This document shows, in pieces, positions 1 through 64,000 of a stretch of 64,000 nt of DNA. Origin of the DNA: an uncultured Planctomycetota bacterium. Lineage in GTDB: Bacteria; Planctomycetota; JAJSAM01; JAKLKS01. Numbering within the stretch: position 1 is the stretch's first letter; the number at the start of each line of letters is the position of its first letter. The stretch spans positions 3,014 to 67,013 of the forward strand of contig CAZSIX010000015.1 of NCBI GenBank assembly GCA_964607145.1, in the 5' to 3' direction. The translations under genes and the position numbers were made by a program. The notes under the pieces are model-generated. The model was not told the DNA's origin. It ran no database searches and saw nothing but the letters and a program-made list of their open reading frames with translations.

Positions 1-4
1 GCTG

Positions 5-1741
5 ATGCGGGCGCTGGAGGCCACCGCCCCCCGGCCGATCCTCGTGCGCGCCGCCGTGGACGTCCTCCGCGGCCACCTCGCCCACGCCGACGGGCGGGTC
101 CGATCGGCGGCGCAGTGGTGCCTCGTCCGTCGGGGGGGACTCCCCGCGGCGGAGCAGGTCCGCGAGGTGCTCGAGGCGCTGCGGTCGGGCGATTTCCACC
201 GGTACGACAGCGCCGTCGGGAACGACCTCCTCGCGTACCCGGGGCCGTGGACACCGGAGGTCGCCGCGCTCCTCGCGTCCGGGCTCGGGCGCAGCGGCGG
301 ACCGCTCGCCCATCGGATCGATCTCGCCTACCGCATCGCCGACGACGCGCGCGTCGCGGCGCTCCCCCGCGCCGAGTTCGCCCGGATCTGGGAGACGGTG
401 GCCCGCTGGGGGGAGGAGCGGGCCGGGGAGGCCGGCGGCGACGGGGACGCGGCGGAGGGGCCGACGGTGGGGGACGTGCTGATGCGGCTGCGGGAGAGGT
501 TCCTCGACCCGGTGCGGGACTCCCCCTCGGCCGGTCCCGCGGCGGCGGAGGTGCTGTCCCGCCTCGCGGACCCGCGGGCGCAGCGGGCGTGGATGGGGTT
601 CTGCGAGGGGTACTCGATCTTCCTGCCGGCGGAGGCGGGCATGCCCGGCGCGGTCTCCGGAGAGCCCGCGCTCCGCTGGCTCGGCTACGGAATCCTCCTG
701 AGGGGCGGCGCGCGAGGTCTGCGGGAGGGCGGCGTGGCGCCGGCATCCGCACTGCCTCATCTTGCGACGGACCTCCTGTCCACGTTCCCGCCGGTGACCA
801 CGGGCGAGTGGTCCGACGGCGGCGACCTCGGCCACCGGGCGCTCGCGTTGGCGAGCCTCGCCCCGGATCCGGCGCTGGCTCCGCAACTGCGGCTGCTCAT
901 GGCGGCGCCCGGCGCGGACTGGGATCGCCGCCGGCGCGCGCTCGATGTCCTCGTCGCATGCGCCGGGCGGGAGGCGCTCCCCGACGTGCGGGCCTGCATG
1001 GCGGACGACCGGTGGTCGTACGCCCACCGGCACCTCGTCGCGCTCCTCGGGGACGGCTGCGTGGAGGACCTCGTGGCGCTCGCGCGGAGGCTCGGGAACG
1101 CGGAGGCGCCGCTGCGGCCGGCTCCGCCGGAGCACCAGCCTCCGCCCGACGGGCCCGCGCTGCGCGGCGAGGCGCTGGCGCGCTACCTGGACGGGATACG
1201 GGCGGTGGCCGATGGCGCGGGCCGACCGATCGCCGCGCCGGAGTTCACGCCGGCGCTGGCGGACTACGTGCTTCCGGCGCTGAAGGAGACCGGTCGGGAC
1301 CTGGACCTCCTGGCGTGGTGCGCGGAGGAACGCCGTCCCGCCTTCCACCACGTCGTCGCCAGACGGGCGGTGCGGGTGCTCGGGACCGCCAACGCGCCGG
1401 CGTTCCTGCTGGGGATCCTCGACTCCCCCGACGAGGCTGCCCGCTCCGCCGCGGCGGACGCACTGGCGGGACTGCGGACATTCTCCCGCCTCAAGTCCGA
1501 TTTCGGGAAGTGGCTGGGCGGTGATCCGGACGACGCCTTCCGCAGGTCGGCGGCGATGCTGGCGGATGGGGATCCGATCAAACGGCAGGGCGCGGCCCTC
1601 GCGCTCGCCGCCCTCGGCGACCCGGCGGCCGTCCCGGCGCTCCTCCGCCTGCTCGACGACCCGGAGGAGGACGTGCGCGAAGCGGCGCTGCGCGCCCTGG
1701 ATCGCCTGGGCGCCGCCCGCGCCGGAGAGCGGCAGCGGTAG
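5..1741 (+). CDS. HEAT/PBS-lyase repeat protein (possibly 5'-partial at window edge)
   Basis: ORF 5..1741. C-terminal HEAT-like repeats (PAAVPALLRLLDDPEEDVREAALRALDRLG; IKRQGAALALAALGDPAAV). Composition is protein-like, not the Arg/Pro junk of the alternative frames. Confidence 0.6.
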   Translation: MRALEATAPRPILVRAAVDVLRGHLAHADGRVRSAAQWCLVRRGGLPAAEQVREVLEALRSGDFHRYDSAVGNDLLAYPGPWTPEVAALLASGLGRSGGPLAHRIDLAYRIADDARVAALPRAEFARIWETVARWGEERAGEAGGDGDAAEGPTVGDVLMRLRERFLDPVRDSPSAGPAAAEVLSRLADPRAQRAWMGFCEGYSIFLPAEAGMPGAVSGEPALRWLGYGILLRGGARGLREGGVAPASALPHLATDLLSTFPPVTTGEWSDGGDLGHRALALASLAPDPALAPQLRLLMAAPGADWDRRRRALDVLVACAGREALPDVRACMADDRWSYAHRHLVALLGDGCVEDLVALARRLGNAEAPLRPAPPEHQPPPDGPALRGEALARYLDGIRAVADGAGRPIAAPEFTPALADYVLPALKETGRDLDLLAWCAEERRPAFHHVVARRAVRVLGTANAPAFLLGILDSPDEAARSAAADALAGLRTFSRLKSDFGKWLGGDPDDAFRRSAAMLADGDPIKRQGAALALAALGDPAAVPALLRLLDDPEEDVREAALRALDRLGAARAGERQR

Positions 1742-1800
1742 ATCCGAGCGTCGGCGCCAGGAATCGCCGCACCCACCAGCCTTCCACCGCAAGAACCTTG

Positions 1801-1866
1801 CCCCGGGGTCAGACCCCGTCGGTACCCCGGGGTCAGACCCCGGGGGGGGATGGGGGTCTGACCCCG
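1801..1866. repeat. Array of three 13-nt palindromic units GGGGTCAGACCCC (two direct, one inverted) between convergent genes; hairpin/terminator-like
   Basis: Seen directly: ccccggggtcagacccc at 1801-1817 and 1825-1841, inverted gggggtctgacccc at 1852-1864. Each unit can fold as GGGGTC-A-GACCCC. Confidence 0.6.
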
Positions 1867-3005
1867 ACGAGGCGGTCGGGCAGGAGGGCGGCGGCGTCGG
1901 GGACGGCGGCGGGGCCGTCGAGGCAGAGGGCGGCGAGGGTGTCGCCCACGGCCACCGCCGCGGAGACGCCGTGGCCGCCGAGGGCGGCGGCCCACGCGAA
2001 GCCCGGCAGCCGCGGGTCGGGGCCGAGGACGAACCGCCCGTCCGGCGAGAGCGTGCGGAGGCCGGCGCGCGCGCGCCGGATCCAGAGGCGGCCGAACTCC
2101 GGAAACGCGCGGCCCACTTTCTCGCCGAGGACGGCGCGGAGGGCCGTGCTCACCTTCGGCGACGCCGGGCCGTGGGGGTCCTCGTCGCAGGGGGAGAGCA
2201 GCGCCCCCATGCCGTCGGAGCGCACGTAGACGCCCCGCGCCACGTCCCAGACCGTGGGCGACCCGTGGGGCACCAGCGCGCTGGGCCCCGCGTGGAAGAG
2301 GTGGCGCCGCCGGGGGGAGAGCGCCAGGGGATCGAGGCCCGCCAGCGCCGCCACGCCGTCGGCGAAGGACCCCGCCGCGTCCACGAGGAGCGGCGTCGCA
2401 ATGCGGCCGCGCGCCGTCTCCACCGCGGTCACGCGCCCGCCCTCGACGCGCACGCCGAGCAGCGGGCAGAGCGTGGCGAGGACGGCCCCGCGCTCCCGCG
2501 CCGAGCGGAGGAGGCCGGCGAGGAGGGCCTCCACGTCCACGACGCCGTCCCCGCCGTGCCACGCCGCCGCCGCCGGCGCCGCGCCGCGGAGCACGGGAGC
2601 CCGCCGCAGCGCCGCCGCCGGGTCCAGCGTCTCCACGGGGAGTCCCGCCTCCCGCGCCGCCGCCGCCGCGCGCCGGAGCGCCTCCGCCGCGGGCCCCTCC
2701 GACCCCGCCGTCAGCAGCAGCCCCTGGCCGCCGCAGAGCGGTCCCCCGGCGCCGAGATCGGCGGGAGGCCGCGCCAGCGCCTCGCCGCCCGCCCGCGCCA
2801 TGGCCGCCGTGACGCCGTCGTCGAGGACGCGCCGGAGGATGGCGGCGGAGCGCCCCGACGCGTGGAGCCCCGGCGCCCGATCCCCCTCCAGGATCACCAC
2901 CCGCAGCCCGCGGAGCGCCAGCGACCGCGCCGCCGCCGCGCCCGCGAGCCCCGCCCCCACGACGACGGCGTCGGCGCGGGAAGGGAGGGAGCGGGAATCG
3001 GTCAC
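1833..3005 (-). CDS. FAD-dependent oxidoreductase (DAO/glycine-oxidase-like family)
   Basis: N-terminal Rossmann dinucleotide motif VVVGAGLAGAAAARSLALRGLRVVILE. Full-length ORF with ATG start. Confidence 0.75.
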   Translation of the reverse strand: MTDSRSLPSRADAVVVGAGLAGAAAARSLALRGLRVVILEGDRAPGLHASGRSAAILRRVLDDGVTAAMARAGGEALARPPADLGAGGPLCGGQGLLLTAGSEGPAAEALRRAAAAAREAGLPVETLDPAAALRRAPVLRGAAPAAAAWHGGDGVVDVEALLAGLLRSARERGAVLATLCPLLGVRVEGGRVTAVETARGRIATPLLVDAAGSFADGVAALAGLDPLALSPRRRHLFHAGPSALVPHGSPTVWDVARGVYVRSDGMGALLSPCDEDPHGPASPKVSTALRAVLGEKVGRAFPEFGRLWIRRARAGLRTLSPDGRFVLGPDPRLPGFAWAAALGGHGVSAAVAVGDTLAALCLDGPAAVPDAAALLPDRLVGVRPPSPPGV

Positions 3006-3138
3006 GGGGATCCTCGGCGGGGTCGGCGGAGCGGGCGGCCGGGGAGGCCGCCGCCGATGCCGAGTCTGCGCGCAGGTTGCGCGGTGGTGGAGGTTTCCGC
3101 CGCCGTCCGCGGGCGCGGGAGCCCGTCCCGAGGGGGGC

Positions 3139-4635
3139 CTAGAACGAGATCGTGAACCGCACGTACACCCAGAGCCCGTCGCCGCCGGAGCCGGTGTCCC
3201 GCACGAACGGGCCGTCCCAGAACTGCGCGCCGCCGAAGTCCACGCGGAGGTGCTCGGAGACGGTGTGGGAGAACACGAGGTCGAACTCCGTCCCCACGTA
3301 GGTCGAGCCGCCCGCGGTGCCGGCGCGGAGCGGCGCCCCGCTGGCGGCGTACCACGCGTCGTCGGCGTCCTGCAGGTGGAAGCGGTGGGCGGTCGCGGTG
3401 ATGGTCCAGTCCTTCGCCGGCTTCACGCGGACGCCGAGGGCCACGTCCCGCATGTTCCGCCAGCCCATGGCGTCGAGGATCCCGTAGTGGTTGTGGTTGG
3501 TGGGGAAGAGGTTCTGGAACGTCTGCCGCTCCGCGTCCGTGGGGTCGTGATCGCCGGTGGCGGCGTTCCACTCCAGGCCGAACCGCGGCTGCCAGCCCAG
3601 GTCGGCGAACGTGTAGCCGAGGCCGAGATGGGCGGCCCACGCCCGCAGCGGGTCCCCCGCCACGTGGCCCCGCTGGAGCACGCCCTCGGCGCCCCAGTCG
3701 AGGTCGCCGGTGCCGCCGGCGTACCGCGCGCCCAGCGTGGCGAACTTCGTGTCGCCGGGGAGTCCGTCCTCGCCGAGTGCGTCGACGCGGGTCCGCAGCC
3801 CCAGCAGGTAGAGGTCCAGGTCGCCCCCCGCCAGCGCGCCCGGAGTCCGGGTGTACAGGCCGAAGAAGTCGTCGTCGTCGTCGTCCACTCCCGGCGTCAC
3901 CGTGCCGAGGCCGCGCTCCATGACCCGCGTCGCGAAGAGGTCGAAGCGCGTCCTCCCGAAGGTGCGCGTGAGCAGGGCGCCGTCGAAGGAGCGGCCGTAG
4001 TTGTGCCACTCGAAATCGCCCACCAGGCGGTGGTCCCCGTAGGCGAGGGTCATGCGTCCGCCGCGGAGCGTGACGCCGCTCCCCAGGAAGTCGGCCGCCT
4101 CGAACCACCCCTGCTTCAGGTCGGTGCCGGTGCCGGCGCCGTTGAGCTGCGCGATGGTGGACGGTTCCTCGCCGAAGGCGCGGTCGTCCCGGATCTCGAT
4201 GCGCGCGGTGAGCCCCTGCGCGATGTCGGCGTCCGCCTGGAGCGACGTCCGGAGCCAGCCGATGTCCTCGACCGCGGCGCCGCCGGGGTCGCCGGTGCGG
4301 TACGCCCGGTCCCAGCGCTCCCACCAGAACACCACGTGTCCCGAGAACCGCAGCGCCCGCGCCCCCGGCGCGGAGACGTTCGCGCCCGCCACCTGGCGCC
4401 CGGCGAGGTACTCGTCCACGGCCTTGCCGATGCCCGCGGGTGCCGCGGCGCCGCCGTCCTTCGCCTCCAGGTCGGCGATGCGCTTCTGGAGGGACTCCAC
4501 GAGTTCGCGCGTGCGGCGGAGCTCCTCGCGGACGTCGGCGTCCTCGCCGGCGGGCGCCGGCGACGCGACGACGCAACCGGCGAGCGCCGCGACGGCGAGG
4601 CGGAGGGGAAGGGAGGCGGGACGGGCGGCGCGCAT
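3139..4635 (-). CDS. Outer-membrane beta-barrel protein (putative porin) with signal peptide
   Basis: Internal Met start MRAARPASLPLRLAVAALAGC (signal peptide) at 4635 by codon arithmetic. Coiled-coil N-region, alternating beta-strand composition, C-terminal aromatic ...VRFTISF typical of OM barrels. The upstream part of ORF 3139..4872 is rejected. Confidence 0.6.
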   Translation of the reverse strand: MRAARPASLPLRLAVAALAGCVVASPAPAGEDADVREELRRTRELVESLQKRIADLEAKDGGAAAPAGIGKAVDEYLAGRQVAGANVSAPGARALRFSGHVVFWWERWDRAYRTGDPGGAAVEDIGWLRTSLQADADIAQGLTARIEIRDDRAFGEEPSTIAQLNGAGTGTDLKQGWFEAADFLGSGVTLRGGRMTLAYGDHRLVGDFEWHNYGRSFDGALLTRTFGRTRFDLFATRVMERGLGTVTPGVDDDDDDFFGLYTRTPGALAGGDLDLYLLGLRTRVDALGEDGLPGDTKFATLGARYAGGTGDLDWGAEGVLQRGHVAGDPLRAWAAHLGLGYTFADLGWQPRFGLEWNAATGDHDPTDAERQTFQNLFPTNHNHYGILDAMGWRNMRDVALGVRVKPAKDWTITATAHRFHLQDADDAWYAASGAPLRAGTAGGSTYVGTEFDLVFSHTVSEHLRVDFGGAQFWDGPFVRDTGSGGDGLWVYVRFTISF

Positions 4636-4747
4636 GGGGGGCGTTCCTCCGGGATCGAGGGTGGCTGGGAGTGCCGTCACGATAGCGGGCGGGTCCGACG
4701 GGGCGGACACGGGAACGGGGCGGCGCCGGGCCGCGGGGTGACCTCCG

Positions 4748-5404
4748 TCACGGGGACGGCGGAGGGGGCCCCAGCGCCGCCAGGTGCCGGTCGTGGATCC
4801 GGGAGAGCAGGGCCAGCGCGGCCACCGCGCCGATCCCGCACAGGAACATGTCCCACTGCGTGTCCCAGACATCCCCCTGCGTCCCGAGGAACGCCTCCGC
4901 CGCCTCGCCCGACGCCGCCGCCGTCCACCATTCGAGGATCTCGTACACGGCGCTCACCGCGAGGCACGTGCAGACGACGAGGAACCGGAGCCACCCCCCC
5001 GGTCGCAGCGGGGAGGTCCGCAGCAGCACCTCCCGCGCGAGGATGGCCGGAACGAAGCCCTGCACGAAGTGGCCGAGGCGATCGTAGGGATTGCGGGCGA
5101 GGCCGAGGGCGTCGCGCACCCAGTGTCCCGCGGGCACCTCCGCGTAGGTCCAGTGCCCGCCCACCATGAGGATGGCCGCGTGGAGGAGCAGGAGGCGCGC
5201 CAGCAGCGGGGTCAGGGGGAACCGGTGCCGCGTCGCCACGAGCACCGGCGCCGCCACCAGCACGGGGGCGTTCTCCAGGAACCAGGTGAACCGGTCCGCC
5301 ACCGGGTCCGCGCCCAGCAGGACGAACAGCGCGGCGGCCACGGCCAGGAGAATCCCCTGCTCGCGGGAGACCGGGGACGGCGCGTCTCCGTGGGCCGGTT
5401 CCAT
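4748..5404 (-). CDS. Integral membrane protein, DUF2238/YjdF-like
   Basis: Hydrophobic multi-TM sequence (LAVAAALFVLLGADPVADRFTWFLENAPVLVAAPVLVATRHRFPLTP...). Start MEPAHGD at 5404 (cat at 5402-5404). The N-terminal 160 aa of the ORF is Arg/Ser junk. Confidence 0.55.
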   Translation of the reverse strand: MEPAHGDAPSPVSREQGILLAVAAALFVLLGADPVADRFTWFLENAPVLVAAPVLVATRHRFPLTPLLARLLLLHAAILMVGGHWTYAEVPAGHWVRDALGLARNPYDRLGHFVQGFVPAILAREVLLRTSPLRPGGWLRFLVVCTCLAVSAVYEILEWWTAAASGEAAEAFLGTQGDVWDTQWDMFLCGIGAVAALALLSRIHDRHLAALGPPPPSP

Positions 5405-5627
5405 GGGTCCGCTCCCTCCCGCACCGGGCGCCCCGCAGGGCGTGGCCGTCACCGCCTGTGCTATGCTGACGCGCCGGAGAGCGTATCGGACTCTCTCCGC
5501 GATCCGGGGTTCCGACGACCCCGGGAAGGGAAAAGGGGGTTCCGCGCGGCCCCGCCGTGCAGTGAACGGGAATCGGTCGGACGCCCGGCCCGATCGGACT
5601 CCCGCCGCGTGCCGGTTCGGAGGGGCG

Positions 5628-6062
5628 ATGCCGCGGGTGCTGCTCGTGGAGGACGACGACGCCTTCCGCATCTTCTGCCGCGTGGCCCTCCAGGCGGAGG
5701 GCTTCGAGGTCCTCGAGGCGCGGGACGGCACCGTGGGGCTGGCCCTGGCCCAGCGGGAGATCCCCGATCTCCTCATCCTCGACCTCTGGCTGCCCGGCCT
5801 GACGGGCTCCGGCGTGCTCCGCACCGTCCGCGCCGACACGCGCCTCGACCACGTGCCCGTGCTCGTCCTTTCCGGCGTGCCCGAGGTCAAGGACCGCGAC
5901 GGGCTCTACACCTACGGCGCCGACGACGTGCTGGAGAAGCCCATTTCCCCGGAACTCCTCGTGGCGGCGGTGAAGACGCGCCTGCGACTGGGCCGGTCGT
6001 GGGTGGGGCGGCGGCGCCGCGGGGTCGGCGAGTCGCAGCCCGACGGAAACCCGTCGGTGTGA
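5628..6062 (+). CDS. Single-domain response regulator (CheY-like receiver)
   Basis: MPRVLLVEDDDAFRIFCRVALQAEGFEVLEARDG...DLLILDLWLPGLTG...PVLVLSG. ATG at 5628. The upstream part of ORF 5166..6062 is junk. Confidence 0.75.
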   Translation: MPRVLLVEDDDAFRIFCRVALQAEGFEVLEARDGTVGLALAQREIPDLLILDLWLPGLTGSGVLRTVRADTRLDHVPVLVLSGVPEVKDRDGLYTYGADDVLEKPISPELLVAAVKTRLRLGRSWVGRRRRGVGESQPDGNPSV

Positions 6063-7453
6063 CCGTGCGTCGCGCGGGCGCACCGCCGCCCCCCGGGCGC
6101 GTCGCGCGGCGGAGGCCCGTCGCCGCGGCCCTCGCCCTCCTCGCCCTCCTCCCGCCCGCCGGGCTCGCCGACGGCGCGCGTCCGGCGCCCCTCCGGGACG
6201 GCCTCGCGTCGTGGGTGCCCGCCAACGCGGCGGCGGTGTTCTTCCCGTCCCTCGAGGCCGCGGCGTCGGCGGCGGAGATCCTCGCGCGGCGCCTGCCCGA
6301 GGTCCTCCCCGGCCTCTGCGCCGCGGCGCCCGACGGATCCCGGGAGCCGCTCTCCCGCATGATCGACATGCTCCTCCTCCCCACCATCTGGCGGACCAAT
6401 CCCAACGTGAAGACGGGCACGCGCGCCGTGGCGCTCGTGGTGGCGGACCCCGACGTGGCGCGCGCCCCGGACGTGGCGCTGGTGTGCGAGGTGGAGGACG
6501 CCACCCGCGTCCGGGGCCACCGCAGCGCCTCGCTGGTCTTCGAGGACCGGGCCCGCGCCCGGTTCCGCACGGACGACCTGGACGCGTGGTCCGACGACGG
6601 GGCGGTCCGCTCGTTCTTCGCGCTGGAGGGCGGCGTGGCGGTCCTCTCCACGACGCGCGACCTGCGCGAGCGCATCCTCGCCGCCGGCGCCGGGCGCGCG
6701 CCGTCCCTGGCCTCGGCGGCCCCCGACGACCTCGAGGCGGCGCGCACCGCGTTCCCCGCCGAGGAAGGGGACGGACTGCTCGTCGTCCCCGCGGCGTTCC
6801 TCGTGCGGGCGAACTCCCGGGAACTGCGTGCGCGGCACGCCCTGTCGCGCGGTTGCGAGGCGGCGCGGGTCGGCCTGTACGGGGCGGACCTCCGCAGGAG
6901 GGCCGTTCCCGGAGCGGGGGAGTCGCGCCTGACCGACCACCGGTGCCCCGCGGGCGGCACGGTCTCCGCCGGCGGGCCGGCGGGCCCCGTGTGCGCGCTC
7001 CACGGCACGACGGCGTGGCCCGTTCCGCTGGGCGACCTGCCCGGGGCGCGGGGGTCCGCGGAGCCGGGCCCCTGGGACGGATGGGAGTCCCTGCTGGCGG
7101 AGGCGGAAGCCTTCGTCGCGCACCTGCGCGGCGGGACCGCCGCCCCGGTCCTGTCCCTCCTCCTGCCCCCGGGGGCCCGGGGGGCGGCCCTCGACGGGGC
7201 CGCGCGCCGCTGGGCCACGGCGCCCGCGGCCGACGCCGGCGCCGCGGCGCGGGCCCGCGAGCGGCTGGCTCTCCTGGGGGAAGCCGGCTTCCGGAACGAG
7301 GGGCTTTCCGCCGCGTACGTCGCGTGGACCGGCCGCGTCCCCCCCGATCCGTCAACCCCCGCCCCGCGCGACGGGATCCGGGTCCCGCCGCGGCCCGCCG
7401 AGGCGCGCGTCCTCTCGCTCCGCCTCGCCGGCGGCGCGGCGGCGTGGCGGTAG
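6059..7453 (+). CDS. Hypothetical secreted protein (signal peptide)
   Basis: GTG start overlapping the stop of the response regulator (GTGA). N-term VTVRRAG...RRPVAAALALLALLPPAGLADG is signal-like. The antisense ORFs 4677..7478 and 5887..8010 are Arg/Pro-rich artefacts. Confidence 0.5.
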   Translation: MTVRRAGAPPPPGRVARRRPVAAALALLALLPPAGLADGARPAPLRDGLASWVPANAAAVFFPSLEAAASAAEILARRLPEVLPGLCAAAPDGSREPLSRMIDMLLLPTIWRTNPNVKTGTRAVALVVADPDVARAPDVALVCEVEDATRVRGHRSASLVFEDRARARFRTDDLDAWSDDGAVRSFFALEGGVAVLSTTRDLRERILAAGAGRAPSLASAAPDDLEAARTAFPAEEGDGLLVVPAAFLVRANSRELRARHALSRGCEAARVGLYGADLRRRAVPGAGESRLTDHRCPAGGTVSAGGPAGPVCALHGTTAWPVPLGDLPGARGSAEPGPWDGWESLLAEAEAFVAHLRGGTAAPVLSLLLPPGARGAALDGAARRWATAPAADAGAAARARERLALLGEAGFRNEGLSAAYVAWTGRVPPDPSTPAPRDGIRVPPRPAEARVLSLRLAGGAAAWR

Positions 7454-7455
7454 CC

Positions 7456-8193
7456 GTGGATCTCCGCGAACGCGTCACCGTGGAGACGCCGGAGCGGGTG
7501 GAGTTCTCCTACGAGGTGGCCGGCCTCGGGAGCCGGTTCGCGGCGGGCGTGGTGGACACGTTCATCGTGGGCTTCCTGGTGGTCGGGCTCCTGGCCGTGT
7601 TCTGGCTCGGCGGCGAGGCCATCCCCTTCGCGACGTTCGCCGTCTCGGCGCTCCGCGGCATCGCGCTCCTCTCGGTGTTCGTCCTGCTCTGGGGGTTCCA
7701 CCTCTACTTCGAGACCTTCCGCGGGGGCCGCTCGCCGGGCAAGCGCCTGCTGGGACTGCGCGTGGTGTCCGAGGGGGGCCTCCCCTGCACGCTGTCCCGG
7801 GCGGCGGTCCGCAACCTGCTGCGCGTCGTGGACGTCTTCCCGCCGCCGTTCTACGGGCTGGGCGGCGTCGTGATGTTCCTGGATCCCCGCGCGCGCCGCA
7901 TCGGGGACCTGGCCGCGGGGACGGTGGTGGTGCGGGAGCGGGCGCTGGCGGCGCCCGCATCGGTGGCCCGGGCCCGCGCCCCCGACCGGGCGACGCGGGA
8001 GCGGGGCCACGCGCTCTCCGCGGCGGAGGCCGGCGTGCTGGGGGCGTTCCTCGCGCGCCGCGACGAACTGGCGCCGGAAGTGCGGGACCGCCTCGCCGTG
8101 TCCGTGGCGGAGCGCGTGGCGCGACGGCGCGAGGAGCCGACGCCCGCCGACCCGGAGGCCTACCTGGAGCGCGTCGCGGAGGCGGTCCGGTGA
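7456..8193 (+). CDS. RDD family membrane protein
   Basis: GTG start just after the TAG of the upstream gene. TM segments plus the RDD-like pattern (FRGGRSPGKRLLGLRVVSEGG). Confidence 0.65.
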   Translation: MDLRERVTVETPERVEFSYEVAGLGSRFAAGVVDTFIVGFLVVGLLAVFWLGGEAIPFATFAVSALRGIALLSVFVLLWGFHLYFETFRGGRSPGKRLLGLRVVSEGGLPCTLSRAAVRNLLRVVDVFPPPFYGLGGVVMFLDPRARRIGDLAAGTVVVRERALAAPASVARARAPDRATRERGHALSAAEAGVLGAFLARRDELAPEVRDRLAVSVAERVARRREEPTPADPEAYLERVAEAVR

Positions 8194-9257
8194 GCGCCGA
8201 CGCCCTCGTCGTCGCGCGCCGACAGCGCTGGGCGCGGCTCGGCGAACTGGTGGGCCGCGGGCAGGCCCGCGGCGCCGAGAGCCTCGCGCCGGAGGACGTG
8301 CGGGAGGCGGCGCGCCTCTACCGCGAGACCGCCGCCGACCTCGCCCGCCTGCGCACCGCCGGCGCGGCCCCCGAGATCGAGGACTACGTGGAGCGCCTCG
8401 TGGCGGGCGGGCACAACCTCCTCTACCGCTCCCGCGCGGAGGGGCCCGGCGCGCCGGGCGTCGTGGCGTTCCTCGTGCGCGAGTTCCCGACGCTGGTCCG
8501 CCGGTCCGGCGGCGCGCTGGCGCTGGCGGCGCTCCTCTGGGCGGTCGCCGCGGCGGGGGCCTTCACCGGCGCCACGCTCCGCCCCGACGTGGCGCGGGAC
8601 GTCTGTCCGCAGCGGTTCCTCGATCGCATCGAGGTGGCCGCCGCCAACCGCGCCCTCGGGCTGCCGGCGACGTACATCTCCATGGACGGCGCGTTCGTGC
8701 CCGTCTTCTCGGGGACGGTCATCGCCAACAACGTGCAGGCCACCTTCGTGGCCTTCGCGCTGGGCGTGACCGCCGGGTTCGGGACCGCCGCCGTCCTGCT
8801 GCTCAACGGGGCCCTCTTCGGACTCCTCGCCGGCGTGTACGGCAACGAGGGCGTCCCGGACGTGTTCTGGGCCTTCGTCGGGACCCACGGCTGGGTGGAG
8901 ATCCCCGCGTTCCTCATCGCCGCCGCCGCGGGCCTGCGACTGGGCGGAGCGCTGCTGCGTCCCGGCGAGCGGACCCGCCGGGACGCCCTCGCCGCGGAGG
9001 CCGTGGACGCCGGCCGCCTCCTCGGCGGGACGACGGTGCTCCTCGTGCTGGCGGGGGTGGTCGAGGGCGCCGTCGCGCCGCTGCCCGTGTCCCCCCTCCT
9101 CCGTGTCGGCACCGGTCTCGCCATCGGGCTCCTCGTCGGAGCCTGGCTGCTGCTGGGCGGGCGCGGCGGCGCGGAAGGGGAGGGGCCCGTCGACCCCGCG
9201 CTGGACGACGTCGCGCACGGGCCTGCATCGGTGCTGGGTCCGGCGCGGAGGGGGTGA
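8190..9257 (+). CDS. Stage II sporulation protein M-like / DUF95 membrane protein
   Basis: GTGA overlap with the RDD gene. Multi-TM; conserved neighbourhood partner of RDD, DUF58 and MoxR. Confidence 0.6.
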   Translation: MSADALVVARRQRWARLGELVGRGQARGAESLAPEDVREAARLYRETAADLARLRTAGAAPEIEDYVERLVAGGHNLLYRSRAEGPGAPGVVAFLVREFPTLVRRSGGALALAALLWAVAAAGAFTGATLRPDVARDVCPQRFLDRIEVAAANRALGLPATYISMDGAFVPVFSGTVIANNVQATFVAFALGVTAGFGTAAVLLLNGALFGLLAGVYGNEGVPDVFWAFVGTHGWVEIPAFLIAAAAGLRLGGALLRPGERTRRDALAAEAVDAGRLLGGTTVLLVLAGVVEGAVAPLPVSPLLRVGTGLAIGLLVGAWLLLGGRGGAEGEGPVDPALDDVAHGPASVLGPARRG

Positions 9258-9386
9258 ACCATGGCGGACACGCGGGACCGCCCTGTCGGGAGCGCGGTCC
9301 CGCTCCGGGAAGTGGCGATCGGCGGGGCCCGGGCTCTCGTGACGCGAGGGCGACCGACGGCCTCGAGGTGATCCGCCCGGGTCGGG

Positions 9387-10826
9387 CTACAGCAGCATCC
9401 GCGCCTTCATCTCCAGGTACCGGTCGATGACCGCCGCCGTGAGGCCCCGCGGGGAGGCGTCGAGGACGGCGACGCCGTGGCGGCGGAGGAGCGCGAGGGC
9501 CTGCTCGCGCTGCTGGAGGAGTTCCGCGGCCGCGGCCTTGCGGTAGGCGCCGTCGGCGTCCCCGGGGACGGCCCGCTCCATCGCCTCCAGCGCGAGGTCG
9601 CGCAGGGTGACGACGAGGGCGAGGTGGCGGCCCGCGGCCCGGGACGCGTGGGCGATGAGGGGGGCGGAGATCTCCGCGTCGACGACCTCGGTGAAGAGCA
9701 CGAGGAGGCTCCGCTTGCGTCCCCGGGACGCGAGCTGGCGGAAGGCGGCGCCGACGTCCGGCTCCACGAGCCTGCCCTCCGCCGCGGCGAGGATGGACGT
9801 GACGCGGTCGAGCGCGCCGCGCCCGCGGTCCGGCGGCGAGAACCCCTGCACGCGGTCGGCGTAGACGAGGGCGCCCACGCGGTCGTCGCGGGAGACCGCG
9901 ACGTGAGCGAGGACGAGCGCCGCGTTGAGCGCGTACTCCAGCCGCGGGAATCCGCGATCCACCTCGGCGGTCATGAGCCGGCCGGCGTCCACCATGAGCA
10001 CCACGGACTGGCTCCGCTCGACCTCGTAGTTGCGCGCGATGAGGCGGCCCCGGCGGGCCGTCGCCTTCCAGTCCACGCGGCGCCGATCCTCCCCGGGGAG
10101 GTGCTCCCGGAGGCTCTCGAACGCGGTGCCCGCGCCGCGGAGGCGGAGGTGGCGGTGCCCCGCCTCCCGCAGCCGCCCGCGGAGCGCGAGGAGCCGGTAG
10201 TGGGTCACCCCCGCGAGGTTCGGGAAGACCTTCCACTCGCCGGGCGCGTCGAAGGTGTACTGCCGCTGCGCGAGGCCGAGGGGACCGGAGAGGCGCAGGT
10301 GGACCTCCGCCGCGCGGAACCGTCCGCGCCGCAGCGGGACGACCTCGGTGCGGAACGGCGTGACCTCCCCCGGGGCGAGCGATGCCGGTGGGGGCCGGAG
10401 AGCCACGCCGAGGTCCGGCGGGACGTCCTCCCGGAGGAGCGCCGCGGGCACCGGCGCCGCGTCGGCGGCGAGGCGCACGGTGCACTCCAGTCCCGCGCGC
10501 GCGCCCAGCGAGAGGACGGGCCGCGGGACGCGGCGCACCTCCACCTGGCGCCGCCGCGGCAACCGCAGCGCCTCCATCAGCGCGAGGCCGAGGAGGATCC
10601 CGTCCGCCGCCGCCGCCGCACCGGCGGCCACGCGTCCCCCGAGCAGGATGAGGGGGACCGGCACGAGGAGGAGGAGGCCGAGCCGCCGCGTCGGCAGGAA
10701 CGAAAGGGCGCCCCGCCACGCCCGCCGCGGCGCGTCCCCGAGGCCGGGCGGGGCGACCGGCCCCGGCGTCCCCGTCGGCGCCGCGGCGGCCGCCGGGGGA
10801 CGGGTCCCCGCGGAGGCGACCGTCAC
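9387..10826 (-). CDS. DUF58 domain protein (vWA-like, MoxR partner)
   Basis: GTG at 10826..10824 overlaps the MoxR stop (GTGA). N-terminal TM pair, then DUF58-like core (VVLMVDAGRLM...ALVYADRVQGFSPP). The N-terminal part of ORF 9387..11993 overlaps MoxR and is rejected. Confidence 0.65.
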   Translation of the reverse strand: MTVASAGTRPPAAAAAPTGTPGPVAPPGLGDAPRRAWRGALSFLPTRRLGLLLLVPVPLILLGGRVAAGAAAAADGILLGLALMEALRLPRRRQVEVRRVPRPVLSLGARAGLECTVRLAADAAPVPAALLREDVPPDLGVALRPPPASLAPGEVTPFRTEVVPLRRGRFRAAEVHLRLSGPLGLAQRQYTFDAPGEWKVFPNLAGVTHYRLLALRGRLREAGHRHLRLRGAGTAFESLREHLPGEDRRRVDWKATARRGRLIARNYEVERSQSVVLMVDAGRLMTAEVDRGFPRLEYALNAALVLAHVAVSRDDRVGALVYADRVQGFSPPDRGRGALDRVTSILAAAEGRLVEPDVGAAFRQLASRGRKRSLLVLFTEVVDAEISAPLIAHASRAAGRHLALVVTLRDLALEAMERAVPGDADGAYRKAAAAELLQQREQALALLRRHGVAVLDASPRGLTAAVIDRYLEMKARMLL

Positions 10827-11818
10827 CCCGTCCCCCCGGACGCCGCCCTCCAGCCGCCGGGCGCCTCCGGGACCTCGACGCGATCGAGGATGCGGCCCAC
10901 GGCCCCGTCCGCGGTGTCGCCCTCGATCTCCGCCTCCGGCGTGAGCGCGATCCGGTGGCGGAGCACCGCGGGGGCGATGTCCTTCACGTCGTCCGGCGTC
11001 GCGAAGTCGCGGCCCCGCATGGCGGCCCCGGCCCGCGCCATCTTGAAAAGCGCGACCGCGGCGCGCGGGGACGCGCCCAGCGCCAGCACCCCGGGCTCGC
11101 GCGTGGCGCGGACGATGGACACCACGTAGGCGCGCACCGCCGGCTCCATGTGGATGCGGTCGACCGCGGTCCGGGCCTCCTCCACCTCGGCGGGCGCCAG
11201 CACGGGCTCGATGCCGAAGGTCTCCACGCGCTCCGCGTCGAATCCGCCGGCGTAGCGGTCGAGGATGCCCCGCTCCTCCTCCTCCGACGGGTAGCCGACG
11301 ACGACCTTCGCGAGGAAGCGATCGAGTTCCGCCTCGGGCAGCGGGTAGGTCCCCTCGTACTCCACGGGGTTCTGGGTGGCGAAGGTCGTGAAGAGCGAGG
11401 GCAGCGCGTGCTCCGTGCCGTCCACGGTGACGTGGCGCTCCTGCATCGCCTCCAGGAGCGCCGCCTGCGTCTTCGCGGGGGCCCGGTTGATCTCGTCCGC
11501 CAGCAGCAGGTCGGTGAACACGGGGCCGGCGTGGAAGCGGAACTCGTGGTCGTCGGCGTGGAAGATGTTCACGCCGGTCACGTCCGCGGGCATGAGGTCG
11601 GGCGTGAACTGGATGCGCGAGAAGCGCGCTTCGAGGGCGCGGGCGAGGGACCGCACGAGCAGGGTCTTCGCGGTCCCCGGCACGCCCTCCAGGAGCACGT
11701 GGCCCCGCGCCAGGAAGCAGGCGGTCACGTGGCGGAGCACCCGCTCCTGTCCGAGGACCACCTTCCGCAACTCCCCCAGCAGTGCCTCCGAGGCCCGTCC
11801 CACCGCTCCGACGTCCAT
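10823..11818 (-). CDS. MoxR-family AAA+ ATPase
   Basis: MDVGAVG... start at 11818 (cat 11816-11818). Walker A LLEGVPGTAKT, Walker B LLADEINRAPAKTQ. 331 aa, typical MoxR size. Confidence 0.85.
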   Translation of the reverse strand: MDVGAVGRASEALLGELRKVVLGQERVLRHVTACFLARGHVLLEGVPGTAKTLLVRSLARALEARFSRIQFTPDLMPADVTGVNIFHADDHEFRFHAGPVFTDLLLADEINRAPAKTQAALLEAMQERHVTVDGTEHALPSLFTTFATQNPVEYEGTYPLPEAELDRFLAKVVVGYPSEEEERGILDRYAGGFDAERVETFGIEPVLAPAEVEEARTAVDRIHMEPAVRAYVVSIVRATREPGVLALGASPRAAVALFKMARAGAAMRGRDFATPDDVKDIAPAVLRHRIALTPEAEIEGDTADGAVGRILDRVEVPEAPGGWRAASGGTG

Positions 11819-11977
11819 GCATTCCTCCCTCGTACACCGGAGCGGCAAGCGTACGCCGCGGCGACGGGGGAGCGCCGGAGCATTCCGCCGTCGGTGCCGG
11901 GCTCCCGCGGCCCGTCGCCCGGCCGGTGATATCCTCGCCGCACACAGCGCCCGGGGCCGGCGCCGGAGGCGGGAACC

Positions 11978-13912
11978 ATGATCCGACGCGCACGCATCGC
12001 CGGGGCCGCCGCGCTGGCGGCCTTCCTCGCGGCGGGGGTTCCGGCGGAGGGGGCGCCGGCGCCCTTCCGCATCGCCTTCGTCGGCGCGGCGTCGGGTCCC
12101 GGGGCCCGGGCCGCCGCGGAGTCGCTGGGCGGCCTCCGCCTGGCGACCTCGCTCCGCAACGTCTCCGGCGGCCTCACGGCGCAGAAGAGGACCGTGGAGG
12201 TCGTGCCCTACGACGACGGGGACTCCGCGGAGGGAGTGGCCGCGGCGCTGGATCGCGCGGCGAAGGAGAAGGTGGACGCCGTGGTGGCCGTCGCCACGGG
12301 GGTCACCGCGGAGGCGCTGGGGCAGAAGGCGCGCGCCGGACGGCTGCCGGTCCTCGTCCTCGGCACCGCGGCCCCGGCGCCGGTGCTCGACCCCGCGTCG
12401 CCCGTGCTCTCGCTGGTCCCTTCGCACGTGGATCACGCGCGCGCGCTGGCGAACCTCCTGGCGCTGCGCTCGACGAAGCCGCTGGTGGGGATCACCGGCG
12501 AGACCCGGAAGGTCGGCGTGGTGGCGGAGGACTCCGCGGCGGGACGGGCCCTCGCGGACGCCCTGGAGCGCAACCTCGGCCGCGCGCAATCCGTGGCCGC
12601 CCGCGTCCTCGTCCCGCCCCGGGGGCGGCCCGACGGCGCCGCCATCGCCGCGCTCCGTACGGCGCAGGCGGACCGCCTCGTCGTGCTCGGCGAGCCGGAC
12701 CTCCTCGACGGGCTCGCCGACGCGCTGGCGGAGGCGAAGTGGCGGATTCCCGTGCTCGGCGGCGCCGGCACGCTGTCCGACGCCGCGGGGAGCCTCCGCG
12801 ACGGCCGCCTGCGGGACGCGACCCTCGTCGCGGCGCTGCCGCAGCGGGTCCTGGAGCCGCCCACCTCGCTGGCCGCCGGCTGGGGCCGGGAGCACGAGGG
12901 GCGCCTGCCGGGCCCGCGGGCGACGCTGGGCTGGCTCGCCGCCGACCTCCTGTTCGCCGCCGTCGAGGCGCCGAAGCCGGCCAAGGGGGGGGACCTCCTC
13001 GCGGCGCTCCGCGACGTGCGCTACGGAGCCGACGAGGCCTCGATGCCGGTGTTCGACGGGGCGGGCCGCGCGGCGCTGTTCCGTTTCCTCACGTGGCGGG
13101 TGGCGGAGAAGGGGCCGGAGCCGGTCAACCGGACCTACCTCCCGTTCGACACGGCGGGGCCGCTGCTCGGGATGCACGGGGCGCCCCGCGCGGCGCCCCC
13201 GCCCGGGGGCAAGGTCGCGTGGGTGACCTTCGGCGACGAGAAGTCCCGCGATCCGCGCAGCATCGAGAAGGACCTCGTCACGCTCGGCCTCTGCGATCCC
13301 GCCGGCGGGGCGAAGGAGGTGGACGGCGCCGTCCTCGACGAACTGCTGGCCCGCACCGTCGGCAAGTTCCACCAGTTGTTCCTCAAGGAGTACGACGGCA
13401 GCGCCGTGCCGGGCGTGTCCTTCAACGTGACCTTCACGGCGACGAAGCCCGAGGGCGTCGACAAGGCGCACCTCTGGACCGTCCTCATCGCCGGCACCGG
13501 AAACCCCGCGCGCAAGGGGGGCTCCGGCTATCCCGCGGAGGGCGCGGTGACGGTCCACTCCTCATGGCTGACGAAGAACCTGCCCGCGCTGTCCCGCGGC
13601 CGGCTCTATCCCCCGCTCGGTCCCGGCGACCTCCCGTTCCTCCGCGGCGAGTACCCCTGGTCGCGCACGCTGGAGGAGAACCAGCGGGCCGACGGCACCC
13701 GCGGCCTCGTGGACGCGCTGGCCGGCGCGTTCGCCATGAAGGGCGCCAAGGAACTGGGTCTTCTCGCCGGCCTCAGCCTCGAGCACGGCGACGACATCCG
13801 CTCCATCATGAACGTGAACGGCGGCGAGGGTCTCCGGGAGACGAACGTGTACTACACGCCCAGGGAGGCGAAGATCCTGGAGCGCACCCTCGGCCGGGTC
13901 GCCGCGCGGTAG
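11978..13912 (+). CDS. Periplasmic solute-binding protein (type I PBP / branched-chain amino acid-binding family) with C-terminal extension
   Basis: Signal peptide MIRRARIAGAAALAAFLAAGVPAEG, then Peripla_BP_6-like architecture (FRIAFVGAASGPG...). Divergent from MoxR. Confidence 0.6.
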   Translation: MIRRARIAGAAALAAFLAAGVPAEGAPAPFRIAFVGAASGPGARAAAESLGGLRLATSLRNVSGGLTAQKRTVEVVPYDDGDSAEGVAAALDRAAKEKVDAVVAVATGVTAEALGQKARAGRLPVLVLGTAAPAPVLDPASPVLSLVPSHVDHARALANLLALRSTKPLVGITGETRKVGVVAEDSAAGRALADALERNLGRAQSVAARVLVPPRGRPDGAAIAALRTAQADRLVVLGEPDLLDGLADALAEAKWRIPVLGGAGTLSDAAGSLRDGRLRDATLVAALPQRVLEPPTSLAAGWGREHEGRLPGPRATLGWLAADLLFAAVEAPKPAKGGDLLAALRDVRYGADEASMPVFDGAGRAALFRFLTWRVAEKGPEPVNRTYLPFDTAGPLLGMHGAPRAAPPPGGKVAWVTFGDEKSRDPRSIEKDLVTLGLCDPAGGAKEVDGAVLDELLARTVGKFHQLFLKEYDGSAVPGVSFNVTFTATKPEGVDKAHLWTVLIAGTGNPARKGGSGYPAEGAVTVHSSWLTKNLPALSRGRLYPPLGPGDLPFLRGEYPWSRTLEENQRADGTRGLVDALAGAFAMKGAKELGLLAGLSLEHGDDIRSIMNVNGGEGLRETNVYYTPREAKILERTLGRVAAR

Positions 13913-14013
13913 ACGCGCGCGGTTCGCGTGTCGCCGGGTCCCGTGCGCGCGCCGGCCGGCGGCGGGCCGCGAGGAGACGGAAGGAATCCCGTGGGGCGCG
14001 CGAGCGCGTGCCC

Positions 14014-15228
14014 CTACGCGGCCCCGGTGCCGAGGGCGCGTTCGACGTCCCGGGCGGCGCGCTCCAGGCGGCTGTCGGCCCGGCGACCGCCGGCGGGCAC
14101 GGTGGCGAGGTCGTCGAGGGCGTCGGCGAGCCGCACCGCGGCGGGGACGCGGCGACCCCGGAGGCGGGCGGAGAACTCCGCGGGGTCCAGCGTGTAGGGG
14201 ATGCCGAACCGCGGTCCCGCCCGGCGGCGGGCCGCGTGGGCCAGGGTCTCCGCCGCCAGCGCGGAACCGCCGGAGGCGCGGTACGCGGCGCCCAGGGCCT
14301 CGGCGGCCTCGGTGCCCGAGCGCCGGCGCGCCCGCGGCGCGGGGAGCGGCGCGCCGAAGCGCCGCCCCGAGAGGTAGAGGAGCAGTGCCGCGGCCAGCCC
14401 CGCCTGCAGCAGCGCCCACCCGACGCCGGACGCCGCCAGCGCGCCCGCCAGCCGCGCCGCCGCGTCCCCCTCGTCGCCGTACCCCTGGTGGCGCTCGTCG
14501 ATGAGGATGGCGCCCCGCGGGTCCGCCGGCGCCGCCAGCCGCACGAGCAGCAGCGCGTTGTCCGGGTGGCGCACGAGGCGGTTCGTGAGGAACGTGTCGT
14601 CGGCGAACACGATGGCGCGCCCCCGCCCCCGGCGGATCTCCGCCGCCACCGTGCCGAACCGGTTCCGCACGAGGGGAAGGAAGTTCGCGAAGTGGACGCC
14701 GTCGCCGTCCAGCACGCGCCCCCCCTGGAACCGCAGCGAGGGAGACTCGCGGCCGAGGGGACCGAGGGTCTCCACGAGGTACTGGGTCGTGGGTGTGCGC
14801 CGCACGCGGAGGCCGAGTTCGTGGGCGATGCCGGCGTCCGACCCGTCCCGCCCGTCGGACACCGTCGGCGCGAGCCGGCCCCCGCCGAGCGTCAGGAGGA
14901 GCGTCCCGCCGGCCTCCACCCACGCGACGACGCCGCGCGCCTCGTCCGCCCCCAGCGGGATGGGGGGAGAGAGCAGGAGCAGCGTGCGCGCGTCCGGCGG
15001 GAGGGAGCGGAGGCTCGCCCGGTTCCGCCGCACGACGTACCCCAGTTCGTCCAGCGCGTGGTGGAGGACGCGCGTGCCCGTCGGCGTGGCGAGGAAGGAG
15101 GATCGGCGGACCTCGAAGGGATCCGCGCCGCGCCGGCCCGCCGTGCCCAGCACGATGACGCCGCCCACGAGCAGCAGGAGCAGCAGCGCGGCCACGAGGC
15201 TCCCGGCGCGCCCTCCGCGCGCCTTCAC
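14014..15228 (-). CDS. DUF4350 domain protein
   Basis: GTG at 15228..15226 overlapping the upstream stop (GTGA). N-terminal TM (LVAALLLLLLVGGVIVLG), then the DUF4350-like region. ORF 13562..14923 in another frame is rejected. Confidence 0.6.
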   Translation of the reverse strand: MKARGGRAGSLVAALLLLLLVGGVIVLGTAGRRGADPFEVRRSSFLATPTGTRVLHHALDELGYVVRRNRASLRSLPPDARTLLLLSPPIPLGADEARGVVAWVEAGGTLLLTLGGGRLAPTVSDGRDGSDAGIAHELGLRVRRTPTTQYLVETLGPLGRESPSLRFQGGRVLDGDGVHFANFLPLVRNRFGTVAAEIRRGRGRAIVFADDTFLTNRLVRHPDNALLLVRLAAPADPRGAILIDERHQGYGDEGDAAARLAGALAASGVGWALLQAGLAAALLLYLSGRRFGAPLPAPRARRRSGTEAAEALGAAYRASGGSALAAETLAHAARRRAGPRFGIPYTLDPAEFSARLRGRRVPAAVRLADALDDLATVPAGGRRADSRLERAARDVERALGTGAA

Positions 15229-15977
15229 GCCCGCCCCCCGCCCGCGGGTTCCACCGGCTCCGCCGCCGCCGCGCGCATCCGCGCGAGCGCGTCGTCCCCG
15301 CACGGCCGGCCCCCGAACACGACCGGGTCGTGGTCCCCGAGGAAGGCGAGCCAGCGGGCGCGGCGCGGTCCGTGCCGCGCCAGCGCGTCGGCGTACTCCA
15401 GCGCCGAACGGGCGGGGTCGAACTCGACCAGCCCGGCCCGCTCCATGCGGAACAGCAGCGCGAGGTAGAGCCACGCGACGGCCTCGCGACGGTCCCCGGA
15501 CCCCAGCGCCGCCTCGGCGCGGCGCAGCATCCGCTCCGGATCCCGACCCGCGCGGGACGCCAGCGCGGGGTCGTCCATGGGTCCCCCCCGCCGCGCGCTG
15601 GCGGTCCCCGCGGCGCCGCCCCGCCACACCGTCCACGCCAGGTGGCCGAGGATGGCGAGCACGGTGAGCGTGAGCCACGAGATGAGCGTCACGTAGATGA
15701 CCGGGTCCGTGCGGCGGAGGTCCTTCACGGAGTCCAGGAAGTCCGAGAGCATGTTCGCCAGCGCCAGGAGGAGGCCCTCCTCCTCCTCCTCGCTGCCCTC
15801 GAACTCCGGGCGGTTGACGATGTCGAGCACCGTCTCCACGACCTCGCGCCGCGTGGGCGGATCCTCCCGGCCGTCGCCCGCGACGGCCCGATCCGCGAGC
15901 AGCGCCGCCGCGCCGACGGCGAGCAGCAGCAGCGCGCGGCGGACGCGAGCCGCGAGCCGGGCGATCGGGTTCCTCAC
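15225..15977 (-). CDS. DUF4129 domain protein
   Basis: GTG AGG AAC CCG ATC (VRNPIARL) verified at 15977..15954, overlapping the upstream stop (GTGA). TM, acidic linker, then DUF4129-like C-terminal region. Confidence 0.6.
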   Translation of the reverse strand: MRNPIARLAARVRRALLLLAVGAAALLADRAVAGDGREDPPTRREVVETVLDIVNRPEFEGSEEEEEGLLLALANMLSDFLDSVKDLRRTDPVIYVTLISWLTLTVLAILGHLAWTVWRGGAAGTASARRGGPMDDPALASRAGRDPERMLRRAEAALGSGDRREAVAWLYLALLFRMERAGLVEFDPARSALEYADALARHGPRRARWLAFLGDHDPVVFGGRPCGDDALARMRAAAAEPVEPAGGGRA

Positions 15978-16786
15978 GGCTCGCTCCCCAGTTCGTCCGC
16001 CATCCGCCGCAGGTCGAGCCCCTCGCGCCGCACGCGGAGGTCGTAGTACAGGAGCACCGTCGAGATGGCGTCCACGGGTGCGGCCACCAGGGTGAGGACC
16101 TGCGCCGCCAGGAACCGGGAGTCCCCGGGGATGCCCAGGGAGTCGGCCACGACCAGGCCCACCGCCATGCAGACGAGCAGGAACAGCGCGATGAGCAGCC
16201 GCACCGCGGTGACGCGTCCCAGGTTCCCGGACGCGAGCGTGTACGAGCGGCGGAGGCCGTCCACGACCCCCCGCTCCTCCAGCACGACGGCGGGGACCGC
16301 GGCGAAGGACACCAGGAACGCCAGCACGCCGGGCACCACGAAGAACAGGAACCCCGCGATGGAGGCGAACGCCACCACGAGCGAGGCACCGAGCAGCGGG
16401 AGGAGGCGGCGGAAGGCGCGCGCGTAGGACTCCGCCACGCCCACGGTCTCGCCCACGCAGGCGCGGCCCACCAGGTAACAGAGCGCTCCCGTGCTCACGT
16501 GCGTCGCCGCCAGCGAGAGGAACGCCACGGGCAGCACCACGAAGATGGTGTACGTCAGGCCCTCCGTGAGCAGGACGGCGTCGGTGCCCGCGGTCTCGAT
16601 CTTCCTCCACGCGGTCTGCGAGACGAGGGTGTTGACGATGGTCACCGGCAGCTGCACCAGCGCCATGGCCACGAAGCAGGCCACGAAGCGCCTCCGGTAG
16701 AAGACGAAGGAGGCATCGAGGACCTCCTCCACGCCCCCCAGTCGCAGCGACGTCAGCGCCGCCGCAGGCGCCTCGCCGGGGTTCAC
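15974..16786 (-). CDS. Integral membrane protein (6-7 TM) in the DUF4129/DUF4350 operon
   Basis: GTGA overlap with the DUF885 gene. Highly hydrophobic sequence, unlike the alternative frames. Confidence 0.55.
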   Translation of the reverse strand: MNPGEAPAAALTSLRLGGVEEVLDASFVFYRRRFVACFVAMALVQLPVTIVNTLVSQTAWRKIETAGTDAVLLTEGLTYTIFVVLPVAFLSLAATHVSTGALCYLVGRACVGETVGVAESYARAFRRLLPLLGASLVVAFASIAGFLFFVVPGVLAFLVSFAAVPAVVLEERGVVDGLRRSYTLASGNLGRVTAVRLLIALFLLVCMAVGLVVADSLGIPGDSRFLAAQVLTLVAAPVDAISTVLLYYDLRVRREGLDLRRMADELGSEP

Positions 16787-18498
16787 GCGTCGCGCGCGGC
16801 GGCCCCGCCCCCGCGGGCGGCCCAGGACCGCACGACGTCCCCGAGCACGGACAGCGGGAGCGCCCCGTGGCGGAGGACCTCGTCGTGGAACGCGCGGAGG
16901 TCGAACGCGTCGCCCAGCGCGGCCCGCGCCTCCTCGCGCAGTCCGTGGATCGTGCGGTGGCCGATCTTGTACGCCAGCGCCTGGCCGGGCCAGACGATGT
17001 AGCGGTCGATCTCGTTCTGCACGTCGGCGTCGGGGCCCACCTTGATGGAGCGGAGCAGTTCCACCGCGCGATCCCTCGTCCAGCCGAGGTGGTGCATGCC
17101 CGTGTCCACGACGAGTCGCGCGGCGCGCCACGCCTGGCCCAGGAGCATGCCCACGCGATCCTCGTCCGTGCTGAACATGCCCATCTCGTCGGCGAGGCGC
17201 TCCGAGTAGTGCGCCCATCCCTCCACGTAGGCCGTGGGCAGCGCGTGGCGACGGAGCGCGGGGAGGTCGGGCCGCTCCTGCGCGATGGCGATCTGCAGGT
17301 GGTGGCCGGGCACCGCCTCGTGGTAGGTGAGCGTCTCCATCTCGAAGGTCGGCCAGGACGGCGGGTCGTGCAGGTTGGCGAAGAACGTCCCCGGCCGCGA
17401 GCCGTCCTGCGACGGCGGGTAGTAGTACGCCGCGGGGGCGTCCTTCTCCTTGTACGCGGGCAGCGGCTCGATGCGGCACCGCCCCGCGGGGAGCAGCCCG
17501 AACGCGCGGGGCAGGGCCGCCTCCATGCGGGCGAGGATGGCGCCGTAGCGCTCCAGCAGCGCCTCCCGGGTCGCGAGGCGGTACCGCCCATCGGAGGAGA
17601 GCGCGTCGAGGTAGGTCCGGAGGTCCCCCCCGTGGCCGCGGCGGCGCGCCACCTCGAGGATCTCCGCGCGGTTTCGCTCCAGTTCCTCCAGGCCGATGGC
17701 GTGGATGGCGTCGGGCGACAGGTCGGTGGTCGTCTCCACGCGCACGCGGAAGGCGTAGGCCTCGCGTCCGCCGGGCACCGCGTGCACGCCGACCGTCTCC
17801 CGCGCGTGCCCCGCGTACTCGCGCCGGAGGAAGTCGCGGAGCCGCGCGTAGGCGGGGAACACGCTGCGCTCGACGGCGCCCATGAGGTCCGCGGCCAGGG
17901 CCTCGCGCGCCGGCGACGGCAGCGTGGCGGGGATGCCGGAGAGCGGGCGGCCGAAGGGCGTGTCCGCGGGCGGCGTGCGGAGGAACGTCTCCAGTTGCGC
18001 GGTCACGCGGTCGAACGCCACGCGGGGCGCGGTGCGCCCGTGGGCGAGGCCGTCGCGCAGGTCCGCCATCCACTGATCCATCGCGGCGGGCACGGCCTCG
18101 TAGCGGGCGAGGAGATCGCGGAGGCCCTTCTCGTCCTCCTTCGGGTGGAACGCCACGACGTCCTGCAGTTCCACGTGGACGCCGTTGAGCGGGTTCAGAT
18201 CCCACTCCCACGAGAGGTGATCGAGGGACTCGATGTCCTCCGCGAGGGAGCGGCGGAGGATGGCGCGCGTGATGGCGTCCTCGGGGCCGTCCGCGGCCGC
18301 GGGCGCGGCCTCCAGTCGCGCGAGGAACGAGCGGGAGGCGTCTCCGCGCCGCTCCCGCGCGGCGGGCCCGCGCTCCTCCAGCAGGTGGTCGTACCGGTGG
18401 TCCCCCAGGAACGTGGCCCACCACGGGGACTCGCGCATCCGGAACTCCCAGACCTCGTCGGCGAGGGCGCGGACGGGCGACGGCGCGGCGTTTTCCAT
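16783..18498 (-). CDS. DUF885 family protein (putative metallopeptidase-like, HExxH/PGHH motif)
   Basis: Start MENAAPSP at 18498 (cat 18496-18498). LTYHEAVPGHHLQIAIAQE motif. 571 aa. Confidence 0.7.
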   Translation of the reverse strand: MENAAPSPVRALADEVWEFRMRESPWWATFLGDHRYDHLLEERGPAARERRGDASRSFLARLEAAPAAADGPEDAITRAILRRSLAEDIESLDHLSWEWDLNPLNGVHVELQDVVAFHPKEDEKGLRDLLARYEAVPAAMDQWMADLRDGLAHGRTAPRVAFDRVTAQLETFLRTPPADTPFGRPLSGIPATLPSPAREALAADLMGAVERSVFPAYARLRDFLRREYAGHARETVGVHAVPGGREAYAFRVRVETTTDLSPDAIHAIGLEELERNRAEILEVARRRGHGGDLRTYLDALSSDGRYRLATREALLERYGAILARMEAALPRAFGLLPAGRCRIEPLPAYKEKDAPAAYYYPPSQDGSRPGTFFANLHDPPSWPTFEMETLTYHEAVPGHHLQIAIAQERPDLPALRRHALPTAYVEGWAHYSERLADEMGMFSTDEDRVGMLLGQAWRAARLVVDTGMHHLGWTRDRAVELLRSIKVGPDADVQNEIDRYIVWPGQALAYKIGHRTIHGLREEARAALGDAFDLRAFHDEVLRHGALPLSVLGDVVRSWAARGGGAAARDA

Positions 18499-18571
18499 GC
18501 CTGCGATCTCCGGGGCCGACGCGCATGATAGCGGGAGGCGGCGCCGCCGGCCCGTCGCCCGGGAGGGATCC

Positions 18572-18742
18572 ATGGACGAAGACGGGGACTGGGAGGAGAT
18601 CACCGCGGGGAAGAGCCCCCACCACGGACACCTCGAGAGCACCCACCGGCTGCGCGTGCCGGGCGGCTACATCTACCGCGTGCTCGTGGAGGGCGCCGAT
18701 CGCACGGCGGTGTCGCTGGTGTTCGTGCCGGACCCGAAGTAG
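18572..18742 (+). CDS. Small hypothetical protein (56 aa)
   Basis: Strong SD GGGAGGG 5 nt before ATG 18572. Sequence MDEDGDWEEITAGKSPHHGHLESTHRLRVPGGYIYRVLVEG... is not low-complexity. Confidence 0.45.
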   Translation: MDEDGDWEEITAGKSPHHGHLESTHRLRVPGGYIYRVLVEGADRTAVSLVFVPDPK

Positions 18743-18772
18743 GCGGTCGCCCCGCCCGCGGCGGAGCGGCGG

Positions 18773-19585
18773 CTACCCGGCCGTCGGCGCCAGCCGCGCC
18801 GCCAGCCACTCCCGCAGGGTCGCGAAGAACGGCTCCCGCGCGGCGCGCTCGATCCACGGGTAGTGCCCGCAGCGCGGCCACTCCCTGTACTCCAGCCGCG
18901 GGAGGTGGGGGAGCAGGGAGTCCCGCACCATGGCCCCGGGGTGGGGATCGTCGGCCCCGTGGAGCATGAGGACCGGCGCGGTGATCGCGGCGAACGCGGC
19001 CGGATAGACGCCGGAGCGCTGGAGCCGCAGCATGTCCGACCAGGTCTCCCGGTTCGCCCGGTCGCTGCACCGCCGGCAGCCCAGGTCCGTCGTGACCGGG
19101 TCCACGGCGTAGGCCGGGAGCAGCAGGTCGCCCAGCCGCCGGAGGCGCTCGTCGGGGTCGGCCACCTCGCCGGCCAGGGCCGCCGCGCGGCGCCGGTCCC
19201 CGTCGCTTCGTCGCGCGTCCAGCGCCCGCAGGAACGCCGCCCGCGAACGCGCGTCGAAGGTCCCGCAGCCCACCAGCACCAGCGGCGTCGCGGGAACCGG
19301 GTGGGCCGCCGCCCACGCCAGCGCCAGCATCGCGCCCCACGACGAGCCCACCACCGCCCGCGGTCCCGGCCCCGCCACCTCCTCCAGGAACTCCCGCAGA
19401 TCCTCCACGTGGCGCGCCACCGTGAGCGGCTCCGCCCCGCCGTCCCGCTGGAACGGTTCCAGCACCCGGAACCGATCCGCCAGCCCCGCCGCCACTCCCC
19501 CCATCACCCCCGGCGCCCCGGGACCCCCGTGGAGCAGGACGACCGTGGGGCCGGAGGTGCCGTGGATGCGGTGGGGGAGGGTCAC
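18773..19585 (-). CDS. Alpha/beta hydrolase fold protein
   Basis: HGGPG oxyanion motif (VVLLHGGPGAPG) and nucleophile elbow GSSWGA. GTG start overlapping the upstream stop (GTGA). Confidence 0.7.
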   Translation of the reverse strand: MTLPHRIHGTSGPTVVLLHGGPGAPGVMGGVAAGLADRFRVLEPFQRDGGAEPLTVARHVEDLREFLEEVAGPGPRAVVGSSWGAMLALAWAAAHPVPATPLVLVGCGTFDARSRAAFLRALDARRSDGDRRRAAALAGEVADPDERLRRLGDLLLPAYAVDPVTTDLGCRRCSDRANRETWSDMLRLQRSGVYPAAFAAITAPVLMLHGADDPHPGAMVRDSLLPHLPRLEYREWPRCGHYPWIERAAREPFFATLREWLAARLAPTAG

Positions 19586-20490
19586 CGGACTCTCGCGCGG
19601 TACACCGATGGCGAGAGGTCGCAGGAGCGGTCCATCTGCCCCGACAGGCTGAACAGCCGCGGACGGCGCAGGCGTACGGCCGCGGCGGTGCGGGGTCGCG
19701 GGAAGTCGAAGACCCGGAGCAGGTGGTACCGGTCGGCTTCGCGCGTGGACACGTCGAGCTCGTTGGCGGTCACGTAGAACGGCGTCTCCGCGGCGTACCC
19801 CGTGGTCTTGACCTCCACGAACCGCTCCCGCGAGTCGGGCTCGTAGGAGAGGATGTCGAAGCCGAGCCCGTCCCCGCGCGTCCGGGCCACGTGCTCCACC
19901 CTTCCCGCGAGGCTCTCGCGACCGGCGGCGAGCAGGCGCGCGATCTCGTACCGGAGCGCGAACTCCTCCCCCGCCGCGCCGAGGCTCCGGTTCGCGGCCT
20001 CCATCGCGAGATAGTCCACGCCCACGCGCGGCGCACGCCCCGCGACCCGGTCCGCGCGACCGGGACGCGCGGCCGCGGACCGCGGCGGCGGCACCGCGAC
20101 GGAGGCGAGATCGCCGGCCAGTTCCTCCGCGGACGGCAGGAGCGCCGCCACCGCGCCCGCGTCGCGCTCCGCGGCGTCGCGGAACGCCTGATCCCAGTCC
20201 GGGTGGGCGGCGAGGTACCGCTCCAGTTCCTCGATGACCAGCGCCTGCAGGTTCGCCGCGGGCGCGAGGCCGGGCAGGAAGGGTCGTCGCAGGAGGAGGA
20301 GCGCCGCGCTCACGTTCTGCGCCTTCCACTCGAACGCCTTCCACGTGCGCCCGGGGAACCGGGCGGCGAGCGTCCGGTAGCGATCCGTCTTCGTGAACCC
20401 GGCGCCGTCGAGATGCAGCCGGAACATCTCGAAGTAGTCCGCGATGGTCGCGCGGACCTCCTCGGCGCTCCAGGGGTCGCCTCTCGCCAC
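19582..20490 (-). CDS. DUF3883 domain protein (restriction-endonuclease-like fold C-terminal domain)
   Basis: C-terminal GFDILSYEPDSRERFVEVKTT...ETPFYVTANE...YHLLRV resembles DUF3883. GTG start (track shows M). Confidence 0.55.
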   Translation of the reverse strand: MARGDPWSAEEVRATIADYFEMFRLHLDGAGFTKTDRYRTLAARFPGRTWKAFEWKAQNVSAALLLLRRPFLPGLAPAANLQALVIEELERYLAAHPDWDQAFRDAAERDAGAVAALLPSAEELAGDLASVAVPPPRSAAARPGRADRVAGRAPRVGVDYLAMEAANRSLGAAGEEFALRYEIARLLAAGRESLAGRVEHVARTRGDGLGFDILSYEPDSRERFVEVKTTGYAAETPFYVTANELDVSTREADRYHLLRVFDFPRPRTAAAVRLRRPRLFSLSGQMDRSCDLSPSVYRARVR

Positions 20491-20527
20491 TCCGCGTGCC
20501 TCCGCGTGACTCCGGTCCCCTTCGACT

Positions 20528-21040
20528 CTATCCCCCCAGCAGCCCCGCCAGCACGGGGAGGATGCTGTCCCGGGGATCGTCCGCGCGGTGGAGGACGGGG
20601 ACGGGGGCGCCGGGGGAGACGGGGGCGGCGGGGGCGTCGTAGACGACGGTCTCGGCGTCCACGGGGGAACCGTCGGGGGCGGGGAAACGGTAGCGGAGGA
20701 CCCAGGTCTCCTCGCCGGCGCGCTCCACGGAGACGACCGCGCCCATGACGGCGGTGCCGTGGATGTAGTACGAGAGGACGCCGCGCCGGATGGCCCAGGA
20801 CCGGAACGGGGCGGTGGCGAGGATGACGGAGCCGGACGCGATCCAGAGCGGCCAGTGCCAGCGCGCCGCGAGGAAGAACGGCATCAGGAAGAGCACGATG
20901 GCGACGGTGAGGCAGGTGATGAAGACGCCCGCGTAGGCGCGGTAGGCGGGCGCGTTGCGGACCTCCGGCGTCGGCTGGCGGGGGACGGGGAGGCGCAGGG
21001 CGTCGGGAAGCCCGGCGGTCGCGGCGGGATCTGGCTCCAC
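20528..21040 (-). CDS. Small membrane protein, DUF3592-like (two TM + beta-rich domain); start uncertain
   Basis: C-terminal segment of ORF 20528..23401 is hydrophobic (VFITCLTVAIVLFLMPFFLAARWHWPLWIASGSVILATAPF), then YYIHGTAVMGAVVSVERAGEETWVLRYRF. The rest of that ORF is Arg/Pro junk. GTG candidate at 21040, 12 nt after the TPR gene stop. Confidence 0.35.
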   Translation of the reverse strand: MEPDPAATAGLPDALRLPVPRQPTPEVRNAPAYRAYAGVFITCLTVAIVLFLMPFFLAARWHWPLWIASGSVILATAPFRSWAIRRGVLSYYIHGTAVMGAVVSVERAGEETWVLRYRFPAPDGSPVDAETVVYDAPAAPVSPGAPVPVLHRADDPRDSILPVLAGLLGG

Positions 21041-21051
21041 GTGCGCCCGCG

Positions 21052-23715
21052 CTACCGCTCGAACCCGACGTCGTCCACGAACAGGATCGTCCCCGCGGGA
21101 TTCCCCACGTCCCCGCCGAACTCGAACACGAGCGCCGCGAGGGCGGCGAAGTCCACGTCCGGGTAGGCGTCGAGGGGGATGCGGTAGCGGCGCCACCGCC
21201 GCTCCAGCGTGAGGGCGCCGTCCGCCCCGCCGTTCCGCGGGAACACGGCCGGGGTCGCAGCCGCCGCGGGGAGGTACGCCCGCCGTTCGTGGTCGAGGGC
21301 GTCCTCGATGCGGACGCGGACCCGCTCCCCTCCCGCGGTGCCGCGCGCGAGGAACGTGATGGCGCGGAACCGCAGCACGTCCCGGTCGGGATTGAGGAGC
21401 AGGGTGGCGGAGGCGGAGGTCCCCGGGGGCGGCGGCGGTGCCACCGGCGGGGCGCCGGCCGGCCGGGGCGGGACCGACAGCGTCTCCCCGTGGTGGAGCC
21501 GCAGCGCGCCCACGCCCCCGCCCACCATGGCCCCGTCGAACGCGGGTCCCAGGATGGACGGCGTGACGGGGGTCGTCCCCGGGGGCGAGAACCCGTCCAC
21601 GTCCTCGGGCCGCGAGAGTGTGCGCACGAAGGGCACGCAGGTCCCGTCGTAGAGGAGGAGGACCTCCGCCGGCGGGGCCTCGAAGTCGGCCAGCGGGAGC
21701 GGCTCCCGCTTCGCCCCCGCGGGACCGTGCAGGGCCAGGTCGTCCAGCAGCACCGCGGGCGAGGCCGCCTCGGCGCCCGGCTCCACGGCGACGAGGAGCG
21801 CGCGGATGCGGGAGAGGAGCGGCGGCAGGGGCCTGAACTCGATGAAGCCCGCGATCTCCGCCAGCGGGACGACGACCTCGACGGGCTCGGGGCCCACGGC
21901 GATGCCCTCGCCGGTCGCCGGCCAGCGGCTCCGCACGGCGGCGGAGGACATCTCGTCGTAGCCGTCGAGGATGCGCACGCGCAGGCGCGCCGCGCGGGAC
22001 TCGGTGCGCGCCCGGAACCGCAGCGTCGCGTGGGCGGTGCCGTCGAGGTCCGGGAGGAAGTCCATGCGGAGCGCCGTGTCGGCCCCGCCGGGCCCCCAGC
22101 CGCGGCCGCCGCGCGCGTCGGCGGGAGACGGCGGGGCGGCGGGCGTCGGAGGGAGGCGCATCTCCCCGCGCACGACGCGGGCGGGTTCGGCGGCGCGCGA
22201 CCCCTCGGCGCGGACGTAGACCAGGGGCCGGTCGAAGTCGAGGAGCGGCTCCCCCGGCGGCGCCGGATCGAGGGGCTCCCCGGCGGTCGCCGGGATCGCG
22301 GGCCCTTCCGGCGGGGACGCCCCGCTCCTCCCGAGCGCCAGGGCCGCCCGCGCGGCGCGGGCCGGCGGCGACGTGGCGAACGGGGAACCCTCCCCGGCGC
22401 CGAGGAAGAACGCCAGCGCGGCGGCGGCGTCCCCGCGGGCGAGGGCGGCCTCCCCGGAGAGGAGGAGCGCGTCGGTGGCGTCGGGCCAGGCGGCCCGCGC
22501 GCGGGCGAGGAGCGCCTCCGCGCCGGCGGCGTTCCGGGAGCGGAGGAGGCGGGCGGCCAGCGCGGTGACCGCGTCGGCGGCGCCCTCGGCGTCGGCGGCG
22601 CGCTCGATGCAGTCCAGCGCGGCGACCTCCGCGGCGGGCAGGTCGTCGGCGGCGGTGAGGGCGGCGACGCGCTTCACGCGGGCCGCGGGGATGTCGGCGA
22701 CGGCGAGGGCCCGAGCCCACGCCTCCGCGGCGCCGGCGGCATCGCCGCGGAAGGAGCGGAGGTTGCCCAGCATGTACGCGGGACCGGACCGATCGGTGTG
22801 GGCGTCGGCCAGCGCGCGGAGGGCCTCCTCCCCGGCGGCGTAGTCCCGCCGCATCACCGTGACCTCCCACACCTTCTCCAGCGCGCGGCGCGCGTCGTCG
22901 CCGTCGGCGCGGCCGGCGGCCACCTCGGCGGCGTAGTGATCCGCCAGCGAGCGGACCGCTCCGGGCCGATCGCCGAGCCGCTCCAGGCACGTGGCCACGT
23001 TCAGCACGATGCGCGCCTGCGGGCCCAGGGCCGCCTCCGCCTCGCGGAAGAGCGGGAGCGCCTCGTCGAAGCGCTCGCGGTAGCCGAGGCAGTGGGCGAG
23101 GTCGTAGGCGATCTCCGGGTCCGGGGCGAGGCCGTCCTCCCGCTCCACGGCGCGGGCGCGGCGGAGGACGTCGGCGGCGCGCTCGAACTCCCACGCGTCG
23201 CGCAGCGCGAGGGCCCACTCGTGCAGCGTCGCGCGGTCCCGGGGCCGGAGCGCCGACGCGGTCTCCAGCGTCTTCACCGCGTCGAGCATCCGGAGGCCGG
23301 CGGCGGTCCCGTTGCCGGCGGCGGCGAGGGCGCCTCCGGAGAGCCGCTCCGCGCGGCCGCGGAGGACGAGCGCGTCCACGTCGTCCGGGTCCAGCGCGCA
23401 CGCCTCGTCGGCGGCGGCGGCGGCCTCGTCGAAGGCGCCCGATGCGAGCAGCACCGCTGCGCGGACGCGCGCGGGGGGCGCCTCCGGGGAGCCGGACGAT
23501 CCCGTCCCCGCGGAGGCCCGGCCCGCGGCGTCGGCAGCGGGCGCGGGGCGGGGATCGGCGATGGCTCCTCCCGGCGCGAGGGGACCCGTGGCCCTCGACG
23601 GGGGGGGCGCGGCGCGGGGCTCCGGTGGCGGCGGCGGCGCGGCGCAGGAGGCCGCCAGCGCGAGCAGGGAGAGCGTCGCCGCGGGCCTCGTGCCGTCGGG
23701 AAACCGTATCCTCAC
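21052..23715 (-). CDS. TPR-repeat lipoprotein (large, secreted)
   Basis: C-terminal 887 aa of the chimeric 2135-aa ORF. GTG at 23715 before the lipoprotein-like signal RIRFPDGTRPAATLSLLALAASC. Multiple TPR-like Ala/Leu-rich repeats. The upstream 1250 aa of that ORF is antisense to topA and is rejected. Confidence 0.6.
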   Translation of the reverse strand: MRIRFPDGTRPAATLSLLALAASCAAPPPPPEPRAAPPPSRATGPLAPGGAIADPRPAPAADAAGRASAGTGSSGSPEAPPARVRAAVLLASGAFDEAAAAADEACALDPDDVDALVLRGRAERLSGGALAAAGNGTAAGLRMLDAVKTLETASALRPRDRATLHEWALALRDAWEFERAADVLRRARAVEREDGLAPDPEIAYDLAHCLGYRERFDEALPLFREAEAALGPQARIVLNVATCLERLGDRPGAVRSLADHYAAEVAAGRADGDDARRALEKVWEVTVMRRDYAAGEEALRALADAHTDRSGPAYMLGNLRSFRGDAAGAAEAWARALAVADIPAARVKRVAALTAADDLPAAEVAALDCIERAADAEGAADAVTALAARLLRSRNAAGAEALLARARAAWPDATDALLLSGEAALARGDAAAALAFFLGAGEGSPFATSPPARAARAALALGRSGASPPEGPAIPATAGEPLDPAPPGEPLLDFDRPLVYVRAEGSRAAEPARVVRGEMRLPPTPAAPPSPADARGGRGWGPGGADTALRMDFLPDLDGTAHATLRFRARTESRAARLRVRILDGYDEMSSAAVRSRWPATGEGIAVGPEPVEVVVPLAEIAGFIEFRPLPPLLSRIRALLVAVEPGAEAASPAVLLDDLALHGPAGAKREPLPLADFEAPPAEVLLLYDGTCVPFVRTLSRPEDVDGFSPPGTTPVTPSILGPAFDGAMVGGGVGALRLHHGETLSVPPRPAGAPPVAPPPPPGTSASATLLLNPDRDVLRFRAITFLARGTAGGERVRVRIEDALDHERRAYLPAAAATPAVFPRNGGADGALTLERRWRRYRIPLDAYPDVDFAALAALVFEFGGDVGNPAGTILFVDDVGFER

Positions 23716-23856
23716 GACGGGGGAGTGTACGGCCCGCGTCACCGGTCCGGCGTCCCAGATCGCGGCGCGGGCGGCGGAGAGCGCGGGTCGATTCCTTGTC
23801 CCCGCCGAGGGCGCCGGTACTAGCATCCCCCCCCGCGATCGGCGGACAGGAGCGAC

Positions 23857-26547
23857 ATGGCCACGAAGAAGGGACCCGCGACCCGGACGACCCGCGGGGG
23901 TGGGACGAAGAAGGCGAAGGCCCCCGCGAAGACGGCGGGGAAGTCCGCCGCGAAGGCCGCCAGGCGCGCGCCCGCGTCGGCGGGGCGCAAGGCCGCGGCG
24001 GCGGCTCCCGAAGGAGCGGCGACCGGGGGCCGCGGACGCAACCTCGTGGTCGTGGAGTCGCCGGCCAAGGCGAAGACCATCCTCAAGTACCTCGGCCGCG
24101 GGTACGTCGTGAAGGCCTCCATGGGCCACGTGCGCGACCTGCCGTCGAAGAAGTTCGGCTTCGACCCGGACAAGGACTTCGAGGCCGACTACGAGGTCAT
24201 CCCGGCGAAGAAGAAGGTCGTGGCGGAACTGCGCAAGCTGGCCAAGGCGGCGCCGCGCGTCTACCTCGCGACGGACCTCGATCGCGAGGGGGAGGCCATC
24301 GCGTGGCACCTCGCGGAGGCGCTCGACGTCCCCGCGGAGAAGCAGGCGCGCGTCACGTTCAACGAGATCACGAAGAAGGCCATCGCCGAGGCGTTCGCGA
24401 CTCCCCGCGCCATCGACCGGAACAAGGTGGACGCGCAGCAGGCCCGGCGGTTCCTCGATCGCATGGTCGGCTACAAGCTCTCCCCGCTGCTCTGGCGCCG
24501 CGCCGCGCGGGGCACCTCCGCCGGGCGCGTGCAGTCCGTGGCGCTGCGGCTCATCGTCGAGCGCGAGCGGGAGATCCGCGCGTTCGTCGCCGAGGTCTAC
24601 TGGACCGTCGAGGCGCGGTTCGCGAAGGAGGGCTCGCCTCCCACGCCGCCGGCGCCGGAACCGGTGGAGGGCAAGCCGCCCGCGCCGCCTCCCTTCGCGC
24701 CCGGCGAGTTCCCCGCCACGCTCGTCGCCGTGGACGGCGTGAAGGCGGACCTCCGGGACGAGGAGACGGGGCGCGCCGTCGTCGCCCGCCTCGCCGGCGC
24801 GGCGTTCCGCGTGGCCTCCGTGGGGCGCGAGCGCAAGGAGGAGCGGGCCCCGCCTCCGTTCACGACGTCCACGCTCCAGCAGCAGGCGTCCATCCGCCTC
24901 CACTTCTCCGCGAAGCGCACGATGAACGTGGCGCAGCGGCTCTACCAGGGCGTGGAACTGGGCGACGAGGGACAGGTCGCGCTCATCACGTACATGCGGA
25001 CGGACTCCGTGGCGCTGTCCGACGATGCCGTCGCGGCGGGCCGCGCCGTCGTCGCGCGCCGGTTCGGCGCCGATCACCTCCCCGAGAGCCCGAACCGGTT
25101 CCGCGCGGGCAAGCGGGCGCAGGAGGCGCACGAGGCCATCCGGCCCACGGACCCGGCGCGGACTCCCGACGAGGTCGCGAGGCTCGTCGATCGCGACGAG
25201 GCGCGGCTCTACGAGCTCATCTGGCGGCGGTTCATGGCGTGCCAGATGAAGCCGTCGGTCACGGACGTGACGAGGGTGCGCGTGGAGGCGGCGGGCTGCG
25301 CGTTCGAGGCGCGCGGGCGCACGCCGGCGTTCGCGGGCTGGCGCGCGGCGTGGCCCGCGCGGGAGAAGGACGACGAGCCGGAACTCCCGCCGCTGGCGGA
25401 GGGCGAGACCGTGGAGGACCGGGGCGTGCGCTCCGACCGGCACGAGACGCAGCCGCCCCCGCGCTTCACGGAGGCCTCCCTCGTCAAGACGCTGGAGAAG
25501 GAGGGCATCGGGCGGCCCTCCACCTACGCCGCCATCATCACGACCATCGTGGACCGCAACTACGTGCTCAAGGAGAAGACGCGGTTCCGGCCCACGGCGC
25601 TGGGGGAGGTCGTGAACGACCTGCTCGTGCCCTTCTTCGACGACCTCATCAACGTGAAGTACACGTCGCGGATGGAGGAGGAACTGGACGAGGTCGAGGC
25701 CGCCCAGGTCCCGTGGAAGCAGGTGCTCCGCGGATTCTGGGAGGCGTTCTCGCGCGACCTCGCGCGGGCCGAGAAGGACATGAAGCCCGTGAAGTTCCTG
25801 CCCGCGGCGGAGGGCACGCCTCCGTGCGAGAAGTGCGGCAGCGACATGGTGCGGAAACTGTGGAAGGGGCGGGAGTTCCTCGGCTGCTCCAAGTACCCCG
25901 ACTGCAAGAACACGAGGCGGCTCGCCGCCGACGGGACGGCGGTGCCGGCGGCCGAGGCCACGGACCAGGTCTGCGAGAAGTGCGGGAAGCCCATGGTCAT
26001 CCGCTCCGGGCGCCGCGGGCGGTTCCTCGCGTGCAGCGGGTACCCCGACTGCAGGAACGCGAAGGATCTCGCGGAGGACGGGTCCGTGCTCGCGCTCCCG
26101 GAGAGCGACGAGAAGTGCGAGAAGTGCGGCTCGGAGATGCGGGCGCGGATGGGCCGCCGCGGGCCGTTCCTCGCGTGCACGGCGTACCCGAAGTGCCGGA
26201 ACGCGCGGGACATCGGCCCCGACGGCAAGGCCGCCCCTCCGGCTCCGGCGCTGGACGTGAAGTGCGACAAGTGCGGGTCCGACATGACCATCCGGCGCGG
26301 TCGCCGGGGACCGTTCATGGCGTGCACGGCGTATCCCAAGTGCCGCAACGCCAAGGACCTCCCCGAGGATCATCCCGCGCGGGAGGCGCGCCGTCCCGCC
26401 GCCGAGCCCGCCGGCGTGGACTGCCCCGACTGCGGGGGCCCCATGCTCGTCCGCTTCAGTCGCCGGGGCCCCTTCGCCGGGTGCGCCGCCTACCCCAAGT
26501 GCAAGGGCACCCGCCCCCTCTCCGACCGCCCGGCCCCTTCCGCCTGA
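23857..26547 (+). CDS. topA: DNA topoisomerase I, with N-terminal Lys/Ala-rich basic tail and four C-terminal C4 zinc ribbons
   Basis: Toprim start NLVVVESPAKAKTI. Catalytic region with the expected active-site Tyr (around RTDS). Four CxxC...CxxC zinc ribbons at the C-terminus. Low-complexity basic N-terminal region of about 60 aa. Confidence 0.95.
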   Translation: MATKKGPATRTTRGGGTKKAKAPAKTAGKSAAKAARRAPASAGRKAAAAAPEGAATGGRGRNLVVVESPAKAKTILKYLGRGYVVKASMGHVRDLPSKKFGFDPDKDFEADYEVIPAKKKVVAELRKLAKAAPRVYLATDLDREGEAIAWHLAEALDVPAEKQARVTFNEITKKAIAEAFATPRAIDRNKVDAQQARRFLDRMVGYKLSPLLWRRAARGTSAGRVQSVALRLIVEREREIRAFVAEVYWTVEARFAKEGSPPTPPAPEPVEGKPPAPPPFAPGEFPATLVAVDGVKADLRDEETGRAVVARLAGAAFRVASVGRERKEERAPPPFTTSTLQQQASIRLHFSAKRTMNVAQRLYQGVELGDEGQVALITYMRTDSVALSDDAVAAGRAVVARRFGADHLPESPNRFRAGKRAQEAHEAIRPTDPARTPDEVARLVDRDEARLYELIWRRFMACQMKPSVTDVTRVRVEAAGCAFEARGRTPAFAGWRAAWPAREKDDEPELPPLAEGETVEDRGVRSDRHETQPPPRFTEASLVKTLEKEGIGRPSTYAAIITTIVDRNYVLKEKTRFRPTALGEVVNDLLVPFFDDLINVKYTSRMEEELDEVEAAQVPWKQVLRGFWEAFSRDLARAEKDMKPVKFLPAAEGTPPCEKCGSDMVRKLWKGREFLGCSKYPDCKNTRRLAADGTAVPAAEATDQVCEKCGKPMVIRSGRRGRFLACSGYPDCRNAKDLAEDGSVLALPESDEKCEKCGSEMRARMGRRGPFLACTAYPKCRNARDIGPDGKAAPPAPALDVKCDKCGSDMTIRRGRRGPFMACTAYPKCRNAKDLPEDHPAREARRPAAEPAGVDCPDCGGPMLVRFSRRGPFAGCAAYPKCKGTRPLSDRPAPSA

Positions 26548-26580
26548 CCCGCCGCCCCGGCCGTCCCCCGCTCGACGACG

Positions 26581-26641
26581 ACATTCCCGGAACGAATCCG
26601 CCGAGTTCGCGGGTCCAACTCGCACGCAACATTCCGGGAAT
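26581..26641. promoter_or_regulatory. Inverted repeat ATTCCCGGAAC(N33)ATTCCGGGAATG in the topA-sigma intergenic region; contains an ECF-like GGAAC -35 element
   Basis: Seen directly: acattcccggaacg (26581-26594) and acattccgggaatg (26628-26641) are reverse complements. GGAAC is followed about 17-19 nt later by GGGTC. Confidence 0.4.
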
Positions 26642-26787
26642 GATGTCGTCGCGGGGGCGGGAGGGAAGAGGGGGCGGAGGCCGGGGGTTTCCCGGGGGAT
26701 GCGCCAGCCACCGCCGACGCCCGCTCCGCCCCGCGTTCGCGTATCCTCCGCGATGCGGGAGGCGGCCGCCCGCGGGGAGGCGGGCCG

Positions 26788-27525
26788 GTGGACGGGGCGG
26801 ACGGGATCGGGGCGCGGGGCCGGGCCGGGAGCGGCGCGGGCGGGGTCGACGCGGACTCCCCCTCCGCCGCGCCGGGCCGCCGCGACGCCGGAGGTGGCGT
26901 CGACGCGTCCCCCGCGTCCGCCCTCCCCGCGACGACCGCGGACGACGCGCTCCTCGCGCGCCTCCGCGCCGGCGAGGACGCGGCCTTCGCGGATCTGGTC
27001 CGGGAACACGGTCCCCGCCTCCTCGCCACCGCGCGCCGCATCCTGCGGGAGGACGGCGCCGCGCAGGACGCGCTCCAGGACGGGTTCCTCCGGGCCTTCC
27101 GCTCGCTGGGGGAGTTCCGCGGCGAGGCGCGCCTGGGGACCTGGCTCCACCGCATCGTGGTGAACGCCGCCCTCGGCCGCCTCCGCGCCGCGGCGCGTCA
27201 TCCCGAGGAGCCGCTGGACCCGCTCCTCCCGGAGTTCTCCGCCGGCGGCCACTTCCGCGAAGCGCCCGCCGCGTGGGCGCCGCCGCCCGAGGAGGAGGTC
27301 GAGCGCCGGGAACTCCAGCGGAGGGTCCGGGCGGAGGTGGACGCGCTGCCCGACTCCTACCGCGCGGTGCTCGTCCTGCGCGACCTGGAGGGGTTCGACA
27401 CGGAGGAGGCCGCGCGGCTCCTCGGCCTCACGCCGGCCAACGTGAAGGTCCGGCTCCACCGCGCCCGCCAGGCGCTCCGCACGAGGCTCGACCGGATCCT
27501 CGCCCCGGGGGAGGGACGCCCGTGA
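26788..27525 (+). CDS. RNA polymerase sigma-70 factor, ECF subfamily (long N-terminal extension)
   Basis: Region 2 (DDALLARLRAGEDAAFADLVREHGPRL...) and region 4 (YRAVLVLRDLEGFDTEEAARLLGLTPANVKVRLHRARQALR). GTG start with GGGGAGG SD 8 nt upstream. Confidence 0.8.
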   Translation: MDGADGIGARGRAGSGAGGVDADSPSAAPGRRDAGGGVDASPASALPATTADDALLARLRAGEDAAFADLVREHGPRLLATARRILREDGAAQDALQDGFLRAFRSLGEFRGEARLGTWLHRIVVNAALGRLRAAARHPEEPLDPLLPEFSAGGHFREAPAAWAPPPEEEVERRELQRRVRAEVDALPDSYRAVLVLRDLEGFDTEEAARLLGLTPANVKVRLHRARQALRTRLDRILAPGEGRP

Positions 27526-27908
27526 CCTGCGCCGAGACCCTGCGCTCCATGCGCCCCATGCTCGAGGGCACCGCGCCCCCGGAGCGGCGCGCCGACGCCG
27601 AGGCCCACATCGCCGCGTGCGCCGAGTGCGGCCGCATCTGGAAGGTCGCCACGGAGAGCACGTGCCGCGACCTCGCGGAGTTCCTCCACGAGTACCTGGA
27701 GGGGGACCTCGCGGCGGAGCAGCGGGAGGTGTTCGAGCGGCACCTCGCCCTCTGCCGGGAGTGCGTGACGTACCTGGAGACCTACGGGTCCGCGGTGGGA
27801 CTGTGCCGCGAGGCGGCGGCGGCGGAGAAGCCTCCGCGGCTGCCCGACGACCTCGTCGCCGCCATCCTCGCCGCCCGCGCCCGGGGGACGGGACCGCCGG
27901 GCGCGTGA
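27522..27908 (+). CDS. Anti-sigma factor, zf-HC2 (putative zinc-finger) family
   Basis: GTGA overlap with the sigma factor stop. HxxxCxxC motifs: EAHIAACAECGRIW and ERHLALCRECVTYLE. This is the C-terminal 128 aa of the 1488-aa ORF, whose remainder is junk. Confidence 0.7.
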   Translation: MTCAETLRSMRPMLEGTAPPERRADAEAHIAACAECGRIWKVATESTCRDLAEFLHEYLEGDLAAEQREVFERHLALCRECVTYLETYGSAVGLCREAAAAEKPPRLPDDLVAAILAARARGTGPPGA

Positions 27909-27928
27909 CGGCGGCTTCGACGCGCCCT

Positions 27929-28510
27929 TCAGCCCGCGACGTACCCGCGGGCGTCCACGTGCCCCTCGAGGAGCATCCGGGCCTCCCGGCGCGCGCGGTG
28001 GAGGCGGGACATGACGGTCCCCACGGGGATGCCGAGGCGCCCGGCGATGTCCCGGTAGGAGAGCCCCTCCACGGCGAACAGCAGGAACACGCGGCGGTAG
28101 GTGGCGGAGATGCCGTCGACGGCGCGCAGGAGGGGGCCGCTCACGGACTCCCGCGCGCGGGCGAGGTCGCCGACCTCCGACAGCGCGGCGACTTCCACCC
28201 GCGCGGGCGCCTCCAGGACGGCCCGCTCCACGGACTCGTCGCCGGCCGTCCGCGGCGCCAGGCGCGCGCGGCGCCCGCCGTTGATGGCGTGGTTGCGGAG
28301 GATGGTGCGCATCCACGCGGGGAAGTTCGTGCCCGGCTTGAACGAGTGACGGCTGCGGAGCGCCCGCACGACGGCGTCCTGGGCGAGGTCCTCGACGTCC
28401 GCCTGCCGCGAGGCGTAGCGGCGAGCCCACCGGAGGATGTCCCCCCGGTGGGTCTGCACGAGCTCCTCCACCCCCGGCGGGGCGGCCTCGACGGCGGCGG
28501 ACTCCCTCAC
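27929..28510 (-). CDS. RNA polymerase sigma-70 factor, ECF (RpoE-like)
   Basis: GTG at 28510 with SD GGGAGG 6 nt upstream. Region 2 QDAVVRALRSRHSFKPGTNFPAWMRTILRNHAIN, region 4 YRRVFLLFAVEGLSYRDIAGRLGIPVGTVMSRLHRAR. 193 aa. Confidence 0.8.
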   Translation of the reverse strand: MRESAAVEAAPPGVEELVQTHRGDILRWARRYASRQADVEDLAQDAVVRALRSRHSFKPGTNFPAWMRTILRNHAINGGRRARLAPRTAGDESVERAVLEAPARVEVAALSEVGDLARARESVSGPLLRAVDGISATYRRVFLLFAVEGLSYRDIAGRLGIPVGTVMSRLHRARREARMLLEGHVDARGYVAG

Positions 28511-28737
28511 GATGGACCTCCCGGCGGGCGGGGGTTCCAGCGCCTTCCCGCGCCATCCGCAGCCTTGGATGCCGCCGCCGCGCCCGGGGTTACACCGCGC
28601 CGCGGCGCCCGTCGCCGGGAGGGTGAAAAAAGAACCCCCCCGTGGTGGCAGAAGCCGATACTCGCGCCCCTCTCCGGGCCGCCCCAGCGGCGCTCCCGTG
28701 GTCCACCCGTTCCGCGCCGCCTTCGGAGCCATCACCC

Positions 28738-29790
28738 ATGCCGATGACGATCACCGACATCCCCGTCGAGGGCTACGAGCGGGTCGCCCGTGCGGAGGAC
28801 CCCGCCGTCGGCTTCAAGGCCATGATCGCCGTCCATGACACGTCCCTGGGGCGCGCGCTGGGCGGCCTGCGCATGTGGCCCTACGCCTCCGACGAGGAGG
28901 GGCTGACGGACGTCCTCCGCCTCGCCCGCGGGATGACGTACAAGTCCGCCGTCGCGAGGACCGGTCTGGGCGGCGGGAAGTCCGTCATCTTCGGCGACTC
29001 CCGCACGCAGAAGACGCCCGAACTCTTCCGCGCCATGGGTCGCTTCGTCGAGTCCTTCGGCGGCAACTACATCACCGCCGAGGACGTCGGGACCTCCGTG
29101 GCGGACATGAACTGGATCCGCGAGGAGACGCAGTGGGTCACGGGCCGCGCCCGCGAGGACGGCGGCAGCGGCGACCCGTCACCCTACACGGCGTACGGCT
29201 GCTTCCTCGGTGTGAAGGCCCTCGTGGAGGCCGCCCTGGGACGGAAGGACCTCTCCGGGGTCCGCGTCGCGATCCAGGGGGTCGGGCACGTGGGGATCTA
29301 CCTCGGGCAGCGGCTGCGCGACGCCGGCTGCGTGCTCACCGTGTGCGACATCAACCGGGAGAAGGTCGAGGCCGCGGCGGCGGAACTCAACGCGTCGGTC
29401 TGCTCCCCCGATCAGGTCTACTCCCTCGACGTGGACGTGTTCGCGCCGTGCGCCCTGGGGGCCGTCGTCAACGACGGCACCCTCCCGCAGTTCCGCTGCA
29501 GGATCATCGCGGGCGCCGCGAACAACGTCCTCCACCACCTCCGCCACGGGGACGACCTGCGCGCGCGCGGCATCCGCTACGCGCCGGACTACGTCATCAA
29601 CGCCGGCGGGATCATCAACGTGAGCGAGGAGTTCACGCCGGGCGGCTACGACGAGGCCCGGTCGCTGGCGAAGATCGAGATCATCCACGACACGCTGAAG
29701 CGGATCCTCGCGCTCTCCGACGAGAAGGACATCTCCACGGCCCGGGCCGCGGACCTCCTCGCCGAGGAGATCCTCGCCGCCGCGAAGTAG
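28738..29790 (+). CDS. Leucine/valine dehydrogenase (Glu/Leu/Phe/Val dehydrogenase family)
   Basis: ATG at 28738 (MPMTITDIPVEGYERV). Catalytic motif GLGGGKSVIFGD, NAD Rossmann VAIQGVGHVGIYLGQRL. 350 aa. Confidence 0.8.
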   Translation: MPMTITDIPVEGYERVARAEDPAVGFKAMIAVHDTSLGRALGGLRMWPYASDEEGLTDVLRLARGMTYKSAVARTGLGGGKSVIFGDSRTQKTPELFRAMGRFVESFGGNYITAEDVGTSVADMNWIREETQWVTGRAREDGGSGDPSPYTAYGCFLGVKALVEAALGRKDLSGVRVAIQGVGHVGIYLGQRLRDAGCVLTVCDINREKVEAAAAELNASVCSPDQVYSLDVDVFAPCALGAVVNDGTLPQFRCRIIAGAANNVLHHLRHGDDLRARGIRYAPDYVINAGGIINVSEEFTPGGYDEARSLAKIEIIHDTLKRILALSDEKDISTARAADLLAEEILAAAK

Positions 29791-29797
29791 CCGCGCG

Positions 29798-30103
29798 TCA
29801 CCCCTTCGTGCGCAGGTACTCCAGGAGGACGCGCTCGCTGCGGGGGGCCAGCCGCTCGAACTCGATCCCGACCCCGATGTGGCTCCCCGGGAGCGGCACG
29901 TGGCGCATCACCTTGCCCTGCACCTCCACGACGTTCTCGCCGAGCTGCAGATCCACGTTGATGCGGCTGCCCATCGGCGGGGCGATGTTCATCTCCACCT
30001 GCATCCCGTCGCGGGAGATGTCGAGGGTCCGGAAGATGCGGCCCTGGTCGACGACGATGTTCAGGCTGGTGACGCGCGGGAACCGACGACGCTCCTGCCC
30101 CAT
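29798..30103 (-). CDS. PilZ domain protein (c-di-GMP binding, small)
   Basis: Strong SD AAGGAGG 7 nt before ATG 30103. RRRFPR motif (MGQERRRFPRV) and D.S.GG-like motif (LDISRDGMQV). 101 aa. Confidence 0.75.
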   Translation of the reverse strand: MGQERRRFPRVTSLNIVVDQGRIFRTLDISRDGMQVEMNIAPPMGSRINVDLQLGENVVEVQGKVMRHVPLPGSHIGVGIEFERLAPRSERVLLEYLRTKG

Positions 30104-30212
30104 GGGGGGATCCTCCTTCGGGTGGGGCCGGGGAGCGGCACCCCGGCGGCGGGGATCATACGTCGCCCCGGCGCGCGGCGGGAACGTGCTTCGCCCGACG
30201 TAGGATCCCCCC

Positions 30213-31565
30213 ATGGACCCGGCCATCGCCGCCCAGGAGGACGACCGCCCCACGGGCGAGGACCTCCGCGCCGCGTGGCCGCTGCTCACGCCCGCCGATC
30301 GGTTCGACGCGTTCCGGCTCCTCCGCGACCGCCAGGATGCGGAGGACCTCTACCTCGGGCTCAGCGCGGCGGACCAGGCCGACCTGCTGCACCGGCTGCC
30401 CGCGGCGGAGCGCAAGGCGTGGATCCGCGCCCTCGACCCGGACGACGCGGCGGATGTCCTGCAGGCGGTCCCGGAGGAGGAGCGCGAGGCGCTCCTCGCG
30501 CAGATGGAGACGGCGATGCGCAAGGAGGTCACCGCCCTCCTCGCGTTCGCCGAGGACGACGCCGGCGGCCTCATGAACCCCCGCTTCGCGCGGGTGCGGC
30601 CGGACATGCGCGTCGAGGAGGCGCTCCAGTACCTCCGCGTGCAGGCCCGCGAACGGTTGGAGACGATCTACTACGCCTACGTCCTGGACGCCGGGCAGCA
30701 CCTCCTCGGCGTGGTCTCCCTGCGCCAGCTCTTCGTGGCCGCGGGGGATCGGCTCGTGCGGGAGGTGATGCAGGCGGACGTCGTCTCCGTGCGGGAGGAG
30801 ATGGACCAGGAGGCCGTGAGCCGGCTGTTCGCGGAGCACGACCTCGTCGCCATCCCCGTGGTGGACGCGGAGGGGCGCATGCGCGGCATCGTCACGGTGG
30901 ACGACATCGTCGACGTCGTCCAGGAGGAGGCGACGGAGGACATCCAGCGCATGGGCGGCTCCGCGTCGCTGGACGCGCCGTACCTGGAGACGCCCCTCGG
31001 CCAGATGGTGCGCAAGCGGGCGGGCTGGCTCGCCGTGCTCTTCCTCGGCGAGATGCTCACGGCGACCGCCATGGCGCACTTCGAGGAGGAGATCTCCCGC
31101 GCCATGGTGCTGGTGCTGTTCGTCCCGCTCATCGTGAGCAGCGGCGGGAACTCCGGTTCGCAGGCGTCGACGCTCGTGGTGCGGGCCATGGCGCTGGGGG
31201 AGGTCCGCGTCCGGGACTGGTGGCGGGTCGCGCGCCGCGAAGTGGGTGCGGGGCTGGCCCTCGGCCTGGTGCTCGGGTCCCTCGGATTCGGGCGCATCAT
31301 CGTGTGGCAGCAGGTGGGCGGCGCCATGGGGAACGTCGTCTACGGTCCCCACTACGTCGCCGTGGCCGCGGTCGTGGGAGCCAGCGTGGTGGGCGTGGTG
31401 CTGCTGGGGACCGTGGCCGGCTCCATGCTCCCCTTCGTCCTCCGGCGGCTCGGGTTCGACCCCGCCACCGCGTCCGCTCCCTTCGTCGCGACGCTGGTGG
31501 ACGTGGGCGGACTGGTGATCTTCTTCTCCATCGCGAGCCTGATCCTCTCCGGGCGCGTCCTGTAG
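30213..31565 (+). CDS. mgtE: Magnesium transporter MgtE
   Basis: MgtE N-domain, two CBS domains and a C-terminal 5-TM domain (GGNSGSQASTLVVRAMALGEV). Confidence 0.9.
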   Translation: MDPAIAAQEDDRPTGEDLRAAWPLLTPADRFDAFRLLRDRQDAEDLYLGLSAADQADLLHRLPAAERKAWIRALDPDDAADVLQAVPEEEREALLAQMETAMRKEVTALLAFAEDDAGGLMNPRFARVRPDMRVEEALQYLRVQARERLETIYYAYVLDAGQHLLGVVSLRQLFVAAGDRLVREVMQADVVSVREEMDQEAVSRLFAEHDLVAIPVVDAEGRMRGIVTVDDIVDVVQEEATEDIQRMGGSASLDAPYLETPLGQMVRKRAGWLAVLFLGEMLTATAMAHFEEEISRAMVLVLFVPLIVSSGGNSGSQASTLVVRAMALGEVRVRDWWRVARREVGAGLALGLVLGSLGFGRIIVWQQVGGAMGNVVYGPHYVAVAAVVGASVVGVVLLGTVAGSMLPFVLRRLGFDPATASAPFVATLVDVGGLVIFFSIASLILSGRVL

Positions 31566-31568
31566 GAC

Positions 31569-31592
31569 GCGCCCCCTGCCCGCGGGGCGCCG
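31569..31592. terminator. GC-rich hairpin between convergent mgtE and dinG
   Basis: gcgcccc-ctgcccgc-ggggcgc inverted repeat immediately after the mgtE stop. Confidence 0.4.
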
Positions 31593-31601
31593 CCGCCGCG
31601 A

Positions 31602-33566
31602 TCAGGCCTCCTCGCCCACCACCTCGACCTCCACGTCGGGCAGGGACTCGAGGAACACGCGGCCGTACCGCTTGCGGAGGATCCGCGGGTCGAGCACGAC
31701 GACGGTGCCCCGATCCGTCGCCGTGCGGATGAGGCGGCCGACCCCCTGGCGGAACCGCAGCACCGCCTGGGGCAGGGAGTACGCGAGGAACGGATCCTCC
31801 CCGCGCGCCTGGAGCGCCTCGACGCGGGCCTCCACCAGGGGATGGCTGGGGACGGCGAAGGGGAGCCGCGTCACGATCACCAGGCGCAGCGCGTCGCCGG
31901 GCACGTCCACGCCCTGCCAGAACGTGTCGGCGCCGAAGAGCACGGCCCCTTCCGTCGTGCGGAACCGGTCGAGGAGCGCCTCCCGCGGGAGGCCCGCCCC
32001 CTGTCGCATGGGCACCAGTCCGTGGGCGCGGAGGGCCGGCTCGGCGTCGCGGAACACGCGGTCGAGGGCGCCGTAGGACGTGAACAGGACGAACGCGCCC
32101 CCGCGCGCCTCCGCGCAGTACCGGACGACCTCCCGCGCCACTCCCGACTCCCAGGGGCCCGCGTCCCGCGGGTCGGGGATGTCGGCGCGGACCACGACGC
32201 GCATCTGCCGCCGGAAGTCGAAGGGGGACCCCAGCGCGAGGACCTCCGCGTCGTCGAGGCCGAGGCGCCCGCAGAGGGGCCGGAAGTCCCGCTCCCGTCC
32301 CACGGACAGGGTCGCGCTCGTCAGCACCGCCGACCGGAGGGGCCCGAAGAGGGATTCCCGGAGCACGGGACCCACGTCCACGGGGGCGCCGAGGAGGACG
32401 GTGTTGCGCCCGCCCGCCCCCTCCCGCTCCACCCAGTACACGCGTCCCGGCTCCGAGGCCCCGCACCACTCGCGGACCGCCCACGCGGTCTCCGCCGCGC
32501 GGTCCGCCTGGGAGAACAGTTCGATCTCCCTCTCCTTGGTCTCCACCCGCGCCGCCAGTTCCCGCAGCGCGCCGGAGAGCCGCTCCATGTCGTCGGACAG
32601 CGACTCCGTGCGGAACCGGGGCTCCCGGAGGCGCGCGTTGCCGCCGCCCCGTTCCCGCTCCTCCGCCCACGCGGCGACCTCGCCGTAGAGGGAGTCGGCG
32701 GACGCGCGGCAGTCCTCGACGAGGGCGAGGGTCGCGGCGTCGGCCTCCAGCGTCGCCAGCAGCCCCTTCCCGTTCCGACCCACCAGGTGGCCCAGCAGGC
32801 GGGCCGTGCCGGCGCTGCTCAGGCGGAGGCCGAGGTGGGAGCCGGCGACCTCCTCCACCTCGTGGGCCTCGTCGAGGACGAGGTGGGAGTACTCCGGCAG
32901 CAGCGACGCGCCCCGCGTGCGGAGCGCCAGGTCGGCGAACAGGAACGCGTGGTTCGCCACGATGATGTCGGCGTTCTGGAGGCGGCGCCGGCCCGCCTGG
33001 TAGTGGCACTCGGCGTAGAAGTCGGAGCGCCGCCCGAGGCAGTTCCCCGCCTCCGCCTGCACGCGGGACCAGACCGCCCCGGAGGGCTCGAAGGGGAGCG
33101 ATTGCCGCGTCCCGTCCCGGGTCAGCGCCGCCCAGCCGTTGACGCGCTCGACCTCCTCCCGCTCGGCCATGCCCGGGAGCAGCGTGGCGGCGTCGCGGAC
33201 GGTCTCCCGGAGGCGGCGCAGGCAGACGTAGTTGCCGCGACCCTTGGCGAGGACCACGGAGAACTCCTCCGGGAGGCAGCCGGTGAGGAGCGGGACGTCC
33301 TTCCGGAGCAACTGGTCCTGGAGCGCCAGCGTGTGCGTGGCGATGACGACGCGCTCCCCGCGCTCCGCCGCGGCGGCGATGGCCGGGACGAGGTAGGCGA
33401 AGGACTTGCCCACGCCCGTCCCCGCCTCCACCACGAGGCGCCCCCCGTGGCGGAACACGCGGTCCACGGCGGCGGCCATGGTGCGCTGCTCGGCTCGGTC
33501 CTCGTACCGCTCCAGGGCCGCGGAGACGCCCCCGCCGGGTGCGAGGGCCGCGGTGACGTCGAGCAT
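31602..33566 (-). CDS. dinG: ATP-dependent DNA helicase, DinG/Rad3 family
   Basis: Start MLDVTAAL at 33566 (cat 33564-33566). Walker A AGTGVGKS, DEAH-like box VLDEAHEV, C-terminal helicase motifs (TSATL..., QGVGRLIR). The N-terminal 134 aa of the ORF is rejected. Confidence 0.85.
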   Translation of the reverse strand: MLDVTAALAPGGGVSAALERYEDRAEQRTMAAAVDRVFRHGGRLVVEAGTGVGKSFAYLVPAIAAAAERGERVVIATHTLALQDQLLRKDVPLLTGCLPEEFSVVLAKGRGNYVCLRRLRETVRDAATLLPGMAEREEVERVNGWAALTRDGTRQSLPFEPSGAVWSRVQAEAGNCLGRRSDFYAECHYQAGRRRLQNADIIVANHAFLFADLALRTRGASLLPEYSHLVLDEAHEVEEVAGSHLGLRLSSAGTARLLGHLVGRNGKGLLATLEADAATLALVEDCRASADSLYGEVAAWAEERERGGGNARLREPRFRTESLSDDMERLSGALRELAARVETKEREIELFSQADRAAETAWAVREWCGASEPGRVYWVEREGAGGRNTVLLGAPVDVGPVLRESLFGPLRSAVLTSATLSVGRERDFRPLCGRLGLDDAEVLALGSPFDFRRQMRVVVRADIPDPRDAGPWESGVAREVVRYCAEARGGAFVLFTSYGALDRVFRDAEPALRAHGLVPMRQGAGLPREALLDRFRTTEGAVLFGADTFWQGVDVPGDALRLVIVTRLPFAVPSHPLVEARVEALQARGEDPFLAYSLPQAVLRFRQGVGRLIRTATDRGTVVVLDPRILRKRYGRVFLESLPDVEVEVVGEEA

Positions 33567-33725
33567 GGCCGCAGGATACCCCGGGGGCGTCGCCCGCCCC
33601 GACGGGAGGCGCGCGCGCCGGGCCGGGCGCCGCTTCGTGCTTGCCCGCCCGGGACGGGGGGGATAGCATCGCCCCGCGCCACGGTCCCCGGGCTCGCGCC
33701 GCGGACCACCCCCGGAGGGAGATCC

Positions 33726-34196
33726 ATGCTCGCGCGTCCGTCCGCACTGCTCGCCGTCGCGCTGGCGCTGGGCGCCATGGGCTGCCAGTCCAGGGGCGAG
33801 ATGGCCGCCTCCCGGGACGGCTCCGGCGGCGGCGCGGCCCGCACCGGGCCCGCCCTCGCCGAACGCCCCCTCGCCTACCGCGTCGTCTGGGCCAGCGGCA
33901 AGGGCCGCGTCGGGTACGTGGAGACCCGCGAGATGGCGCGCGGGCCCGACCGGCCGGTCACCCGCCACGTCGCCATGGACCTGGAGTTCGTCGAGGTGGG
34001 CTGGTACACGGACGCCGGCGACGGCGTGCGCTACGACTACCCGCAGACCAGCGTGAAGTCCGCCTTCCAGGAGCAGTTCCTCCCGGAGACGCTCCCCGTG
34101 GACACGCTGGACAACCAGGTGCGGCGCATCTTCCGGCTCGACCCCACCACGCCCATCACCCTGGTGCGGGCGACGGAGGCGGACCTCCGCCGGTAG
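33726..34196 (+). CDS. Hypothetical lipoprotein
   Basis: SD GGAGGGAG before ATG 33726. Signal plus lipobox MLARPSALLAVALALGAMGC. This is the C-terminal 156 aa of the 784-aa ORF; the rest is junk antisense to dinG. Confidence 0.6.
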   Translation: MLARPSALLAVALALGAMGCQSRGEMAASRDGSGGGAARTGPALAERPLAYRVVWASGKGRVGYVETREMARGPDRPVTRHVAMDLEFVEVGWYTDAGDGVRYDYPQTSVKSAFQEQFLPETLPVDTLDNQVRRIFRLDPTTPITLVRATEADLRR

Positions 34197-34605
34197 CCCG
34201 GGGCTTCGGCGCGCGCCAGCGGATCTTCCGCCCGTCCCCCCAGAGCATGTCGAGGTCGTAGAGGGACCGGGACTCGGGCTGGAACACGTGGACGACCAGG
34301 GGACCGTAGTCGAGGACCGCCCAGGTGCCGCCCTCGGCGCCCTCCCGGCCCACGGGCCGGATCCCCATGTCGCGGAGGACCCGCTCCGTCTCCTCCACGA
34401 GCGCCCGCACGTGCCGGGGCTGCGTCCCCGTGGCCAGCAGGAAGTACTCCGTGATGGGGCTCACCGCCCCCACGTCGAGGAGGGAGACGTGGTCCGCCTT
34501 CATGGCGTCCAGGGCCCGGGCGGCGGCGATGGCCGCCTTGCGGGCGGGCGTGGGCTTGCGCCTCGGCGCGGCGGTGCGGGCTCGCGGTGTCGCCGTCTTC
34601 GCCAG
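34156..34605 (-). CDS. rsfS: Ribosome silencing factor RsfS (Iojap-like); start uncertain
   Basis: HVSLLDVGAVSPITEYFLLATGTQPRHVRALVEETERVLRDMG...WAVLDYGPLVVHVFQPESRSLYDLDMLWGD. AAGGAGG SD sits in frame just upstream of a CTG. An ATG (MKADHV, at 34503) is the alternative start. Confidence 0.65.
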   Translation of the reverse strand: MAKTATPRARTAAPRRKPTPARKAAIAAARALDAMKADHVSLLDVGAVSPITEYFLLATGTQPRHVRALVEETERVLRDMGIRPVGREGAEGGTWAVLDYGPLVVHVFQPESRSLYDLDMLWGDGRKIRWRAPKPRATGGGPPPSPAPG

Positions 34606-34655
34606 GGAGGCCTCCTTCGGTCGAGGGGGAGGATAGTCGCCTCCCGGCGGACCGC

Positions 34656-35501
34656 CTATTTCCGGTCGTCGCCGGAGGCGCCCCCGGGGCCGTCCCCCTC
34701 CTCCGCCTCGAGGTAGCGCCTGCGGGCGGCGGCGTCCGTTCCCCGGGCCATGGCGCCCCCCTCCTCGGCGGCCTCCGCGAGCCCCCGCAGCGCGGCGGCG
34801 GCGGGCTCCGCCGCCCCGGCGGCCAGCGTGCGGTAGAGGCGCGCCGCCTCGGAGAGGTCCCCGTCGGCGGCGGGGGCCGGCGCGCCCCCGGGCGCCCCGT
34901 GGAGTTCCCGGAGGCCGCGCACGACCAGCGCCTCGGAGAGGGCCCAGACGGAGGCCGTGTCCGCTGAGTCCGCCTCCACCAGCGCGCGGAGGATGGCGAT
35001 GGACTCGCTCACCGGCTCCCGCCCCCGCGCGGCGAGGAGCGCGCGGGCGACCTCGGGCCAGCGGAGCGAGCGGTCGAGCAGGGCCTGCGCCAGGAACCGC
35101 CGGATGCGCCGCGCCCGCGGGTTGCGCGCGGCGCCTTCGTCCAGGGTGCGCAGGCCCCGCACGATCCACGCGCTCCGCTCCGCGGCGTCGGCGGACTCGC
35201 CGGCGAGGTTGTAGGCGAGGTGGAACCCCAGGTACTCGTGGGCGTCCGCCAGGCGGGGCTCGAGGCGGGCGGCGGCCTCGTAGGCGGCCAGCATCTCGGC
35301 GCGCCGATCCTCCGCGAAGAGGGCGTCGGCGCGGAGCCAGAGGAGGTCCAGGGCGAGCAGGTTGACGACGCCGAGGCAGGGCGCCCCGCGGGCCGCCCGC
35401 GCGGGCTCCGGCCGCGCGCGGTCGGCGGCGAGGCAGACGCCCCATCCCGCGGCGAGGAGGAGGACTCCCGCCGCCGCGGGCCCGGCGATGCCCCGCCTCA
35501 C
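34656..35501 (-). CDS. Hypothetical protein with N-terminal TM/signal, Ala/Leu-rich (TPR-like)
   Basis: ATGA overlap with the upstream permease stop. N-term MRRGIAGPAAAGVLLLAAGWGVCLAA. Confidence 0.5.
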   Translation of the reverse strand: MRRGIAGPAAAGVLLLAAGWGVCLAADRARPEPARAARGAPCLGVVNLLALDLLWLRADALFAEDRRAEMLAAYEAAARLEPRLADAHEYLGFHLAYNLAGESADAAERSAWIVRGLRTLDEGAARNPRARRIRRFLAQALLDRSLRWPEVARALLAARGREPVSESIAILRALVEADSADTASVWALSEALVVRGLRELHGAPGGAPAPAADGDLSEAARLYRTLAAGAAEPAAAALRGLAEAAEEGGAMARGTDAAARRRYLEAEEGDGPGGASGDDRK

Positions 35502-36769
35502 GGTCGCCGCGCGGCGCCCATCGCCGCCAGCGCCGAGAAGGCCACGGCCAGCCCGAGCCCCGCGGCCACGGCGCCGCCGACGTCACCGCCGTCGGGCACC
35601 TCCCCCGCCACGATCTCCCGGGAGAGGTCGTACCGCGACGCATCGGGCAGGATGCGGGCCAGGCCGCGGAACACGGGGACGAGGAACGACGGGGGCGCCG
35701 GACCCGGCGGGCCGTGATCGTCGTGGGAGTCGCCGGCGGGGGCGCCGTGGTCCGCCGTGACTCCCTCCAGGGCGCGACCCACGGCCCCCGCATGGGTGGC
35801 CGTGCGGGCGGCCTCCTCGAAGGAGGGCCGGGCGGAGGCGAGGAGGAGGAGCGTGGCCCCGGCGAAGGCGGCGACGCCGGAACCGGTCACCGTGGAGAGC
35901 GCCGCCGTGGCCGCGAGGAGCGCCAGGAGGCCCGCGCCCAGGGCGGCCCCGTGGAGACCTCGGGCCAGGATCCGCGGTCGCGTCCCGTCGAACCGCCGAC
36001 AGGCGGCGGGGTCGAGGCCGATCTCGTAGTTGCCCGGGATCCGCTCCACCCGCACCGTCGTCCCGCCCGCCGGCAGTGCGGCCCGCAGGGGGCGCCCCCA
36101 GGGGGCGGAGGGTTCCTGCGGCACCGCCGCGCCGGGCTCGCCGGGCGTCGACCCGCCCCCGGTGCGGACGCGGACACGGACGCGCCCGGGGAGGCCGGTG
36201 CCGCGGCCCGCACGCGTGAGGGGCGCCAGTTCCAGGTCCCCCGGCGCCCGGTCCGCCGACGGGAAACTCACATCCAGCGGGGGTGCGGCGGCGGCGGTCC
36301 AGCGGCGGTCCGGGCGCGCCGCATCGGCCACGCCGCCGGTCACTGCCGTCGCCCGCACGAACGCCCGTGGCCGGGGCGGGGCCCGCCCCGTTCCCAGTTC
36401 CACCGCCCCCAGGGCGGACGCGAGGAGGGCCACCGTGAGGAGGAGCAGGCCGGCGCCGGCCCCCGCCACGGTGCCCAGCGCCCGCGCCGCCGGGGACACG
36501 GGGCCCGCCAGGAGCGCGAGCCCCCGGGCCCGGCGGCGATCCCCCGGCAGCGGGCCCGCCCCCAGGGCCGCCGCCGCGGCGGCGGCGAGGAGCACCGCCA
36601 GCCCGAGGGAGAGGGAGTCGGCCGCCTCCAGCCGACCCGCCGCGTCGGCCCCGGGAGCCGCCGCCGCCAGCCCCAGCGCCAGGAGGAAGTGGACGGGCAC
36701 GAGCCAGAGGACGCGCCCGGCCACGGCCTCCCGGAACCGGAGCGCGGTCACCGTGGCGAGTCCCCTCAC
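35498..36769 (-). CDS. ABC-transporter-associated integral membrane protein (ABC-2 type permease-like)
   Basis: GTGA overlap with the ABC ATPase stop. Multiple hydrophobic segments. Lower half of the 1022-aa ORF. Confidence 0.5.
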   Translation of the reverse strand: MRGLATVTALRFREAVAGRVLWLVPVHFLLALGLAAAAPGADAAGRLEAADSLSLGLAVLLAAAAAAALGAGPLPGDRRRARGLALLAGPVSPAARALGTVAGAGAGLLLLTVALLASALGAVELGTGRAPPRPRAFVRATAVTGGVADAARPDRRWTAAAAPPLDVSFPSADRAPGDLELAPLTRAGRGTGLPGRVRVRVRTGGGSTPGEPGAAVPQEPSAPWGRPLRAALPAGGTTVRVERIPGNYEIGLDPAACRRFDGTRPRILARGLHGAALGAGLLALLAATAALSTVTGSGVAAFAGATLLLLASARPSFEEAARTATHAGAVGRALEGVTADHGAPAGDSHDDHGPPGPAPPSFLVPVFRGLARILPDASRYDLSREIVAGEVPDGGDVGGAVAAGLGLAVAFSALAAMGAARRP

Positions 36770-37656
36770 GCCCCGCCTCCGCCGCCGGCGGGAGGGGCCG
36801 GGGGCCCTCCCCGATCCCGGCCCAGGAGCCGGAGGAAGACCCGGTCCAGAGGCTCCCGCGCGGGCTGATCCACGGTCACCCGGCCTCCGGCCCCTTCCAC
36901 GGCCCGCCGCGCCGCCTCGCGGGCGCCAGGGTCGCCCTCGATCTCCAGGTTCCAGCGCCCCTCCACCGCGAGCACCCGGTCCAGGGGCCCCTCGGCGGCG
37001 AGGCGGCCTCCGCCGAGGATGGCGACCCGGTCGCACAGCCGTTCCACGTCGGAGAGCACGTGGCTGGAGAGGAGGACCGTGACCCCCCGCCCGCGACCCT
37101 CCTCCAGCAGCGAGAGCAACCCCTCCCGGCCCACCGGGTCCAGCCCCGCCGTGGGCTCGTCCAGGATGAGCAGGTCCGGCGCGTGGACGAGGGCGGCGGC
37201 CAGCCCCACGCGCCGCTTCATCCCCCGGGAGAACCCCTCCGCCCGCCGATCCGCCTCGGGCCCCATCCCCAGCCGCTCCAGCACCGCCGCCGCCGCGGCC
37301 CGGCGCTCCCGGCGGGCCATGCCGTGGAGCGCGCCCACGGTCTCCACCCACTCCCGTGCCGTCAGGAAGGGGTAGAGATCGGCGTCCTCGGGCAGGTAGC
37401 CGGTGCGCCGTCGCGCCTCGCGGTGGCCCGCGGGGTGGCCCAGCACGCGGGCCTCGCCGGAGGTGGGCACGTGTAACCCCAGCAGCAACCGGATCGTGGT
37501 GGACTTCCCCGAACCGTTGGGCCCGAGGAGTCCCGCCACGGCGCCGCGGGGGATGCTCCAGTGGAGGTCGTCGAGGGCGAGCACGTCCGGTCGTCCCCCG
37601 CGGCCGCGATACCGGCGCGTGAGACCCCGCGTCTCCACGGCGGGGAGTTCGGCCAT
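36766..37656 (-). CDS. ABC transporter ATP-binding protein
   Basis: Walker A GPNGSGKST, signature FSRGMKRRVGLAAAL, Walker B LLILDEPTAGLD. Confidence 0.85.
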   Translation of the reverse strand: MAELPAVETRGLTRRYRGRGGRPDVLALDDLHWSIPRGAVAGLLGPNGSGKSTTIRLLLGLHVPTSGEARVLGHPAGHREARRRTGYLPEDADLYPFLTAREWVETVGALHGMARRERRAAAAAVLERLGMGPEADRRAEGFSRGMKRRVGLAAALVHAPDLLILDEPTAGLDPVGREGLLSLLEEGRGRGVTVLLSSHVLSDVERLCDRVAILGGGRLAAEGPLDRVLAVEGRWNLEIEGDPGAREAARRAVEGAGGRVTVDQPAREPLDRVFLRLLGRDRGGPPAPPAGGGGGA

Positions 37657-37806
37657 GGCCGCATGGTACCGCCGCCGACCCGACTCGGCCCCCGGACCTC
37701 GCGCGGGACGGGGGTGGAGGTGGCGGGGCCGGGCCGGGGCTAGAATGCCCCCGCCATGAGGTCGCCACCGGCTGCCGAGGTGCCCCGCGGGGGCGGGGAT
37801 GTGGGC

Positions 37807-38142
37807 ATGCTTCGTCTGCTGCTGGCGGCGGGAACCCTGGCGCTGGTCCCCGCGGCGCTCGCGGGGATCCCGCCGCGGGCGGCGGCGGGTCCCGCGGCCG
37901 GCGACGTCCGTCTCCTGGTGGACCTGGAGCGCGGCGGAGAGGCGGAACTCGCCCTCCTCCCGGGCGTGGGACCGGGGCTCGCCCGCCGCATCCGCGAGGA
38001 GCGGGACTCCGGCGGCCCCTTCGGATCCGCCGAGGCGGTGGCGCGGCGCGTCCGGGGCGTGGGCGCCGCCACGGCGGCCACCTGGGACGGATGGGTCGGG
38101 GGAACGCCGGCGCCGGGGGCGCCGCGGGCGCCGCGGCGGTGA
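37807..38142 (+). CDS. ComEA-like helix-hairpin-helix DNA-binding protein
   Basis: Signal/TM MLRLLLAAGTLALVPAALAG. HhH motif LLPGVGPGLARRIREER. ATG at 37807. Confidence 0.65.
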   Translation: MLRLLLAAGTLALVPAALAGIPPRAAAGPAAGDVRLLVDLERGGEAELALLPGVGPGLARRIREERDSGGPFGSAEAVARRVRGVGAATAATWDGWVGGTPAPGAPRAPRR

Positions 38143-39044
38143 CCGACTCCGTCCCCCCGCCGTCGACCCTTCCTCCGTTCCCCGAGGAGGAGATGGGCCA
38201 CGTCGTCGCCGCCGCGCTGCGGGAGGACGGCGCCTTCGAGGACGTCACGTCGCGGACCTTCGTCCCGACGGCGCGGATGGCCCACGCGACCCTGCGGGTC
38301 AAGCGACCGGGGGTCGTCTGCGGACTCCCGGCGGTGCTCGCGGTCCTGCGTGCGGTCTCCCCGCGCCTCGCGTTCACGCGGCTCGTCCCCGAGGGCGCCG
38401 AGGTCGCCGCGGGGACCGAGGTCGCCGCCGTGGGGGGGCCCGCCCGCTCCCTCCTGGCGGCGGAGCGCGTGGCGCTCAATCTCCTCGGCCACATGGGAGG
38501 CATCGCCACCCTGACGCGCGCCTTCGTCCGCGCCGTGGAGGGCACCGGCGTCACGGTGCATCCCACGCGGAAGACGCTCCCCGGACTGCGCGCGGCGGCC
38601 GTCTACGCGGTGGAGGTCGGGGGCGGCCACCGCCACCGGTCCGGCCTCCACGAGGCGATCCTCGCGAAGGAGAACCACTTCCGCGCGGCGGGCGTCCCCT
38701 TCGGGGAGGCGCTCCGGCTGGCGCGCGCGGCGGCGCCCCCGGGCATCCCCTTCGGCACGGAGGTCGAGACGCTGGGGGAACTCTGCCTGGCGCTGGAGGC
38801 GGGCGCGGACCTGATCCTCCTCGACGATTTCCCCGTGGACCAGGTCCGGCGGGCGGTGGAGGAGCGCAACGTGCGCGGGAAGGGACCCCGCCCGATCCTG
38901 GAGGCCACCGGCGGCATCACGCTGGAGAGCGCCCGCGCGTACGCCGCCACCGGCGTCGAGCGGCTGAGCGTCGGCTCCCTCACCCACTCCGCGCCCTGGC
39001 TGGACTGCTCCCTGAAGATCACCGAGGCGCACGGCGGGGCGTGA
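38139..39044 (+). CDS. nadC: Nicotinate-nucleotide pyrophosphorylase [carboxylating] (quinolinate phosphoribosyltransferase)
   Basis: GTGA overlap with the comEA-like stop; alternative ATG at 38193. Motifs HPTRKTLPGLR, GGGHRHRSGLHEAILAKENH, LDDF. Confidence 0.85.
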   Translation: MTDSVPPPSTLPPFPEEEMGHVVAAALREDGAFEDVTSRTFVPTARMAHATLRVKRPGVVCGLPAVLAVLRAVSPRLAFTRLVPEGAEVAAGTEVAAVGGPARSLLAAERVALNLLGHMGGIATLTRAFVRAVEGTGVTVHPTRKTLPGLRAAAVYAVEVGGGHRHRSGLHEAILAKENHFRAAGVPFGEALRLARAAAPPGIPFGTEVETLGELCLALEAGADLILLDDFPVDQVRRAVEERNVRGKGPRPILEATGGITLESARAYAATGVERLSVGSLTHSAPWLDCSLKITEAHGGA

Positions 39045-39901
39045 GCGACGCGGACGCCCTCGACGGGGAGCGCATCGCCGCCGCGGTCCGCGCCGGCGGC
39101 GGCGGGCGGCGGTTCCTGCTCCGGGACGAAGTGGGGTCCACGCAGGACCTGGCGTTCGCCATGGCGGACGAAGGTGCGCCGGACGGTTCCGTGGTCCTCG
39201 CCGATGGCCAGACCGCGGGCCGGGGCCGTCTCGGCCGGCGCTGGGAGTCGCCGCCCGGCGCGGGCCTCTGGTTCTCCCGCGTGGTGCGACCCGGCGTGCC
39301 TCCGCCGCCGGCGCCCCTCCTGGTGGCCGCCACCGCGGTGGCGCTGGCGGCGGTCCTGGAGCGGGAGACGGGAGTCGTCGCGGCGCTCCGCTGGCCCAAC
39401 GACGTGCTGATGGGCGGCCTGAAGGTGGCGGGCATGCTCATCGAGACGCGGGACTTCGACCCCGGGTCCCCCGTGCTGGTCCTCGGCGTGGGCGTGAACG
39501 TCTCCCAGGCCGAGGGCGGCCTGGCGGAGGACCTTCGCGGGACGGCGACGAGCCTCCGCGGGGCGGGGGGACGGACTCCCGACCGGACCGGCCTCCTCTG
39601 CGGCGTCCTCCGATCCCTGGACGACGGGTTCGCGGACCTGGCCCGACCGGGGGGAGCGGAGCGGCTGGACGCGGCATACGTCCGGCGGGCCGCCTTCGTG
39701 GGGGAGGCCGTGCAACTCCTCGACGGCGACGCCCCCCGGGAGGGCGTCCTCCTGGAGGCGTCCCCCGTGCGGGGAGTGCTCCTCCGGGGCGCCGTCGACC
39801 GCGGAGACATCCGCGTCCGCCCGGAGCACGCCCGTGCTCTCCGCCCGTCGGGGCCTCGCCGGGGCCGGGGTCTCGTTGACCGGCGCCCCCCCGTCGGTTA
39901 G
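39041..39901 (+). CDS. birA: Biotin--[acetyl-CoA-carboxylase] ligase
   Basis: GTGA overlap with the nadC stop. GRGRLGRRWESPPG biotin-binding motif. Confidence 0.8.
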   Translation: MSDADALDGERIAAAVRAGGGGRRFLLRDEVGSTQDLAFAMADEGAPDGSVVLADGQTAGRGRLGRRWESPPGAGLWFSRVVRPGVPPPPAPLLVAATAVALAAVLERETGVVAALRWPNDVLMGGLKVAGMLIETRDFDPGSPVLVLGVGVNVSQAEGGLAEDLRGTATSLRGAGGRTPDRTGLLCGVLRSLDDGFADLARPGGAERLDAAYVRRAAFVGEAVQLLDGDAPREGVLLEASPVRGVLLRGAVDRGDIRVRPEHARALRPSGPRRGRGLVDRRPPVG

Positions 39902-39957
39902 CGTGTCCCCGGCCTGCGGGCAGAGAGTCGGTCGCACTACCACGGAGGGGAAGGATC

Positions 39958-40551
39958 ATGAAGGCACTGCTCATGGCGGCTTGCGGGGGACTGGTCCTGA
40001 CCGCGTCGGCGCTGCTGGCGCCCGCCGCTCCGGCGCCGGAGCCGCTGCCGCTGGACGGGAGCCCGTGGACGGGGCCGGTCGACGCCCGGGTCAGGCTCAA
40101 GTTCGCCAAGGACGGCGTGGCCTTCACGACCTCGCCGACGATCGAGGTCGCCACCGGGGACTTCGTGGTCGCGGACCAGTCCGACGGCCGCGTCTTCTTC
40201 ACCGGGAGCAACTTCGGCGGGTGGAGCGGTGCGATGCACGCGCGCAGCGGCGACCCGCGGTTCTACGACTTCATCCTGGATGACGGCGACGGCGGAGTCC
40301 AGGAGAAGGGCGGCTACCCCGGCGCGCTGCGGGACTGGGCCGCCGGCGTCTACGGCGACGCGGCGGGGTTCGGCGTCGCCGTGACGGAGACGTCCGGAGA
40401 CGGCTCCCTTCGCCTGCGGAAGAGGGACACGGGGGTGAAGATGCGCCAGACCAGCCGATCCTCGGGGGACGCGTTCTACGACGGCGCCACGCGCCGGTTC
40501 AAGGGGAGGTTCTCCTTCTTCGGCGCCCTGGACTCGTTCGCGGAGAACTAG
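39958..40551 (+). CDS. Secreted hypothetical protein, paralog 1 of a tandem three-member family
   Basis: SD GGAGGGGAAGG before ATG. Signal peptide MKALLMAACGGLVLTASALLAPAAP. C-terminal TRRFKGRFSFFGALDSFAEN. Confidence 0.7.
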   Translation: MKALLMAACGGLVLTASALLAPAAPAPEPLPLDGSPWTGPVDARVRLKFAKDGVAFTTSPTIEVATGDFVVADQSDGRVFFTGSNFGGWSGAMHARSGDPRFYDFILDDGDGGVQEKGGYPGALRDWAAGVYGDAAGFGVAVTETSGDGSLRLRKRDTGVKMRQTSRSSGDAFYDGATRRFKGRFSFFGALDSFAEN

Positions 40552-40662
40552 CCCGCGTCGACGGAGGCCCCGCGCGGCGCGGTTTCCGTGTGCCGGGCTG
40601 CCGCCGACTGCGGTAGAGTCCGCTCAGAAGGGGTCGTCGCAGCGCGTGAGCATGGGAGGTGC

Positions 40663-41277
40663 ATGATGCGTATCCTGTCGAAGCTTGTCGTCGGCGCGAT
40701 CGTGATCGGCGCCGCGGGGCTGCTCGCTCCTGCGGCCGACGGGCTGCACGTGGTCCTGGACGGCAGTTCCTACTCCGGCGCCGTCCGGACGCGAACCCAG
40801 ATCCGGGTGAAGCGGTCGGGCTTCCAGTGGCCCGCCGAACTGCCCCGCTCGGGCCAGATCGTGTCGAACCGATCCACGGGCCCCGGCTACTCCGCGTCGC
40901 TGAGCTTCTCCGGCGGAAACGTTTCGTTCAGCAGTGCCGCGCTGGGCGGCGTGACGGTCCCGCTGACGGAGCGTCCCGGCCAGGATCGCTACTACGACTT
41001 CACCGTCGCCTCGGGCCTCTTCGCGGACGGAGCCGCCACGCTGGTGACGACCACGGCGCCCGCCATCGGAACGACCTCGACCGTCGTCATCGAGACCATC
41101 GACGGCGTGGGCCTCGTGCGTGGAGATTGGAGCCTCGACACGGTCATGTTCCGCCACCGGTTCCGGTTCACCGGCACGGCGCCCTACCAGTTGCTCCCGA
41201 AGGACTCCGCGAAGACCCGCCGGTTCAAGGGCAAGACGTCGATCTCCGGTGTCCTCCCCAACTCGTTCGCTCCCTAG
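40663..41277 (+). CDS. Secreted hypothetical protein, paralog 2
   Basis: SD GGGAGGTG before ATGATG 40663. Signal MMRILSKLVVGAIVIGAAGLLAPAA. C-terminal TRRFKGKTSISGVLPNSFAP. Confidence 0.7.
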   Translation: MMRILSKLVVGAIVIGAAGLLAPAADGLHVVLDGSSYSGAVRTRTQIRVKRSGFQWPAELPRSGQIVSNRSTGPGYSASLSFSGGNVSFSSAALGGVTVPLTERPGQDRYYDFTVASGLFADGAATLVTTTAPAIGTTSTVVIETIDGVGLVRGDWSLDTVMFRHRFRFTGTAPYQLLPKDSAKTRRFKGKTSISGVLPNSFAP

Positions 41278-41294
41278 GTGATCCCGGGGAGGGA

Positions 41295-41323
41295 TTGACT
41301 CGGTGGGCGCGGCTGCGTAGACT
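41295..41323 (+). promoter_or_regulatory. Sigma-70-like promoter TTGACT-N17-TAGACT upstream of paralog 3
   Basis: Seen directly: ttgact at 41295-41300, a 17-nt spacer, tagact at 41318-41323, about 75 nt before the ATG at 41399. Confidence 0.4.
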
Positions 41324-41398
41324 GGCTACGGAAAGCGGAAGACTGTGGTCGCCGGGGGCAGGCCCGCCGGCACGTAGGAACTCGGAAGGAGGACGGCG

Positions 41399-41926
41399 AT
41401 GAAGGCATTGGTTGTGGCTCTCTGTGGCGCTCTCGTCATCGGGGCGGCGAGCGTGCTGGCGCCGGCCACGCACGACAACATCGTGCTCGACAACACGTTC
41501 TGGGCCGGGACGATCTACGGCCGCGCCAAGATCTCGACGAAGCCCGGCGTGGACGTGAAGACGACGGACTGGATGAACTCCATGGACATCTCCAGCGGCT
41601 CGATCTCGTTCTCCTCGAGCAACTGGGGTTCCTGGTCCGCCTCCACCAGCCCCCGCGAGGGCAAGATCCGGTTCCACGACTTCTGGCTGAACAACGGCGA
41701 GGGCGAGCTCCAGTCGTGGGCCGCCAACGCCATCGGGAACATCACCGGGTTCTACACCTCCATCGACTCCGCCGAGGGCAGCGGCTACGTCCGCGGCAGC
41801 TGGGACTTGGGCAACATCCTCATGCGGTCCAGCACGCGCGTCCGCGGGTTCGGCACGGTCAACGGTCAGCCGCGGACCTTCCGCGGGAAGCTCTCCATCG
41901 ACGGCATGCTGTTCAACAACGACTAG
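41399..41926 (+). CDS. Secreted hypothetical protein, paralog 3
   Basis: SD GGAAGGAGG before ATG. Signal MKALVVALCGALVIGAASVLAPA. C-terminal RTFRGKLSIDGMLFNND. Visibly lower GC than its neighbours. Confidence 0.7.
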   Translation: MKALVVALCGALVIGAASVLAPATHDNIVLDNTFWAGTIYGRAKISTKPGVDVKTTDWMNSMDISSGSISFSSSNWGSWSASTSPREGKIRFHDFWLNNGEGELQSWAANAIGNITGFYTSIDSAEGSGYVRGSWDLGNILMRSSTRVRGFGTVNGQPRTFRGKLSIDGMLFNND

Positions 41927-41942
41927 CCTCCGATCGCGATCC

Positions 41943-41980
41943 ACAACGGGGCACCCCGTTCGCGCGGGGTGCCCCGTTCG
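41943..41980. terminator. Two tandem palindromic hairpins (CGGGGCACCCCG / CGGGGTGCCCCG) after paralog 3
   Basis: acggggcaccccgttcgcgcggggtgccccgttcga seen directly. Confidence 0.4.
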
Positions 41981-42049
41981 ATTCCCGGAGTGGTGCGGTG
42001 CCGGCGGATGACTCTCCCGTGACCGCTGCGGCTACCATGGCCGATCCAC

Positions 42050-44143
42050 ATGCGGGGCTGGTGGTCCAGGGTGCCGCGCGACGCCAAGGTCGCCGCGGCG
42101 CTGGCGGGGCTGGTGCTGCTGCAGACCGTCGCGCTGGCGGCCTTCGGATTGGCCGTCGCCCGGTCACAGCGAGCGGAAGCGGAACGGGATCTCCGGGCCA
42201 TCGCTGCCCTCTCCCTGGCCCGCGGCCTCGGTGAACCGGCCGCCGCGGCGCTGGCCCGGACGGAGGTCGCCCTGTCCCGTGCGGCCCGGGCCGCGGGCAC
42301 CCCCGCGGCGCCGCCCGATCTCCCCGCCGGACTCGTCGTCCGGCTGTTCCTCCTGGGCGCGGACGGGGCCGTGATCGACGGGGAGGGGCGGATGGTGGTC
42401 CCGCCCCCGCCCTCGCCGGGGGCCGCCCGCTCACCCGCCGTGGACCGTCTCGGGTCGGTGGAGGCCGTCGCCATGCGCGAGGGGGGCCCGGCCGACGCCG
42501 CCCGCGCCGCGTGGGCCGCGGTGGAGTTCGAGGACGACCCGTCCGTGGCGGTGCCGGGACTCCGCATCGTCGCCCGTAACGCGCTCCGTGCGGGGGACGA
42601 CACGCTGGCGCTGCGGGCGGCCTCCCGCATCCTCGAGCGCTGGCCGGAGTTCCGGGTGGAGGGGGAGTATCCGGACGGACCGGGCGCCGCCGCCGTCGCG
42701 GCATCCATCCACCTGCGCCGGCTCGAGGCCGGCGCCCCCGGGGCGGAGGAGGCCTTCGTCGGGGCGGTGGCGGAGTGGCGCCGGACGCTGCTGGCCGGGG
42801 ACCTTCCCGCGGCGGCCGCCCGGGGGGAGACGCAGGCGGTGCAGGAACTCGCCGCCGCGGGCAAGCCCCGGCTCTCCGTGGAGGCGGGGGCGGCGATGGA
42901 GGCGGCGCTGGCCGCGCTGGGGCGCGCCGACGACGAGGCGGCGCCGCTCCGTGACGGCTCCCTCCGCGCGCGACTGGCGGCGGGCGCGCGGGGCGCCCGG
43001 GAGGCGTGGGTCGCCGGGGTCGACGGGCGCGCGCGTCCGCTCCTCTTCCGCGCCGTGGGCCGCCCCGACGGATCCGCCGTCGCGTTCCTCGTCGACCCGG
43101 AGGCGTACCTGGCGGCCGCGGTGCTGCCGCTGCTGCATGGCGCCCACCCGCGGGAGGGGACCGCCGTCCGCCTGCTCACCGCCGATCGCGCGCCCCTCGA
43201 CGGCGGCGGCGCGCCACCGGCGCGCGACGGCGTGCTCGCTTCCGTGGGCGTGCCGCTGCCGATGGCGCGGGCCGTGGGGGAGACGGTCCTCTCCGATCCG
43301 GGGCTCCTCGATCGCGAGGCGGCCCGCTCCCGCGGAGTGGTGGTGCTCGTCTTCGCGCTGGCGGCGGCGGCCCTCGGGCTCGGCGCCGTCCTCGTCCTGC
43401 GCATGGTCCGCACGGAGGTCCGCGTGGCGCGCATGCGCGCCGACTTCGTGGCCTCCGTCTCCCACGAACTGAAGACCCCGCTGACGAGCATCCGCATGTT
43501 CCTGGAGACGCTGCGGGAGGGACGGACGCGCTCCGAGGAGGAGCGGCAGGAGTGCCTCGACGTCGTCGACCGGGAGGCGCAGCGCCTGGGCCGCATGGTG
43601 GAGCGCGTGCTGGAGTTCTCCCGCGTCTCCGCCGGCGTCCGCCGCCTCCGGCCCGAGGCGGCGGATCCGGCGGCGGTCCTGCGGGACGCGGCGGACGCGT
43701 TCCGCGGGCATCTCGTGAACGGCTCCTGCGACTTCCGCATGGAACTGGCCGCGGGGCTTCCCGTCCTCCGCCTGGACCGGGACGCCGTGACCGAGATCGT
43801 GCTGAACCTCCTCGACAACGCGTGGAAGTACACCCCCGCGACGGGCAAGCGCATCGTGCTGCGCGCACGCCCCGCGGACGGCGGCGGCGTCCGCGTGGAG
43901 GTGGAGGACAACGGCCCCGGGGTGCCCGCGGGGGACCGCGAGCGCGTCTTCGAGGAGTTCTTCCGCGGCGAGGATCCCCGCACGGCGTCGGCGGGGGGCA
44001 CGGGTCTCGGCCTCGCCCTCGTGCGGCGGCTGGCCGAGGCCCACGGCGGGAGCGCCGCCGTGGAGAGCGCACCCGGCGGCGGGAGCCGGTTCGTCGTGAC
44101 GCTGCCCGGCGGCGGGGGCGAGGCAGGGGAGGGACGGATCTGA
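42050..44143 (+). CDS. Sensor histidine kinase (large periplasmic/N-terminal region, HisKA + HATPase_c)
   Basis: H-box VSHELKTPLTSIRMF. N-box LLDNAWKYT. G-boxes VEDNGPGVP and GGTGLGLALV. ATG verified at 42050. Confidence 0.85.
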   Translation: MRGWWSRVPRDAKVAAALAGLVLLQTVALAAFGLAVARSQRAEAERDLRAIAALSLARGLGEPAAAALARTEVALSRAARAAGTPAAPPDLPAGLVVRLFLLGADGAVIDGEGRMVVPPPPSPGAARSPAVDRLGSVEAVAMREGGPADAARAAWAAVEFEDDPSVAVPGLRIVARNALRAGDDTLALRAASRILERWPEFRVEGEYPDGPGAAAVAASIHLRRLEAGAPGAEEAFVGAVAEWRRTLLAGDLPAAAARGETQAVQELAAAGKPRLSVEAGAAMEAALAALGRADDEAAPLRDGSLRARLAAGARGAREAWVAGVDGRARPLLFRAVGRPDGSAVAFLVDPEAYLAAAVLPLLHGAHPREGTAVRLLTADRAPLDGGGAPPARDGVLASVGVPLPMARAVGETVLSDPGLLDREAARSRGVVVLVFALAAAALGLGAVLVLRMVRTEVRVARMRADFVASVSHELKTPLTSIRMFLETLREGRTRSEEERQECLDVVDREAQRLGRMVERVLEFSRVSAGVRRLRPEAADPAAVLRDAADAFRGHLVNGSCDFRMELAAGLPVLRLDRDAVTEIVLNLLDNAWKYTPATGKRIVLRARPADGGGVRVEVEDNGPGVPAGDRERVFEEFFRGEDPRTASAGGTGLGLALVRRLAEAHGGSAAVESAPGGGSRFVVTLPGGGGEAGEGRI

Positions 44144-44835
44144 TGGAGACGATTCTCGTCGTGGAGGACGATCCCAGCATCCGGCTGGGGCTCTCCCGCA
44201 ACCTCTCCTTCGAGGGGTTCCGCGTGGTGGTCGCGTCGGACGGGCAGGAGGGGCTGGAGGCGGCGTTCCGGGAGCGGCCCGATCTCGTCCTGGTCGACGT
44301 GATGCTGCCGGGAGCGTCGGGGCTCGAGATCTGCCGCGCGCTCCGGCGCCACGACGCGACGCTCCCCATCCTGATGGTGTCGGCGCGGACGCAGGAACCG
44401 GACCGCGTGCGCGGACTCGAGATCGGAGCCGACGACTACATCACCAAGCCCTTCAGCGTGCGGGAACTGGTGGCCCGTGTCCGCACCGCGCTCCGCCGTC
44501 GCCGCGCCATGGCGGGGGAGGAGGAGCCGTTCCGCTTCGGCGAGTGCGAGGTGGACTTCGCCGCCCGCGTGCTGCGCGTCCGCGGGACCGAGGCGGACTG
44601 CTCCTCCAAGGAGTTCGAACTCCTCCGCTACCTCGTCCGCAACCGGGGGAAGGTGCTCACGCGGGACCAGATCCTGGCCCGCGTCTGGGGGTACGACTAC
44701 GAGGGCACCGCGCGCACCATCGACAACTTCGTGCAGAAGATCCGCCAGAAGATCGAGGACGACCCGGTGAACCCGCGCTGGCTGAAGACCCTGCGCGGCG
44801 TCGGCTATCGCTTCGATCCGGAGAGCGTCGGATGA
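44143..44835 (+). CDS. OmpR-family DNA-binding response regulator
   Basis: TGATG overlap with the kinase stop. Receiver domain (ILVVEDDPSIRLGL...LVLVDVMLPG). Winged-helix output domain (LTRDQILARVWGYDYEGTARTIDNFVQKIRQKI...LKTLRGVGYRF). Confidence 0.9.
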   Translation: METILVVEDDPSIRLGLSRNLSFEGFRVVVASDGQEGLEAAFRERPDLVLVDVMLPGASGLEICRALRRHDATLPILMVSARTQEPDRVRGLEIGADDYITKPFSVRELVARVRTALRRRRAMAGEEEPFRFGECEVDFAARVLRVRGTEADCSSKEFELLRYLVRNRGKVLTRDQILARVWGYDYEGTARTIDNFVQKIRQKIEDDPVNPRWLKTLRGVGYRFDPESVG

Positions 44836-47606
44836 CGACGCGGCGCGCCGTCCGCGGTCTCCCCTCGCTGCTGCTCTTCGCGGCCGCCCTCGCCGCGCCC
44901 GGCGCCGCGGGCGCCGCGGAGGGCGACTCCGCCGACGCCGCCGTGGCGGCGCGGTACCGCGCGCTCCGCCTCGAGCAGGTGCTGGGGGACCTGGAGGGCG
45001 CCGCCGACGCCTGGGCCCGCGCCGCCGCGGCGGCGGATCCCGAACTGCGCGCGGAGGCCCGCCTCCGCGGCGCCGCCGTCCTCGAGCGGCTGGGGCGCAT
45101 GGAGGACGCGCGGGAGATGCTGCGCGCGCTGGTCGCCGACCCGGCGCCTCCCCCCGGCCCGCGGATCGAGGAGGCCCGCCGCAGGCTGGAGGCGCTCACG
45201 CGCGCCGCGGCGCCGGGCACGCGCGTGGACAGCCCCGAGGTGGCGGCCCTCCGCGAGGAGCGCCTCGCCCTGGAGGAGGAGGCGCGCGGGCTCCGCCGCC
45301 GCCTCGACGAGGCGCTCCGCACGACCGCCGACGTCGAGGACCTCCGCATGGAGATCCGCACGCGCGACGCGGACCTCGCGGACCTCCGCGCCCGGCTCCT
45401 CCGCGCGGAGCGCGCCGATCGGGCCGCCGCCGGCGCGGCGACGCCGGGCGAGATCGAGGAGGACCGCCGCCGGGACCGGGAGCAGGCGGTCTACCTCTCC
45501 GCGGAGTACGCGCGCCTCGGCCGGGACTTCCACGCGGCGGGACGGTTCGAGGATGCGCGGCGGCTGCTGCGGGAGGCCGTCGACCTGGACCCGGGCAACG
45601 AGCGCGCCCGCGAACTGCTGGAGCGGGCGACGGCCCCGCTGCCGGAGCGGGAGGGGCTCGCGCGGGGCATCCTCGAACTGCTGGCGCTGGAGCACTCCCT
45701 CCTCGTGGAGCAGGTGCGCGGGGAGGCGGAGGAACTCCTCCGTGCGGGTCGCGACGCCGTGGCCGCCGGGCGCGCCGCGGAGGGGGCCGACCGGTTCGAG
45801 GCGGCCCTCCGCCGGCTGGACGCCCGCCCCGCGGCGCTGGACGCGCTGGACGGGCTGCGCGGGGACCTCGCGCGGAGGTTCGAGGAGGCGAGCCGCGCCG
45901 CGGGGACGCCCCGCGCGGCGCCGGAGCGGCCCGCGGGGGCCGGCGGGGACGCCCGGCTGCCGGAGGCGCTGCGGCAGATCCTCGAGTCCGCCGGCGCGGC
46001 GGGGGAGACCGGGGGCGCCGCGCTCCGCGTCTTCCCCCTCGCCCCCGTGGCCGCGGCGCAGGCGGCCGCGCTCCCGCCCAGCCCCGCTCCCCACCGCCGG
46101 CCCGCGGGGCTCGTGGTCCTCCCCGACGTGCCTCCGGCGGCGGGCGCCTTCCGGGCGGCGATCCGCGGTGCCGTCGAGCCGGAGGCGTGGCGGGCCCCGG
46201 GAGCCGTGCTGGAGTGCGTGGGCGGATCCCTCGTCGCGCGGGCCGGTCCGCGGGCGCTGGCGGCGCTGGAAGCGACCATGGACGCGTCGGGTCGCCCGCC
46301 GCTCCGCTCCGTTCCGCTGGAGATCCTCGTCGTCCCCTGCGCGCCGGAGGCCCTCGCCGCCGCGCTGCGGGATGCGGGTGCCCGCTTCTCGGGGATGGAG
46401 CCGGGATCCGGTGCCGTCGCCGTGGACGCCGGCGCCGTGGCGGTCCTCACGGCCCTGGCGGGGCCCGCGGGGCCGTCCCTGTCCGCCGCCGTGCGCGCCG
46501 CCGAGCGGCGGGGCGCCGTGGTCGCGACGCTCCCGCCGGAGGGCGGCGCGGGCCCGCCGGAGGAGTGCGCGGGCCTGCGCGTGGAAGCGGTCGCGTGGTG
46601 GCTCGGCCCCGGCCGGCTCGCCGCCGGAGCCGTCGTCTCCGCCGCCGTGGAGGCGGTGCCCGGAGTCTCCGCGGCGCTGGGAAGGGCCACGCTCTCGCGC
46701 AGTCGAGCCGCCGGAGGGGGCGACGTCCGGCCCGGGGGCGCGCTCGTGTTCCCCGGGGTCCCCATTCCCGGCGCGGAGCCGGGCTCGCCCCCGCGCCACG
46801 GGGCGGTCCTCGTCGTGGTCGGGGACGTGGCGGCGCCGGTCCCCGCGGCCGTCGCCGGCGAGGGGGCCGCGACCCCCGTGGACCTGGGCGATCTGCCGCG
46901 GCGGGGAGTGGACGCGGCCGGTCCGCTGGCCCCGGCGGGGGAGGACGGCGTGGCGGCGCGCATCGAGGCGCTCCGCGCGTGGCTCCAGATGCGCGCCCCG
47001 GGCGGCACGCGCGTGCGCCTCGCCGGGACCGGGCTCGCGGTGGAGGGGGGCCCGGCGGCGGCGGCCGTGGTGGTCGAGGACCTGGGCCGCCTCGCCGCCG
47101 ACGGGACACCGGTGCCGCTCCTGGTCCGCGTCCACTCCCTGGGTCCCGCGGCGGAGGCCGCCCTGCTGCGGGATCTCCCGCTGCTGTCGCCCTCGGGCGA
47201 GGGGGATCTGCGTTTCGCGGTCCTGCAGGGTCGCGTGCGGGATCGCGTGAGGTTCCTGCTGGCCGGCGACGCGGAGGGGGCGCCGGCGGGCGCTCCCGTC
47301 GCGGCGCTGGCCCAGGCGGCGCAGCGAGCGGTGTTCGCCCGCGTGGAGGAACTGGGGGCCGGGGGCCGGCCCGCCCGCCGCGGCGTCGAAGTCGGCGTGC
47401 GCCCGTGGCCCGGCGATCTGCCCGACGAGCGCTGGATCTGGGCCGACGTCACGCTCCTCCTCGCCGGCGAGGCCGGGCCGCGGCGGGAGCCGCCCGTGAT
47501 GACGGCGATCCGCCGGAACGCGTCCCTGCTGCTGGTGGGCCTCCGCAGTCCCTTCGGCGATCCGGCGCGGACGCGGCTCGTCGTGCTCGTCGAGTGGGGG
47601 TCCTAG
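44832..47606 (+). CDS. Large (924 aa) secreted hypothetical protein, coiled-coil/TPR-like N-region
   Basis: ATGA overlap with the response regulator stop. Signal MTTRRAVRGLPSLLLFAAALAAPGAAGAA. The antisense ORFs 44805..49064 and 45491..47452 are Arg/Pro junk. Confidence 0.6.
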   Translation: MTTRRAVRGLPSLLLFAAALAAPGAAGAAEGDSADAAVAARYRALRLEQVLGDLEGAADAWARAAAAADPELRAEARLRGAAVLERLGRMEDAREMLRALVADPAPPPGPRIEEARRRLEALTRAAAPGTRVDSPEVAALREERLALEEEARGLRRRLDEALRTTADVEDLRMEIRTRDADLADLRARLLRAERADRAAAGAATPGEIEEDRRRDREQAVYLSAEYARLGRDFHAAGRFEDARRLLREAVDLDPGNERARELLERATAPLPEREGLARGILELLALEHSLLVEQVRGEAEELLRAGRDAVAAGRAAEGADRFEAALRRLDARPAALDALDGLRGDLARRFEEASRAAGTPRAAPERPAGAGGDARLPEALRQILESAGAAGETGGAALRVFPLAPVAAAQAAALPPSPAPHRRPAGLVVLPDVPPAAGAFRAAIRGAVEPEAWRAPGAVLECVGGSLVARAGPRALAALEATMDASGRPPLRSVPLEILVVPCAPEALAAALRDAGARFSGMEPGSGAVAVDAGAVAVLTALAGPAGPSLSAAVRAAERRGAVVATLPPEGGAGPPEECAGLRVEAVAWWLGPGRLAAGAVVSAAVEAVPGVSAALGRATLSRSRAAGGGDVRPGGALVFPGVPIPGAEPGSPPRHGAVLVVVGDVAAPVPAAVAGEGAATPVDLGDLPRRGVDAAGPLAPAGEDGVAARIEALRAWLQMRAPGGTRVRLAGTGLAVEGGPAAAAVVVEDLGRLAADGTPVPLLVRVHSLGPAAEAALLRDLPLLSPSGEGDLRFAVLQGRVRDRVRFLLAGDAEGAPAGAPVAALAQAAQRAVFARVEELGAGGRPARRGVEVGVRPWPGDLPDERWIWADVTLLLAGEAGPRREPPVMTAIRRNASLLLVGLRSPFGDPARTRLVVLVEWGS

Positions 47607-48820
47607 CCCTCCACCTCCAGGTCGACGCCGCGGGCGAACCGCTCCACGGCCTTCGCCGCGGCGGCGCCGGCGGCCCGCGCGGGGACGCCCGTGCGCGCCG
47701 CGTCCTCCAGGTGGCGCCGCACGACGCGGAGGCACCCCTCCCGCCGGTGCGCCTTCAGGTCCACCCGGCCCACCAGCCGATCCCCCGCCAGCACGGGGAG
47801 GCAGTAGTAGCCGTACACGCGCTTCGCCGGGGGGACGTAGATCTCGAGCACCTGCCGGAAGCCGAACAGCGCGAGGGCGCGCTCCCGGTCCCAGAGCACG
47901 GGATCGAAGGGGGAGAGCAGCACCGCCCGCTCCGTGGACGGTGCGGCGCGGCGGAGGCGGGTCGCCGTCTCCAGGTCCGCGGGCCGCACCCACCCCGCCG
48001 TACGCACGCCGTCCTCCCCGACGAGGTCGCACGGGAGCACGCGGCCCTCGTCCGCGAGCCGCCGCAGGGCGTCGCGCACGGGCGCGCGGCCCCGGAGCTG
48101 GAACGTCTGCGCCAGCGTCCGCTCCGTGGCCCAGCCGTGCCCGTCCAGCGCGCGATCGAGCAGGACCGCCAGCGCGTCCCCCTTCGCCAGCGGAGCCTCG
48201 CGGAGGGCAGCGGGGATGACCCGCTCCGCCAGGTCGTACACGCGCTGGAAGCCGATGCGCTCCCGGACGGCCAGTTCCCCCGCGAACCAGAGCGCCGAGA
48301 GCACCTGGCGCGCGGGACCGTGGTTCCACATCCCCTCCCGGCGCTCGTCCTCCACGTCCAGCGAGCGCAGCGGGCCGTCGGCGCGGACGCGGGCGAGGAT
48401 CTCCCGGGCCAGCGCCTCGTGGCGGCCCACGACGTCCCCCCACCAGGGGTGACGCCGGAACGCGAGGCGGCGGAACTCGAAGGCGGGATACAGGTCCAGC
48501 GGGATCCACGACGCCGCGTGCCCCCAGTACTCGAAGAGCGGCGCGCCGGGCTTGAGCAGATCCTCGGCCACCGCCATCTCCAGCCCGTCCAGCCGGGAGT
48601 GGAGCACCATGGCGTGGCTGCGCGCCCCCGTGACCGTGATGGTGTCCAGTTGCAGGTAGCCGAAGCGACCGACGACGGCGTGGCACGCCCGCCGTTGCGC
48701 CCCCTCCCCCCGCCCCGCCGACCGCGGCAACCCGCCCCCGCGCCCGGGCCAGAGCCCCGCCCGGAACAGCGCCAGCCGCCGCGCGCCCGTGACGTCGATG
48801 GACTCCCGCGCCGGCGTGGA
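47603..48820 (-). CDS. Winged-helix DNA glycosylase, YcaQ family (DUF1006)
   Basis: Aligns in my reading with E. coli YcaQ across several blocks: FQRVYDL, LSPFDPVLWDRERALALFGF...YVPPAKRVYGYYCLPVL...LVGRVDLKAHR. GTG at 48820 with GGGAG SD. 405 aa, matching the size of YcaQ. Confidence 0.7.
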   Translation of the reverse strand, partial: STPARESIDVTGARRLALFRAGLWPGRGGGLPRSAGRGEGAQRRACHAVVGRFGYLQLDTITVTGARSHAMVLHSRLDGLEMAVAEDLLKPGAPLFEYWGHAASWIPLDLYPAFEFRRLAFRRHPWWGDVVGRHEALAREILARVRADGPLRSLDVEDERREGMWNHGPARQVLSALWFAGELAVRERIGFQRVYDLAERVIPAALREAPLAKGDALAVLLDRALDGHGWATERTLAQTFQLRGRAPVRDALRRLADEGRVLPCDLVGEDGVRTAGWVRPADLETATRLRRAAPSTERAVLLSPFDPVLWDRERALALFGFRQVLEIYVPPAKRVYGYYCLPVLAGDRLVGRVDLKAHRREGCLRVVRRHLEDAARTGVPARAAGAAAAKAVERFARGVDLEVEG

Positions 48821-49090
48821 GCCCGCGCGACCGCGCCCTCCGGCGCGCACGACTCCCGCCTTCCGCTGCCGCCCCTTCGCCACTGCGCTGCCCCCCCGGT
48901 TCGTCGCGGTCGCCGCCCTCCGTCGCCGCGACGGCGCGGCCCATTGTCCCGGACCGCGCGCTCCCGTGCCCAAGGCCGGCCGAGGGTCGGGGAGGGGGTA
49001 CACGCCCTCGCCCGTACTGTCCGGACCGGCGACACGAAGCGGAAGTCGCGCTCGACGACGGCACGCCGGACCCGGGGACAGCGGGTCGCG

Positions 49091-49191
49091 GGACGGGCGC
49101 GGATCGGGCCGCCGGCGGATAGGATGCCCCCGTCGCGAGGACGCGGCCCTGGGTCCCCGTAGCTCAGTAGGATAGAGCGGCTGGTTCCTAA
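49091..49191 (+). repeat. Left inverted repeat: copy of the tRNA-Arg 5' flank (about 62 bp) plus tRNA nucleotides 1-39 (acceptor stem to anticodon loop), truncated after TTCCTAA
   Basis: Sequence ...gccgccggcggataggatgcccccgtcgcgaggacgcggccctgg-GTCCCCGTAGCTCAGTAGGATAGAGCGGCTGGTTCCTAA is the reverse complement of 51901-52001, with about 2 mismatches over 101 bp. Confidence 0.85.
49153..49191 (+). pseudogene. Truncated tRNA-Arg(CCT) 5' half (39 nt), non-functional
   Basis: Identical to nt 1-39 of the intact tRNA at 51863..51939. The downstream sequence (ggcggggg...) cannot pair to close the anticodon stem. Confidence 0.8.
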
Positions 49192-49449
49192 GGCGGGGGT
49201 CGGGTCGAAAGGCTCCCGCGGGCGCGTTCCAACCTCGCCACGACGCGCCACTTGCGGCGCCCCCCGTAGAGCGGCACTTTCCGTTGTGGACCTCAGGTCC
49301 GCAGGAGGTGTCCACGGTTGCTCGTTGCGCTCTGTCGTTGATGGGGGGAGGACGAGTGACGGTGGAGTTGCTCGAAGGACGCGCGAAGCCTCCTACCGCC
49401 CGTAGACTTCACTCCGATCGCTGTAGGCGGCCTGCACAGGAGGGACCCC

Positions 49450-50247
49450 ATGGTCTCCGAGCTCCTCTGTCTCCAGATTGCGAGATGCCTCCATGGTCGC
49501 ACCTCCGTGTTCAGTCGGACGTTCAACCTGGAGGACAACGCGCCGCCGAAGACCGAGCGGTCGGAGGAGAAGAACTCGCTGACGGAAGCAAGCCTGATCA
49601 GGCCCCTCCTCGCGGAGCACGATCTGGCCGACATCGAAGCAGCCATTCGATGGCTTCAACTGGGAGAGTACCTCGGGCGCACGCAGTGGGGACTCGGGGG
49701 CCCTTGGGTACACGTGCTCACCCCGAAGGGGGTCGAGCTATGTGAGCGGGGAGGATTCCCCGAGCAGGAACGACGGCTCTTCTATCACGAGGAGCCTCAC
49801 CAGGTCTTCCTGGCGCACCAGTTTCGATCCGAGGACGAAGGCCTGGAGAGCGCTCTACGAGCGACGCTCTCAGATGCGGGGTACGTCGTCGTGGATGGCC
49901 AGGTCGATGGCCTCGAGCAGTTCCGCCAAGCGATCTTCGCGAAGATCAAGAGGTCACGGTTCTTCGTTTGTCTGCTGACCCAACGCGCGAGGCTTGAGGC
50001 TGGGGGGGCGGTATCGAGCGTCTGGCTCTACCAGGAGATCGGAGCCGCTGTGGCGTTGAAGAAGTCACCGTTGCTCTTCGTCGAAGACGGGATGGACCCT
50101 CACTTCGCCGGAGAGTTGCAGAAGACGTATGAGTACGTTCCGTTCACTCGAGGATCCGCAAGCCCGCAGTGGTGCAAAGCCGTGTCACGACTCAACACTG
50201 ATCTTGCTCGCGAGGGGATCCCCTTGCCCAAGGGCAAGGCCGAGTAG
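49450..50247 (+). CDS. TIR-domain protein (N-terminal unknown domain of about 110 aa + C-terminal TIR-like domain with conserved glutamate)
   Basis: SD CAGGAGGGACCCC before ATG. TIR-like blocks: QVFLAHQFRSEDEG (betaA), LRATLSDAGYVVVDGQ, IFAKIKRSRFFVCLLTQ, and SSVWLYQEIGAAVA (W..E motif with the putative catalytic E). Lower GC than the flanks. Confidence 0.7.
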   Translation: MVSELLCLQIARCLHGRTSVFSRTFNLEDNAPPKTERSEEKNSLTEASLIRPLLAEHDLADIEAAIRWLQLGEYLGRTQWGLGGPWVHVLTPKGVELCERGGFPEQERRLFYHEEPHQVFLAHQFRSEDEGLESALRATLSDAGYVVVDGQVDGLEQFRQAIFAKIKRSRFFVCLLTQRARLEAGGAVSSVWLYQEIGAAVALKKSPLLFVEDGMDPHFAGELQKTYEYVPFTRGSASPQWCKAVSRLNTDLAREGIPLPKGKAE

Positions 50248-50281
50248 CGAACCTCTCACGTCCTCAGGAGATGTGCGCCTC

Positions 50282-51274
50282 CTATTCCTCCTCCGCCCTG
50301 AGTCGCCGCCAGTGCTCCTCGTTGTCCATGAACGGCCTTCCGAGGTCGATGTTCCCAAGGTTCGCTGAGGCGAGTCGATGGAGTACGCGTGCGCCATCTC
50401 GCACGAACAGCCCCAGCCTCTCGGCGAGAACCTGAAAGGTCGGCGTCGACCCGCCCTTCTTCCCAAGAAGCGAGGCGATGTGCTCGCGGTCGGCGGCTCG
50501 GTCGACGTTCTCGATGTTGCTGAACACGGCCTCCATCACGGTGGCGGCACTGACACGATCGCCTCTGCGCCGCACGTTCTTTGGGGCAAACGGCAGGAGA
50601 GTCATGATCTCCTGGTCGAGAGCGTCATCGTCGAGCCAGCCCGGGGGCGTCGGCGTGAACAGGTTGAAGTCCTCTCCGACAACGGGCATCGTCGTTCCGC
50701 GCTGCCACGGGCGGTTGGAGTGGACAACGAACCGGTTGCGATAGAAGCGCATGTTGTAGTGGAGCCAGAGCATGTGGCCCCGACAGTCAGTCCAGAGGTC
50801 GTTGAGGATCTTGGTCCGCCCTGCTTCGAACTCCAGGAGGAGTTCCACGAAGGGGTGCTTCTTCTTCCACGCCGCCGGCTCGATGCACATCGCTTGGAGA
50901 GCGACCTGATCCAGCAGCACACCGCCGAAAACGTAGAGAGACTCGAGGTCCAGCTGCATGAGCCCCGTGAGTGAGTGCTGCTCGCGGAGCGCCTTCTGTA
51001 CCTCCTCAGGATAGGGAGTTCCTCTGGGCCACTCCGCGCGGCGCGTCGCGGAGGTGAGCGCCGCGAGTTCGTTCAATCGCTCTCTGCCGCGGTAGAGGCG
51101 ACCGAGGATCTTCCTGCAGTCGCCAAGCCGTGCGAGCGCGTGGCCGCTGTGATGGAAGAACCCGTACGGTCCGGCCGGGGGCTTCAGACCTTCGAGGACG
51201 GTCTTGCTGAGTCGATGCAGGGCCGCCTCTGCATCGCCGAACAGCTTCTTCATCTCGTCGGGTGGGATGGCCAT
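50282..51274 (-). CDS. Hypothetical protein (330 aa), unknown function, in the TIR cassette
   Basis: SD GGGAGA 5 nt before ATG 51274. Non-repetitive, balanced composition in a lower-GC segment. No recognisable motif. Confidence 0.6.
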   Translation of the reverse strand: MAIPPDEMKKLFGDAEAALHRLSKTVLEGLKPPAGPYGFFHHSGHALARLGDCRKILGRLYRGRERLNELAALTSATRRAEWPRGTPYPEEVQKALREQHSLTGLMQLDLESLYVFGGVLLDQVALQAMCIEPAAWKKKHPFVELLLEFEAGRTKILNDLWTDCRGHMLWLHYNMRFYRNRFVVHSNRPWQRGTTMPVVGEDFNLFTPTPPGWLDDDALDQEIMTLLPFAPKNVRRRGDRVSAATVMEAVFSNIENVDRAADREHIASLLGKKGGSTPTFQVLAERLGLFVRDGARVLHRLASANLGNIDLGRPFMDNEEHWRRLRAEEE

Positions 51275-51295
51275 CCAATCTCCCGCTCTGCCGAT

Positions 51296-51826
51296 TCACT
51301 GCGTGCGCACGGGTACGACGCCGACTCCACCGCCGCCCTTGCTCTGGAACCGCGCGACCAGAGCCCTTTCCATCTCAGGCTTGGTCTCGACGTCTGCGAA
51401 GAAGGCTCTCGATGCCTGAACGAGTGCGGCGAACAGGTCCTCTGCGTTCAGGAGTGTCTGTCCGGTCCCCTGGTCAACCTTCAGGTGCTGGTGCCCATTG
51501 TGGTGGGTGAGAAGGAACCCGCGCGGTGAGAAGGCATGCACGAGACCGTTTCGGAGATCGTAGAGGGCGCTGGCGTGGCCGTGGTACTCGCTCGGAAAGT
51601 ACTCGCGGACAAATGCCGTGAACCGGTTCTCCACGCCCTTCACCTTCTTCGATCCTTCGTAGCGGTAGCCCGCGAGCGCGTCGACTCCCGTGACCATGCA
51701 GACGAAGGACAGGAACGCGCTGTCGTTGTTGATCATCGGGGCGATCCCGCCGAGGTACCACTGGCCGAAGTACTGGCGGACTGCTGCGGACTCCTCAGTC
51801 ACGGCGTTCCCTCCGATCCTCCCCAT
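51296..51826 (-). CDS. Hypothetical protein (168-176 aa), unknown function, first gene of a two-gene operon in the TIR cassette
   Basis: ATG at 51826 lacks an SD. An internal GTG at 51802 is preceded by GGAGGG at 6 nt spacing and is the more likely start. The stop is 21 nt before the next gene start. Confidence 0.55.
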   Translation of the reverse strand: MGRIGGNAVTEESAAVRQYFGQWYLGGIAPMINNDSAFLSFVCMVTGVDALAGYRYEGSKKVKGVENRFTAFVREYFPSEYHGHASALYDLRNGLVHAFSPRGFLLTHHNGHQHLKVDQGTGQTLLNAEDLFAALVQASRAFFADVETKPEMERALVARFQSKGGGGVGVVPVRTQ

Positions 51827-51862
51827 CGATGGAGCGAGCAGGCGAGGACGGGGGAGCGGGGC

Positions 51863-51939
51863 TGGTATCCCCGGCAGGAGTCGAACCTGCGACCTGCTGG
51901 TTAGGAACCAGCCGCTCTATCCTACTGAGCTACGGGGAC
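51863..51939 (-). tRNA. tRNA-Arg (anticodon CCT), 77 nt with encoded CCA
   Basis: Folded by hand: acceptor GTCCCCG/CGGGGAT (G1-U wobble), D arm GCTC-AGTAGGATA-GAGC, anticodon arm GCTGG-TTCCTAA-CCAGC, variable AGGTC, T arm GCAGG-TTCGACT-CCTGC, discriminator A, CCA. Confidence 0.85.
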
Positions 51940-52001
51940 CCAGGGCCGCGTCCTCGCGACGGGGGCATCCTATCCGCCGGCGGCCGGATCCCCGCCCGTC
52001 C
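51901..52001 (-). repeat. Right inverted repeat (5' half of the intact tRNA-Arg plus its upstream flank); partner of 49091..49191
   Basis: Reverse complement of the left repeat. Overlaps the last 30 nt or so of the integrase gene. Confidence 0.85.
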
Positions 52002-53304
52002 CGCGAGGCTCCGCGCCCGGGGCCGGCGCGCCGTAGTCGAGCGCGACGAGGCTCGCGCGCGTCCGGCTGTCCACCATCCTTGCGTAGATCTGCGTCGTCG
52101 AGAGGTCGGCGTGCCCGAGCACGCCCTGCAGGTCGGTCACCGCGGCGCCGCCCTCGAGGAAGTGCACGGCGAACGTGTGCCGGAGCGAGTGGAACGTGAG
52201 CCCCCGCCGTCCGTCGAGCCCGGCCCTCCTGAGCGCGCGCCCGAAGGCCCGCCGCACGGTGACCCACGGCCGCCCGTACCCGGAGAGGAAGATGGGCTCC
52301 GCGTCGGGGATCTCGCGCCTCTCCTTCTCGGCCCGCGCCGCCCGGGTGCGGAGAAGTTCCTCGGCGAGCCGCGGGTGGAGCGGGATCCGCGACGCGTTCC
52401 CGACCTTCGGCCGGAAGAGCGAGAGCGTCCCCGTCCCGAAGTTCACGTCGCCCCAGGTGAGCCGCAGCAGTTCCCCGAGCCGCGCGCCGGTGTAGAGCCC
52501 CGCGGCGACGAGCGGCCGGAGCGCCGGGCCCGTAGCATCGAGGAGCCGGAGCGCTTCCTCCTTCGCGAGCGCGACTCGGGGCTGACGGACCTCGCGGGCC
52601 TTCGTGACGCGGGCGATGGGGTTCTCGCGGAGACGTCCGAGCCGCACGAGGCGGTTGAACGAGGCCCCGAGGACCATCAGCGCCCGGTTCACGGTCGCGT
52701 TGGAGCAGGCCCTCGCGACCTCCCTCACCTCGGGGTGGTCCACACGCCCGGGGCGACGGACGGTCTTCCACGAGCGCTCGATGCGCCACGCGCGGAAGGC
52801 CTCGATGTCGGCCGGCGTCACCGCTTCCGCGGGGAGCCCGGCGAGCGCGCTCCGAGCGATGGTGCTCCGGTGGCCGGCGTAGCCCTCGACAGTGCTCGCA
52901 CAGCGACCCGAGACCCGGCGCGAGTCGATGTACTCGTCGATGGCGTCGAGGACGGAGAACACGCGCGGGGCGCCGTCAGCGGACGGCGCGCCCCCTACGT
53001 TCCCCTCCCGCAGGCCCGCGGCGGAGTGCCCGCCGCCACCGGGCGCGAGGACGGACGGGGGAGGCTCGTATCGCCCCGCGAGGAGCGCCTTGCGCACCTC
53101 GGCCAGGAGGGCCTCCGCCTGGCGCCTGGACGGGACCGCGCGGACGATCTCGCGGACACGGCCGTTGGGCGCGCGGCGACGCTCGGGGTCCGGGTAGCGC
53201 ACGTACCACGAGGACTTCGAGGTGGGTTTGCGGTAGACGCGGCCGAAGAGCCGCCGCCGCCGGCGGCCGCCGGCCCCGTCCGGGGAGTCAGGCGCGGTGT
53301 CCAT
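51970..53304 (-). CDS. Tyrosine-type site-specific recombinase / phage integrase
   Basis: Catalytic region motifs: ARLGELLRLTWGDV, HSLRHTFAVHFL, GHADLSTTQIYAR (R..H..R..Y). ATG at 53304 (MDTAPDSP...FGRVYRKPTSKSSWYVRY); in-frame ATGs at 53346 and 53367 are alternatives. The upstream 214 aa of the ORF is junk. Confidence 0.85.
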   Translation of the reverse strand: MDTAPDSPDGAGGRRRRRLFGRVYRKPTSKSSWYVRYPDPERRRAPNGRVREIVRAVPSRRQAEALLAEVRKALLAGRYEPPPSVLAPGGGGHSAAGLREGNVGGAPSADGAPRVFSVLDAIDEYIDSRRVSGRCASTVEGYAGHRSTIARSALAGLPAEAVTPADIEAFRAWRIERSWKTVRRPGRVDHPEVREVARACSNATVNRALMVLGASFNRLVRLGRLRENPIARVTKAREVRQPRVALAKEEALRLLDATGPALRPLVAAGLYTGARLGELLRLTWGDVNFGTGTLSLFRPKVGNASRIPLHPRLAEELLRTRAARAEKERREIPDAEPIFLSGYGRPWVTVRRAFGRALRRAGLDGRRGLTFHSLRHTFAVHFLEGGAAVTDLQGVLGHADLSTTQIYARMVDSRTRASLVALDYGAPAPGAEPRGTGGDPAAGG

Positions 53305-53366
53305 GACCGCATGAGGGCGAGGGAGGGCGAGCACCTCAAGGGCCATCGCGCCGGCGGCGGCGGCCA

Positions 53367-53660
53367 TCACGGCGCGCGCCGGAGGACCCGGGCCCGGAGG
53401 GCGTCCACGTCCACCGACGGGCGGCCACGGGGGACGGGCGGCGCCGCGTGCCGATAGTGCAGGGCCGCCACGAACGCCTCCAGGCCGTCGCGCCGCACGA
53501 GCAGACGCCCCCGCCGCGACCCGACTGTCGCCACTCGGATGGACGGGATGCTCCCGTCCGCGAGGAGCGAGTACAGCATCGTCCGACCGACGGGGAGGAG
53601 CGCGAGGGCCTGCGCGACAGAGAGGAGATCCCCCGGTCGGAGGGCGGCGCCGGCGTTCAT
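53367..53660 (-). CDS. Excisionase-like / AlpA-type helix-turn-helix DNA-binding protein
   Basis: LLSVAQALALLPVGRTMLYSLLADGSIPSIRVAT...RRGRLLVRRDGLEAFV resembles HTH_17/Xis. ATG at 53660 (cat 53658-53660). Confidence 0.65.
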   Translation of the reverse strand: MNAGAALRPGDLLSVAQALALLPVGRTMLYSLLADGSIPSIRVATVGSRRGRLLVRRDGLEAFVAALHYRHAAPPVPRGRPSVDVDALRARVLRRAP

Positions 53661-54067
53661 CGCCCGGGAACGCTCGCTGCGCAGACGAACCCGTGCGCGA
53701 CGGCCAGCGCCCGCGGCGCGGCACACACGGGGCCGTGGGGGTGGTGTGCCACGACGACCCCGCAGCGGATGCACCGGACGCCGAGGTCGTCGCCCTCGAC
53801 CAGGCCGAACCGCGCGAGGGCCCTCCGGCGGGCACGCGTGCGGGCGGTCGCGGCGGCGCGGATCTCGTCGAAGGGAGTCGTGTCGATGGGCTCGGCGCGG
53901 CCGCCCGGTCGGGGCGACGCGACGGGCAGCGGAAGCCCCGCCTCAACGTGCAGGTACACGACCACGCGGCGCCGCTGCTCGCGCGTCGTCCGTGGCGGCG
54001 CGTAGCCGAGCCGCAGGAGGTCGAGGATCCTCCGTCGCTGCTCGCGTGTCGGGCCCATGGCGCGCAT
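53657..54067 (-). CDS. Hypothetical protein (136 aa) with Cys/His cluster
   Basis: TAATG overlap with the upstream gene (verified). CxxC...HHPHGPVC near the C-terminus. The stop abuts the excisionase start. Confidence 0.45.
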   Translation of the reverse strand: MRAMGPTREQRRRILDLLRLGYAPPRTTREQRRRVVVYLHVEAGLPLPVASPRPGGRAEPIDTTPFDEIRAAATARTRARRRALARFGLVEGDDLGVRCIRCGVVVAHHPHGPVCAAPRALAVAHGFVCAASVPGR

Positions 54068-54759
54068 TACCGCGACCTCGGCCGGCCCTCGCGGTCGTAC
54101 TCGACGAGGACGATGGGGCGCGGGTCGCCCTTCGTGGCCGCGATGGCCGCGGCTACTCGCGAGAGCGCCTCCGCGATCTGCTCGTCCGTCGGCTCGGCGA
54201 CGAGCGCGAGCGGCTCGATGGCCGCCTTCGCGACCTCGATGTCGCGGTGGAGAGCGTCGATGCCCGCCTGGTTGCTCCCCGCGCGGCGAACCCAGGACTC
54301 CGTCCCGTTCCACGAGGTCTCCCGCTCGCTCCGCGTCCGGCGGAGCCCGCCGGCGAGGGACGGCCACGCGCGGTGGACGTCGTCCGCCTCCTCGATGGCG
54401 GCGAGCAGGCGCGGGTCGGCGGAGCGGCGGAGGGCGAATTCGGCTCCGCCCAGTCCGTTCCGGACGGAGGAGTCCTCGTGGAACGCCGCCGAGCGGGCGT
54501 CGGACAGCGCGTCCCGCGCCGCGCGCAGCGCCGCCTGTGCCTCCGCGACGACGACCTCGCGCGCCGCCACGCGCTCGCGAAGCCCGGGCAGCACGTCGCG
54601 GCGGCGCCGGAGGAGCGCCTCGCGCTGCGTGGCGAGGTCCCGCCGCGCCTGCACCGCCGCCTCCTTCGCGGCTGCCGCGGCCTCCGCCTCGGCGAGGAAC
54701 CGCTCGCCCGCCGGCGTGCGGAGGAACGTCTCCAGCCGGTTCGTCCCGTTCGTCGTCAT
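54067..54759 (-). CDS. Hypothetical coiled-coil protein (230 aa)
   Basis: SD GGAGGAG 7 nt before ATG 54759 (verified). The N-terminal 136 aa of the ORF is junk. Confidence 0.55.
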   Translation of the reverse strand: MTTNGTNRLETFLRTPAGERFLAEAEAAAAAKEAAVQARRDLATQREALLRRRRDVLPGLRERVAAREVVVAEAQAALRAARDALSDARSAAFHEDSSVRNGLGGAEFALRRSADPRLLAAIEEADDVHRAWPSLAGGLRRTRSERETSWNGTESWVRRAGSNQAGIDALHRDIEVAKAAIEPLALVAEPTDEQIAEALSRVAAAIAATKGDPRPIVLVEYDREGRPRSR

Positions 54760-54869
54760 CGTGCACTCCTCCAGGGGCCCCGGGTCACTCGCGCCGGTGC
54801 GGGCCCGCGCACCGGCCTCCCTCCGCGCGAGGTTCGCGCGTCGCGGAGGCTCGATCCAGCGGTGCCGCG

Positions 54870-55241
54870 TCACGGGCGCGGCCCCGCGGAGCGCCGGAGT
54901 TCCTCGCCCCTTCGGCGATGGGCCTCGCGCTGCGCGGCGGTGAGGCCCGACCAGGCGGCGTTCAGGTCGCAGGCGCGGACCCAGGCTCGCGCGCGGTCCC
55001 ACCGGCGGCGCGCGTACTCCCGTCGGCGCCGGCAGGGAACGCCGCAGTACCGCCGGGACCGCCGGCCGCGCGCCGATGGCGCCCCGAGCGGCGCCCCGCA
55101 CGCCGCACACGCCGGGACCGCGCTTGTCTCCACCGGCCCCCCCTCCCCTTGTTCCGCCGGCGCGCACGCGGGCTTGCGCGCCCGGTCCCGGGGCCGAGAC
55201 CGGTCACGAACGACCTCCCCCCGGGGCTCCGGCCGCTTCAT
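54870..55241 (-). CDS. Small basic zinc-ribbon protein (CxxC...CxxC); tentative
   Basis: ATGA overlap with the primase-helicase stop. PACAACGAPL...RRYCGVPCRRRREYARRRW. High Arg content makes this uncertain. Confidence 0.35.
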   Translation of the reverse strand: MKRPEPRGEVVRDRSRPRDRARKPACAPAEQGEGGPVETSAVPACAACGAPLGAPSARGRRSRRYCGVPCRRRREYARRRWDRARAWVRACDLNAAWSGLTAAQREAHRRRGEELRRSAGPRP

Positions 55242-57382
55242 CCGCCGCACCCGGTCATGCGGGGCTCCTCGTCCGCCGTCGGCCCGGCCGCCGCCGTCCC
55301 GGCGAACAGGATTTCCTCCCATCCCCTCCGCGAGGGACGGGAGACCCGCCCCTCCGCTCCGCCCGTGTCCTCCCGTCCCTCTTCGAGGGAGGGACGGGAG
55401 GACGGGACTCCCGTCCCGGGGTCCGGGGACGGGACCGGGACGGGCGGGACGAGTTCACCGCTCGCGACCGCGTAGCGGTAGGGGCTCCCGGGCTTGCCGG
55501 TGCCCGTGCGGACGATGGCGCCCCGGGAGAGGAGGGCCTTGAGCGCGCGGGCGGTGCACTCCCGCTTGCCGCCGATGCCGGCGCAGACCTCGTCACGGGT
55601 CGCGGGTTCGCGCGTGGCGCGCAGGTGGTCGAGCGTGCGCTCCGAGGCCGCGGCCGCACGCACCTCCGCGGCCCCGCCCTGGCGGAGGACGCTCGCGCCG
55701 CGTAGTTCGAGAATCTGCTCGTCGAGCGGGGTCTCCCGGAACCGGCTGTACGCCTGGAGCGACCGGAACGTGTCCGACGGCATCTCCTTCGCCCGCCGGA
55801 GTTCCAGGACGACATCCATCGCGCCCGCGATGGCGGACGACCCGCGCGCCCCCTGGCCCTCCTCGGCGTCGGACTTGCGCAGGTGGTGGATGAGGAGCAC
55901 CGCCAGGTCCTCCCCGGCCGCGTCGAGCACGGCCCCGAGGGCGTCCTGCATCGCACCCGCGTCCTTCTCCGCGTCGCGCCCGAAGCGCCCCCACGCGGTG
56001 AGCGTGTCGATGCAGAGGAGCACCGCGCGGATGCGGCGGGCCTCGCGCACGCCCTCGAGGAGGAAGTCGCGGAGGGAGAACTCTGGGTGCATCTCGCGGC
56101 GGGTGAGGAAGCGGGTGTCGCGGAGGCCGAAGCGCGATGCCTTCTCGTGGATGGTGGCCGGCCCCTCCTCCGAGAGGACGACCGCCGGCCCCGCCGCCGT
56201 CGCGAACCCGGCGAACGGCTCGCCGCGCTCGAGGGCGCGGAGGATGGCGAACACGAACGTCGACTTGCCGGCCTTCGGATGGCCCGACAGCAGCGTCACC
56301 GCTCCGCGCGCGAGGAGGCCCTCGACGATCCACGGGACTCCCTCCGCAGCCTCCTCCGCGAGGTCCTCCACGCCGCGCCAGCGGAGAAGGCCCGGGGCGT
56401 CGCGGACGGCGCTCGCGAGCGCATCGCGGCGACCGGCGCGGAGCGCGTCCGCGACGTCCTTCGCCCCGTCGAGGTCGGCGAGGACGGCGTCCCATTCGAG
56501 GAGGCGAACGGCGGCCCCGGCGGCGCGGAGATCGCGTGTGGCGCGCTCCATGCCCTCGGCCCCGGCGCGGTCGTCGTGGAGCGCGAGGACCACGTCGCGG
56601 CCGCGGAGGGCGCGGGACCACTCCGCGTCGAACCGGAGCGCCCCCGGGAGGGCCAAGCGGACGTGGTCCCGGGCGACGTCCGCCGCGACGACGGCGAGGA
56701 GGTCGTGGCCACCCTCGAGCAGCAGGACCGGCGCGTCGGGCTCCCGCGCGAGCCGGACCACCTCGCCGAGGACGCCGCCGCGGGAACCGGGGAGGTCCTC
56801 CTCCTTCGAGTGCCGCCCAGGGCGGACCTTGGCGCCAACGACCCCGCCGGCCGGCGCGAACAGCGGGAGGACGAGGCGCGCGGGTTCGCCGCGCTCGTCG
56901 GGGAGCACGCCGCCGCCGATGGCGGCGAGCGCCTCGGGAGTCCCGTCGTACCGGGCGAGGAGGTCCCGGACATCGGCGTCATCCCGGCGATCCCGAAAGT
57001 AGATGCGCGCGTCCTCGACGACCTGCTGGAACCGGCCGGGCGCCTGGGCCGGTTCCGGCTGCAGCTCCGGGGCGCCGAAGTACCTCCGCTCCAGTTCCGC
57101 GGCGGCGGCGGCCGATCCGTCGAGCCCGCGGACCTCGACGGCCAGCGCGAGGAGCCCTCCCGCACCGAACCCGCAGACCCGGCACTCGGCCGACGCGCCG
57201 TCCTTCGCGACGACGAGGGAGGGGTGGCGGTCGCCGTTGCGGTGGCGCTCGCCCCGGGGGCAGCGAACCGCCGCGCCCGGGCGGGGGGCGTCGCGAAGGC
57301 CGATGAGCTCCCCAAGGACCCTGGGCGCGAGGCCCGCGTCTCGGAGCCGATCCACGACGCTCGGCCAGGCGCGGGGGCTCAC
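55238..57382 (-). CDS. Replication primase-helicase fusion: CHC2-like zinc finger + Toprim primase domain + AAA_25/RepA-like (RecA-fold) ATPase
   Basis: GTG at 57382 with GGAGGAG SD. Zn-finger CPRGERHRNGDRHPSLVV...CRVCGFG. Toprim-like VLLLEGGHDLLAV...VVLALHDDRAGAEG. Walker A LLSGHPKAGKSTF, Walker B AVLLCIDTL, and LAVLLIHHLRKSD. Confidence 0.75.
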   Translation of the reverse strand: MSPRAWPSVVDRLRDAGLAPRVLGELIGLRDAPRPGAAVRCPRGERHRNGDRHPSLVVAKDGASAECRVCGFGAGGLLALAVEVRGLDGSAAAAAELERRYFGAPELQPEPAQAPGRFQQVVEDARIYFRDRRDDADVRDLLARYDGTPEALAAIGGGVLPDERGEPARLVLPLFAPAGGVVGAKVRPGRHSKEEDLPGSRGGVLGEVVRLAREPDAPVLLLEGGHDLLAVVAADVARDHVRLALPGALRFDAEWSRALRGRDVVLALHDDRAGAEGMERATRDLRAAGAAVRLLEWDAVLADLDGAKDVADALRAGRRDALASAVRDAPGLLRWRGVEDLAEEAAEGVPWIVEGLLARGAVTLLSGHPKAGKSTFVFAILRALERGEPFAGFATAAGPAVVLSEEGPATIHEKASRFGLRDTRFLTRREMHPEFSLRDFLLEGVREARRIRAVLLCIDTLTAWGRFGRDAEKDAGAMQDALGAVLDAAGEDLAVLLIHHLRKSDAEEGQGARGSSAIAGAMDVVLELRRAKEMPSDTFRSLQAYSRFRETPLDEQILELRGASVLRQGGAAEVRAAAASERTLDHLRATREPATRDEVCAGIGGKRECTARALKALLSRGAIVRTGTGKPGSPYRYAVASGELVPPVPVPSPDPGTGVPSSRPSLEEGREDTGGAEGRVSRPSRRGWEEILFAGTAAAGPTADEEPRMTGCGG

Positions 57383-57576
57383 GACCTCTCCTCCCCGACG
57401 CCCTCGACCTGCACGGTGGCGACGGGAACTCCCCGCTCGTTCGCCTGGAGCCAGGTGCAGCCGTTCTCGTGGGCCAGCTGCACCCCTCGCACGGCACCGG
57501 CCCGGACCCGCGCCCGAGTGGTCGCCCCGCACCCCGGGCACCGGACCACCGCGACCGACTCGTCCCTGTCCGCCAT
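57379..57576 (-). CDS. Small zinc-ribbon protein (65 aa), first gene of the integrase-primase operon
   Basis: SD GAGGAGG 4 nt before ATG 57576 (verified). RCPGCGATT...NGCTW. The stop abuts the primase GTG. Confidence 0.6.
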   Translation of the reverse strand: MADRDESVAVVRCPGCGATTRARVRAGAVRGVQLAHENGCTWLQANERGVPVATVQVEGVGEERS

Positions 57577-57807
57577 CGAGCCTCCTCAGCCGATCGCCCC
57601 CGCACGGCTCCGTCGAGGCTCTGCCCTCACGGAGGCTCGTGCAACCTGTGCGACGGTCTCGAGCGTCGGTCACCGGGAGCGTCGTTCAACACCCGGAGCT
57701 GATCGGGCGTCCTGCTCCGTCAGACTCCGGCAACCCACCCGGGGCGGCGGCTTGCGTCGGTTACCTTCTGGCGTTCTCTCGTGGGATGGACCATCAGGGC
57801 GAACGAG

Positions 57808-60642
57808 ATGACCAGCGAGGAGGAGACCCGGCAGCGGCTCATCGACCGCCAGTTGCGGCTGGCGGGGTGGGACCTCCGCGACCCGACCCAGGTCGTCGAG
57901 GAGCACGAGATCGACCTGGTCAAGGCGGGCGTCGTTCCGCCGTTCGCGGCAGAGGTCGCCCCCGAGCACTACGGGAAGCAGTACGCCGACTACGCGCTGC
58001 TCTGCCGGGGAAAGGTGCTCGCTGTCCTCGAGGCGAAGAAGACCTCCAAGGACGCGCAGCTCGGGCAGGAGCAGGCGCTGCAGTACGCCGAGAACATCCA
58101 GCGACTGCAGGGGGGACGGGTGCCGTTCGTGATGTACTCGAACGGCCACGACTACTTCCTCTGGGAGTCCGACCGTTATCCTCCTGTCGCGATCCTCGGG
58201 CTGCCGAGCCGGTCGGACCTCGAGTGGATGGACCAGAGGCGGGAGAGCCGGAAGCCACTTTCCGTCGAGCTCATCAACCCGACCATCGCCGGGCGTGACT
58301 ACCAGATCGCCGCAATCCGCGCCGTCCTCGAAGGGCTGGAGGCCCGGCGGCGCAAGTTCCTGCTCGTCATGGCCACCGGGACCGGGAAGACCCGCGTGGC
58401 CATGGGGCTCATCGACGCCCTCCAGCGGGCCCACTGGGCGAAGCGGGTGCTCTTCTTGGTCGATCGCATCGCCCTGCGCGATCAGGCCATCGACGCGTTC
58501 CGCGAGAACCTCCCCGACAGCCCGTACTGGCCGCGGACTGAGGGGAAGTCCGTGGAGGCGGAGTGGCGCGGGGACCGTCGGCTCTACTGCACGACCTACC
58601 AGACGATGCTGAACCTCATCGAGTCCGGGAGGACTCCCGAGACGCGCCTCTCGCCCCACTTCTTCGACCTCGTCATCGCCGACGAGAGCCACCGGTCCAT
58701 CTACAATACGTACAAGGCGGTCCTCGACTGGTTTTCCGGCATCCGTCTCGGTCTCACCGCGACACCGCGCGACCACATCGATCACGACACCTTCGCGATC
58801 TTCGACTGCGAGGCGCAGGACCCGACGTACGCGTTCACCTACGACGAGGCGATCGCCCACGAACCGCCGTACCTCTGCGGCTTCCGCGTCCTGAAGGTCC
58901 GCTCGAAGTTCCAGCTCGAGGGCATCCAGGGAGGGACGCTCCCGGAGCCCGTGCAGAAGAAGCTGATCGCGGAGGGGAAGGACCCCTACGAGATCGACTT
59001 CGAGGGGAGCGAGCTTGAGAGGAAGGTCACGAACTCCGGGACCAACGCGGTCATCGTCCGGGAGTTCATGGAGGAGTGCATCAAGGACCCGACGGGGACC
59101 CTTCCCGGGAAGTCGATCTTCTTCGCCATCTCCAAGGACCACGCCCGGCGAATCGCCGCGATTTTCGACCAGCTCTACCCCGAGTACGCCGGACGGCTGG
59201 CCCGCGTCCTGGTCTCCGAGGATTCTCGCGTCCATGGCAAGGGCGGGCTCCTCGACCAGTTCAAGCACAGCGGCATGCCCCGGGTCGCGCTCTCCGTGGA
59301 CATGCTCGACACCGGCATCGATGTGCCGGAGGTGGTGAACCTCGTCTTCGCCAAGCCGGTGTTCAGCTACACGAAGTTCTGGCAGATGATCGGTCGCGGG
59401 ACCCGCGTCCTCCCCGCGCCGGGGAAGAGGAAGTCGTGGTGCCCGGAGAAGGACGAGTTCCTCATCATCGACTGCTGGGGGAACTTCGACTTCTTCAAGA
59501 TGAAGCCCGAGGGGAAGGAGCCCAAGCCCCAGGTCGCGCTCCCCGTGCGGCTCTTCCACGCGAGGCTCGACCTCCTCGACGCCGGGACCTCGAGTGGGCA
59601 ACCTGACGCCACGGCCGTCGCCGTCGAGGGGCTGCGAGCGGACCTCGCCGCGCTCCCGGAGCAGAACGCCATCGTCACCGGGAGCCGGAGGGACCTCGAC
59701 CCCGTCCTTGCCGACGAGTTCTGGCTCCACCTGACGCCCACGAAGGTCGCCGCGCTGCGCAGTTCGGTGGCCCCGCTCCTCCGGGCGCGGTCGGTGCTCG
59801 AACCGAAGGCGATGCGGTTCGAGATGGAGGCGGTCCAGCTCCTGTGCGCCCGGCTCGGGAGCGCCGGGGTCCTGCTAGAGGGACTGCGCGACAGCCTGGT
59901 CGAGCAGGTCGCCGAACTCCCGCTGTCCGTCAACACGGTGGCGGAGGAGCGGGCTTCGGTTGAGCAGGCGCTTCGGCCCGGCTGGTGGGACGAGACGGCG
60001 ATCCCGGAGGTCTGGTCCACCACCAAGAGGCTCGCGCCTCTCATGCGGTTCCGGCAGGCCCCTCGCGATCCGCTCCTGCGCCTCGACCTGGCCGACCTCA
60101 CGGTGATCAAGGAGGGTCTGGAGTTCGGGCCGGGTCACGAGGGCCGCACGAGCACCGGGTTCCGGGCTCGCGTGGAGGCCTACGTCCGTTCGCTCGTCGC
60201 GACGAACCCGGTGATGGCCCGGATCGCGGCCGGCGAGACCCCGGGGGAGGTCGAGCTGGCGGAAGTGGCGGAGATCCTCCGTCAGGGGGATCCGGTCGTC
60301 ACCGAGGACGCCCTCCGGCGTGCCTACGACCTCCGCGCAGCGGGGCTGACGCAGCTCCTCCGGCACGTGCTGGGGTTGGAGCGCCTGCCCTCCTGGGGGG
60401 AAGCGGTCACCGCCGCCGTCGACGGGTTCATCGCGAGGCACACGACTTTGACCCAGCTCCAGATCCGGTTCCTCCAGACCCTCCGCACGTTCCTTCTACA
60501 GAACCGCCAGTTCGATCGGGGCGCCCTCCTCGAGCCCCCCTTTACCCAGCTCCACCCCAGCGGCGCCCGCGGGGTCTTCTCCGGGCCCGAACTCCAGGAG
60601 GTCGTTGCCCTCGCGGAGGGGCTGGTCGCCGGAAGGGGGTAG
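57808..60642 (+). CDS. HsdR-family helicase/nuclease (type I restriction R subunit-like: HSDR_N nuclease domain + ResIII/DEAD-DEAH helicase)
   Basis: N-terminal EEETRQRLIDRQLRLAGW...YADYALL...VLAVLEAKK (Mrr/HsdR_N-like). Walker A LVMATGTGKT. DEAH-like LVIADESHRS. GLTATP. Helicase C MLDTGIDVPEVVNLVF...QMIGRGTR. An in-frame GTG at 57781 is the alternative start. Confidence 0.75.
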   Translation: MTSEEETRQRLIDRQLRLAGWDLRDPTQVVEEHEIDLVKAGVVPPFAAEVAPEHYGKQYADYALLCRGKVLAVLEAKKTSKDAQLGQEQALQYAENIQRLQGGRVPFVMYSNGHDYFLWESDRYPPVAILGLPSRSDLEWMDQRRESRKPLSVELINPTIAGRDYQIAAIRAVLEGLEARRRKFLLVMATGTGKTRVAMGLIDALQRAHWAKRVLFLVDRIALRDQAIDAFRENLPDSPYWPRTEGKSVEAEWRGDRRLYCTTYQTMLNLIESGRTPETRLSPHFFDLVIADESHRSIYNTYKAVLDWFSGIRLGLTATPRDHIDHDTFAIFDCEAQDPTYAFTYDEAIAHEPPYLCGFRVLKVRSKFQLEGIQGGTLPEPVQKKLIAEGKDPYEIDFEGSELERKVTNSGTNAVIVREFMEECIKDPTGTLPGKSIFFAISKDHARRIAAIFDQLYPEYAGRLARVLVSEDSRVHGKGGLLDQFKHSGMPRVALSVDMLDTGIDVPEVVNLVFAKPVFSYTKFWQMIGRGTRVLPAPGKRKSWCPEKDEFLIIDCWGNFDFFKMKPEGKEPKPQVALPVRLFHARLDLLDAGTSSGQPDATAVAVEGLRADLAALPEQNAIVTGSRRDLDPVLADEFWLHLTPTKVAALRSSVAPLLRARSVLEPKAMRFEMEAVQLLCARLGSAGVLLEGLRDSLVEQVAELPLSVNTVAEERASVEQALRPGWWDETAIPEVWSTTKRLAPLMRFRQAPRDPLLRLDLADLTVIKEGLEFGPGHEGRTSTGFRARVEAYVRSLVATNPVMARIAAGETPGEVELAEVAEILRQGDPVVTEDALRRAYDLRAAGLTQLLRHVLGLERLPSWGEAVTAAVDGFIARHTTLTQLQIRFLQTLRTFLLQNRQFDRGALLEPPFTQLHPSGARGVFSGPELQEVVALAEGLVAGRG

Positions 60643-60729
60643 TCGAGGCCGATAAAGGGGTACTCTCGACAACCAGATTACCCCTTTACAGCTGGCCCTT
60701 GCCCGGATAGGCTACGCCCCCGAACGGCC

Positions 60730-61788
60730 ATGCACTCCCTCACACCCGCCTACCTCGACCGCCTCTCCTTCTCTGCGGAGGAGGCCGCCGCTCTGTCCGC
60801 CCTGATGGAGATGCGCGGGCGCCAGGAGCTCTTCGTCAACCAGAAGCCCGAGGTACTGGAGTCCCTGCGCCAAGTCGCCATCATCGAGTCCACGGAGTCG
60901 AGCAACCGCATCGAGGGCATCTCGGCGCCCCGGGACCGGATCGAGGCCATCGTCCTCCGCCCCACGGAGCATCGGAACCGCTCCGAGCAGGAGATCGCCG
61001 GCTACCGGGACGCGCTCGCCCTCATCCACGAGTCCCACGAGCACATGCCGCTCACGGTGAACGTGCTCCTGCAGATCCACCAGATGCTCTACCGCTACCA
61101 CCCCGGTCCCGGGGGGCGGTTCAAGCTCGCGGACAACCGCATCGACCACTACGACGGGAAGGGGAACCTCGTCCGTGTCCGATTCCGTCCCACTCCGGCA
61201 TTCGAGACCCCGGCCGCCATGGATGCGCTCGTCGCGGGGTATCAGGATGCGAACGGCGCCCGGGCGCTGCACCCGCTGGTCGCGGTCCCCCTCACGATCC
61301 TGGACCTGCTCTGCATCCACCCGTTCACGGACGGGAACGGCCGCGTCGCGCGTCTGGCGACGCTCCTGCTCCTCTACCACCACGGGTTCGCGCTCGGGCG
61401 CTACATCAGCCTCGAGCGCATCGTGGAGGAATCGAAAGAGGGATACTACGAGACGCTCGAGGCCAGTTCGAAGGGCTGGCACGAGGGGAAGCACGACGTC
61501 CACCCGTGGCTGAACTACTTCTGGGGCGCGCTGACGCGGGCGGGCCGCGAGTTCGAGGAGCGGGTGGGAAAGGTCGCCGACGCCCCGGGGACCAAGAGCG
61601 AGATGATCCGCGCCGCGGTGATGCGTAGGATCGGCCCGTTCTCCAGTGCGGCGATCGAGAAGGACTGCCCCGGCGTGAGCCACGAGCTTGTTAGGCGCGT
61701 TCTGCGTTCCATGAGAGACGAAGGGATCATCGCGGTTCAAGGACGTGGGCGCGGGGCCAAGTGGCTGCGGTCTGCAGAATCGAGGTGA
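60730..61788 (+). CDS. Fic family protein (Fic/DOC AMPylation-type motif) with C-terminal winged-helix
   Basis: Canonical Fic motif HPFTDGNGRVARL. ATG at 60730. Confidence 0.85.
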   Translation: MHSLTPAYLDRLSFSAEEAAALSALMEMRGRQELFVNQKPEVLESLRQVAIIESTESSNRIEGISAPRDRIEAIVLRPTEHRNRSEQEIAGYRDALALIHESHEHMPLTVNVLLQIHQMLYRYHPGPGGRFKLADNRIDHYDGKGNLVRVRFRPTPAFETPAAMDALVAGYQDANGARALHPLVAVPLTILDLLCIHPFTDGNGRVARLATLLLLYHHGFALGRYISLERIVEESKEGYYETLEASSKGWHEGKHDVHPWLNYFWGALTRAGREFEERVGKVADAPGTKSEMIRAAVMRRIGPFSSAAIEKDCPGVSHELVRRVLRSMRDEGIIAVQGRGRGAKWLRSAESR

Positions 61789-61792
61789 CACG

Positions 61793-63292
61793 ATGCTCAC
61801 AAGACTAGTGGTCAACGGGTTCAAGAACCTGGACGGCATCGATGTCAGGCTCGGTCCGTTCACATGCGTCGCGGGGCCTAACGGCGTCGGCAAGTCGAAC
61901 CTCTTCGACGCCATTGAGTTCCTGGGGGCCCTGGCCGAGCACCCGTTGATGGATGCTGCGCTTGCCGTTCGAGGCGGCGAGGCGCGCCGCGGTGACGTGA
62001 GGAGCCTTTTCAGGCGGACGGGGGACAAGACCGCAGAGTCGATGAAATTCCTCGCGGAGATGATCATCCCCTACACGGGTGTCGATACGCTCGGTCAACC
62101 CGCCAAGGCCTCCATGACGTTCCTTCGGTACGAGTTGGAGCTGGGGTATCGCGATGATCCGTCGGTGCGAGCGATGGGAAAGCTCGAGGTGCGTCGCGAG
62201 ACGATGGTCCACATCAATCGCTCCACCGCCAAGTCCCAACTCCGCTTCCCGCACAAGAAGCCTTGGCGGGACTCCGTAGTGAGGGGGCGCCGGAGCAGCG
62301 ACTACATCTCAACCGAGGACAAGAGCGGCGAGGCGGTCATCTCCCTGCATGCAGACACAAGCGGGGCGAAGGGTGGCGGAAAGCCACGGCGCGCATTGGC
62401 ATCCAGTCTGCCCCGCACGATGCTCTCCAGCGTGACCAACGCGGCCGAGCATCGGACCCTGGTGCTGGCGCGTCAGGAGATGGCTTCGTGGACCCACCTT
62501 CAGCTGGAGCCTTCTGCGCTTAGGGCTCCGGACCCGTTCACCGCAACCCGATCCATTGCCTCGAACGGTGCCCACCTGCCTGCCACGCTCTATGACTTGT
62601 CCCTGCGGGCGGAACGGGGCAAGAAGGGAGGAGCGGAGGACCTGTACGCGCGCGTGTCCAATCGCCTATCGGAACTCGTCGAGAGTGTGCGAGCCCTGAC
62701 GGTGGACGTTGACGAGAAGCGCGAACTCCTCAGCATCGTCCTCACTGACCGCGAAGGCACCCCGCACCTTGCAGGTGCGCTCTCGGATGGCACGTTGCGG
62801 TTCTTGGCGTTGACGGTCATGGAGGAGGATCCAAGGAGCCGGCCTCTCCTGTGTCTCGAGGAACCTGAAAACGGGATGCATCCTTCCCGCATTCCAGCGG
62901 TCATCGAGTTGTTGGACGCTCTCGTGGTCGACGCTGACAGCCCAGTCAACGAGGAGAATCCCCTACGGCAAGTCATTGTCAATACGCACTCGCCCTCCGT
63001 GGTGGGGGGCGTCGTGGACGGCGATCTGCTGCTTGCGCGCGAGACGCGGGTCGCGGTCGAGGGCAAAGAGGAGTCCCGTCTCGCCCTGAGCCCCCTGTCG
63101 GGGACCTGGCGCCTCAAGGACAGCGCTGACGTGTCCCCGGTGACCCGCGGTGAACTGCTCGCCTACCTCAATCCGTTCTACGCCGACGAGGAGGAGAGTG
63201 AGCAGCCGAAGAACCGCCGGCGAGTGCGTGTCAAGGAACGTCCTGACCTCGGTCCGTTCCTGCCATTCCGGGAGCCGGAGACAACCGCATGA
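61793..63292 (+). CDS. ABC/OLD-family AAA ATPase (AAA_15/AAA_21-like, RecF/SMC-like N-terminal Walker A)
   Basis: SD GAGGTGA before ATG 61793. Walker A CVAGPNGVGKSNLFDAIEFL. Distal Walker B / D-loop LLCLEEPENGMHP. Confidence 0.75.
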   Translation: MLTRLVVNGFKNLDGIDVRLGPFTCVAGPNGVGKSNLFDAIEFLGALAEHPLMDAALAVRGGEARRGDVRSLFRRTGDKTAESMKFLAEMIIPYTGVDTLGQPAKASMTFLRYELELGYRDDPSVRAMGKLEVRRETMVHINRSTAKSQLRFPHKKPWRDSVVRGRRSSDYISTEDKSGEAVISLHADTSGAKGGGKPRRALASSLPRTMLSSVTNAAEHRTLVLARQEMASWTHLQLEPSALRAPDPFTATRSIASNGAHLPATLYDLSLRAERGKKGGAEDLYARVSNRLSELVESVRALTVDVDEKRELLSIVLTDREGTPHLAGALSDGTLRFLALTVMEEDPRSRPLLCLEEPENGMHPSRIPAVIELLDALVVDADSPVNEENPLRQVIVNTHSPSVVGGVVDGDLLLARETRVAVEGKEESRLALSPLSGTWRLKDSADVSPVTRGELLAYLNPFYADEEESEQPKNRRRVRVKERPDLGPFLPFREPETTA

Positions 63293-63927
63293 TCCAGGCG
63301 GCGGTGGTGACCGATGGGACCTCAGACCGCGTCTTGATTCCGGTACTCCGGTGGACGCTCGGCGTCGTGACTCCTGCTCCGATCGATGTGCGGTGGGCGG
63401 ACTTGCGGGGGCTTCGGTCCCCGCCGCGAGGCCTGGAGGAACGCATCTCACGCGCGGTCGAGCTCTATCCCTGCCAACTCCTCTTCGTCCATCGCGACGC
63501 TGAGGCCCAGCCACCGCGCTGGAGAGAAGCTGAGATCCAGCGAGCCAATCAGACTCAGGTGCCTCACGTCTGCGTAGTGCCAGTCCGGATGCAGGAGACC
63601 TGGCTCCTCCACAACGAGGCGGCCCTCCGTAGGGCCGCAGGCTGTCCCTCGGGAACCGGGCCACTGGACCTTCCGGCGCTCCGGGATGTCGAGTCGGTGC
63701 CTGATCCGCGAGCGGTCCTCCACACCGCACTGACACTCGCGAGCGAGTTGAGAGGCCGAAAGCTCCGGAAGTTCCGCGCGAATGTCGCTGCTCACCGCTT
63801 GGCCGAGCTTGTCGAGGATTGGTCTCCGCTTCGCGCTCTCCCGGCATTCCAGCGGTTGGAGGAACTCGCACGCGAGGCACTCCAGGCTCTTGGCGTTCCC
63901 CTCTATCTACCACCAGGAGCGAACTGA
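63289..63927 (+). CDS. DUF4276-like (RloB/Toprim-like) small protein, partner of the AAA ATPase
   Basis: ATGA overlap with the ATPase stop. 212 aa, matching DUF4276 size. N-terminal acidic Toprim-like motif AAVVTDGTSDRVLIPVL, then FVHRDAEAQ. Confidence 0.5.
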   Translation: MIQAAVVTDGTSDRVLIPVLRWTLGVVTPAPIDVRWADLRGLRSPPRGLEERISRAVELYPCQLLFVHRDAEAQPPRWREAEIQRANQTQVPHVCVVPVRMQETWLLHNEAALRRAAGCPSGTGPLDLPALRDVESVPDPRAVLHTALTLASELRGRKLRKFRANVAAHRLAELVEDWSPLRALPAFQRLEELAREALQALGVPLYLPPGAN

Positions 63928-64000
63928 CCAGTGCTTACACCCGCCATGCGCAGCCGCATCGACGCCCTCTGGGACCGCTTCTGGTCCGGGGGCATCGCGA

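Follow-up and report, generated by a model that had tools for sequence, protein, structure and literature searches.

P4-like satellites and the PICIs of Gram-negative bacteria combine an integrase, an AlpA-type regulator or excisionase and a primase-helicase, often carry defence cargo in variable slots, and classically occupy the 3′ side of a tRNA gene. Islands of the opposite polarity exist as a '5′ tDNA fragment' class, since Islander records 159 of them against 3760 islands with a 3′ fragment (about 4%; 159/3919); its filters would reject a fragment that lies downstream of the tRNA in the opposite orientation (PMC4383910). A different dependence on tRNA genes is the tRNA-dependent lysogeny of actinobacteriophages (Guerrero-Bustamante and Hatfull 2024, PMC10865867), defined by the two halves of a disrupted resident tRNA at the ends of the element and by a tRNA of matching isotype that the element itself carries. 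We analysed a 64,000-nt stretch of DNA from an uncultured Planctomycetota bacterium (the window), part of which is best read as the conserved backbone genes of a non-conjugative genomic island, integrated in a very GC-rich host and carrying anti-phage defence genes. The nearest relatives, taken by themselves, likewise make Planctomycetota the probable host group.

The backbone consists of seven minus-strand open reading frames running from 57576 to 51970, in the order and at the coordinates of the original prediction, with junctions as described there or tighter. The 65-aa gene stop and primase start share GTGA (57382–57379), the primase stop and the start of the 123-aa gene (p123) share ATGA (55241–55238), and the 230-aa gene (p230) stop meets the 136-aa gene (p136) start in TAATG (54069–54065). 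Likewise, p136 and xis are joined by ATGA (53660–53657), and xis and int by TGATG (53369–53365). The sole intergenic gap is the 111 nt from p123 to p230. Third-position GC is 0.89–0.96 in every proposed frame, which in DNA of 77% GC identifies these as the coding frames. The seven genes form one translationally coupled operon. Each component named in the original prediction was verified, and the primase-helicase and integrase calls on which it hinged found support in the searches.

The largest product, a 714-aa protein (55238–57382, minus strand), joins a DnaG-type (Toprim) primase to a RepA/AAA_25 helicase, with a winged helix at the C terminus. Its ATPase domain, with the Walker A motif GHPKAGKST, scores 75.7 bits against Pfam AAA_25 (cut-off 27), and PHROG 239 ('DNA primase/helicase') matches residues 39–379 (E=2e-15). 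The protein's own Toprim_2 score is below the cut-off (18.0 against 22.1 bits); the primase assignment holds because family-level evidence offsets this. In an alignment of 22 family members (A5), Toprim_2 is found in 18 and AAA_25 in all 22. The Toprim acidic residues E223, D271 and D309 are invariant in the family, with D269 nearly so, and K370, G372, K373 and D459 of the ATPase are invariant too. The A5 profile matches the zinc-finger and Toprim region of DnaG structures (4e-10 to 1e-6; 2au3, 3.7e-10), the primase part of T7 gp4 (E about 2e-9) and, through the ATPase, the hexameric helicase RepA of RSF1010 (1g8y, E=1.5e-11). Such distant likenesses (E about 1e-9 to 1e-11) exist at profile level only, and the window protein differs in its extra winged helix and its degenerate zinc finger. 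The predicted CHC2-like finger survives only as a degenerate motif, whereas AAA_25 and, at family level, Toprim stood: the protein has no Pfam zf-CHC2 match, and Zn_ribbon_DnaG is matched in only 2/22 family members, but CPRGERHRNGDRHPSL...CRVCG is visible; the family consensus reads CPAHxDxxPSL...CxAGC.

The smaller backbone proteins are less readily named. The first gene of the operon (57379–57576, minus strand; third-position GC 0.92) encodes a 65-aa Cys-rich protein with a 56%-identical homolog at the equivalent position in the related locus L044. It had been called a Zn-ribbon; that label depends on a C-x2-C...H-x3-C pattern and one sub-threshold Pfam match, Cys_rich_KTR at 17.4 bits. The 123-aa Arg-rich protein (54870–55241, minus strand), whose start ATG overlaps the primase stop, carries a C-x2-C...C-x3-C motif and has a C terminus conserved in L007 and L002-4; Pfam, PHROG and TIGR-type profile searches gave no family match. 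Domain searches also found no family for the 230-aa protein (54067–54759, minus strand) or the 136-aa protein (53657–54067, minus strand). The former is nevertheless a conserved backbone component, with homologs at the equivalent position in L007 and L044 (50–52% identity) and L002-4 (36%), and the latter has a 47%-identical homolog in L007.

The operon ends with the recombination genes. The 465-aa tyrosine integrase (int; 51970–53367, minus strand) scores 83.9 bits against Pfam Phage_integrase (PF00589; cut-off 27.1) and matches PHROG 1 'integrase' with E=7e-59. R296, K321, H393, R396, H419 and Y428 are invariant in an alignment of 11 sequences (A3); all six catalytic positions (R, K, H, R, H, Y) are thereby accounted for, including the R-H-R-Y tetrad implied by the original call. 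The 97-aa protein encoded immediately upstream (xis; 53367–53660, minus strand) is an HTH_17 (AlpA/Xis-type) excisionase, that is, a recombination directionality factor. This assignment, too, was borne out, by an HTH_17 score of 30.3 bits (cut-off 27) and by position; PHROG 66 'excisionase' is matched with E=6e-4 and TIGR01764 at 22.2 bits, under its cut-off of 28.8. Wherever xis was detected in related loci it lies directly upstream of int, and the pair is kept in eight loci on six independent contigs (L001, L002-4, L007, L008, L010, L012 and L044).

Divergent from the operon is a block of defence cargo (57781–63927, plus strand; 63–69% GC) comprising a type I restriction R subunit (HsdR), SoFic, HEC-01A and HEC-01B. 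PADLOC scores were 465 bits for REase_I, 125 for SoFic, 329 for HEC-01A and 90 for HEC-01B, and Pfam matches were ResIII, EcoEI_R_C, Fic and AAA_21. Among the 14 genes between 49450 and 63927, Pfam and PADLOC found no relaxase, coupling protein or type IV secretion gene. Up to 64000 there are no virion structural, packaging or lysis genes, PHROG matches being confined to the integrase, excisionase and primase-helicase, and tblastn against phage records gave no match. The element was originally described as ICE/prophage-like and integrative; the integrative part stands, but conjugative or phage-structural genes are absent from the visible part. The island's other end falls past the window edge at 64000.

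The integrase reads towards the 5′ end of an intact tRNA-Arg(CCT) gene, the presumed attachment target (51863–51939, minus strand; 77 nt with encoded CCA; ARAGORN, Rfam tRNA 69.3 bits), which begins 30 nt past the int stop. The end of int and the 30-nt spacer (51940–51985, minus strand) contain a motif, TAGGAT/TAGAAT...CCGTCGC, that is kept in L001, L021, L047 and L008, in the last of these ~130 nt after the int stop. This placement had been noted as atypical. It is correct, and is a conserved property of this integrase clade rather than a one-off: at each related locus with readable DNA after int, as in the window itself, int is followed within 30–210 nt by a tRNA gene on the same strand, tRNA-Arg(CCT) in L001, L021 and L047 and tRNA-Gly(CCC) in L002-4, L008 and L044. 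Close integrase relatives are 67–75% identical where full-length, and the L007 backbone from int to primase shares 73% nucleotide identity with the window. By these comparisons the clade keeps throughout to the 5′ side of its tRNA gene, whether tRNA-Arg(CCT) or tRNA-Gly(CCC). More distantly, L011 (42% integrase identity) has the classical layout, with int facing the tRNA 3′ end, and P0014 (44%) ends in a C-terminal tail resembling the translation of an antisense tRNA by read-through, which would fit that layout. At L021 a truncated integrase lies beside an intact tRNA.

Homology between related elements stops at the tRNA 3′ end in five of five pairwise comparisons, one extending 48 nt beyond, and downstream of the tRNA the four Arg-type loci are unrelated to one another. 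We judge it somewhat probable, from such sequence comparisons, that the element is a non-conjugative island whose attP lies at the int 3′ end and includes the 5′ half of tRNA-Arg(CCT) together with the region preceding it. Int would recombine within the anticodon loop or beside it and swap out the 5′ half of the host gene, which is why the island would come to lie on the tRNA 5′ side, as in the rare '5′ tDNA fragment' class. Int and Xis would excise a circle, which the primase-helicase would then replicate. The conserved int-to-tRNA arrangement and the end of homology at the tRNA 3′ end favour this exchange of 5′ halves, as does a partial copy in the window whose end coincides with that of the anticodon loop. 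Against it, searches of the far ends, in the window to 64000 and in L001, L002 and L044, turned up no displaced 5′ fragment in direct orientation. Compensatory tRNA changes, moreover, straddle the presumed crossover (pair 27–43 in L047 against the window; an acceptor-stem pair in L002 against L008). They would be automatic if the whole tRNA travelled with the element, whereas exchange of 5′ halves needs matching to the host.

A further objection is the partial tRNA copy, the only one: it lies downstream of the intact tRNA and in the opposite orientation, a configuration that Islander's filters would reject. It is an inverted copy (49045–49191, plus strand; inverted repeat I1) of 51901–52047, comprising the last 26 integrase codons, the spacer and tRNA-Arg positions 1–39. 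Across their 147 nt the arms share 92.5% identity (E=1e-56). A perfect 85-nt block (49107–49191), whose counterpart in the other arm takes in the int end and spacer at 51940–51985, runs up to the final base of the anticodon loop, the tRNA portion being 49153–49191, and tblastn places an integrase remnant (residues 435–465) at 49027–49119. The 85 nt nearest the enclosed segment are identical between the arms, and the adjacent 62 nt of integrase remnant have 11 mismatches (Fisher p=4e-5). No simple integration model accounts for this copy. If 5′ halves are exchanged, it would most simply be the 5′ fragment left by an earlier related element, its orientation requiring one extra rearrangement.

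Between the arms lies a 2.7-kb segment of low GC (49192–51900). Near its left edge, segment S (49215–49330, minus strand; blastn and alignment) matches, at ~80% identity, the spacer that directly precedes tRNA-Gly(CCC) in Gly-type relatives (L002-4, L008 and L044), the hairpin GCGGACCTGAGGTCC included. Composition and domain searches mark out three genes in 49450–51826 (62–64% GC): a 265-aa TIR-like protein on the plus strand, and a 330-aa HEPN AbiU2-like protein and a 176-aa protein of unknown type on the minus strand. The first scores 22.8 bits against TIR_2, below the cut-off, a UniRef homolog of the second is named 'HEPN AbiU2-like domain-containing', and PADLOC gave no match to any of the three.

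This segment resembles foreign defence cargo, in its GC content and its TIR-like and HEPN AbiU2-like proteins, and not host DNA, as would be expected if the complete tRNA-Arg beside int belonged to the element. The resident tRNA-Arg gene, itself a relic of an earlier related element, would have been destroyed through a short core at the anticodon loop and compensated by the incoming copy; the island would run from 49192 rightwards past 64000, with the three genes as cargo. Such a mechanism is documented for actinobacteriophages (PMC10865867). On this reading, the opposite orientations of the truncated copy and the intact tRNA, and the exact end of that copy at the loop, would follow without a further event, and the internal consistency of the tRNA variants within each locus fits as well. 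We nonetheless consider it unlikely. In every comparison of related elements homology breaks off at the tRNA 3′ end, and no tRNA fragment lies within 2–10 kb downstream of the tRNA in L001, L002 or L044. In addition, attP would be 2.7 kb from int, yet int is tightly linked to the tRNA at every locus, and the predicted tRNA-Arg 3′ fragment (CCAGCAGGTCGCAGGTTCGACTCCTGCCGGGGATACCA, plus strand) was not found inside the window.

The arms might also make 49192–51900 invertible, by Int or by homologous recombination, which could be combined with either route of integration. In each orientation one arm would join the single tRNA 3′ half, so that a complete tRNA-Arg is always present. The arms are indeed inverted repeats ending at a recombinase-type breakpoint, and 85 identical nt next to 62 nt with 11 mismatches is the pattern expected were the left arm selected or gene-converted. 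Recent gene conversion by itself could give the same pattern, however, and only the assembled orientation is known. The anticodon-loop core TTCCTAA is non-palindromic; inversion could still occur, but the first origin of the inverted pair would be unexplained. We regard inversion as distinctly improbable. Least likely of all, and in our view very doubtful, is that the locus is a decayed, immobile remnant or a metagenome-assembly mis-join and the inverted copy biologically meaningless. The source is a 74-kb (74,106-nt) contig, truncated integrases beside intact tRNAs occur in relatives (L021), and no second attachment site is visible up to 64000. Yet none of the seven backbone genes is disrupted, their junctions are coupled and the catalytic motifs complete, and the arms cannot be a mirror-image assembly artefact because they differ at 11 positions.

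Islands that ferry defence genes with an integrase, excisionase and primase-helicase are common, and this backbone is routine. The attachment site carries the wider implications. A clade on the 5′ side, set against at least one distant relative on the 3′ side, offers a natural contrast for the switching of attachment-site polarity, and the inverted copy is a concrete case of what standard island-finding filters discard. If the element supplies the promoter and 5′ half of the tRNA, expression of the host tRNA depends on element DNA, which would explain why truncated integrase stubs persist beside intact tRNAs; no sigma-70 consensus promoter was found in the spacer upstream of tRNA-Arg, which counts against an element-supplied promoter. 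If the element instead brings a replacement tRNA, tRNA-dependent lysogeny would extend beyond actinophages. At its most speculative, and with little expectation that all of it holds, a clade probably of Planctomycetota may have switched from the 3′ to the 5′ tRNA side, supplying the tRNA upstream region and 5′ half, and the inverted arms may let a defence cassette flip with tRNA-Arg(CCU) staying complete; or the element's own tRNA may replace a destroyed one.

Measured against the described systems, the locus shares features with each. Of the hallmarks of tRNA-dependent lysogeny, it has a 5′ half and a complete tRNA, but no 3′ fragment lies within the window; unlike the actinobacteriophages, the element is no phage, its tRNA abuts int, and homology among its relatives breaks off at the tRNA. 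P4-like satellites and PICIs differ from it in that the window element matches no phage or plasmid record in sequence, has a helicase of RepA/AAA_25 type and shows no packaging, capsid-redirecting or helper-interaction genes in the window; like them, it is a small integrative element that encodes an integrase, a protein of HTH_17/AlpA type and a large primase-helicase. In the 5′ tDNA islands of Islander, the defining fragment lies upstream of the intact tDNA in matching orientation, and the integrase falls between the two. Relative to these, the one fragment here (49153–49191) is inverted and downstream of the tRNA, with no direct one up to 64000, but the tyrosine integrase beside a tRNA gene, the island 5′ of the tRNA and the breakpoint at the anticodon loop are common to both.

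The proposed operon consists of seven successive minus-strand open reading frames running from 57576 down to 51970, in a window with a GC content of ~77%. Third-position GC is 0.89–0.96 in every proposed frame, which separates the real coding frames from the numerous spurious ones of GC-rich DNA. Five of the six junctions have overlapping stop and start codons, all on the minus strand (GTGA at 57382–57379, ATGA at 55241–55238, TAATG at 54069–54065, ATGA at 53660–53657 and TGATG at 53369–53365), the sole gap being one of 111 nt between p123 and p230. The seven-gene arrangement is thus a translationally coupled operon, and the original prediction had described the gene run and its overlapping codons accurately. 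The gap (54760–54870) holds a GC-rich hairpin, CCGGTGCG-CGGGC-CGCACCGG, without a T-run. Three copies of GCGTCGGTYA, which could be a candidate operator or iterons, lie at 57661–57765, between the operon and the divergently transcribed hsdR.

The last two genes encode an excisionase and an integrase. Int (465 aa) matches PF00589 in Pfam at 83.9 bits, and Arg296, Lys321, His393, Arg396, His419 and Tyr428 are all invariant in an alignment with ten homologs, so that the full catalytic set bears out its assignment as a tyrosine integrase with an R-H-R-Y tetrad. Xis (97 aa), proposed earlier as an excisionase, passes the Pfam threshold for HTH_17 at 30.3 bits. It lies directly upstream of int, and homologs lie just upstream of int in the related loci L001, L002–L004, L007, L008, L010, L012 and L044. 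An NCBIfam search of the operon proteins gave no match apart from Int and Xis. The closest integrases come from a Planctomycetota MAG (72%) and from metagenomes; scanning viral contigs with the integrase alignment returned a single distant match at 25% identity.

The 714-aa protein had been predicted to combine CHC2, Toprim and AAA_25 domains. AAA_25 was recovered in Pfam at 75.7 bits, Toprim_2 fell under threshold at 18 bits and CHC2 was not matched by the protein itself. PHROG 239, 'DNA primase/helicase', covers residues 39–379 (E=2e-15), and 511 relatives at E<=1e-30 emerged from a scan of all 1.84 billion representatives. Among 22 aligned homologs, AAA_25 is present in all 22, Toprim_2 in 18 and a DnaG zinc ribbon in two, and several match winged-helix families. 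The Toprim Glu and acidic residues (Glu223, Asp271 and Asp309) and the Walker A/B residues Lys373 and Asp459 are invariant in the family alignment. Compared with structures, the family profile matches RSF1010 RepA (1.5e-11), Aquifex DnaG (3.7e-10), T7 gp4 (about 2e-9) and E. coli DnaG (6e-9); the single protein gave insignificant phmmer matches to PDB sequences, and no tblastn match to plasmid and phage records. From the domain counts, invariant residues, profile matches and PHROG 239, the reading as a putative primase-helicase stands, with a zinc finger that appears degenerate in this copy. AAA_25 holds for the protein and Toprim at the family level, and the CHC2 finger is visible as a degenerate motif. 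No family was assigned in Pfam, PHROG or NCBIfam to the remaining 65-aa, 123-aa, 230-aa and 136-aa proteins, and homologs of each (of the 123-aa protein, the C terminus only) occur in at least one of L007, L044 and L002–L004.

Another related locus, L045 (574–17892), has a layout like that of the window, with a primase-helicase of 46% identity: small protein, primase-helicase, small proteins, resolvase, HTH_17 and integrase. Its integrase differs from that of the window, as does its defence cargo, which comprises a 5mC methylase, Vsr, HATPase, Z1 and DUF4420. Downstream there is a reverse transcriptase with bAvd, and no tRNA is adjacent.

Genes of lower GC flank the operon on both sides. To the right and divergent from it (57781–63927, GC 63–69%) are genes for a type I restriction R subunit, SoFic, HEC-01A and HEC-01B; M and S genes are absent next to the R subunit inside the window, and the HEC-01A/HEC-01B pair, overlapping by 4 nt, follows SoFic. 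On the left, tRNA-Arg(CCT) (51939–51863, minus strand) starts 30 nt past the int stop codon, and int therefore reads into its 5′ end. Directly 3′ of the tRNA is a 2.7-kb segment of three genes (49450–51826, GC 62–64%), encoding a 265-aa protein that is weakly TIR-like (TIR_2 sub-threshold), a 330-aa protein with >100 homologs, one named HEPN AbiU2-like, and a 176-aa protein with no family named. PADLOC gave no match for this cluster, which may be an undescribed defence module; a candidate partner for the 176-aa protein, taken from the neighbourhood of a homolog, lacked similarity. High-GC host DNA resumes at an AlkZ-like glycosylase gene (47606–48760).

The position of int at the tRNA 5′ side, which the original prediction had called atypical, is indeed so, and this rare polarity is conserved in the clade. 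Wherever the DNA past int is visible in close relatives, a same-strand tRNA follows: Arg-CCT in L001, L021 (with a truncated integrase of about 105 codons) and L047, and Gly-CCC in L002–L004, L008 and L044. The two anticodon loops are one base apart (TTCCTAA versus TTCCCAA). A more distant locus, L011 (42% identity), has the classical layout with int facing the tRNA 3′ end, and the C-terminal tail of P0014, a distant integrase relative (44%), resembles antisense-tRNA read-through and would fit that layout. In L002 (8786–10297), tRNA-Gly(CCC) has a family integrase at its 5′ side and an unrelated second integrase facing its 3′ end, so that islands of opposite polarity lie on either side of a single gene. 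Across the presumed crossover, compensatory changes occur in tRNA-Arg of L047 (1712–1788; G27–C43 to A27–T43) and in tRNA-Gly of L002 (8786–8860) versus L008 (2162–2236; C6–G67 to T6–A67). The stretch from int into the primase gene is colinear between L007 and the window, with 73% nucleotide identity. Among representative genomes, the 41-nt tRNA 5′ half, with two preceding G, is found only in MAG.395, the source of L001/L005.

Homology between related elements stops at the tRNA 3′ end in five of five pairwise comparisons (once 48 nt beyond), and the four Arg-type loci have four mutually unrelated downstream sequences. The end of the conserved block at the tRNA, the position of int against the tRNA 5′ end and the break of a partial copy at the anticodon loop make an attP carrying the tRNA 5′ half the simplest reading, and on balance we think it somewhat probable that integration replaces this half. 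The attP would carry the tRNA upstream region and 5′ half, with crossover within or next to the anticodon loop; the model predicts GTCCCCGTAGCTCAGTAGGATAGAGCGGCTGGTTCCTAA on the minus strand, then host DNA, past window position 64000. Going by what Int, Xis and primase-helicases are known to do, the element would excise, circularise and replicate. The motif TAGRAT...CCGTCGC, which lies upstream of the tRNA, stays conserved where it is clear of the int stop (L008) and could be a candidate promoter or binding site; no sigma-70 promoter or terminator supporting an element-borne tRNA promoter was detected.

No directly oriented far-end attachment repeat was detected in the window or in L001, L002, L044 and L010, the only tRNA fragment being inverted and downstream of the tRNA. 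At the left homology limit of L044 versus L002 a hairpin is present and a tRNA fragment absent, and motifs common to the int 3′ end and the DNA past the left junction, sought as arm-type sites, are at chance level. Three independent assemblies (L002–L004) all break at an identical point, position 1 of each locus, 7.2 kb upstream of the integrase, which suggests a repeat or population variant at that element end.

The inverted fragment, absent from the original prediction, spans 147 nt at 49045–49191 (plus strand) and is the reverse complement of 51901–52047 at 92.5% identity. It contains the last 26 integrase codons with the same stop codon, the spacer and tRNA positions 1–39; there are no further integrase remains in the window. 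The arms are identical over the 85 nt nearest the enclosed segment, identity ending at the last anticodon-loop base (TTCCTAA), and have 11 mismatches in the outer 62 nt (Fisher p=4e-5), a pattern that also permits an invertible cassette between them. Neither ARAGORN nor Rfam calls the copy, so it was rejected as a pseudo-tRNA; a mirror-image assembly artefact was rejected because the arms differ at 11 positions. Past the breakpoint, 28 nt weakly resemble a tRNA 3′ half. Beyond, on the opposite strand, a 115-nt segment (49215–49330) shares ~80% identity with the spacer that directly precedes tRNA-Gly(CCC) in related elements and had no match in viral contigs. It carries the hairpin GCGGACCTGAGGTCC, and its distance to the breakpoint (28 nt) almost equals that from spacer to tRNA-Gly anticodon loop in Gly-type relatives (30 nt). 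Simple integration models do not account for the inverted attachment-site copy.

The difficulty of an inverted fragment downstream of the tRNA would disappear if, after the model of tRNA-dependent lysogeny (PMC10865867), the element brought a complete tRNA and the resident one were destroyed. Such complementation would also match the compensatory variants of the tRNAs and the cargo-like nature of the enclosed segment, and predicts plus-strand CCAGCAGGTCGCAGGTTCGACTCCTGCCGGGGATACCA after non-tRNA DNA past window position 64000. It fits less well with homology that always ends at the tRNA and with the lack of downstream fragments in L001, L002 and L044, and we regard it as unlikely.

Replacement of the tRNA 5′ half remains our preferred reading. 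The region is very probably the backbone of an integrative island, and this part of the original prediction was real and correctly read; its visible part holds no conjugative or phage-structural genes to support an ICE or prophage identity. The island is previously uncharacterised, with a rare 5′ tRNA polarity that its clade conserves. Islands with a 5′ tRNA fragment are a known but rare class, since Islander records 159 of them versus 3760 with a 3′ fragment (PMC4383910).

Follow-up and report, generated by a model that had tools for sequence, protein, structure and literature searches.

A probable horizontally acquired type I restriction-modification operon with two nested defence-type modules in an uncultured Planctomycetota bacterium

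The locus lies near the end of a 64,000-nt stretch of DNA from an uncultured Planctomycetota bacterium, the whole of which we call the window. Its features, read in order, are the following:

51863..51939, - strand: tRNA-Arg(CCT), adjoining the integrase gene (ARAGORN)
51970..53364, - strand: tyrosine integrase, whose ORF may extend to 53946 (Pfam Phage_integrase, 1.5e-23)
55238..57673, - strand: primase/helicase-like replication protein, Toprim_2-like plus AAA_25 (Pfam AAA_25, 7e-21)
57808..60642, + strand: hsdR (gene 1), type I restriction subunit, 944 aa from the ATG (Pfam, PADLOC and PDB profile or sequence matches)
60730..61788, + strand: fic (gene 2), class II Fic AMP-transferase-type protein, 352 aa (Pfam, PADLOC and PDB matches; motifs)
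61793..63292, + strand: gene 3, HEC-01A-type ABC ATPase, 499 aa from the ATG, in an ORF that opens at 61745 (PADLOC, Pfam; motifs)
63289..63927, + strand: gene 4, HEC-01B-type small partner, divergent DUF4276-like, 212 aa (PADLOC HEC-01B match)
63931..64000, + strand: 5' end of hsdM, first 23 codons, the gene running off the window (identity to the HsdM of an orthologous operon, L022)

As the original prediction had it, positions 57808-63927 hold four co-directional genes of lower GC. The four ORFs are intact, lie on the + strand and are tightly packed; their GC is 0.64-0.68, as against a host level of 0.764 over positions 1-47000 of the window, and neither hsdM nor hsdS occurs between gene 1 and gene 4. 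From hsdR to the start of hsdM the spacers measure 87, 4, -4 and 3 nt, genes 3 and 4 sharing an ATGA at 63289-63292, and no terminator-like site was seen between the genes. The packing of the four genes and the hsdM start is operon-like. This operon sits in a tRNA-Arg-linked integrative element, of which tRNA-Arg(CCT) is likely the attachment region. A 134-nt spacer separates hsdR from the divergently oriented replication protein gene, whose product matches Toprim_2 weakly, under cut-off (0.0048).

Gene 1 had been read as an HsdR_N nuclease joined to an SF2 helicase, and the expected motifs (D..EAK, GTGKT, DESH, TATP, QxxGRGxR) are all intact. The N-terminal PD-(D/E)xK nuclease contains YADYAL (aa59-64) and EAKK (aa75-78; window 57982-58041). 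The SF2 motor follows with GTGKT (aa191-195, 58378-58392), DESH (aa292-295, 58681-58692), TATP (aa317-320, 58756-58767) and QMIGRGTR (59383-59406), and an EcoEI_R_C tail lies at about 60160-60609. An in-frame GTG at 57781 precedes the ATG. In Pfam the protein matches ResIII (4e-37), EcoEI_R_C (7e-18), HSDR_N (2e-10) and Helicase_C, and in PDB the type I R subunit 3H1T (3e-29). Its domain set recurs in over 7600 homologues at E<=1e-50. The nuclease, SF2 motor and EcoEI_R_C tail are shared with the EcoAI/EcoEI-related (family IB-like) type I enzymes. The NCBIfam EcoAI/FtnUII R equivalog (NF046051) gives 224 bits, under its cut-off of 550, and the PRK11448 equivalog 232 bits, under its cut-off of 729. 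Because these scores fall under the equivalog cut-offs, we place gene 1, which is related to EcoAI/FtnUII HsdR but is no equivalog of it, in a clade of its own whose members have about 940 aa.

The same shortfall, together with weaker PADLOC matches to mREase_IV (7e-20) and PbeA (8e-19), would suit an orphan SF2 helicase-nuclease working outside restriction, such as a repair helicase or an enzyme of the type IV or Pbe-like kind. We regard this as extremely improbable. The PADLOC REase_I match (PDLC03047, aa12-935) is full length and, at 8.5e-140, 120 orders of magnitude better; gene 1 has the EcoEI_R_C domain; hsdM starts 3 nt past gene 4; and orthologues of gene 1 sit in complete hsdR...hsdM-hsdS operons.

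That the partial ORF at the window edge might continue the restriction-modification (RM) locus was also foreseen. Its product, VLTPAMRSRIDALWDRFWSGGIA, is identical at 22 of 23 residues to the HsdM of the orthologous operon L022, MLTPAMRSKIDALWDRFWSGGIANPL..., a 516-aa protein with HsdM_N and N6_Mtase domains. The edge ORF thus encodes the N-terminus of HsdM, and the RM locus continues. It can start at GTG 63931 or at the in-frame ATG 63946, and AGGAG stands 11 nt upstream. The window ends inside hsdM, at base 64000; the position of hsdS would be past it. In the orthologous operons HsdS (Methylase_S) comes directly after hsdM, and the nearest relatives of HsdR (70-71% identity) lie in loci of the form hsdR-fic-[variable slot]-hsdM-hsdS. 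These agree with the earlier view of a type I locus interrupted by accessory genes. Relative to the EcoAI/EcoEI-related systems, the HsdM N-terminus here and the HsdM and HsdS of orthologous loci are shared components, whereas hsdR comes first and accessory genes lie between it and hsdM.

The first of these accessory genes encodes a protein with the canonical Fic motif that had been predicted, HPFTDGNGRVARL (aa197-209, 61318-61356), which fits HxFx(D/E)GNGRxxR. A second motif, SNRIEG (aa58-63, 60901-60918), fits the N-terminal inhibitory (S/T)xxxE(G/N). By the published class definitions (PMC12249575), gene 2 encodes a class II Fic protein with an N-terminal inhibitory helix and an intact active-site motif. 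It matches Pfam Fic (7e-15), PADLOC SoFic (1e-36, aa17-344, on a profile of 361 positions) and, over its full length, PDB 8UQU, a 'Fido domain-containing protein' (2e-130). Its own clade has a solved structure, apparently unpublished. SoFic, a class 2 Fic protein of abortive-infection defence (PMC12249575) and a single-gene system, has in common with gene 2 the active-site motif, the inhibitory motif and a similar size, but is only distant kin: the SoFic structures 3EQX/3ZCN are matched at 1e-5 by phmmer, and the NCBIfam SoFic equivalog (NF046030) gives 52.7 bits, under its cut-off of 550. Gene 2 has no small AS1-like gene downstream, since hec01A begins 4 nt past the fic stop. Its architecture is SoFic-like, but its clade is a different one.

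The original prediction treated Fic as cargo. It is indeed an accessory gene within an RM locus, but not a random one. We surveyed the neighbourhoods of 80 metagenomic Fic relatives and found HsdM after Fic in 25 of 65 informative loci, HsdR before it in 20 of 59, and both flanking it in 17 of 48. The spacer from fic to hsdM is at most 14 nt in 19 of 26 loci. The arrangement hsdR-fic-hsdM-hsdS with an 11-nt fic-hsdM spacer recurs across many lineages, Fic orthologues hold the same position in the related loci L021, L022 and L023, and this Fic clade is built into hsdR-fic-hsdM-hsdS operons in about 35-40% of the sampled loci. About 60% of Fic relatives lie outside RM loci, solo plasmid copies among them. 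Fic is a recurrent resident of this type I RM lineage.

Genes 3 and 4 form the second module. The ATGA overlap and the RecF/SMC-like ATPase had both been noticed earlier, and they hold. Gene 3 has a Walker A GPNGVGKSN (aa28-36, 61874-61900), a signature LSDGT (62780-62794), a Walker B-like LEEPE (62855-62869) and an H-loop NTHSP (62981-62995), all four elements being kept in 13 homologues from other phyla. Pfam gives AAA_21 (2e-26), AAA_15 and SMC_N, and the PADLOC profile HEC-01A (PDLC04184) is matched at 1e-98, with aa17-426 on profile positions 1-397 of 464. Gene 4 matches HEC-01B (PDLC04210) at 5e-26, with aa3-203 on positions 5-214 of 217. The PADLOC search that had been proposed returned REase_I, SoFic, HEC-01A and HEC-01B across the four genes, and the family assignments lie well outside what chance would give. 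Homologues of gene 4 number 1923, and gene 3 and gene 4 homologues adjoin in 17 of 18 loci. Conserved acidic clusters, with residues invariant among relatives, lie at TDGTSD (63310-63327), HRDAE (63490-63504) and MQETW (63589-63603), and an AF2 model (pLDDT 93.7) has four beta-alpha units and a helical C-terminal half. The suggestion that gene 4 is DUF4276-like stands in part. Gene 4 itself has no match in Pfam, DUF4276 (PF14103) included, even at E<=1, but 23 of 47 close relatives match PF14103 weakly (best 3e-05). It would represent a divergent, DUF4276-like branch rather than an unrelated family.

HEC-01 (Hma-embedded candidate 01; PADLOC-DB v2) was described as an ABC ATPase plus a TOPRIM protein (Payne et al. 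2024, bioRxiv 10.1101/2024.01.29.577857), and DUF4276/Mad4 has been placed in the Toprim superfamily (PMC12065111). On profile evidence, genes 3 and 4 are an HEC-01-type pair, made of an ABC ATPase and a divergent DUF4276-like, reportedly TOPRIM, protein. They share with HEC-01 this composition (an ABC ATPase with a small, putatively TOPRIM-class protein), full-length matches to both profiles, overlapping start and stop codons, and nesting inside another defence system. The host system here is a type I RM operon, in its fic/hsdM interval, and not Hma; and this gene 3/4 subfamily is usually free-standing.

An ABC ATPase with a small Toprim-class partner also recalls other systems, and the pair had at first been called a Rlo/PARIS/OLD-like module. 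Gene 3 does have secondary matches to AriA (3e-26), Old (3e-11), GajA (1e-10), PADLOC mad3 (4e-22) and NCBIfam MAD3 (2e-37). We nevertheless find it very unlikely that the pair is a module of the PARIS (AriA/AriB), OLD/Gabija, RloA/RloB or MADS (Mad3/Mad4) type: the best match of gene 3 is by far HEC-01A, and gene 4 matches HEC-01B profiles only, with none to AriB/DUF4435, RloB or Toprim models in Pfam and PADLOC. PARIS, which pairs the AriA ABC ATPase with the AriB DUF4435 TOPRIM nuclease, shares the architectural logic and a weak ATPase similarity, the AriA match being far weaker than that to HEC-01A; the partner here is DUF4276-like and not DUF4435. Of the Old and GajA profiles, gene 3 covers just the ATPase segments at the N and C termini. 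The nuclease-like portion is encoded separately, and no fused Toprim and no UvrD-like gene or GajB helicase was found at the locus. RloA/RloB, the restriction-linked ORFs, likewise combine an ATPase of AAA_21 type with a small protein of the Toprim superfamily, but gene 4 lacks a match to RloB (PF13707) in Pfam. As to MADS, gene 3 scores 129.5 bits against NCBIfam MAD3, far under the cut-off of 420; the PADLOC mad3 profile is unspecific, matching UvrA as well at 1e-104; gene 4 has no mad4 match; and no other mad genes occur in 47-64 kb. What survives of the earlier label is the architectural class: genes 3 and 4 appear to belong with PARIS, OLD and RloAB in design, as an HEC-01 ATPase-plus-TOPRIM candidate, without membership in any of the three.

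The ATPase pair, and not Fic, is the unusual insert of this operon. Where the fic-hsdM junction elsewhere is usually at most 14 nt long, it here contains a 2.1-kb two-gene cassette, and no relative of gene 3 or gene 4 was found in about 36 related hsdR-fic-hsdM loci. GC3 is 0.92 in hsdR and 0.90 in fic, and falls to 0.78 and 0.71 in genes 3 and 4. Because the cassette GC3 lies under that of hsdR and fic and the pair is absent from related loci, these data suggest that the HEC-01-type cassette is a separate, later insertion at the fic/hsdM junction. This junction works as a slot for variable cargo: relatives carry a SEC-C protein, a 23S_rRNA_IVP four-helix protein or unknown proteins in it, and here it is HEC-01. 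Accessory defence genes inserted between core hsd genes are known from PrrC and the Rlo genes, although this locus has no PrrC-like anticodon nuclease domain.

We hold it highly probable that hsdR-fic-hec01A-hec01B-hsdM is a horizontally acquired type I restriction-modification operon with two nested defence-type modules. We envision a tRNA-Arg-linked integrative element that would carry these genes, and presumably hsdS after them, as one composite operon. In its scaffold, HsdM and HsdS would methylate a bipartite site while HsdR would translocate on, and cut, unmethylated DNA. The N-terminal inhibitory helix of the class II Fic would keep this protein inactive; once activated, Fic could AMPylate cellular targets and abort infection, by analogy with SoFic. 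The HEC-01-type cassette might follow PARIS/OLD logic, the ATPase acting as sensor and scaffold and the small protein as a released or activated nuclease. Enzymatic activities, anti-phage function and cross-talk between modules are what we infer for such an operon.

Alternatively, the locus could be a plain defence island, in which the type I RM system, the SoFic-like system and the HEC-01 pair are independent, adjacent by chance and without shared regulation; the modules would then be nested simply because an intergenic site tolerated their insertion. Elsewhere the HEC-01-type pair is near a type I RM system in 1 of 21 loci and free-standing in the other 20, mostly among housekeeping neighbours. 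Fic relatives, too, are mostly found away from RM loci. The modules can thus lie together without being functionally coupled, and the deviating GC3 of the cassette also fits independence. Short spacers (4, -4 and 3 nt) and the lack of terminators nonetheless put the cassette within the transcription unit that runs from hsdR to hsdM, and the recurrent hsdR-fic-hsdM-hsdS order speaks for the arrangement being under selection, at least as far as Fic is concerned. We give chance adjacency a real, if minority, chance of being right.

At the opposite end, Fic, the HEC-01 pair or both could monitor the type I enzyme, as PrrC does EcoprrI, and fire upon its inactivation by a phage anti-restriction protein, with AMPylation and nuclease action as outputs. 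PrrC occurs almost only inside type I RM systems (bioRxiv 10.1101/2024.01.29.577857), a precedent that embedding within this RM operon fits; hsdR-fic-hsdM synteny is conserved; and PARIS, architecturally related as an ABC ATPase with a TOPRIM nuclease, is expanded as 'phage antirestriction induced system' (PMC11464382). Given the RM context, a PARIS-like tie of the HEC-01-type pair to anti-restriction sensing is plausible by analogy. However, the same Fic clade and ATPase pair work, or persist, without an RM neighbour in most genomes, and gene 4 is not AriB/DUF4435. We therefore doubt such sensing by Fic or the pair, and consider it similarly unlikely that Fic and the inserted HEC-01 pair are wired, physically or functionally, to the type I enzyme as guards. 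If they were, the locus would be a three-layer 'restrict, then abort' operon, with arrest by AMPylation and nucleic-acid cleavage, and the principles of PrrC-EcoprrI and PARIS would extend to the very widespread hsdR-fic-hsdM-hsdS family.

As a nested restriction operon, the locus is a well-built example of an already described pattern, defence genes embedded in RM loci; such nesting has already served as a principle for finding new systems ("guilt by embedding"), and current concepts are unchanged by it. What may be of use to specialists is a large, phylogenetically broad type I RM family in which fic has a fixed place between hsdR and hsdM. Experimental support for HEC-01 is ambiguous: it gave no protection in the original test (Payne et al. 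2024, bioRxiv 10.1101/2024.01.29.577857), while one representative from a cold seep shielded E. coli B from one or more of the phages T4, T5 and T7 (PMC12881386). The locus provides a native context for HEC-01, beside a restriction enzyme for which it might serve as backup.

The locus is a type I restriction-modification (RM) operon in which accessory defence genes are embedded; precedents for this class are PrrC, the rlo genes of Campylobacter and the "guilt-by-embedding" survey (bioRxiv 10.1101/2024.01.29.577857). ORF calling places four intact ORFs, all on the + strand, at 57808-63927:

57808-60642, + strand, gene 1, hsdR-like, 944 aa from ATG
60730-61788, + strand, gene 2, Fic, 352 aa
61793-63292, + strand, gene 3, ATPase, 499 aa
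63289-63927, + strand, gene 4, small protein, 212 aa

The ATG of gene 1 is the residue at which homologue alignments begin. The motifs quoted in the original prediction for genes 1-3 all lie at their expected positions, and the ATGA overlap of genes 3 and 4 is present in the sequence. The spacers measure 87 (hsdR-fic), 4 (fic-gene 3), -4 (gene 3-gene 4) and 3 nt (gene 4 to the following ORF). The lower GC noted for the operon also held, as genes 1-4 are at 64-68% against 76% in window positions 1-47000; the integrase-primase block that adjoins the operon is at 76%. No terminator-like sites were found between operon genes by a scan that is uninformative in 68-76% GC DNA, as is a sigma-70 promoter scan of the locus. 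The 87-nt hsdR-fic spacer contains a hairpin (60653-60690) with a 9-bp stem (AAAGGGGTA...TACCCCTTT), which is not followed by a T-tract and whose stability is not significant relative to shuffled sequence (z = -1.6).

Its sequence identifies the product of gene 1 as a type I HsdR, as the proposed HsdR-family helicase-nuclease would require. It matches the Pfam families HSDR_N, ResIII, Helicase_C and, at the C-terminus, EcoEI_R_C, and in PADLOC its residues 12-935 match REase_I (PDLC03047, 8.5e-140), with the matches to type IV and PbeA profiles about 120 orders of magnitude weaker. The closest solved structure is 3H1T, a Vibrio type I R subunit (3e-29). Helicase motifs I, II, III and VI are all intact, as is the nuclease motif (D61...E75-A-K77). 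For EcoAI/FtnUII and PRK11448, gene 1 stays under the NCBIfam equivalog cut-offs; it therefore belongs to a separate, though related, clade of proteins of about 940 aa, a very large one with more than 7600 members at E<=1e-50.

The RM locus goes on at the window edge, where the partial ORF had been suspected of extending it. A GTG at 63931, 3 nt past the gene 4 stop and preceded 11 nt upstream by AGGAG, opens an ORF that runs beyond the window (with an in-frame ATG at 63946). Its 23 codons inside the window, VLTPAMRSRIDALWDRFWSGGIA, match the N-terminus MLTPAMRSKIDALWDRFWSGGIANPL of the 516-aa HsdM (HsdM_N + N6_Mtase) from an orthologous operon, L022, and are as similar to the HsdM of a second related locus, L021. 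The ORF is thus, on this N-terminal match, the start of hsdM, which removes the main objection foreseen in the original prediction, namely a lack of hsdM or hsdS downstream. Here hsdM is known from its first 23 codons, and the position of hsdS would be downstream, beyond the window end.

Gene 2 carries the canonical Fic motif announced for it, HPFTDGNGRVARL, and its N-terminal SNRIEG fits (S/T)xxxE(G/N), the pattern of the inhibitory helix in class II Fic proteins (classes as defined in PMC12249575). Along its whole length it aligns with the PADLOC SoFic profile (1e-36), but its score on the SoFic equivalog model is far below the cut-off. The closest solved relative, over the full length, is PDB 8UQU, a "Fido domain-containing protein" (2e-130); a literature search found no paper on this entry, so for the RM-embedded Fic clade there is a structure but no published function.

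Within this RM lineage, Fic recurs as a resident gene. Of the HsdR relatives that have context, the three nearest (70-71% identity) all show the order hsdR-fic-[0 or 1 extra gene]-hsdM-hsdS. Across 80 metagenomic loci with Fic relatives at 54-70% identity, contigs picked by similarity and not an unbiased census, same-family HsdM lies immediately 3' of Fic in 25 of the 65 with sufficient downstream DNA, HsdR immediately 5' in 20/59, and both flank it in 17/48; the distance from fic stop to hsdM start is at most 14 nt in 19 of 26. The other Fic relatives stand alone among varied, mostly housekeeping genes, and some are on plasmids. A Fic/DOC CDS is mentioned in passing among core type I genes in PMC9881135; the main text of PMC12455610 makes no mention of Fic.

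By profile match, genes 3 and 4 form a cassette of HEC-01 type, with HEC-01A (PDLC04184) as the match for gene 3 (1e-98) and HEC-01B (PDLC04210) as that for gene 4 (5e-26, full length). HEC-01 is defined as an ABC ATPase plus a TOPRIM protein embedded in Hma systems, and did not protect E. coli when first assayed (bioRxiv 10.1101/2024.01.29.577857); in a later study, another representative protects against at least one of T4, T5 and T7 (PMC12881386). The Rlo/PARIS/OLD-like module of the original prediction stands as an ATPase pair in an RM locus, with HEC-01 as best match; membership tests rejected PARIS, OLD/Gabija, RloAB and MADS. A MADS context for related pairs was likewise discarded, the neighbours (L019 2406-5336; L020 46-1905) that match "mad3" (PDLC04135) and "mad8" (PDLC04140), at 1e-104 and 3e-37, being UvrA-like proteins, and these profile matches alone should not be taken as MADS. 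A literature search on Mad3/Mad4 added nothing.

The Walker A, the LSDGT signature, the CLEEPENG(I/M)HP Walker B region and the NTHSP H-loop of gene 3 are kept in homologues across many phyla. Gene 4, with 1923 detectable homologues, was expected to be DUF4276-like; it has no Pfam match itself, but 23 of 47 relatives match DUF4276 weakly, a family that, with Mad4, is placed in the Toprim superfamily (PMC12065111). Its AF2 model (pLDDT 93.7) combines a beta-alpha-beta-alpha-beta-alpha-beta core with a C-terminal half that is helical, and has invariant or near-invariant acidic residues after beta1 (D9, D13), beta3 (D70-A-E72) and beta4 (E103). This modelled fold and its acidic residues appear compatible with TOPRIM. 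Foldseek searches of the model against PDB and BFVD gave non-significant matches only (EngA, ExoVII, topoisomerases, RuvC), and a profile search against PDB sequences gave none. In 17 of 18 other loci the homologues of genes 3 and 4 lie side by side in the same direction, which makes the cassette a mobile two-gene unit. One of the few defence neighbours of such pairs is a CBASS-type oligonucleotide cyclase (PADLOC Cyclase, 1.8e-111) at 10480-11724 of L012, a Latescibacterota MAG locus, about 3.4 kb downstream of the pair.

How did this cassette come to lie between fic and hsdM? Among 21 loci with readable context, again contigs picked by similarity, a type I RM system adjoins the pair in one (L001), where the pair is divergent from hsdM-hsdS and not embedded; other neighbours are mostly housekeeping genes. 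Conversely, a gene 3 or gene 4 relative occurs in none of roughly 36 related hsdR-fic-hsdM loci, and no sampled related locus has the exact order hsdR-fic-HEC-01-hsdM. Some related loci carry other cargo at the junction:

L021, 13962-15005, 347-aa unknown protein; sole family match a marginal HEC-02B (E 0.003)
L026, 3481-4308, SEC-C-motif protein
L053 (4704-5105) and L055, 23S_rRNA_IVP/bAvd-like four-helix-bundle protein
L088, 815-1486, 223-aa unknown protein

By eye, the C-terminus of the L021 protein resembles a D..E.K nuclease motif. GC3 falls from 0.92 (hsdR) and 0.90 (fic) to 0.78 (gene 3) and 0.71 (gene 4), a compositional seam inside the operon that coincides with the cassette boundaries (61793-63927 versus 57808-61788). 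The cassette is an extra and probably later insertion. Together, the free-standing pairs, the absence of the cassette from the roughly 36 loci, the differing cargo and the GC3 drop point to the fic/hsdM junction as a variable cargo slot into which HEC-01 was put. A target-site duplication, considered because gene 3 and hsdM both begin MLT, was ruled out by the MLTR start of every gene 3 homologue.

In type I systems a bipartite site is methylated by HsdM2S; once loaded with HsdR, the complexes translocate and cut DNA that lacks the modification. By analogy with SoFic, the Fic protein would be auto-inhibited and act as an AMPylating abortive-infection effector. Similarly, the PARIS/OLD analogy and the HEC-01 description suggest that the ABC ATPase would sense a trigger and control a small TOPRIM-like nuclease. 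It is quite possible, if short of an even chance, that the nested modules are merely co-transcribed passengers with no coupling at all; that they guard the restriction enzyme seems unlikely.

Upstream of the operon lie the following features:

51863-51939, - strand, tRNA-Arg(CCT)
51970-53364, - strand, tyrosine integrase, element backbone
53367-53774, - strand, small ORF resembling, by eye, an excisionase/AlpA-type HTH
54067-55167, - strand, unknown ORF, element backbone
55238-57673, - strand, Toprim_2-like + AAA_25 primase/helicase-type, 811 aa, divergent from hsdR

From its gene content, 51970-57673 is the backbone of an integrative element. The tRNA-Arg, the integrase and the primase-helicase-type gene thus mark the operon as cargo of this element, the right end of which lies beyond the window.

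A 158-nt inverted repeat, 90% complementary, links 49045-49202 (+) to 51890-52047 (-). Its left arm is a partial copy of tRNA-Arg(CCT), inverted relative to the intact gene, with 108 nt of upstream region and the 5' half, stopping exactly in the anticodon loop; a second copy of the 3' half was not found within the window. The repeated upstream region overlaps the final 26 integrase codons. Such an inverted, not direct, tRNA duplication is not what simple integration leaves. The arms flank 2.7 kb at 63.5% GC, with three low-GC ORFs that may form a second small defence-type islet:

49450-50247, + strand, TIR_2 match below threshold (22.8 bits; cut-off 28)
50282-51274 and 51296-51826, both - strand, no Pfam/PADLOC family match
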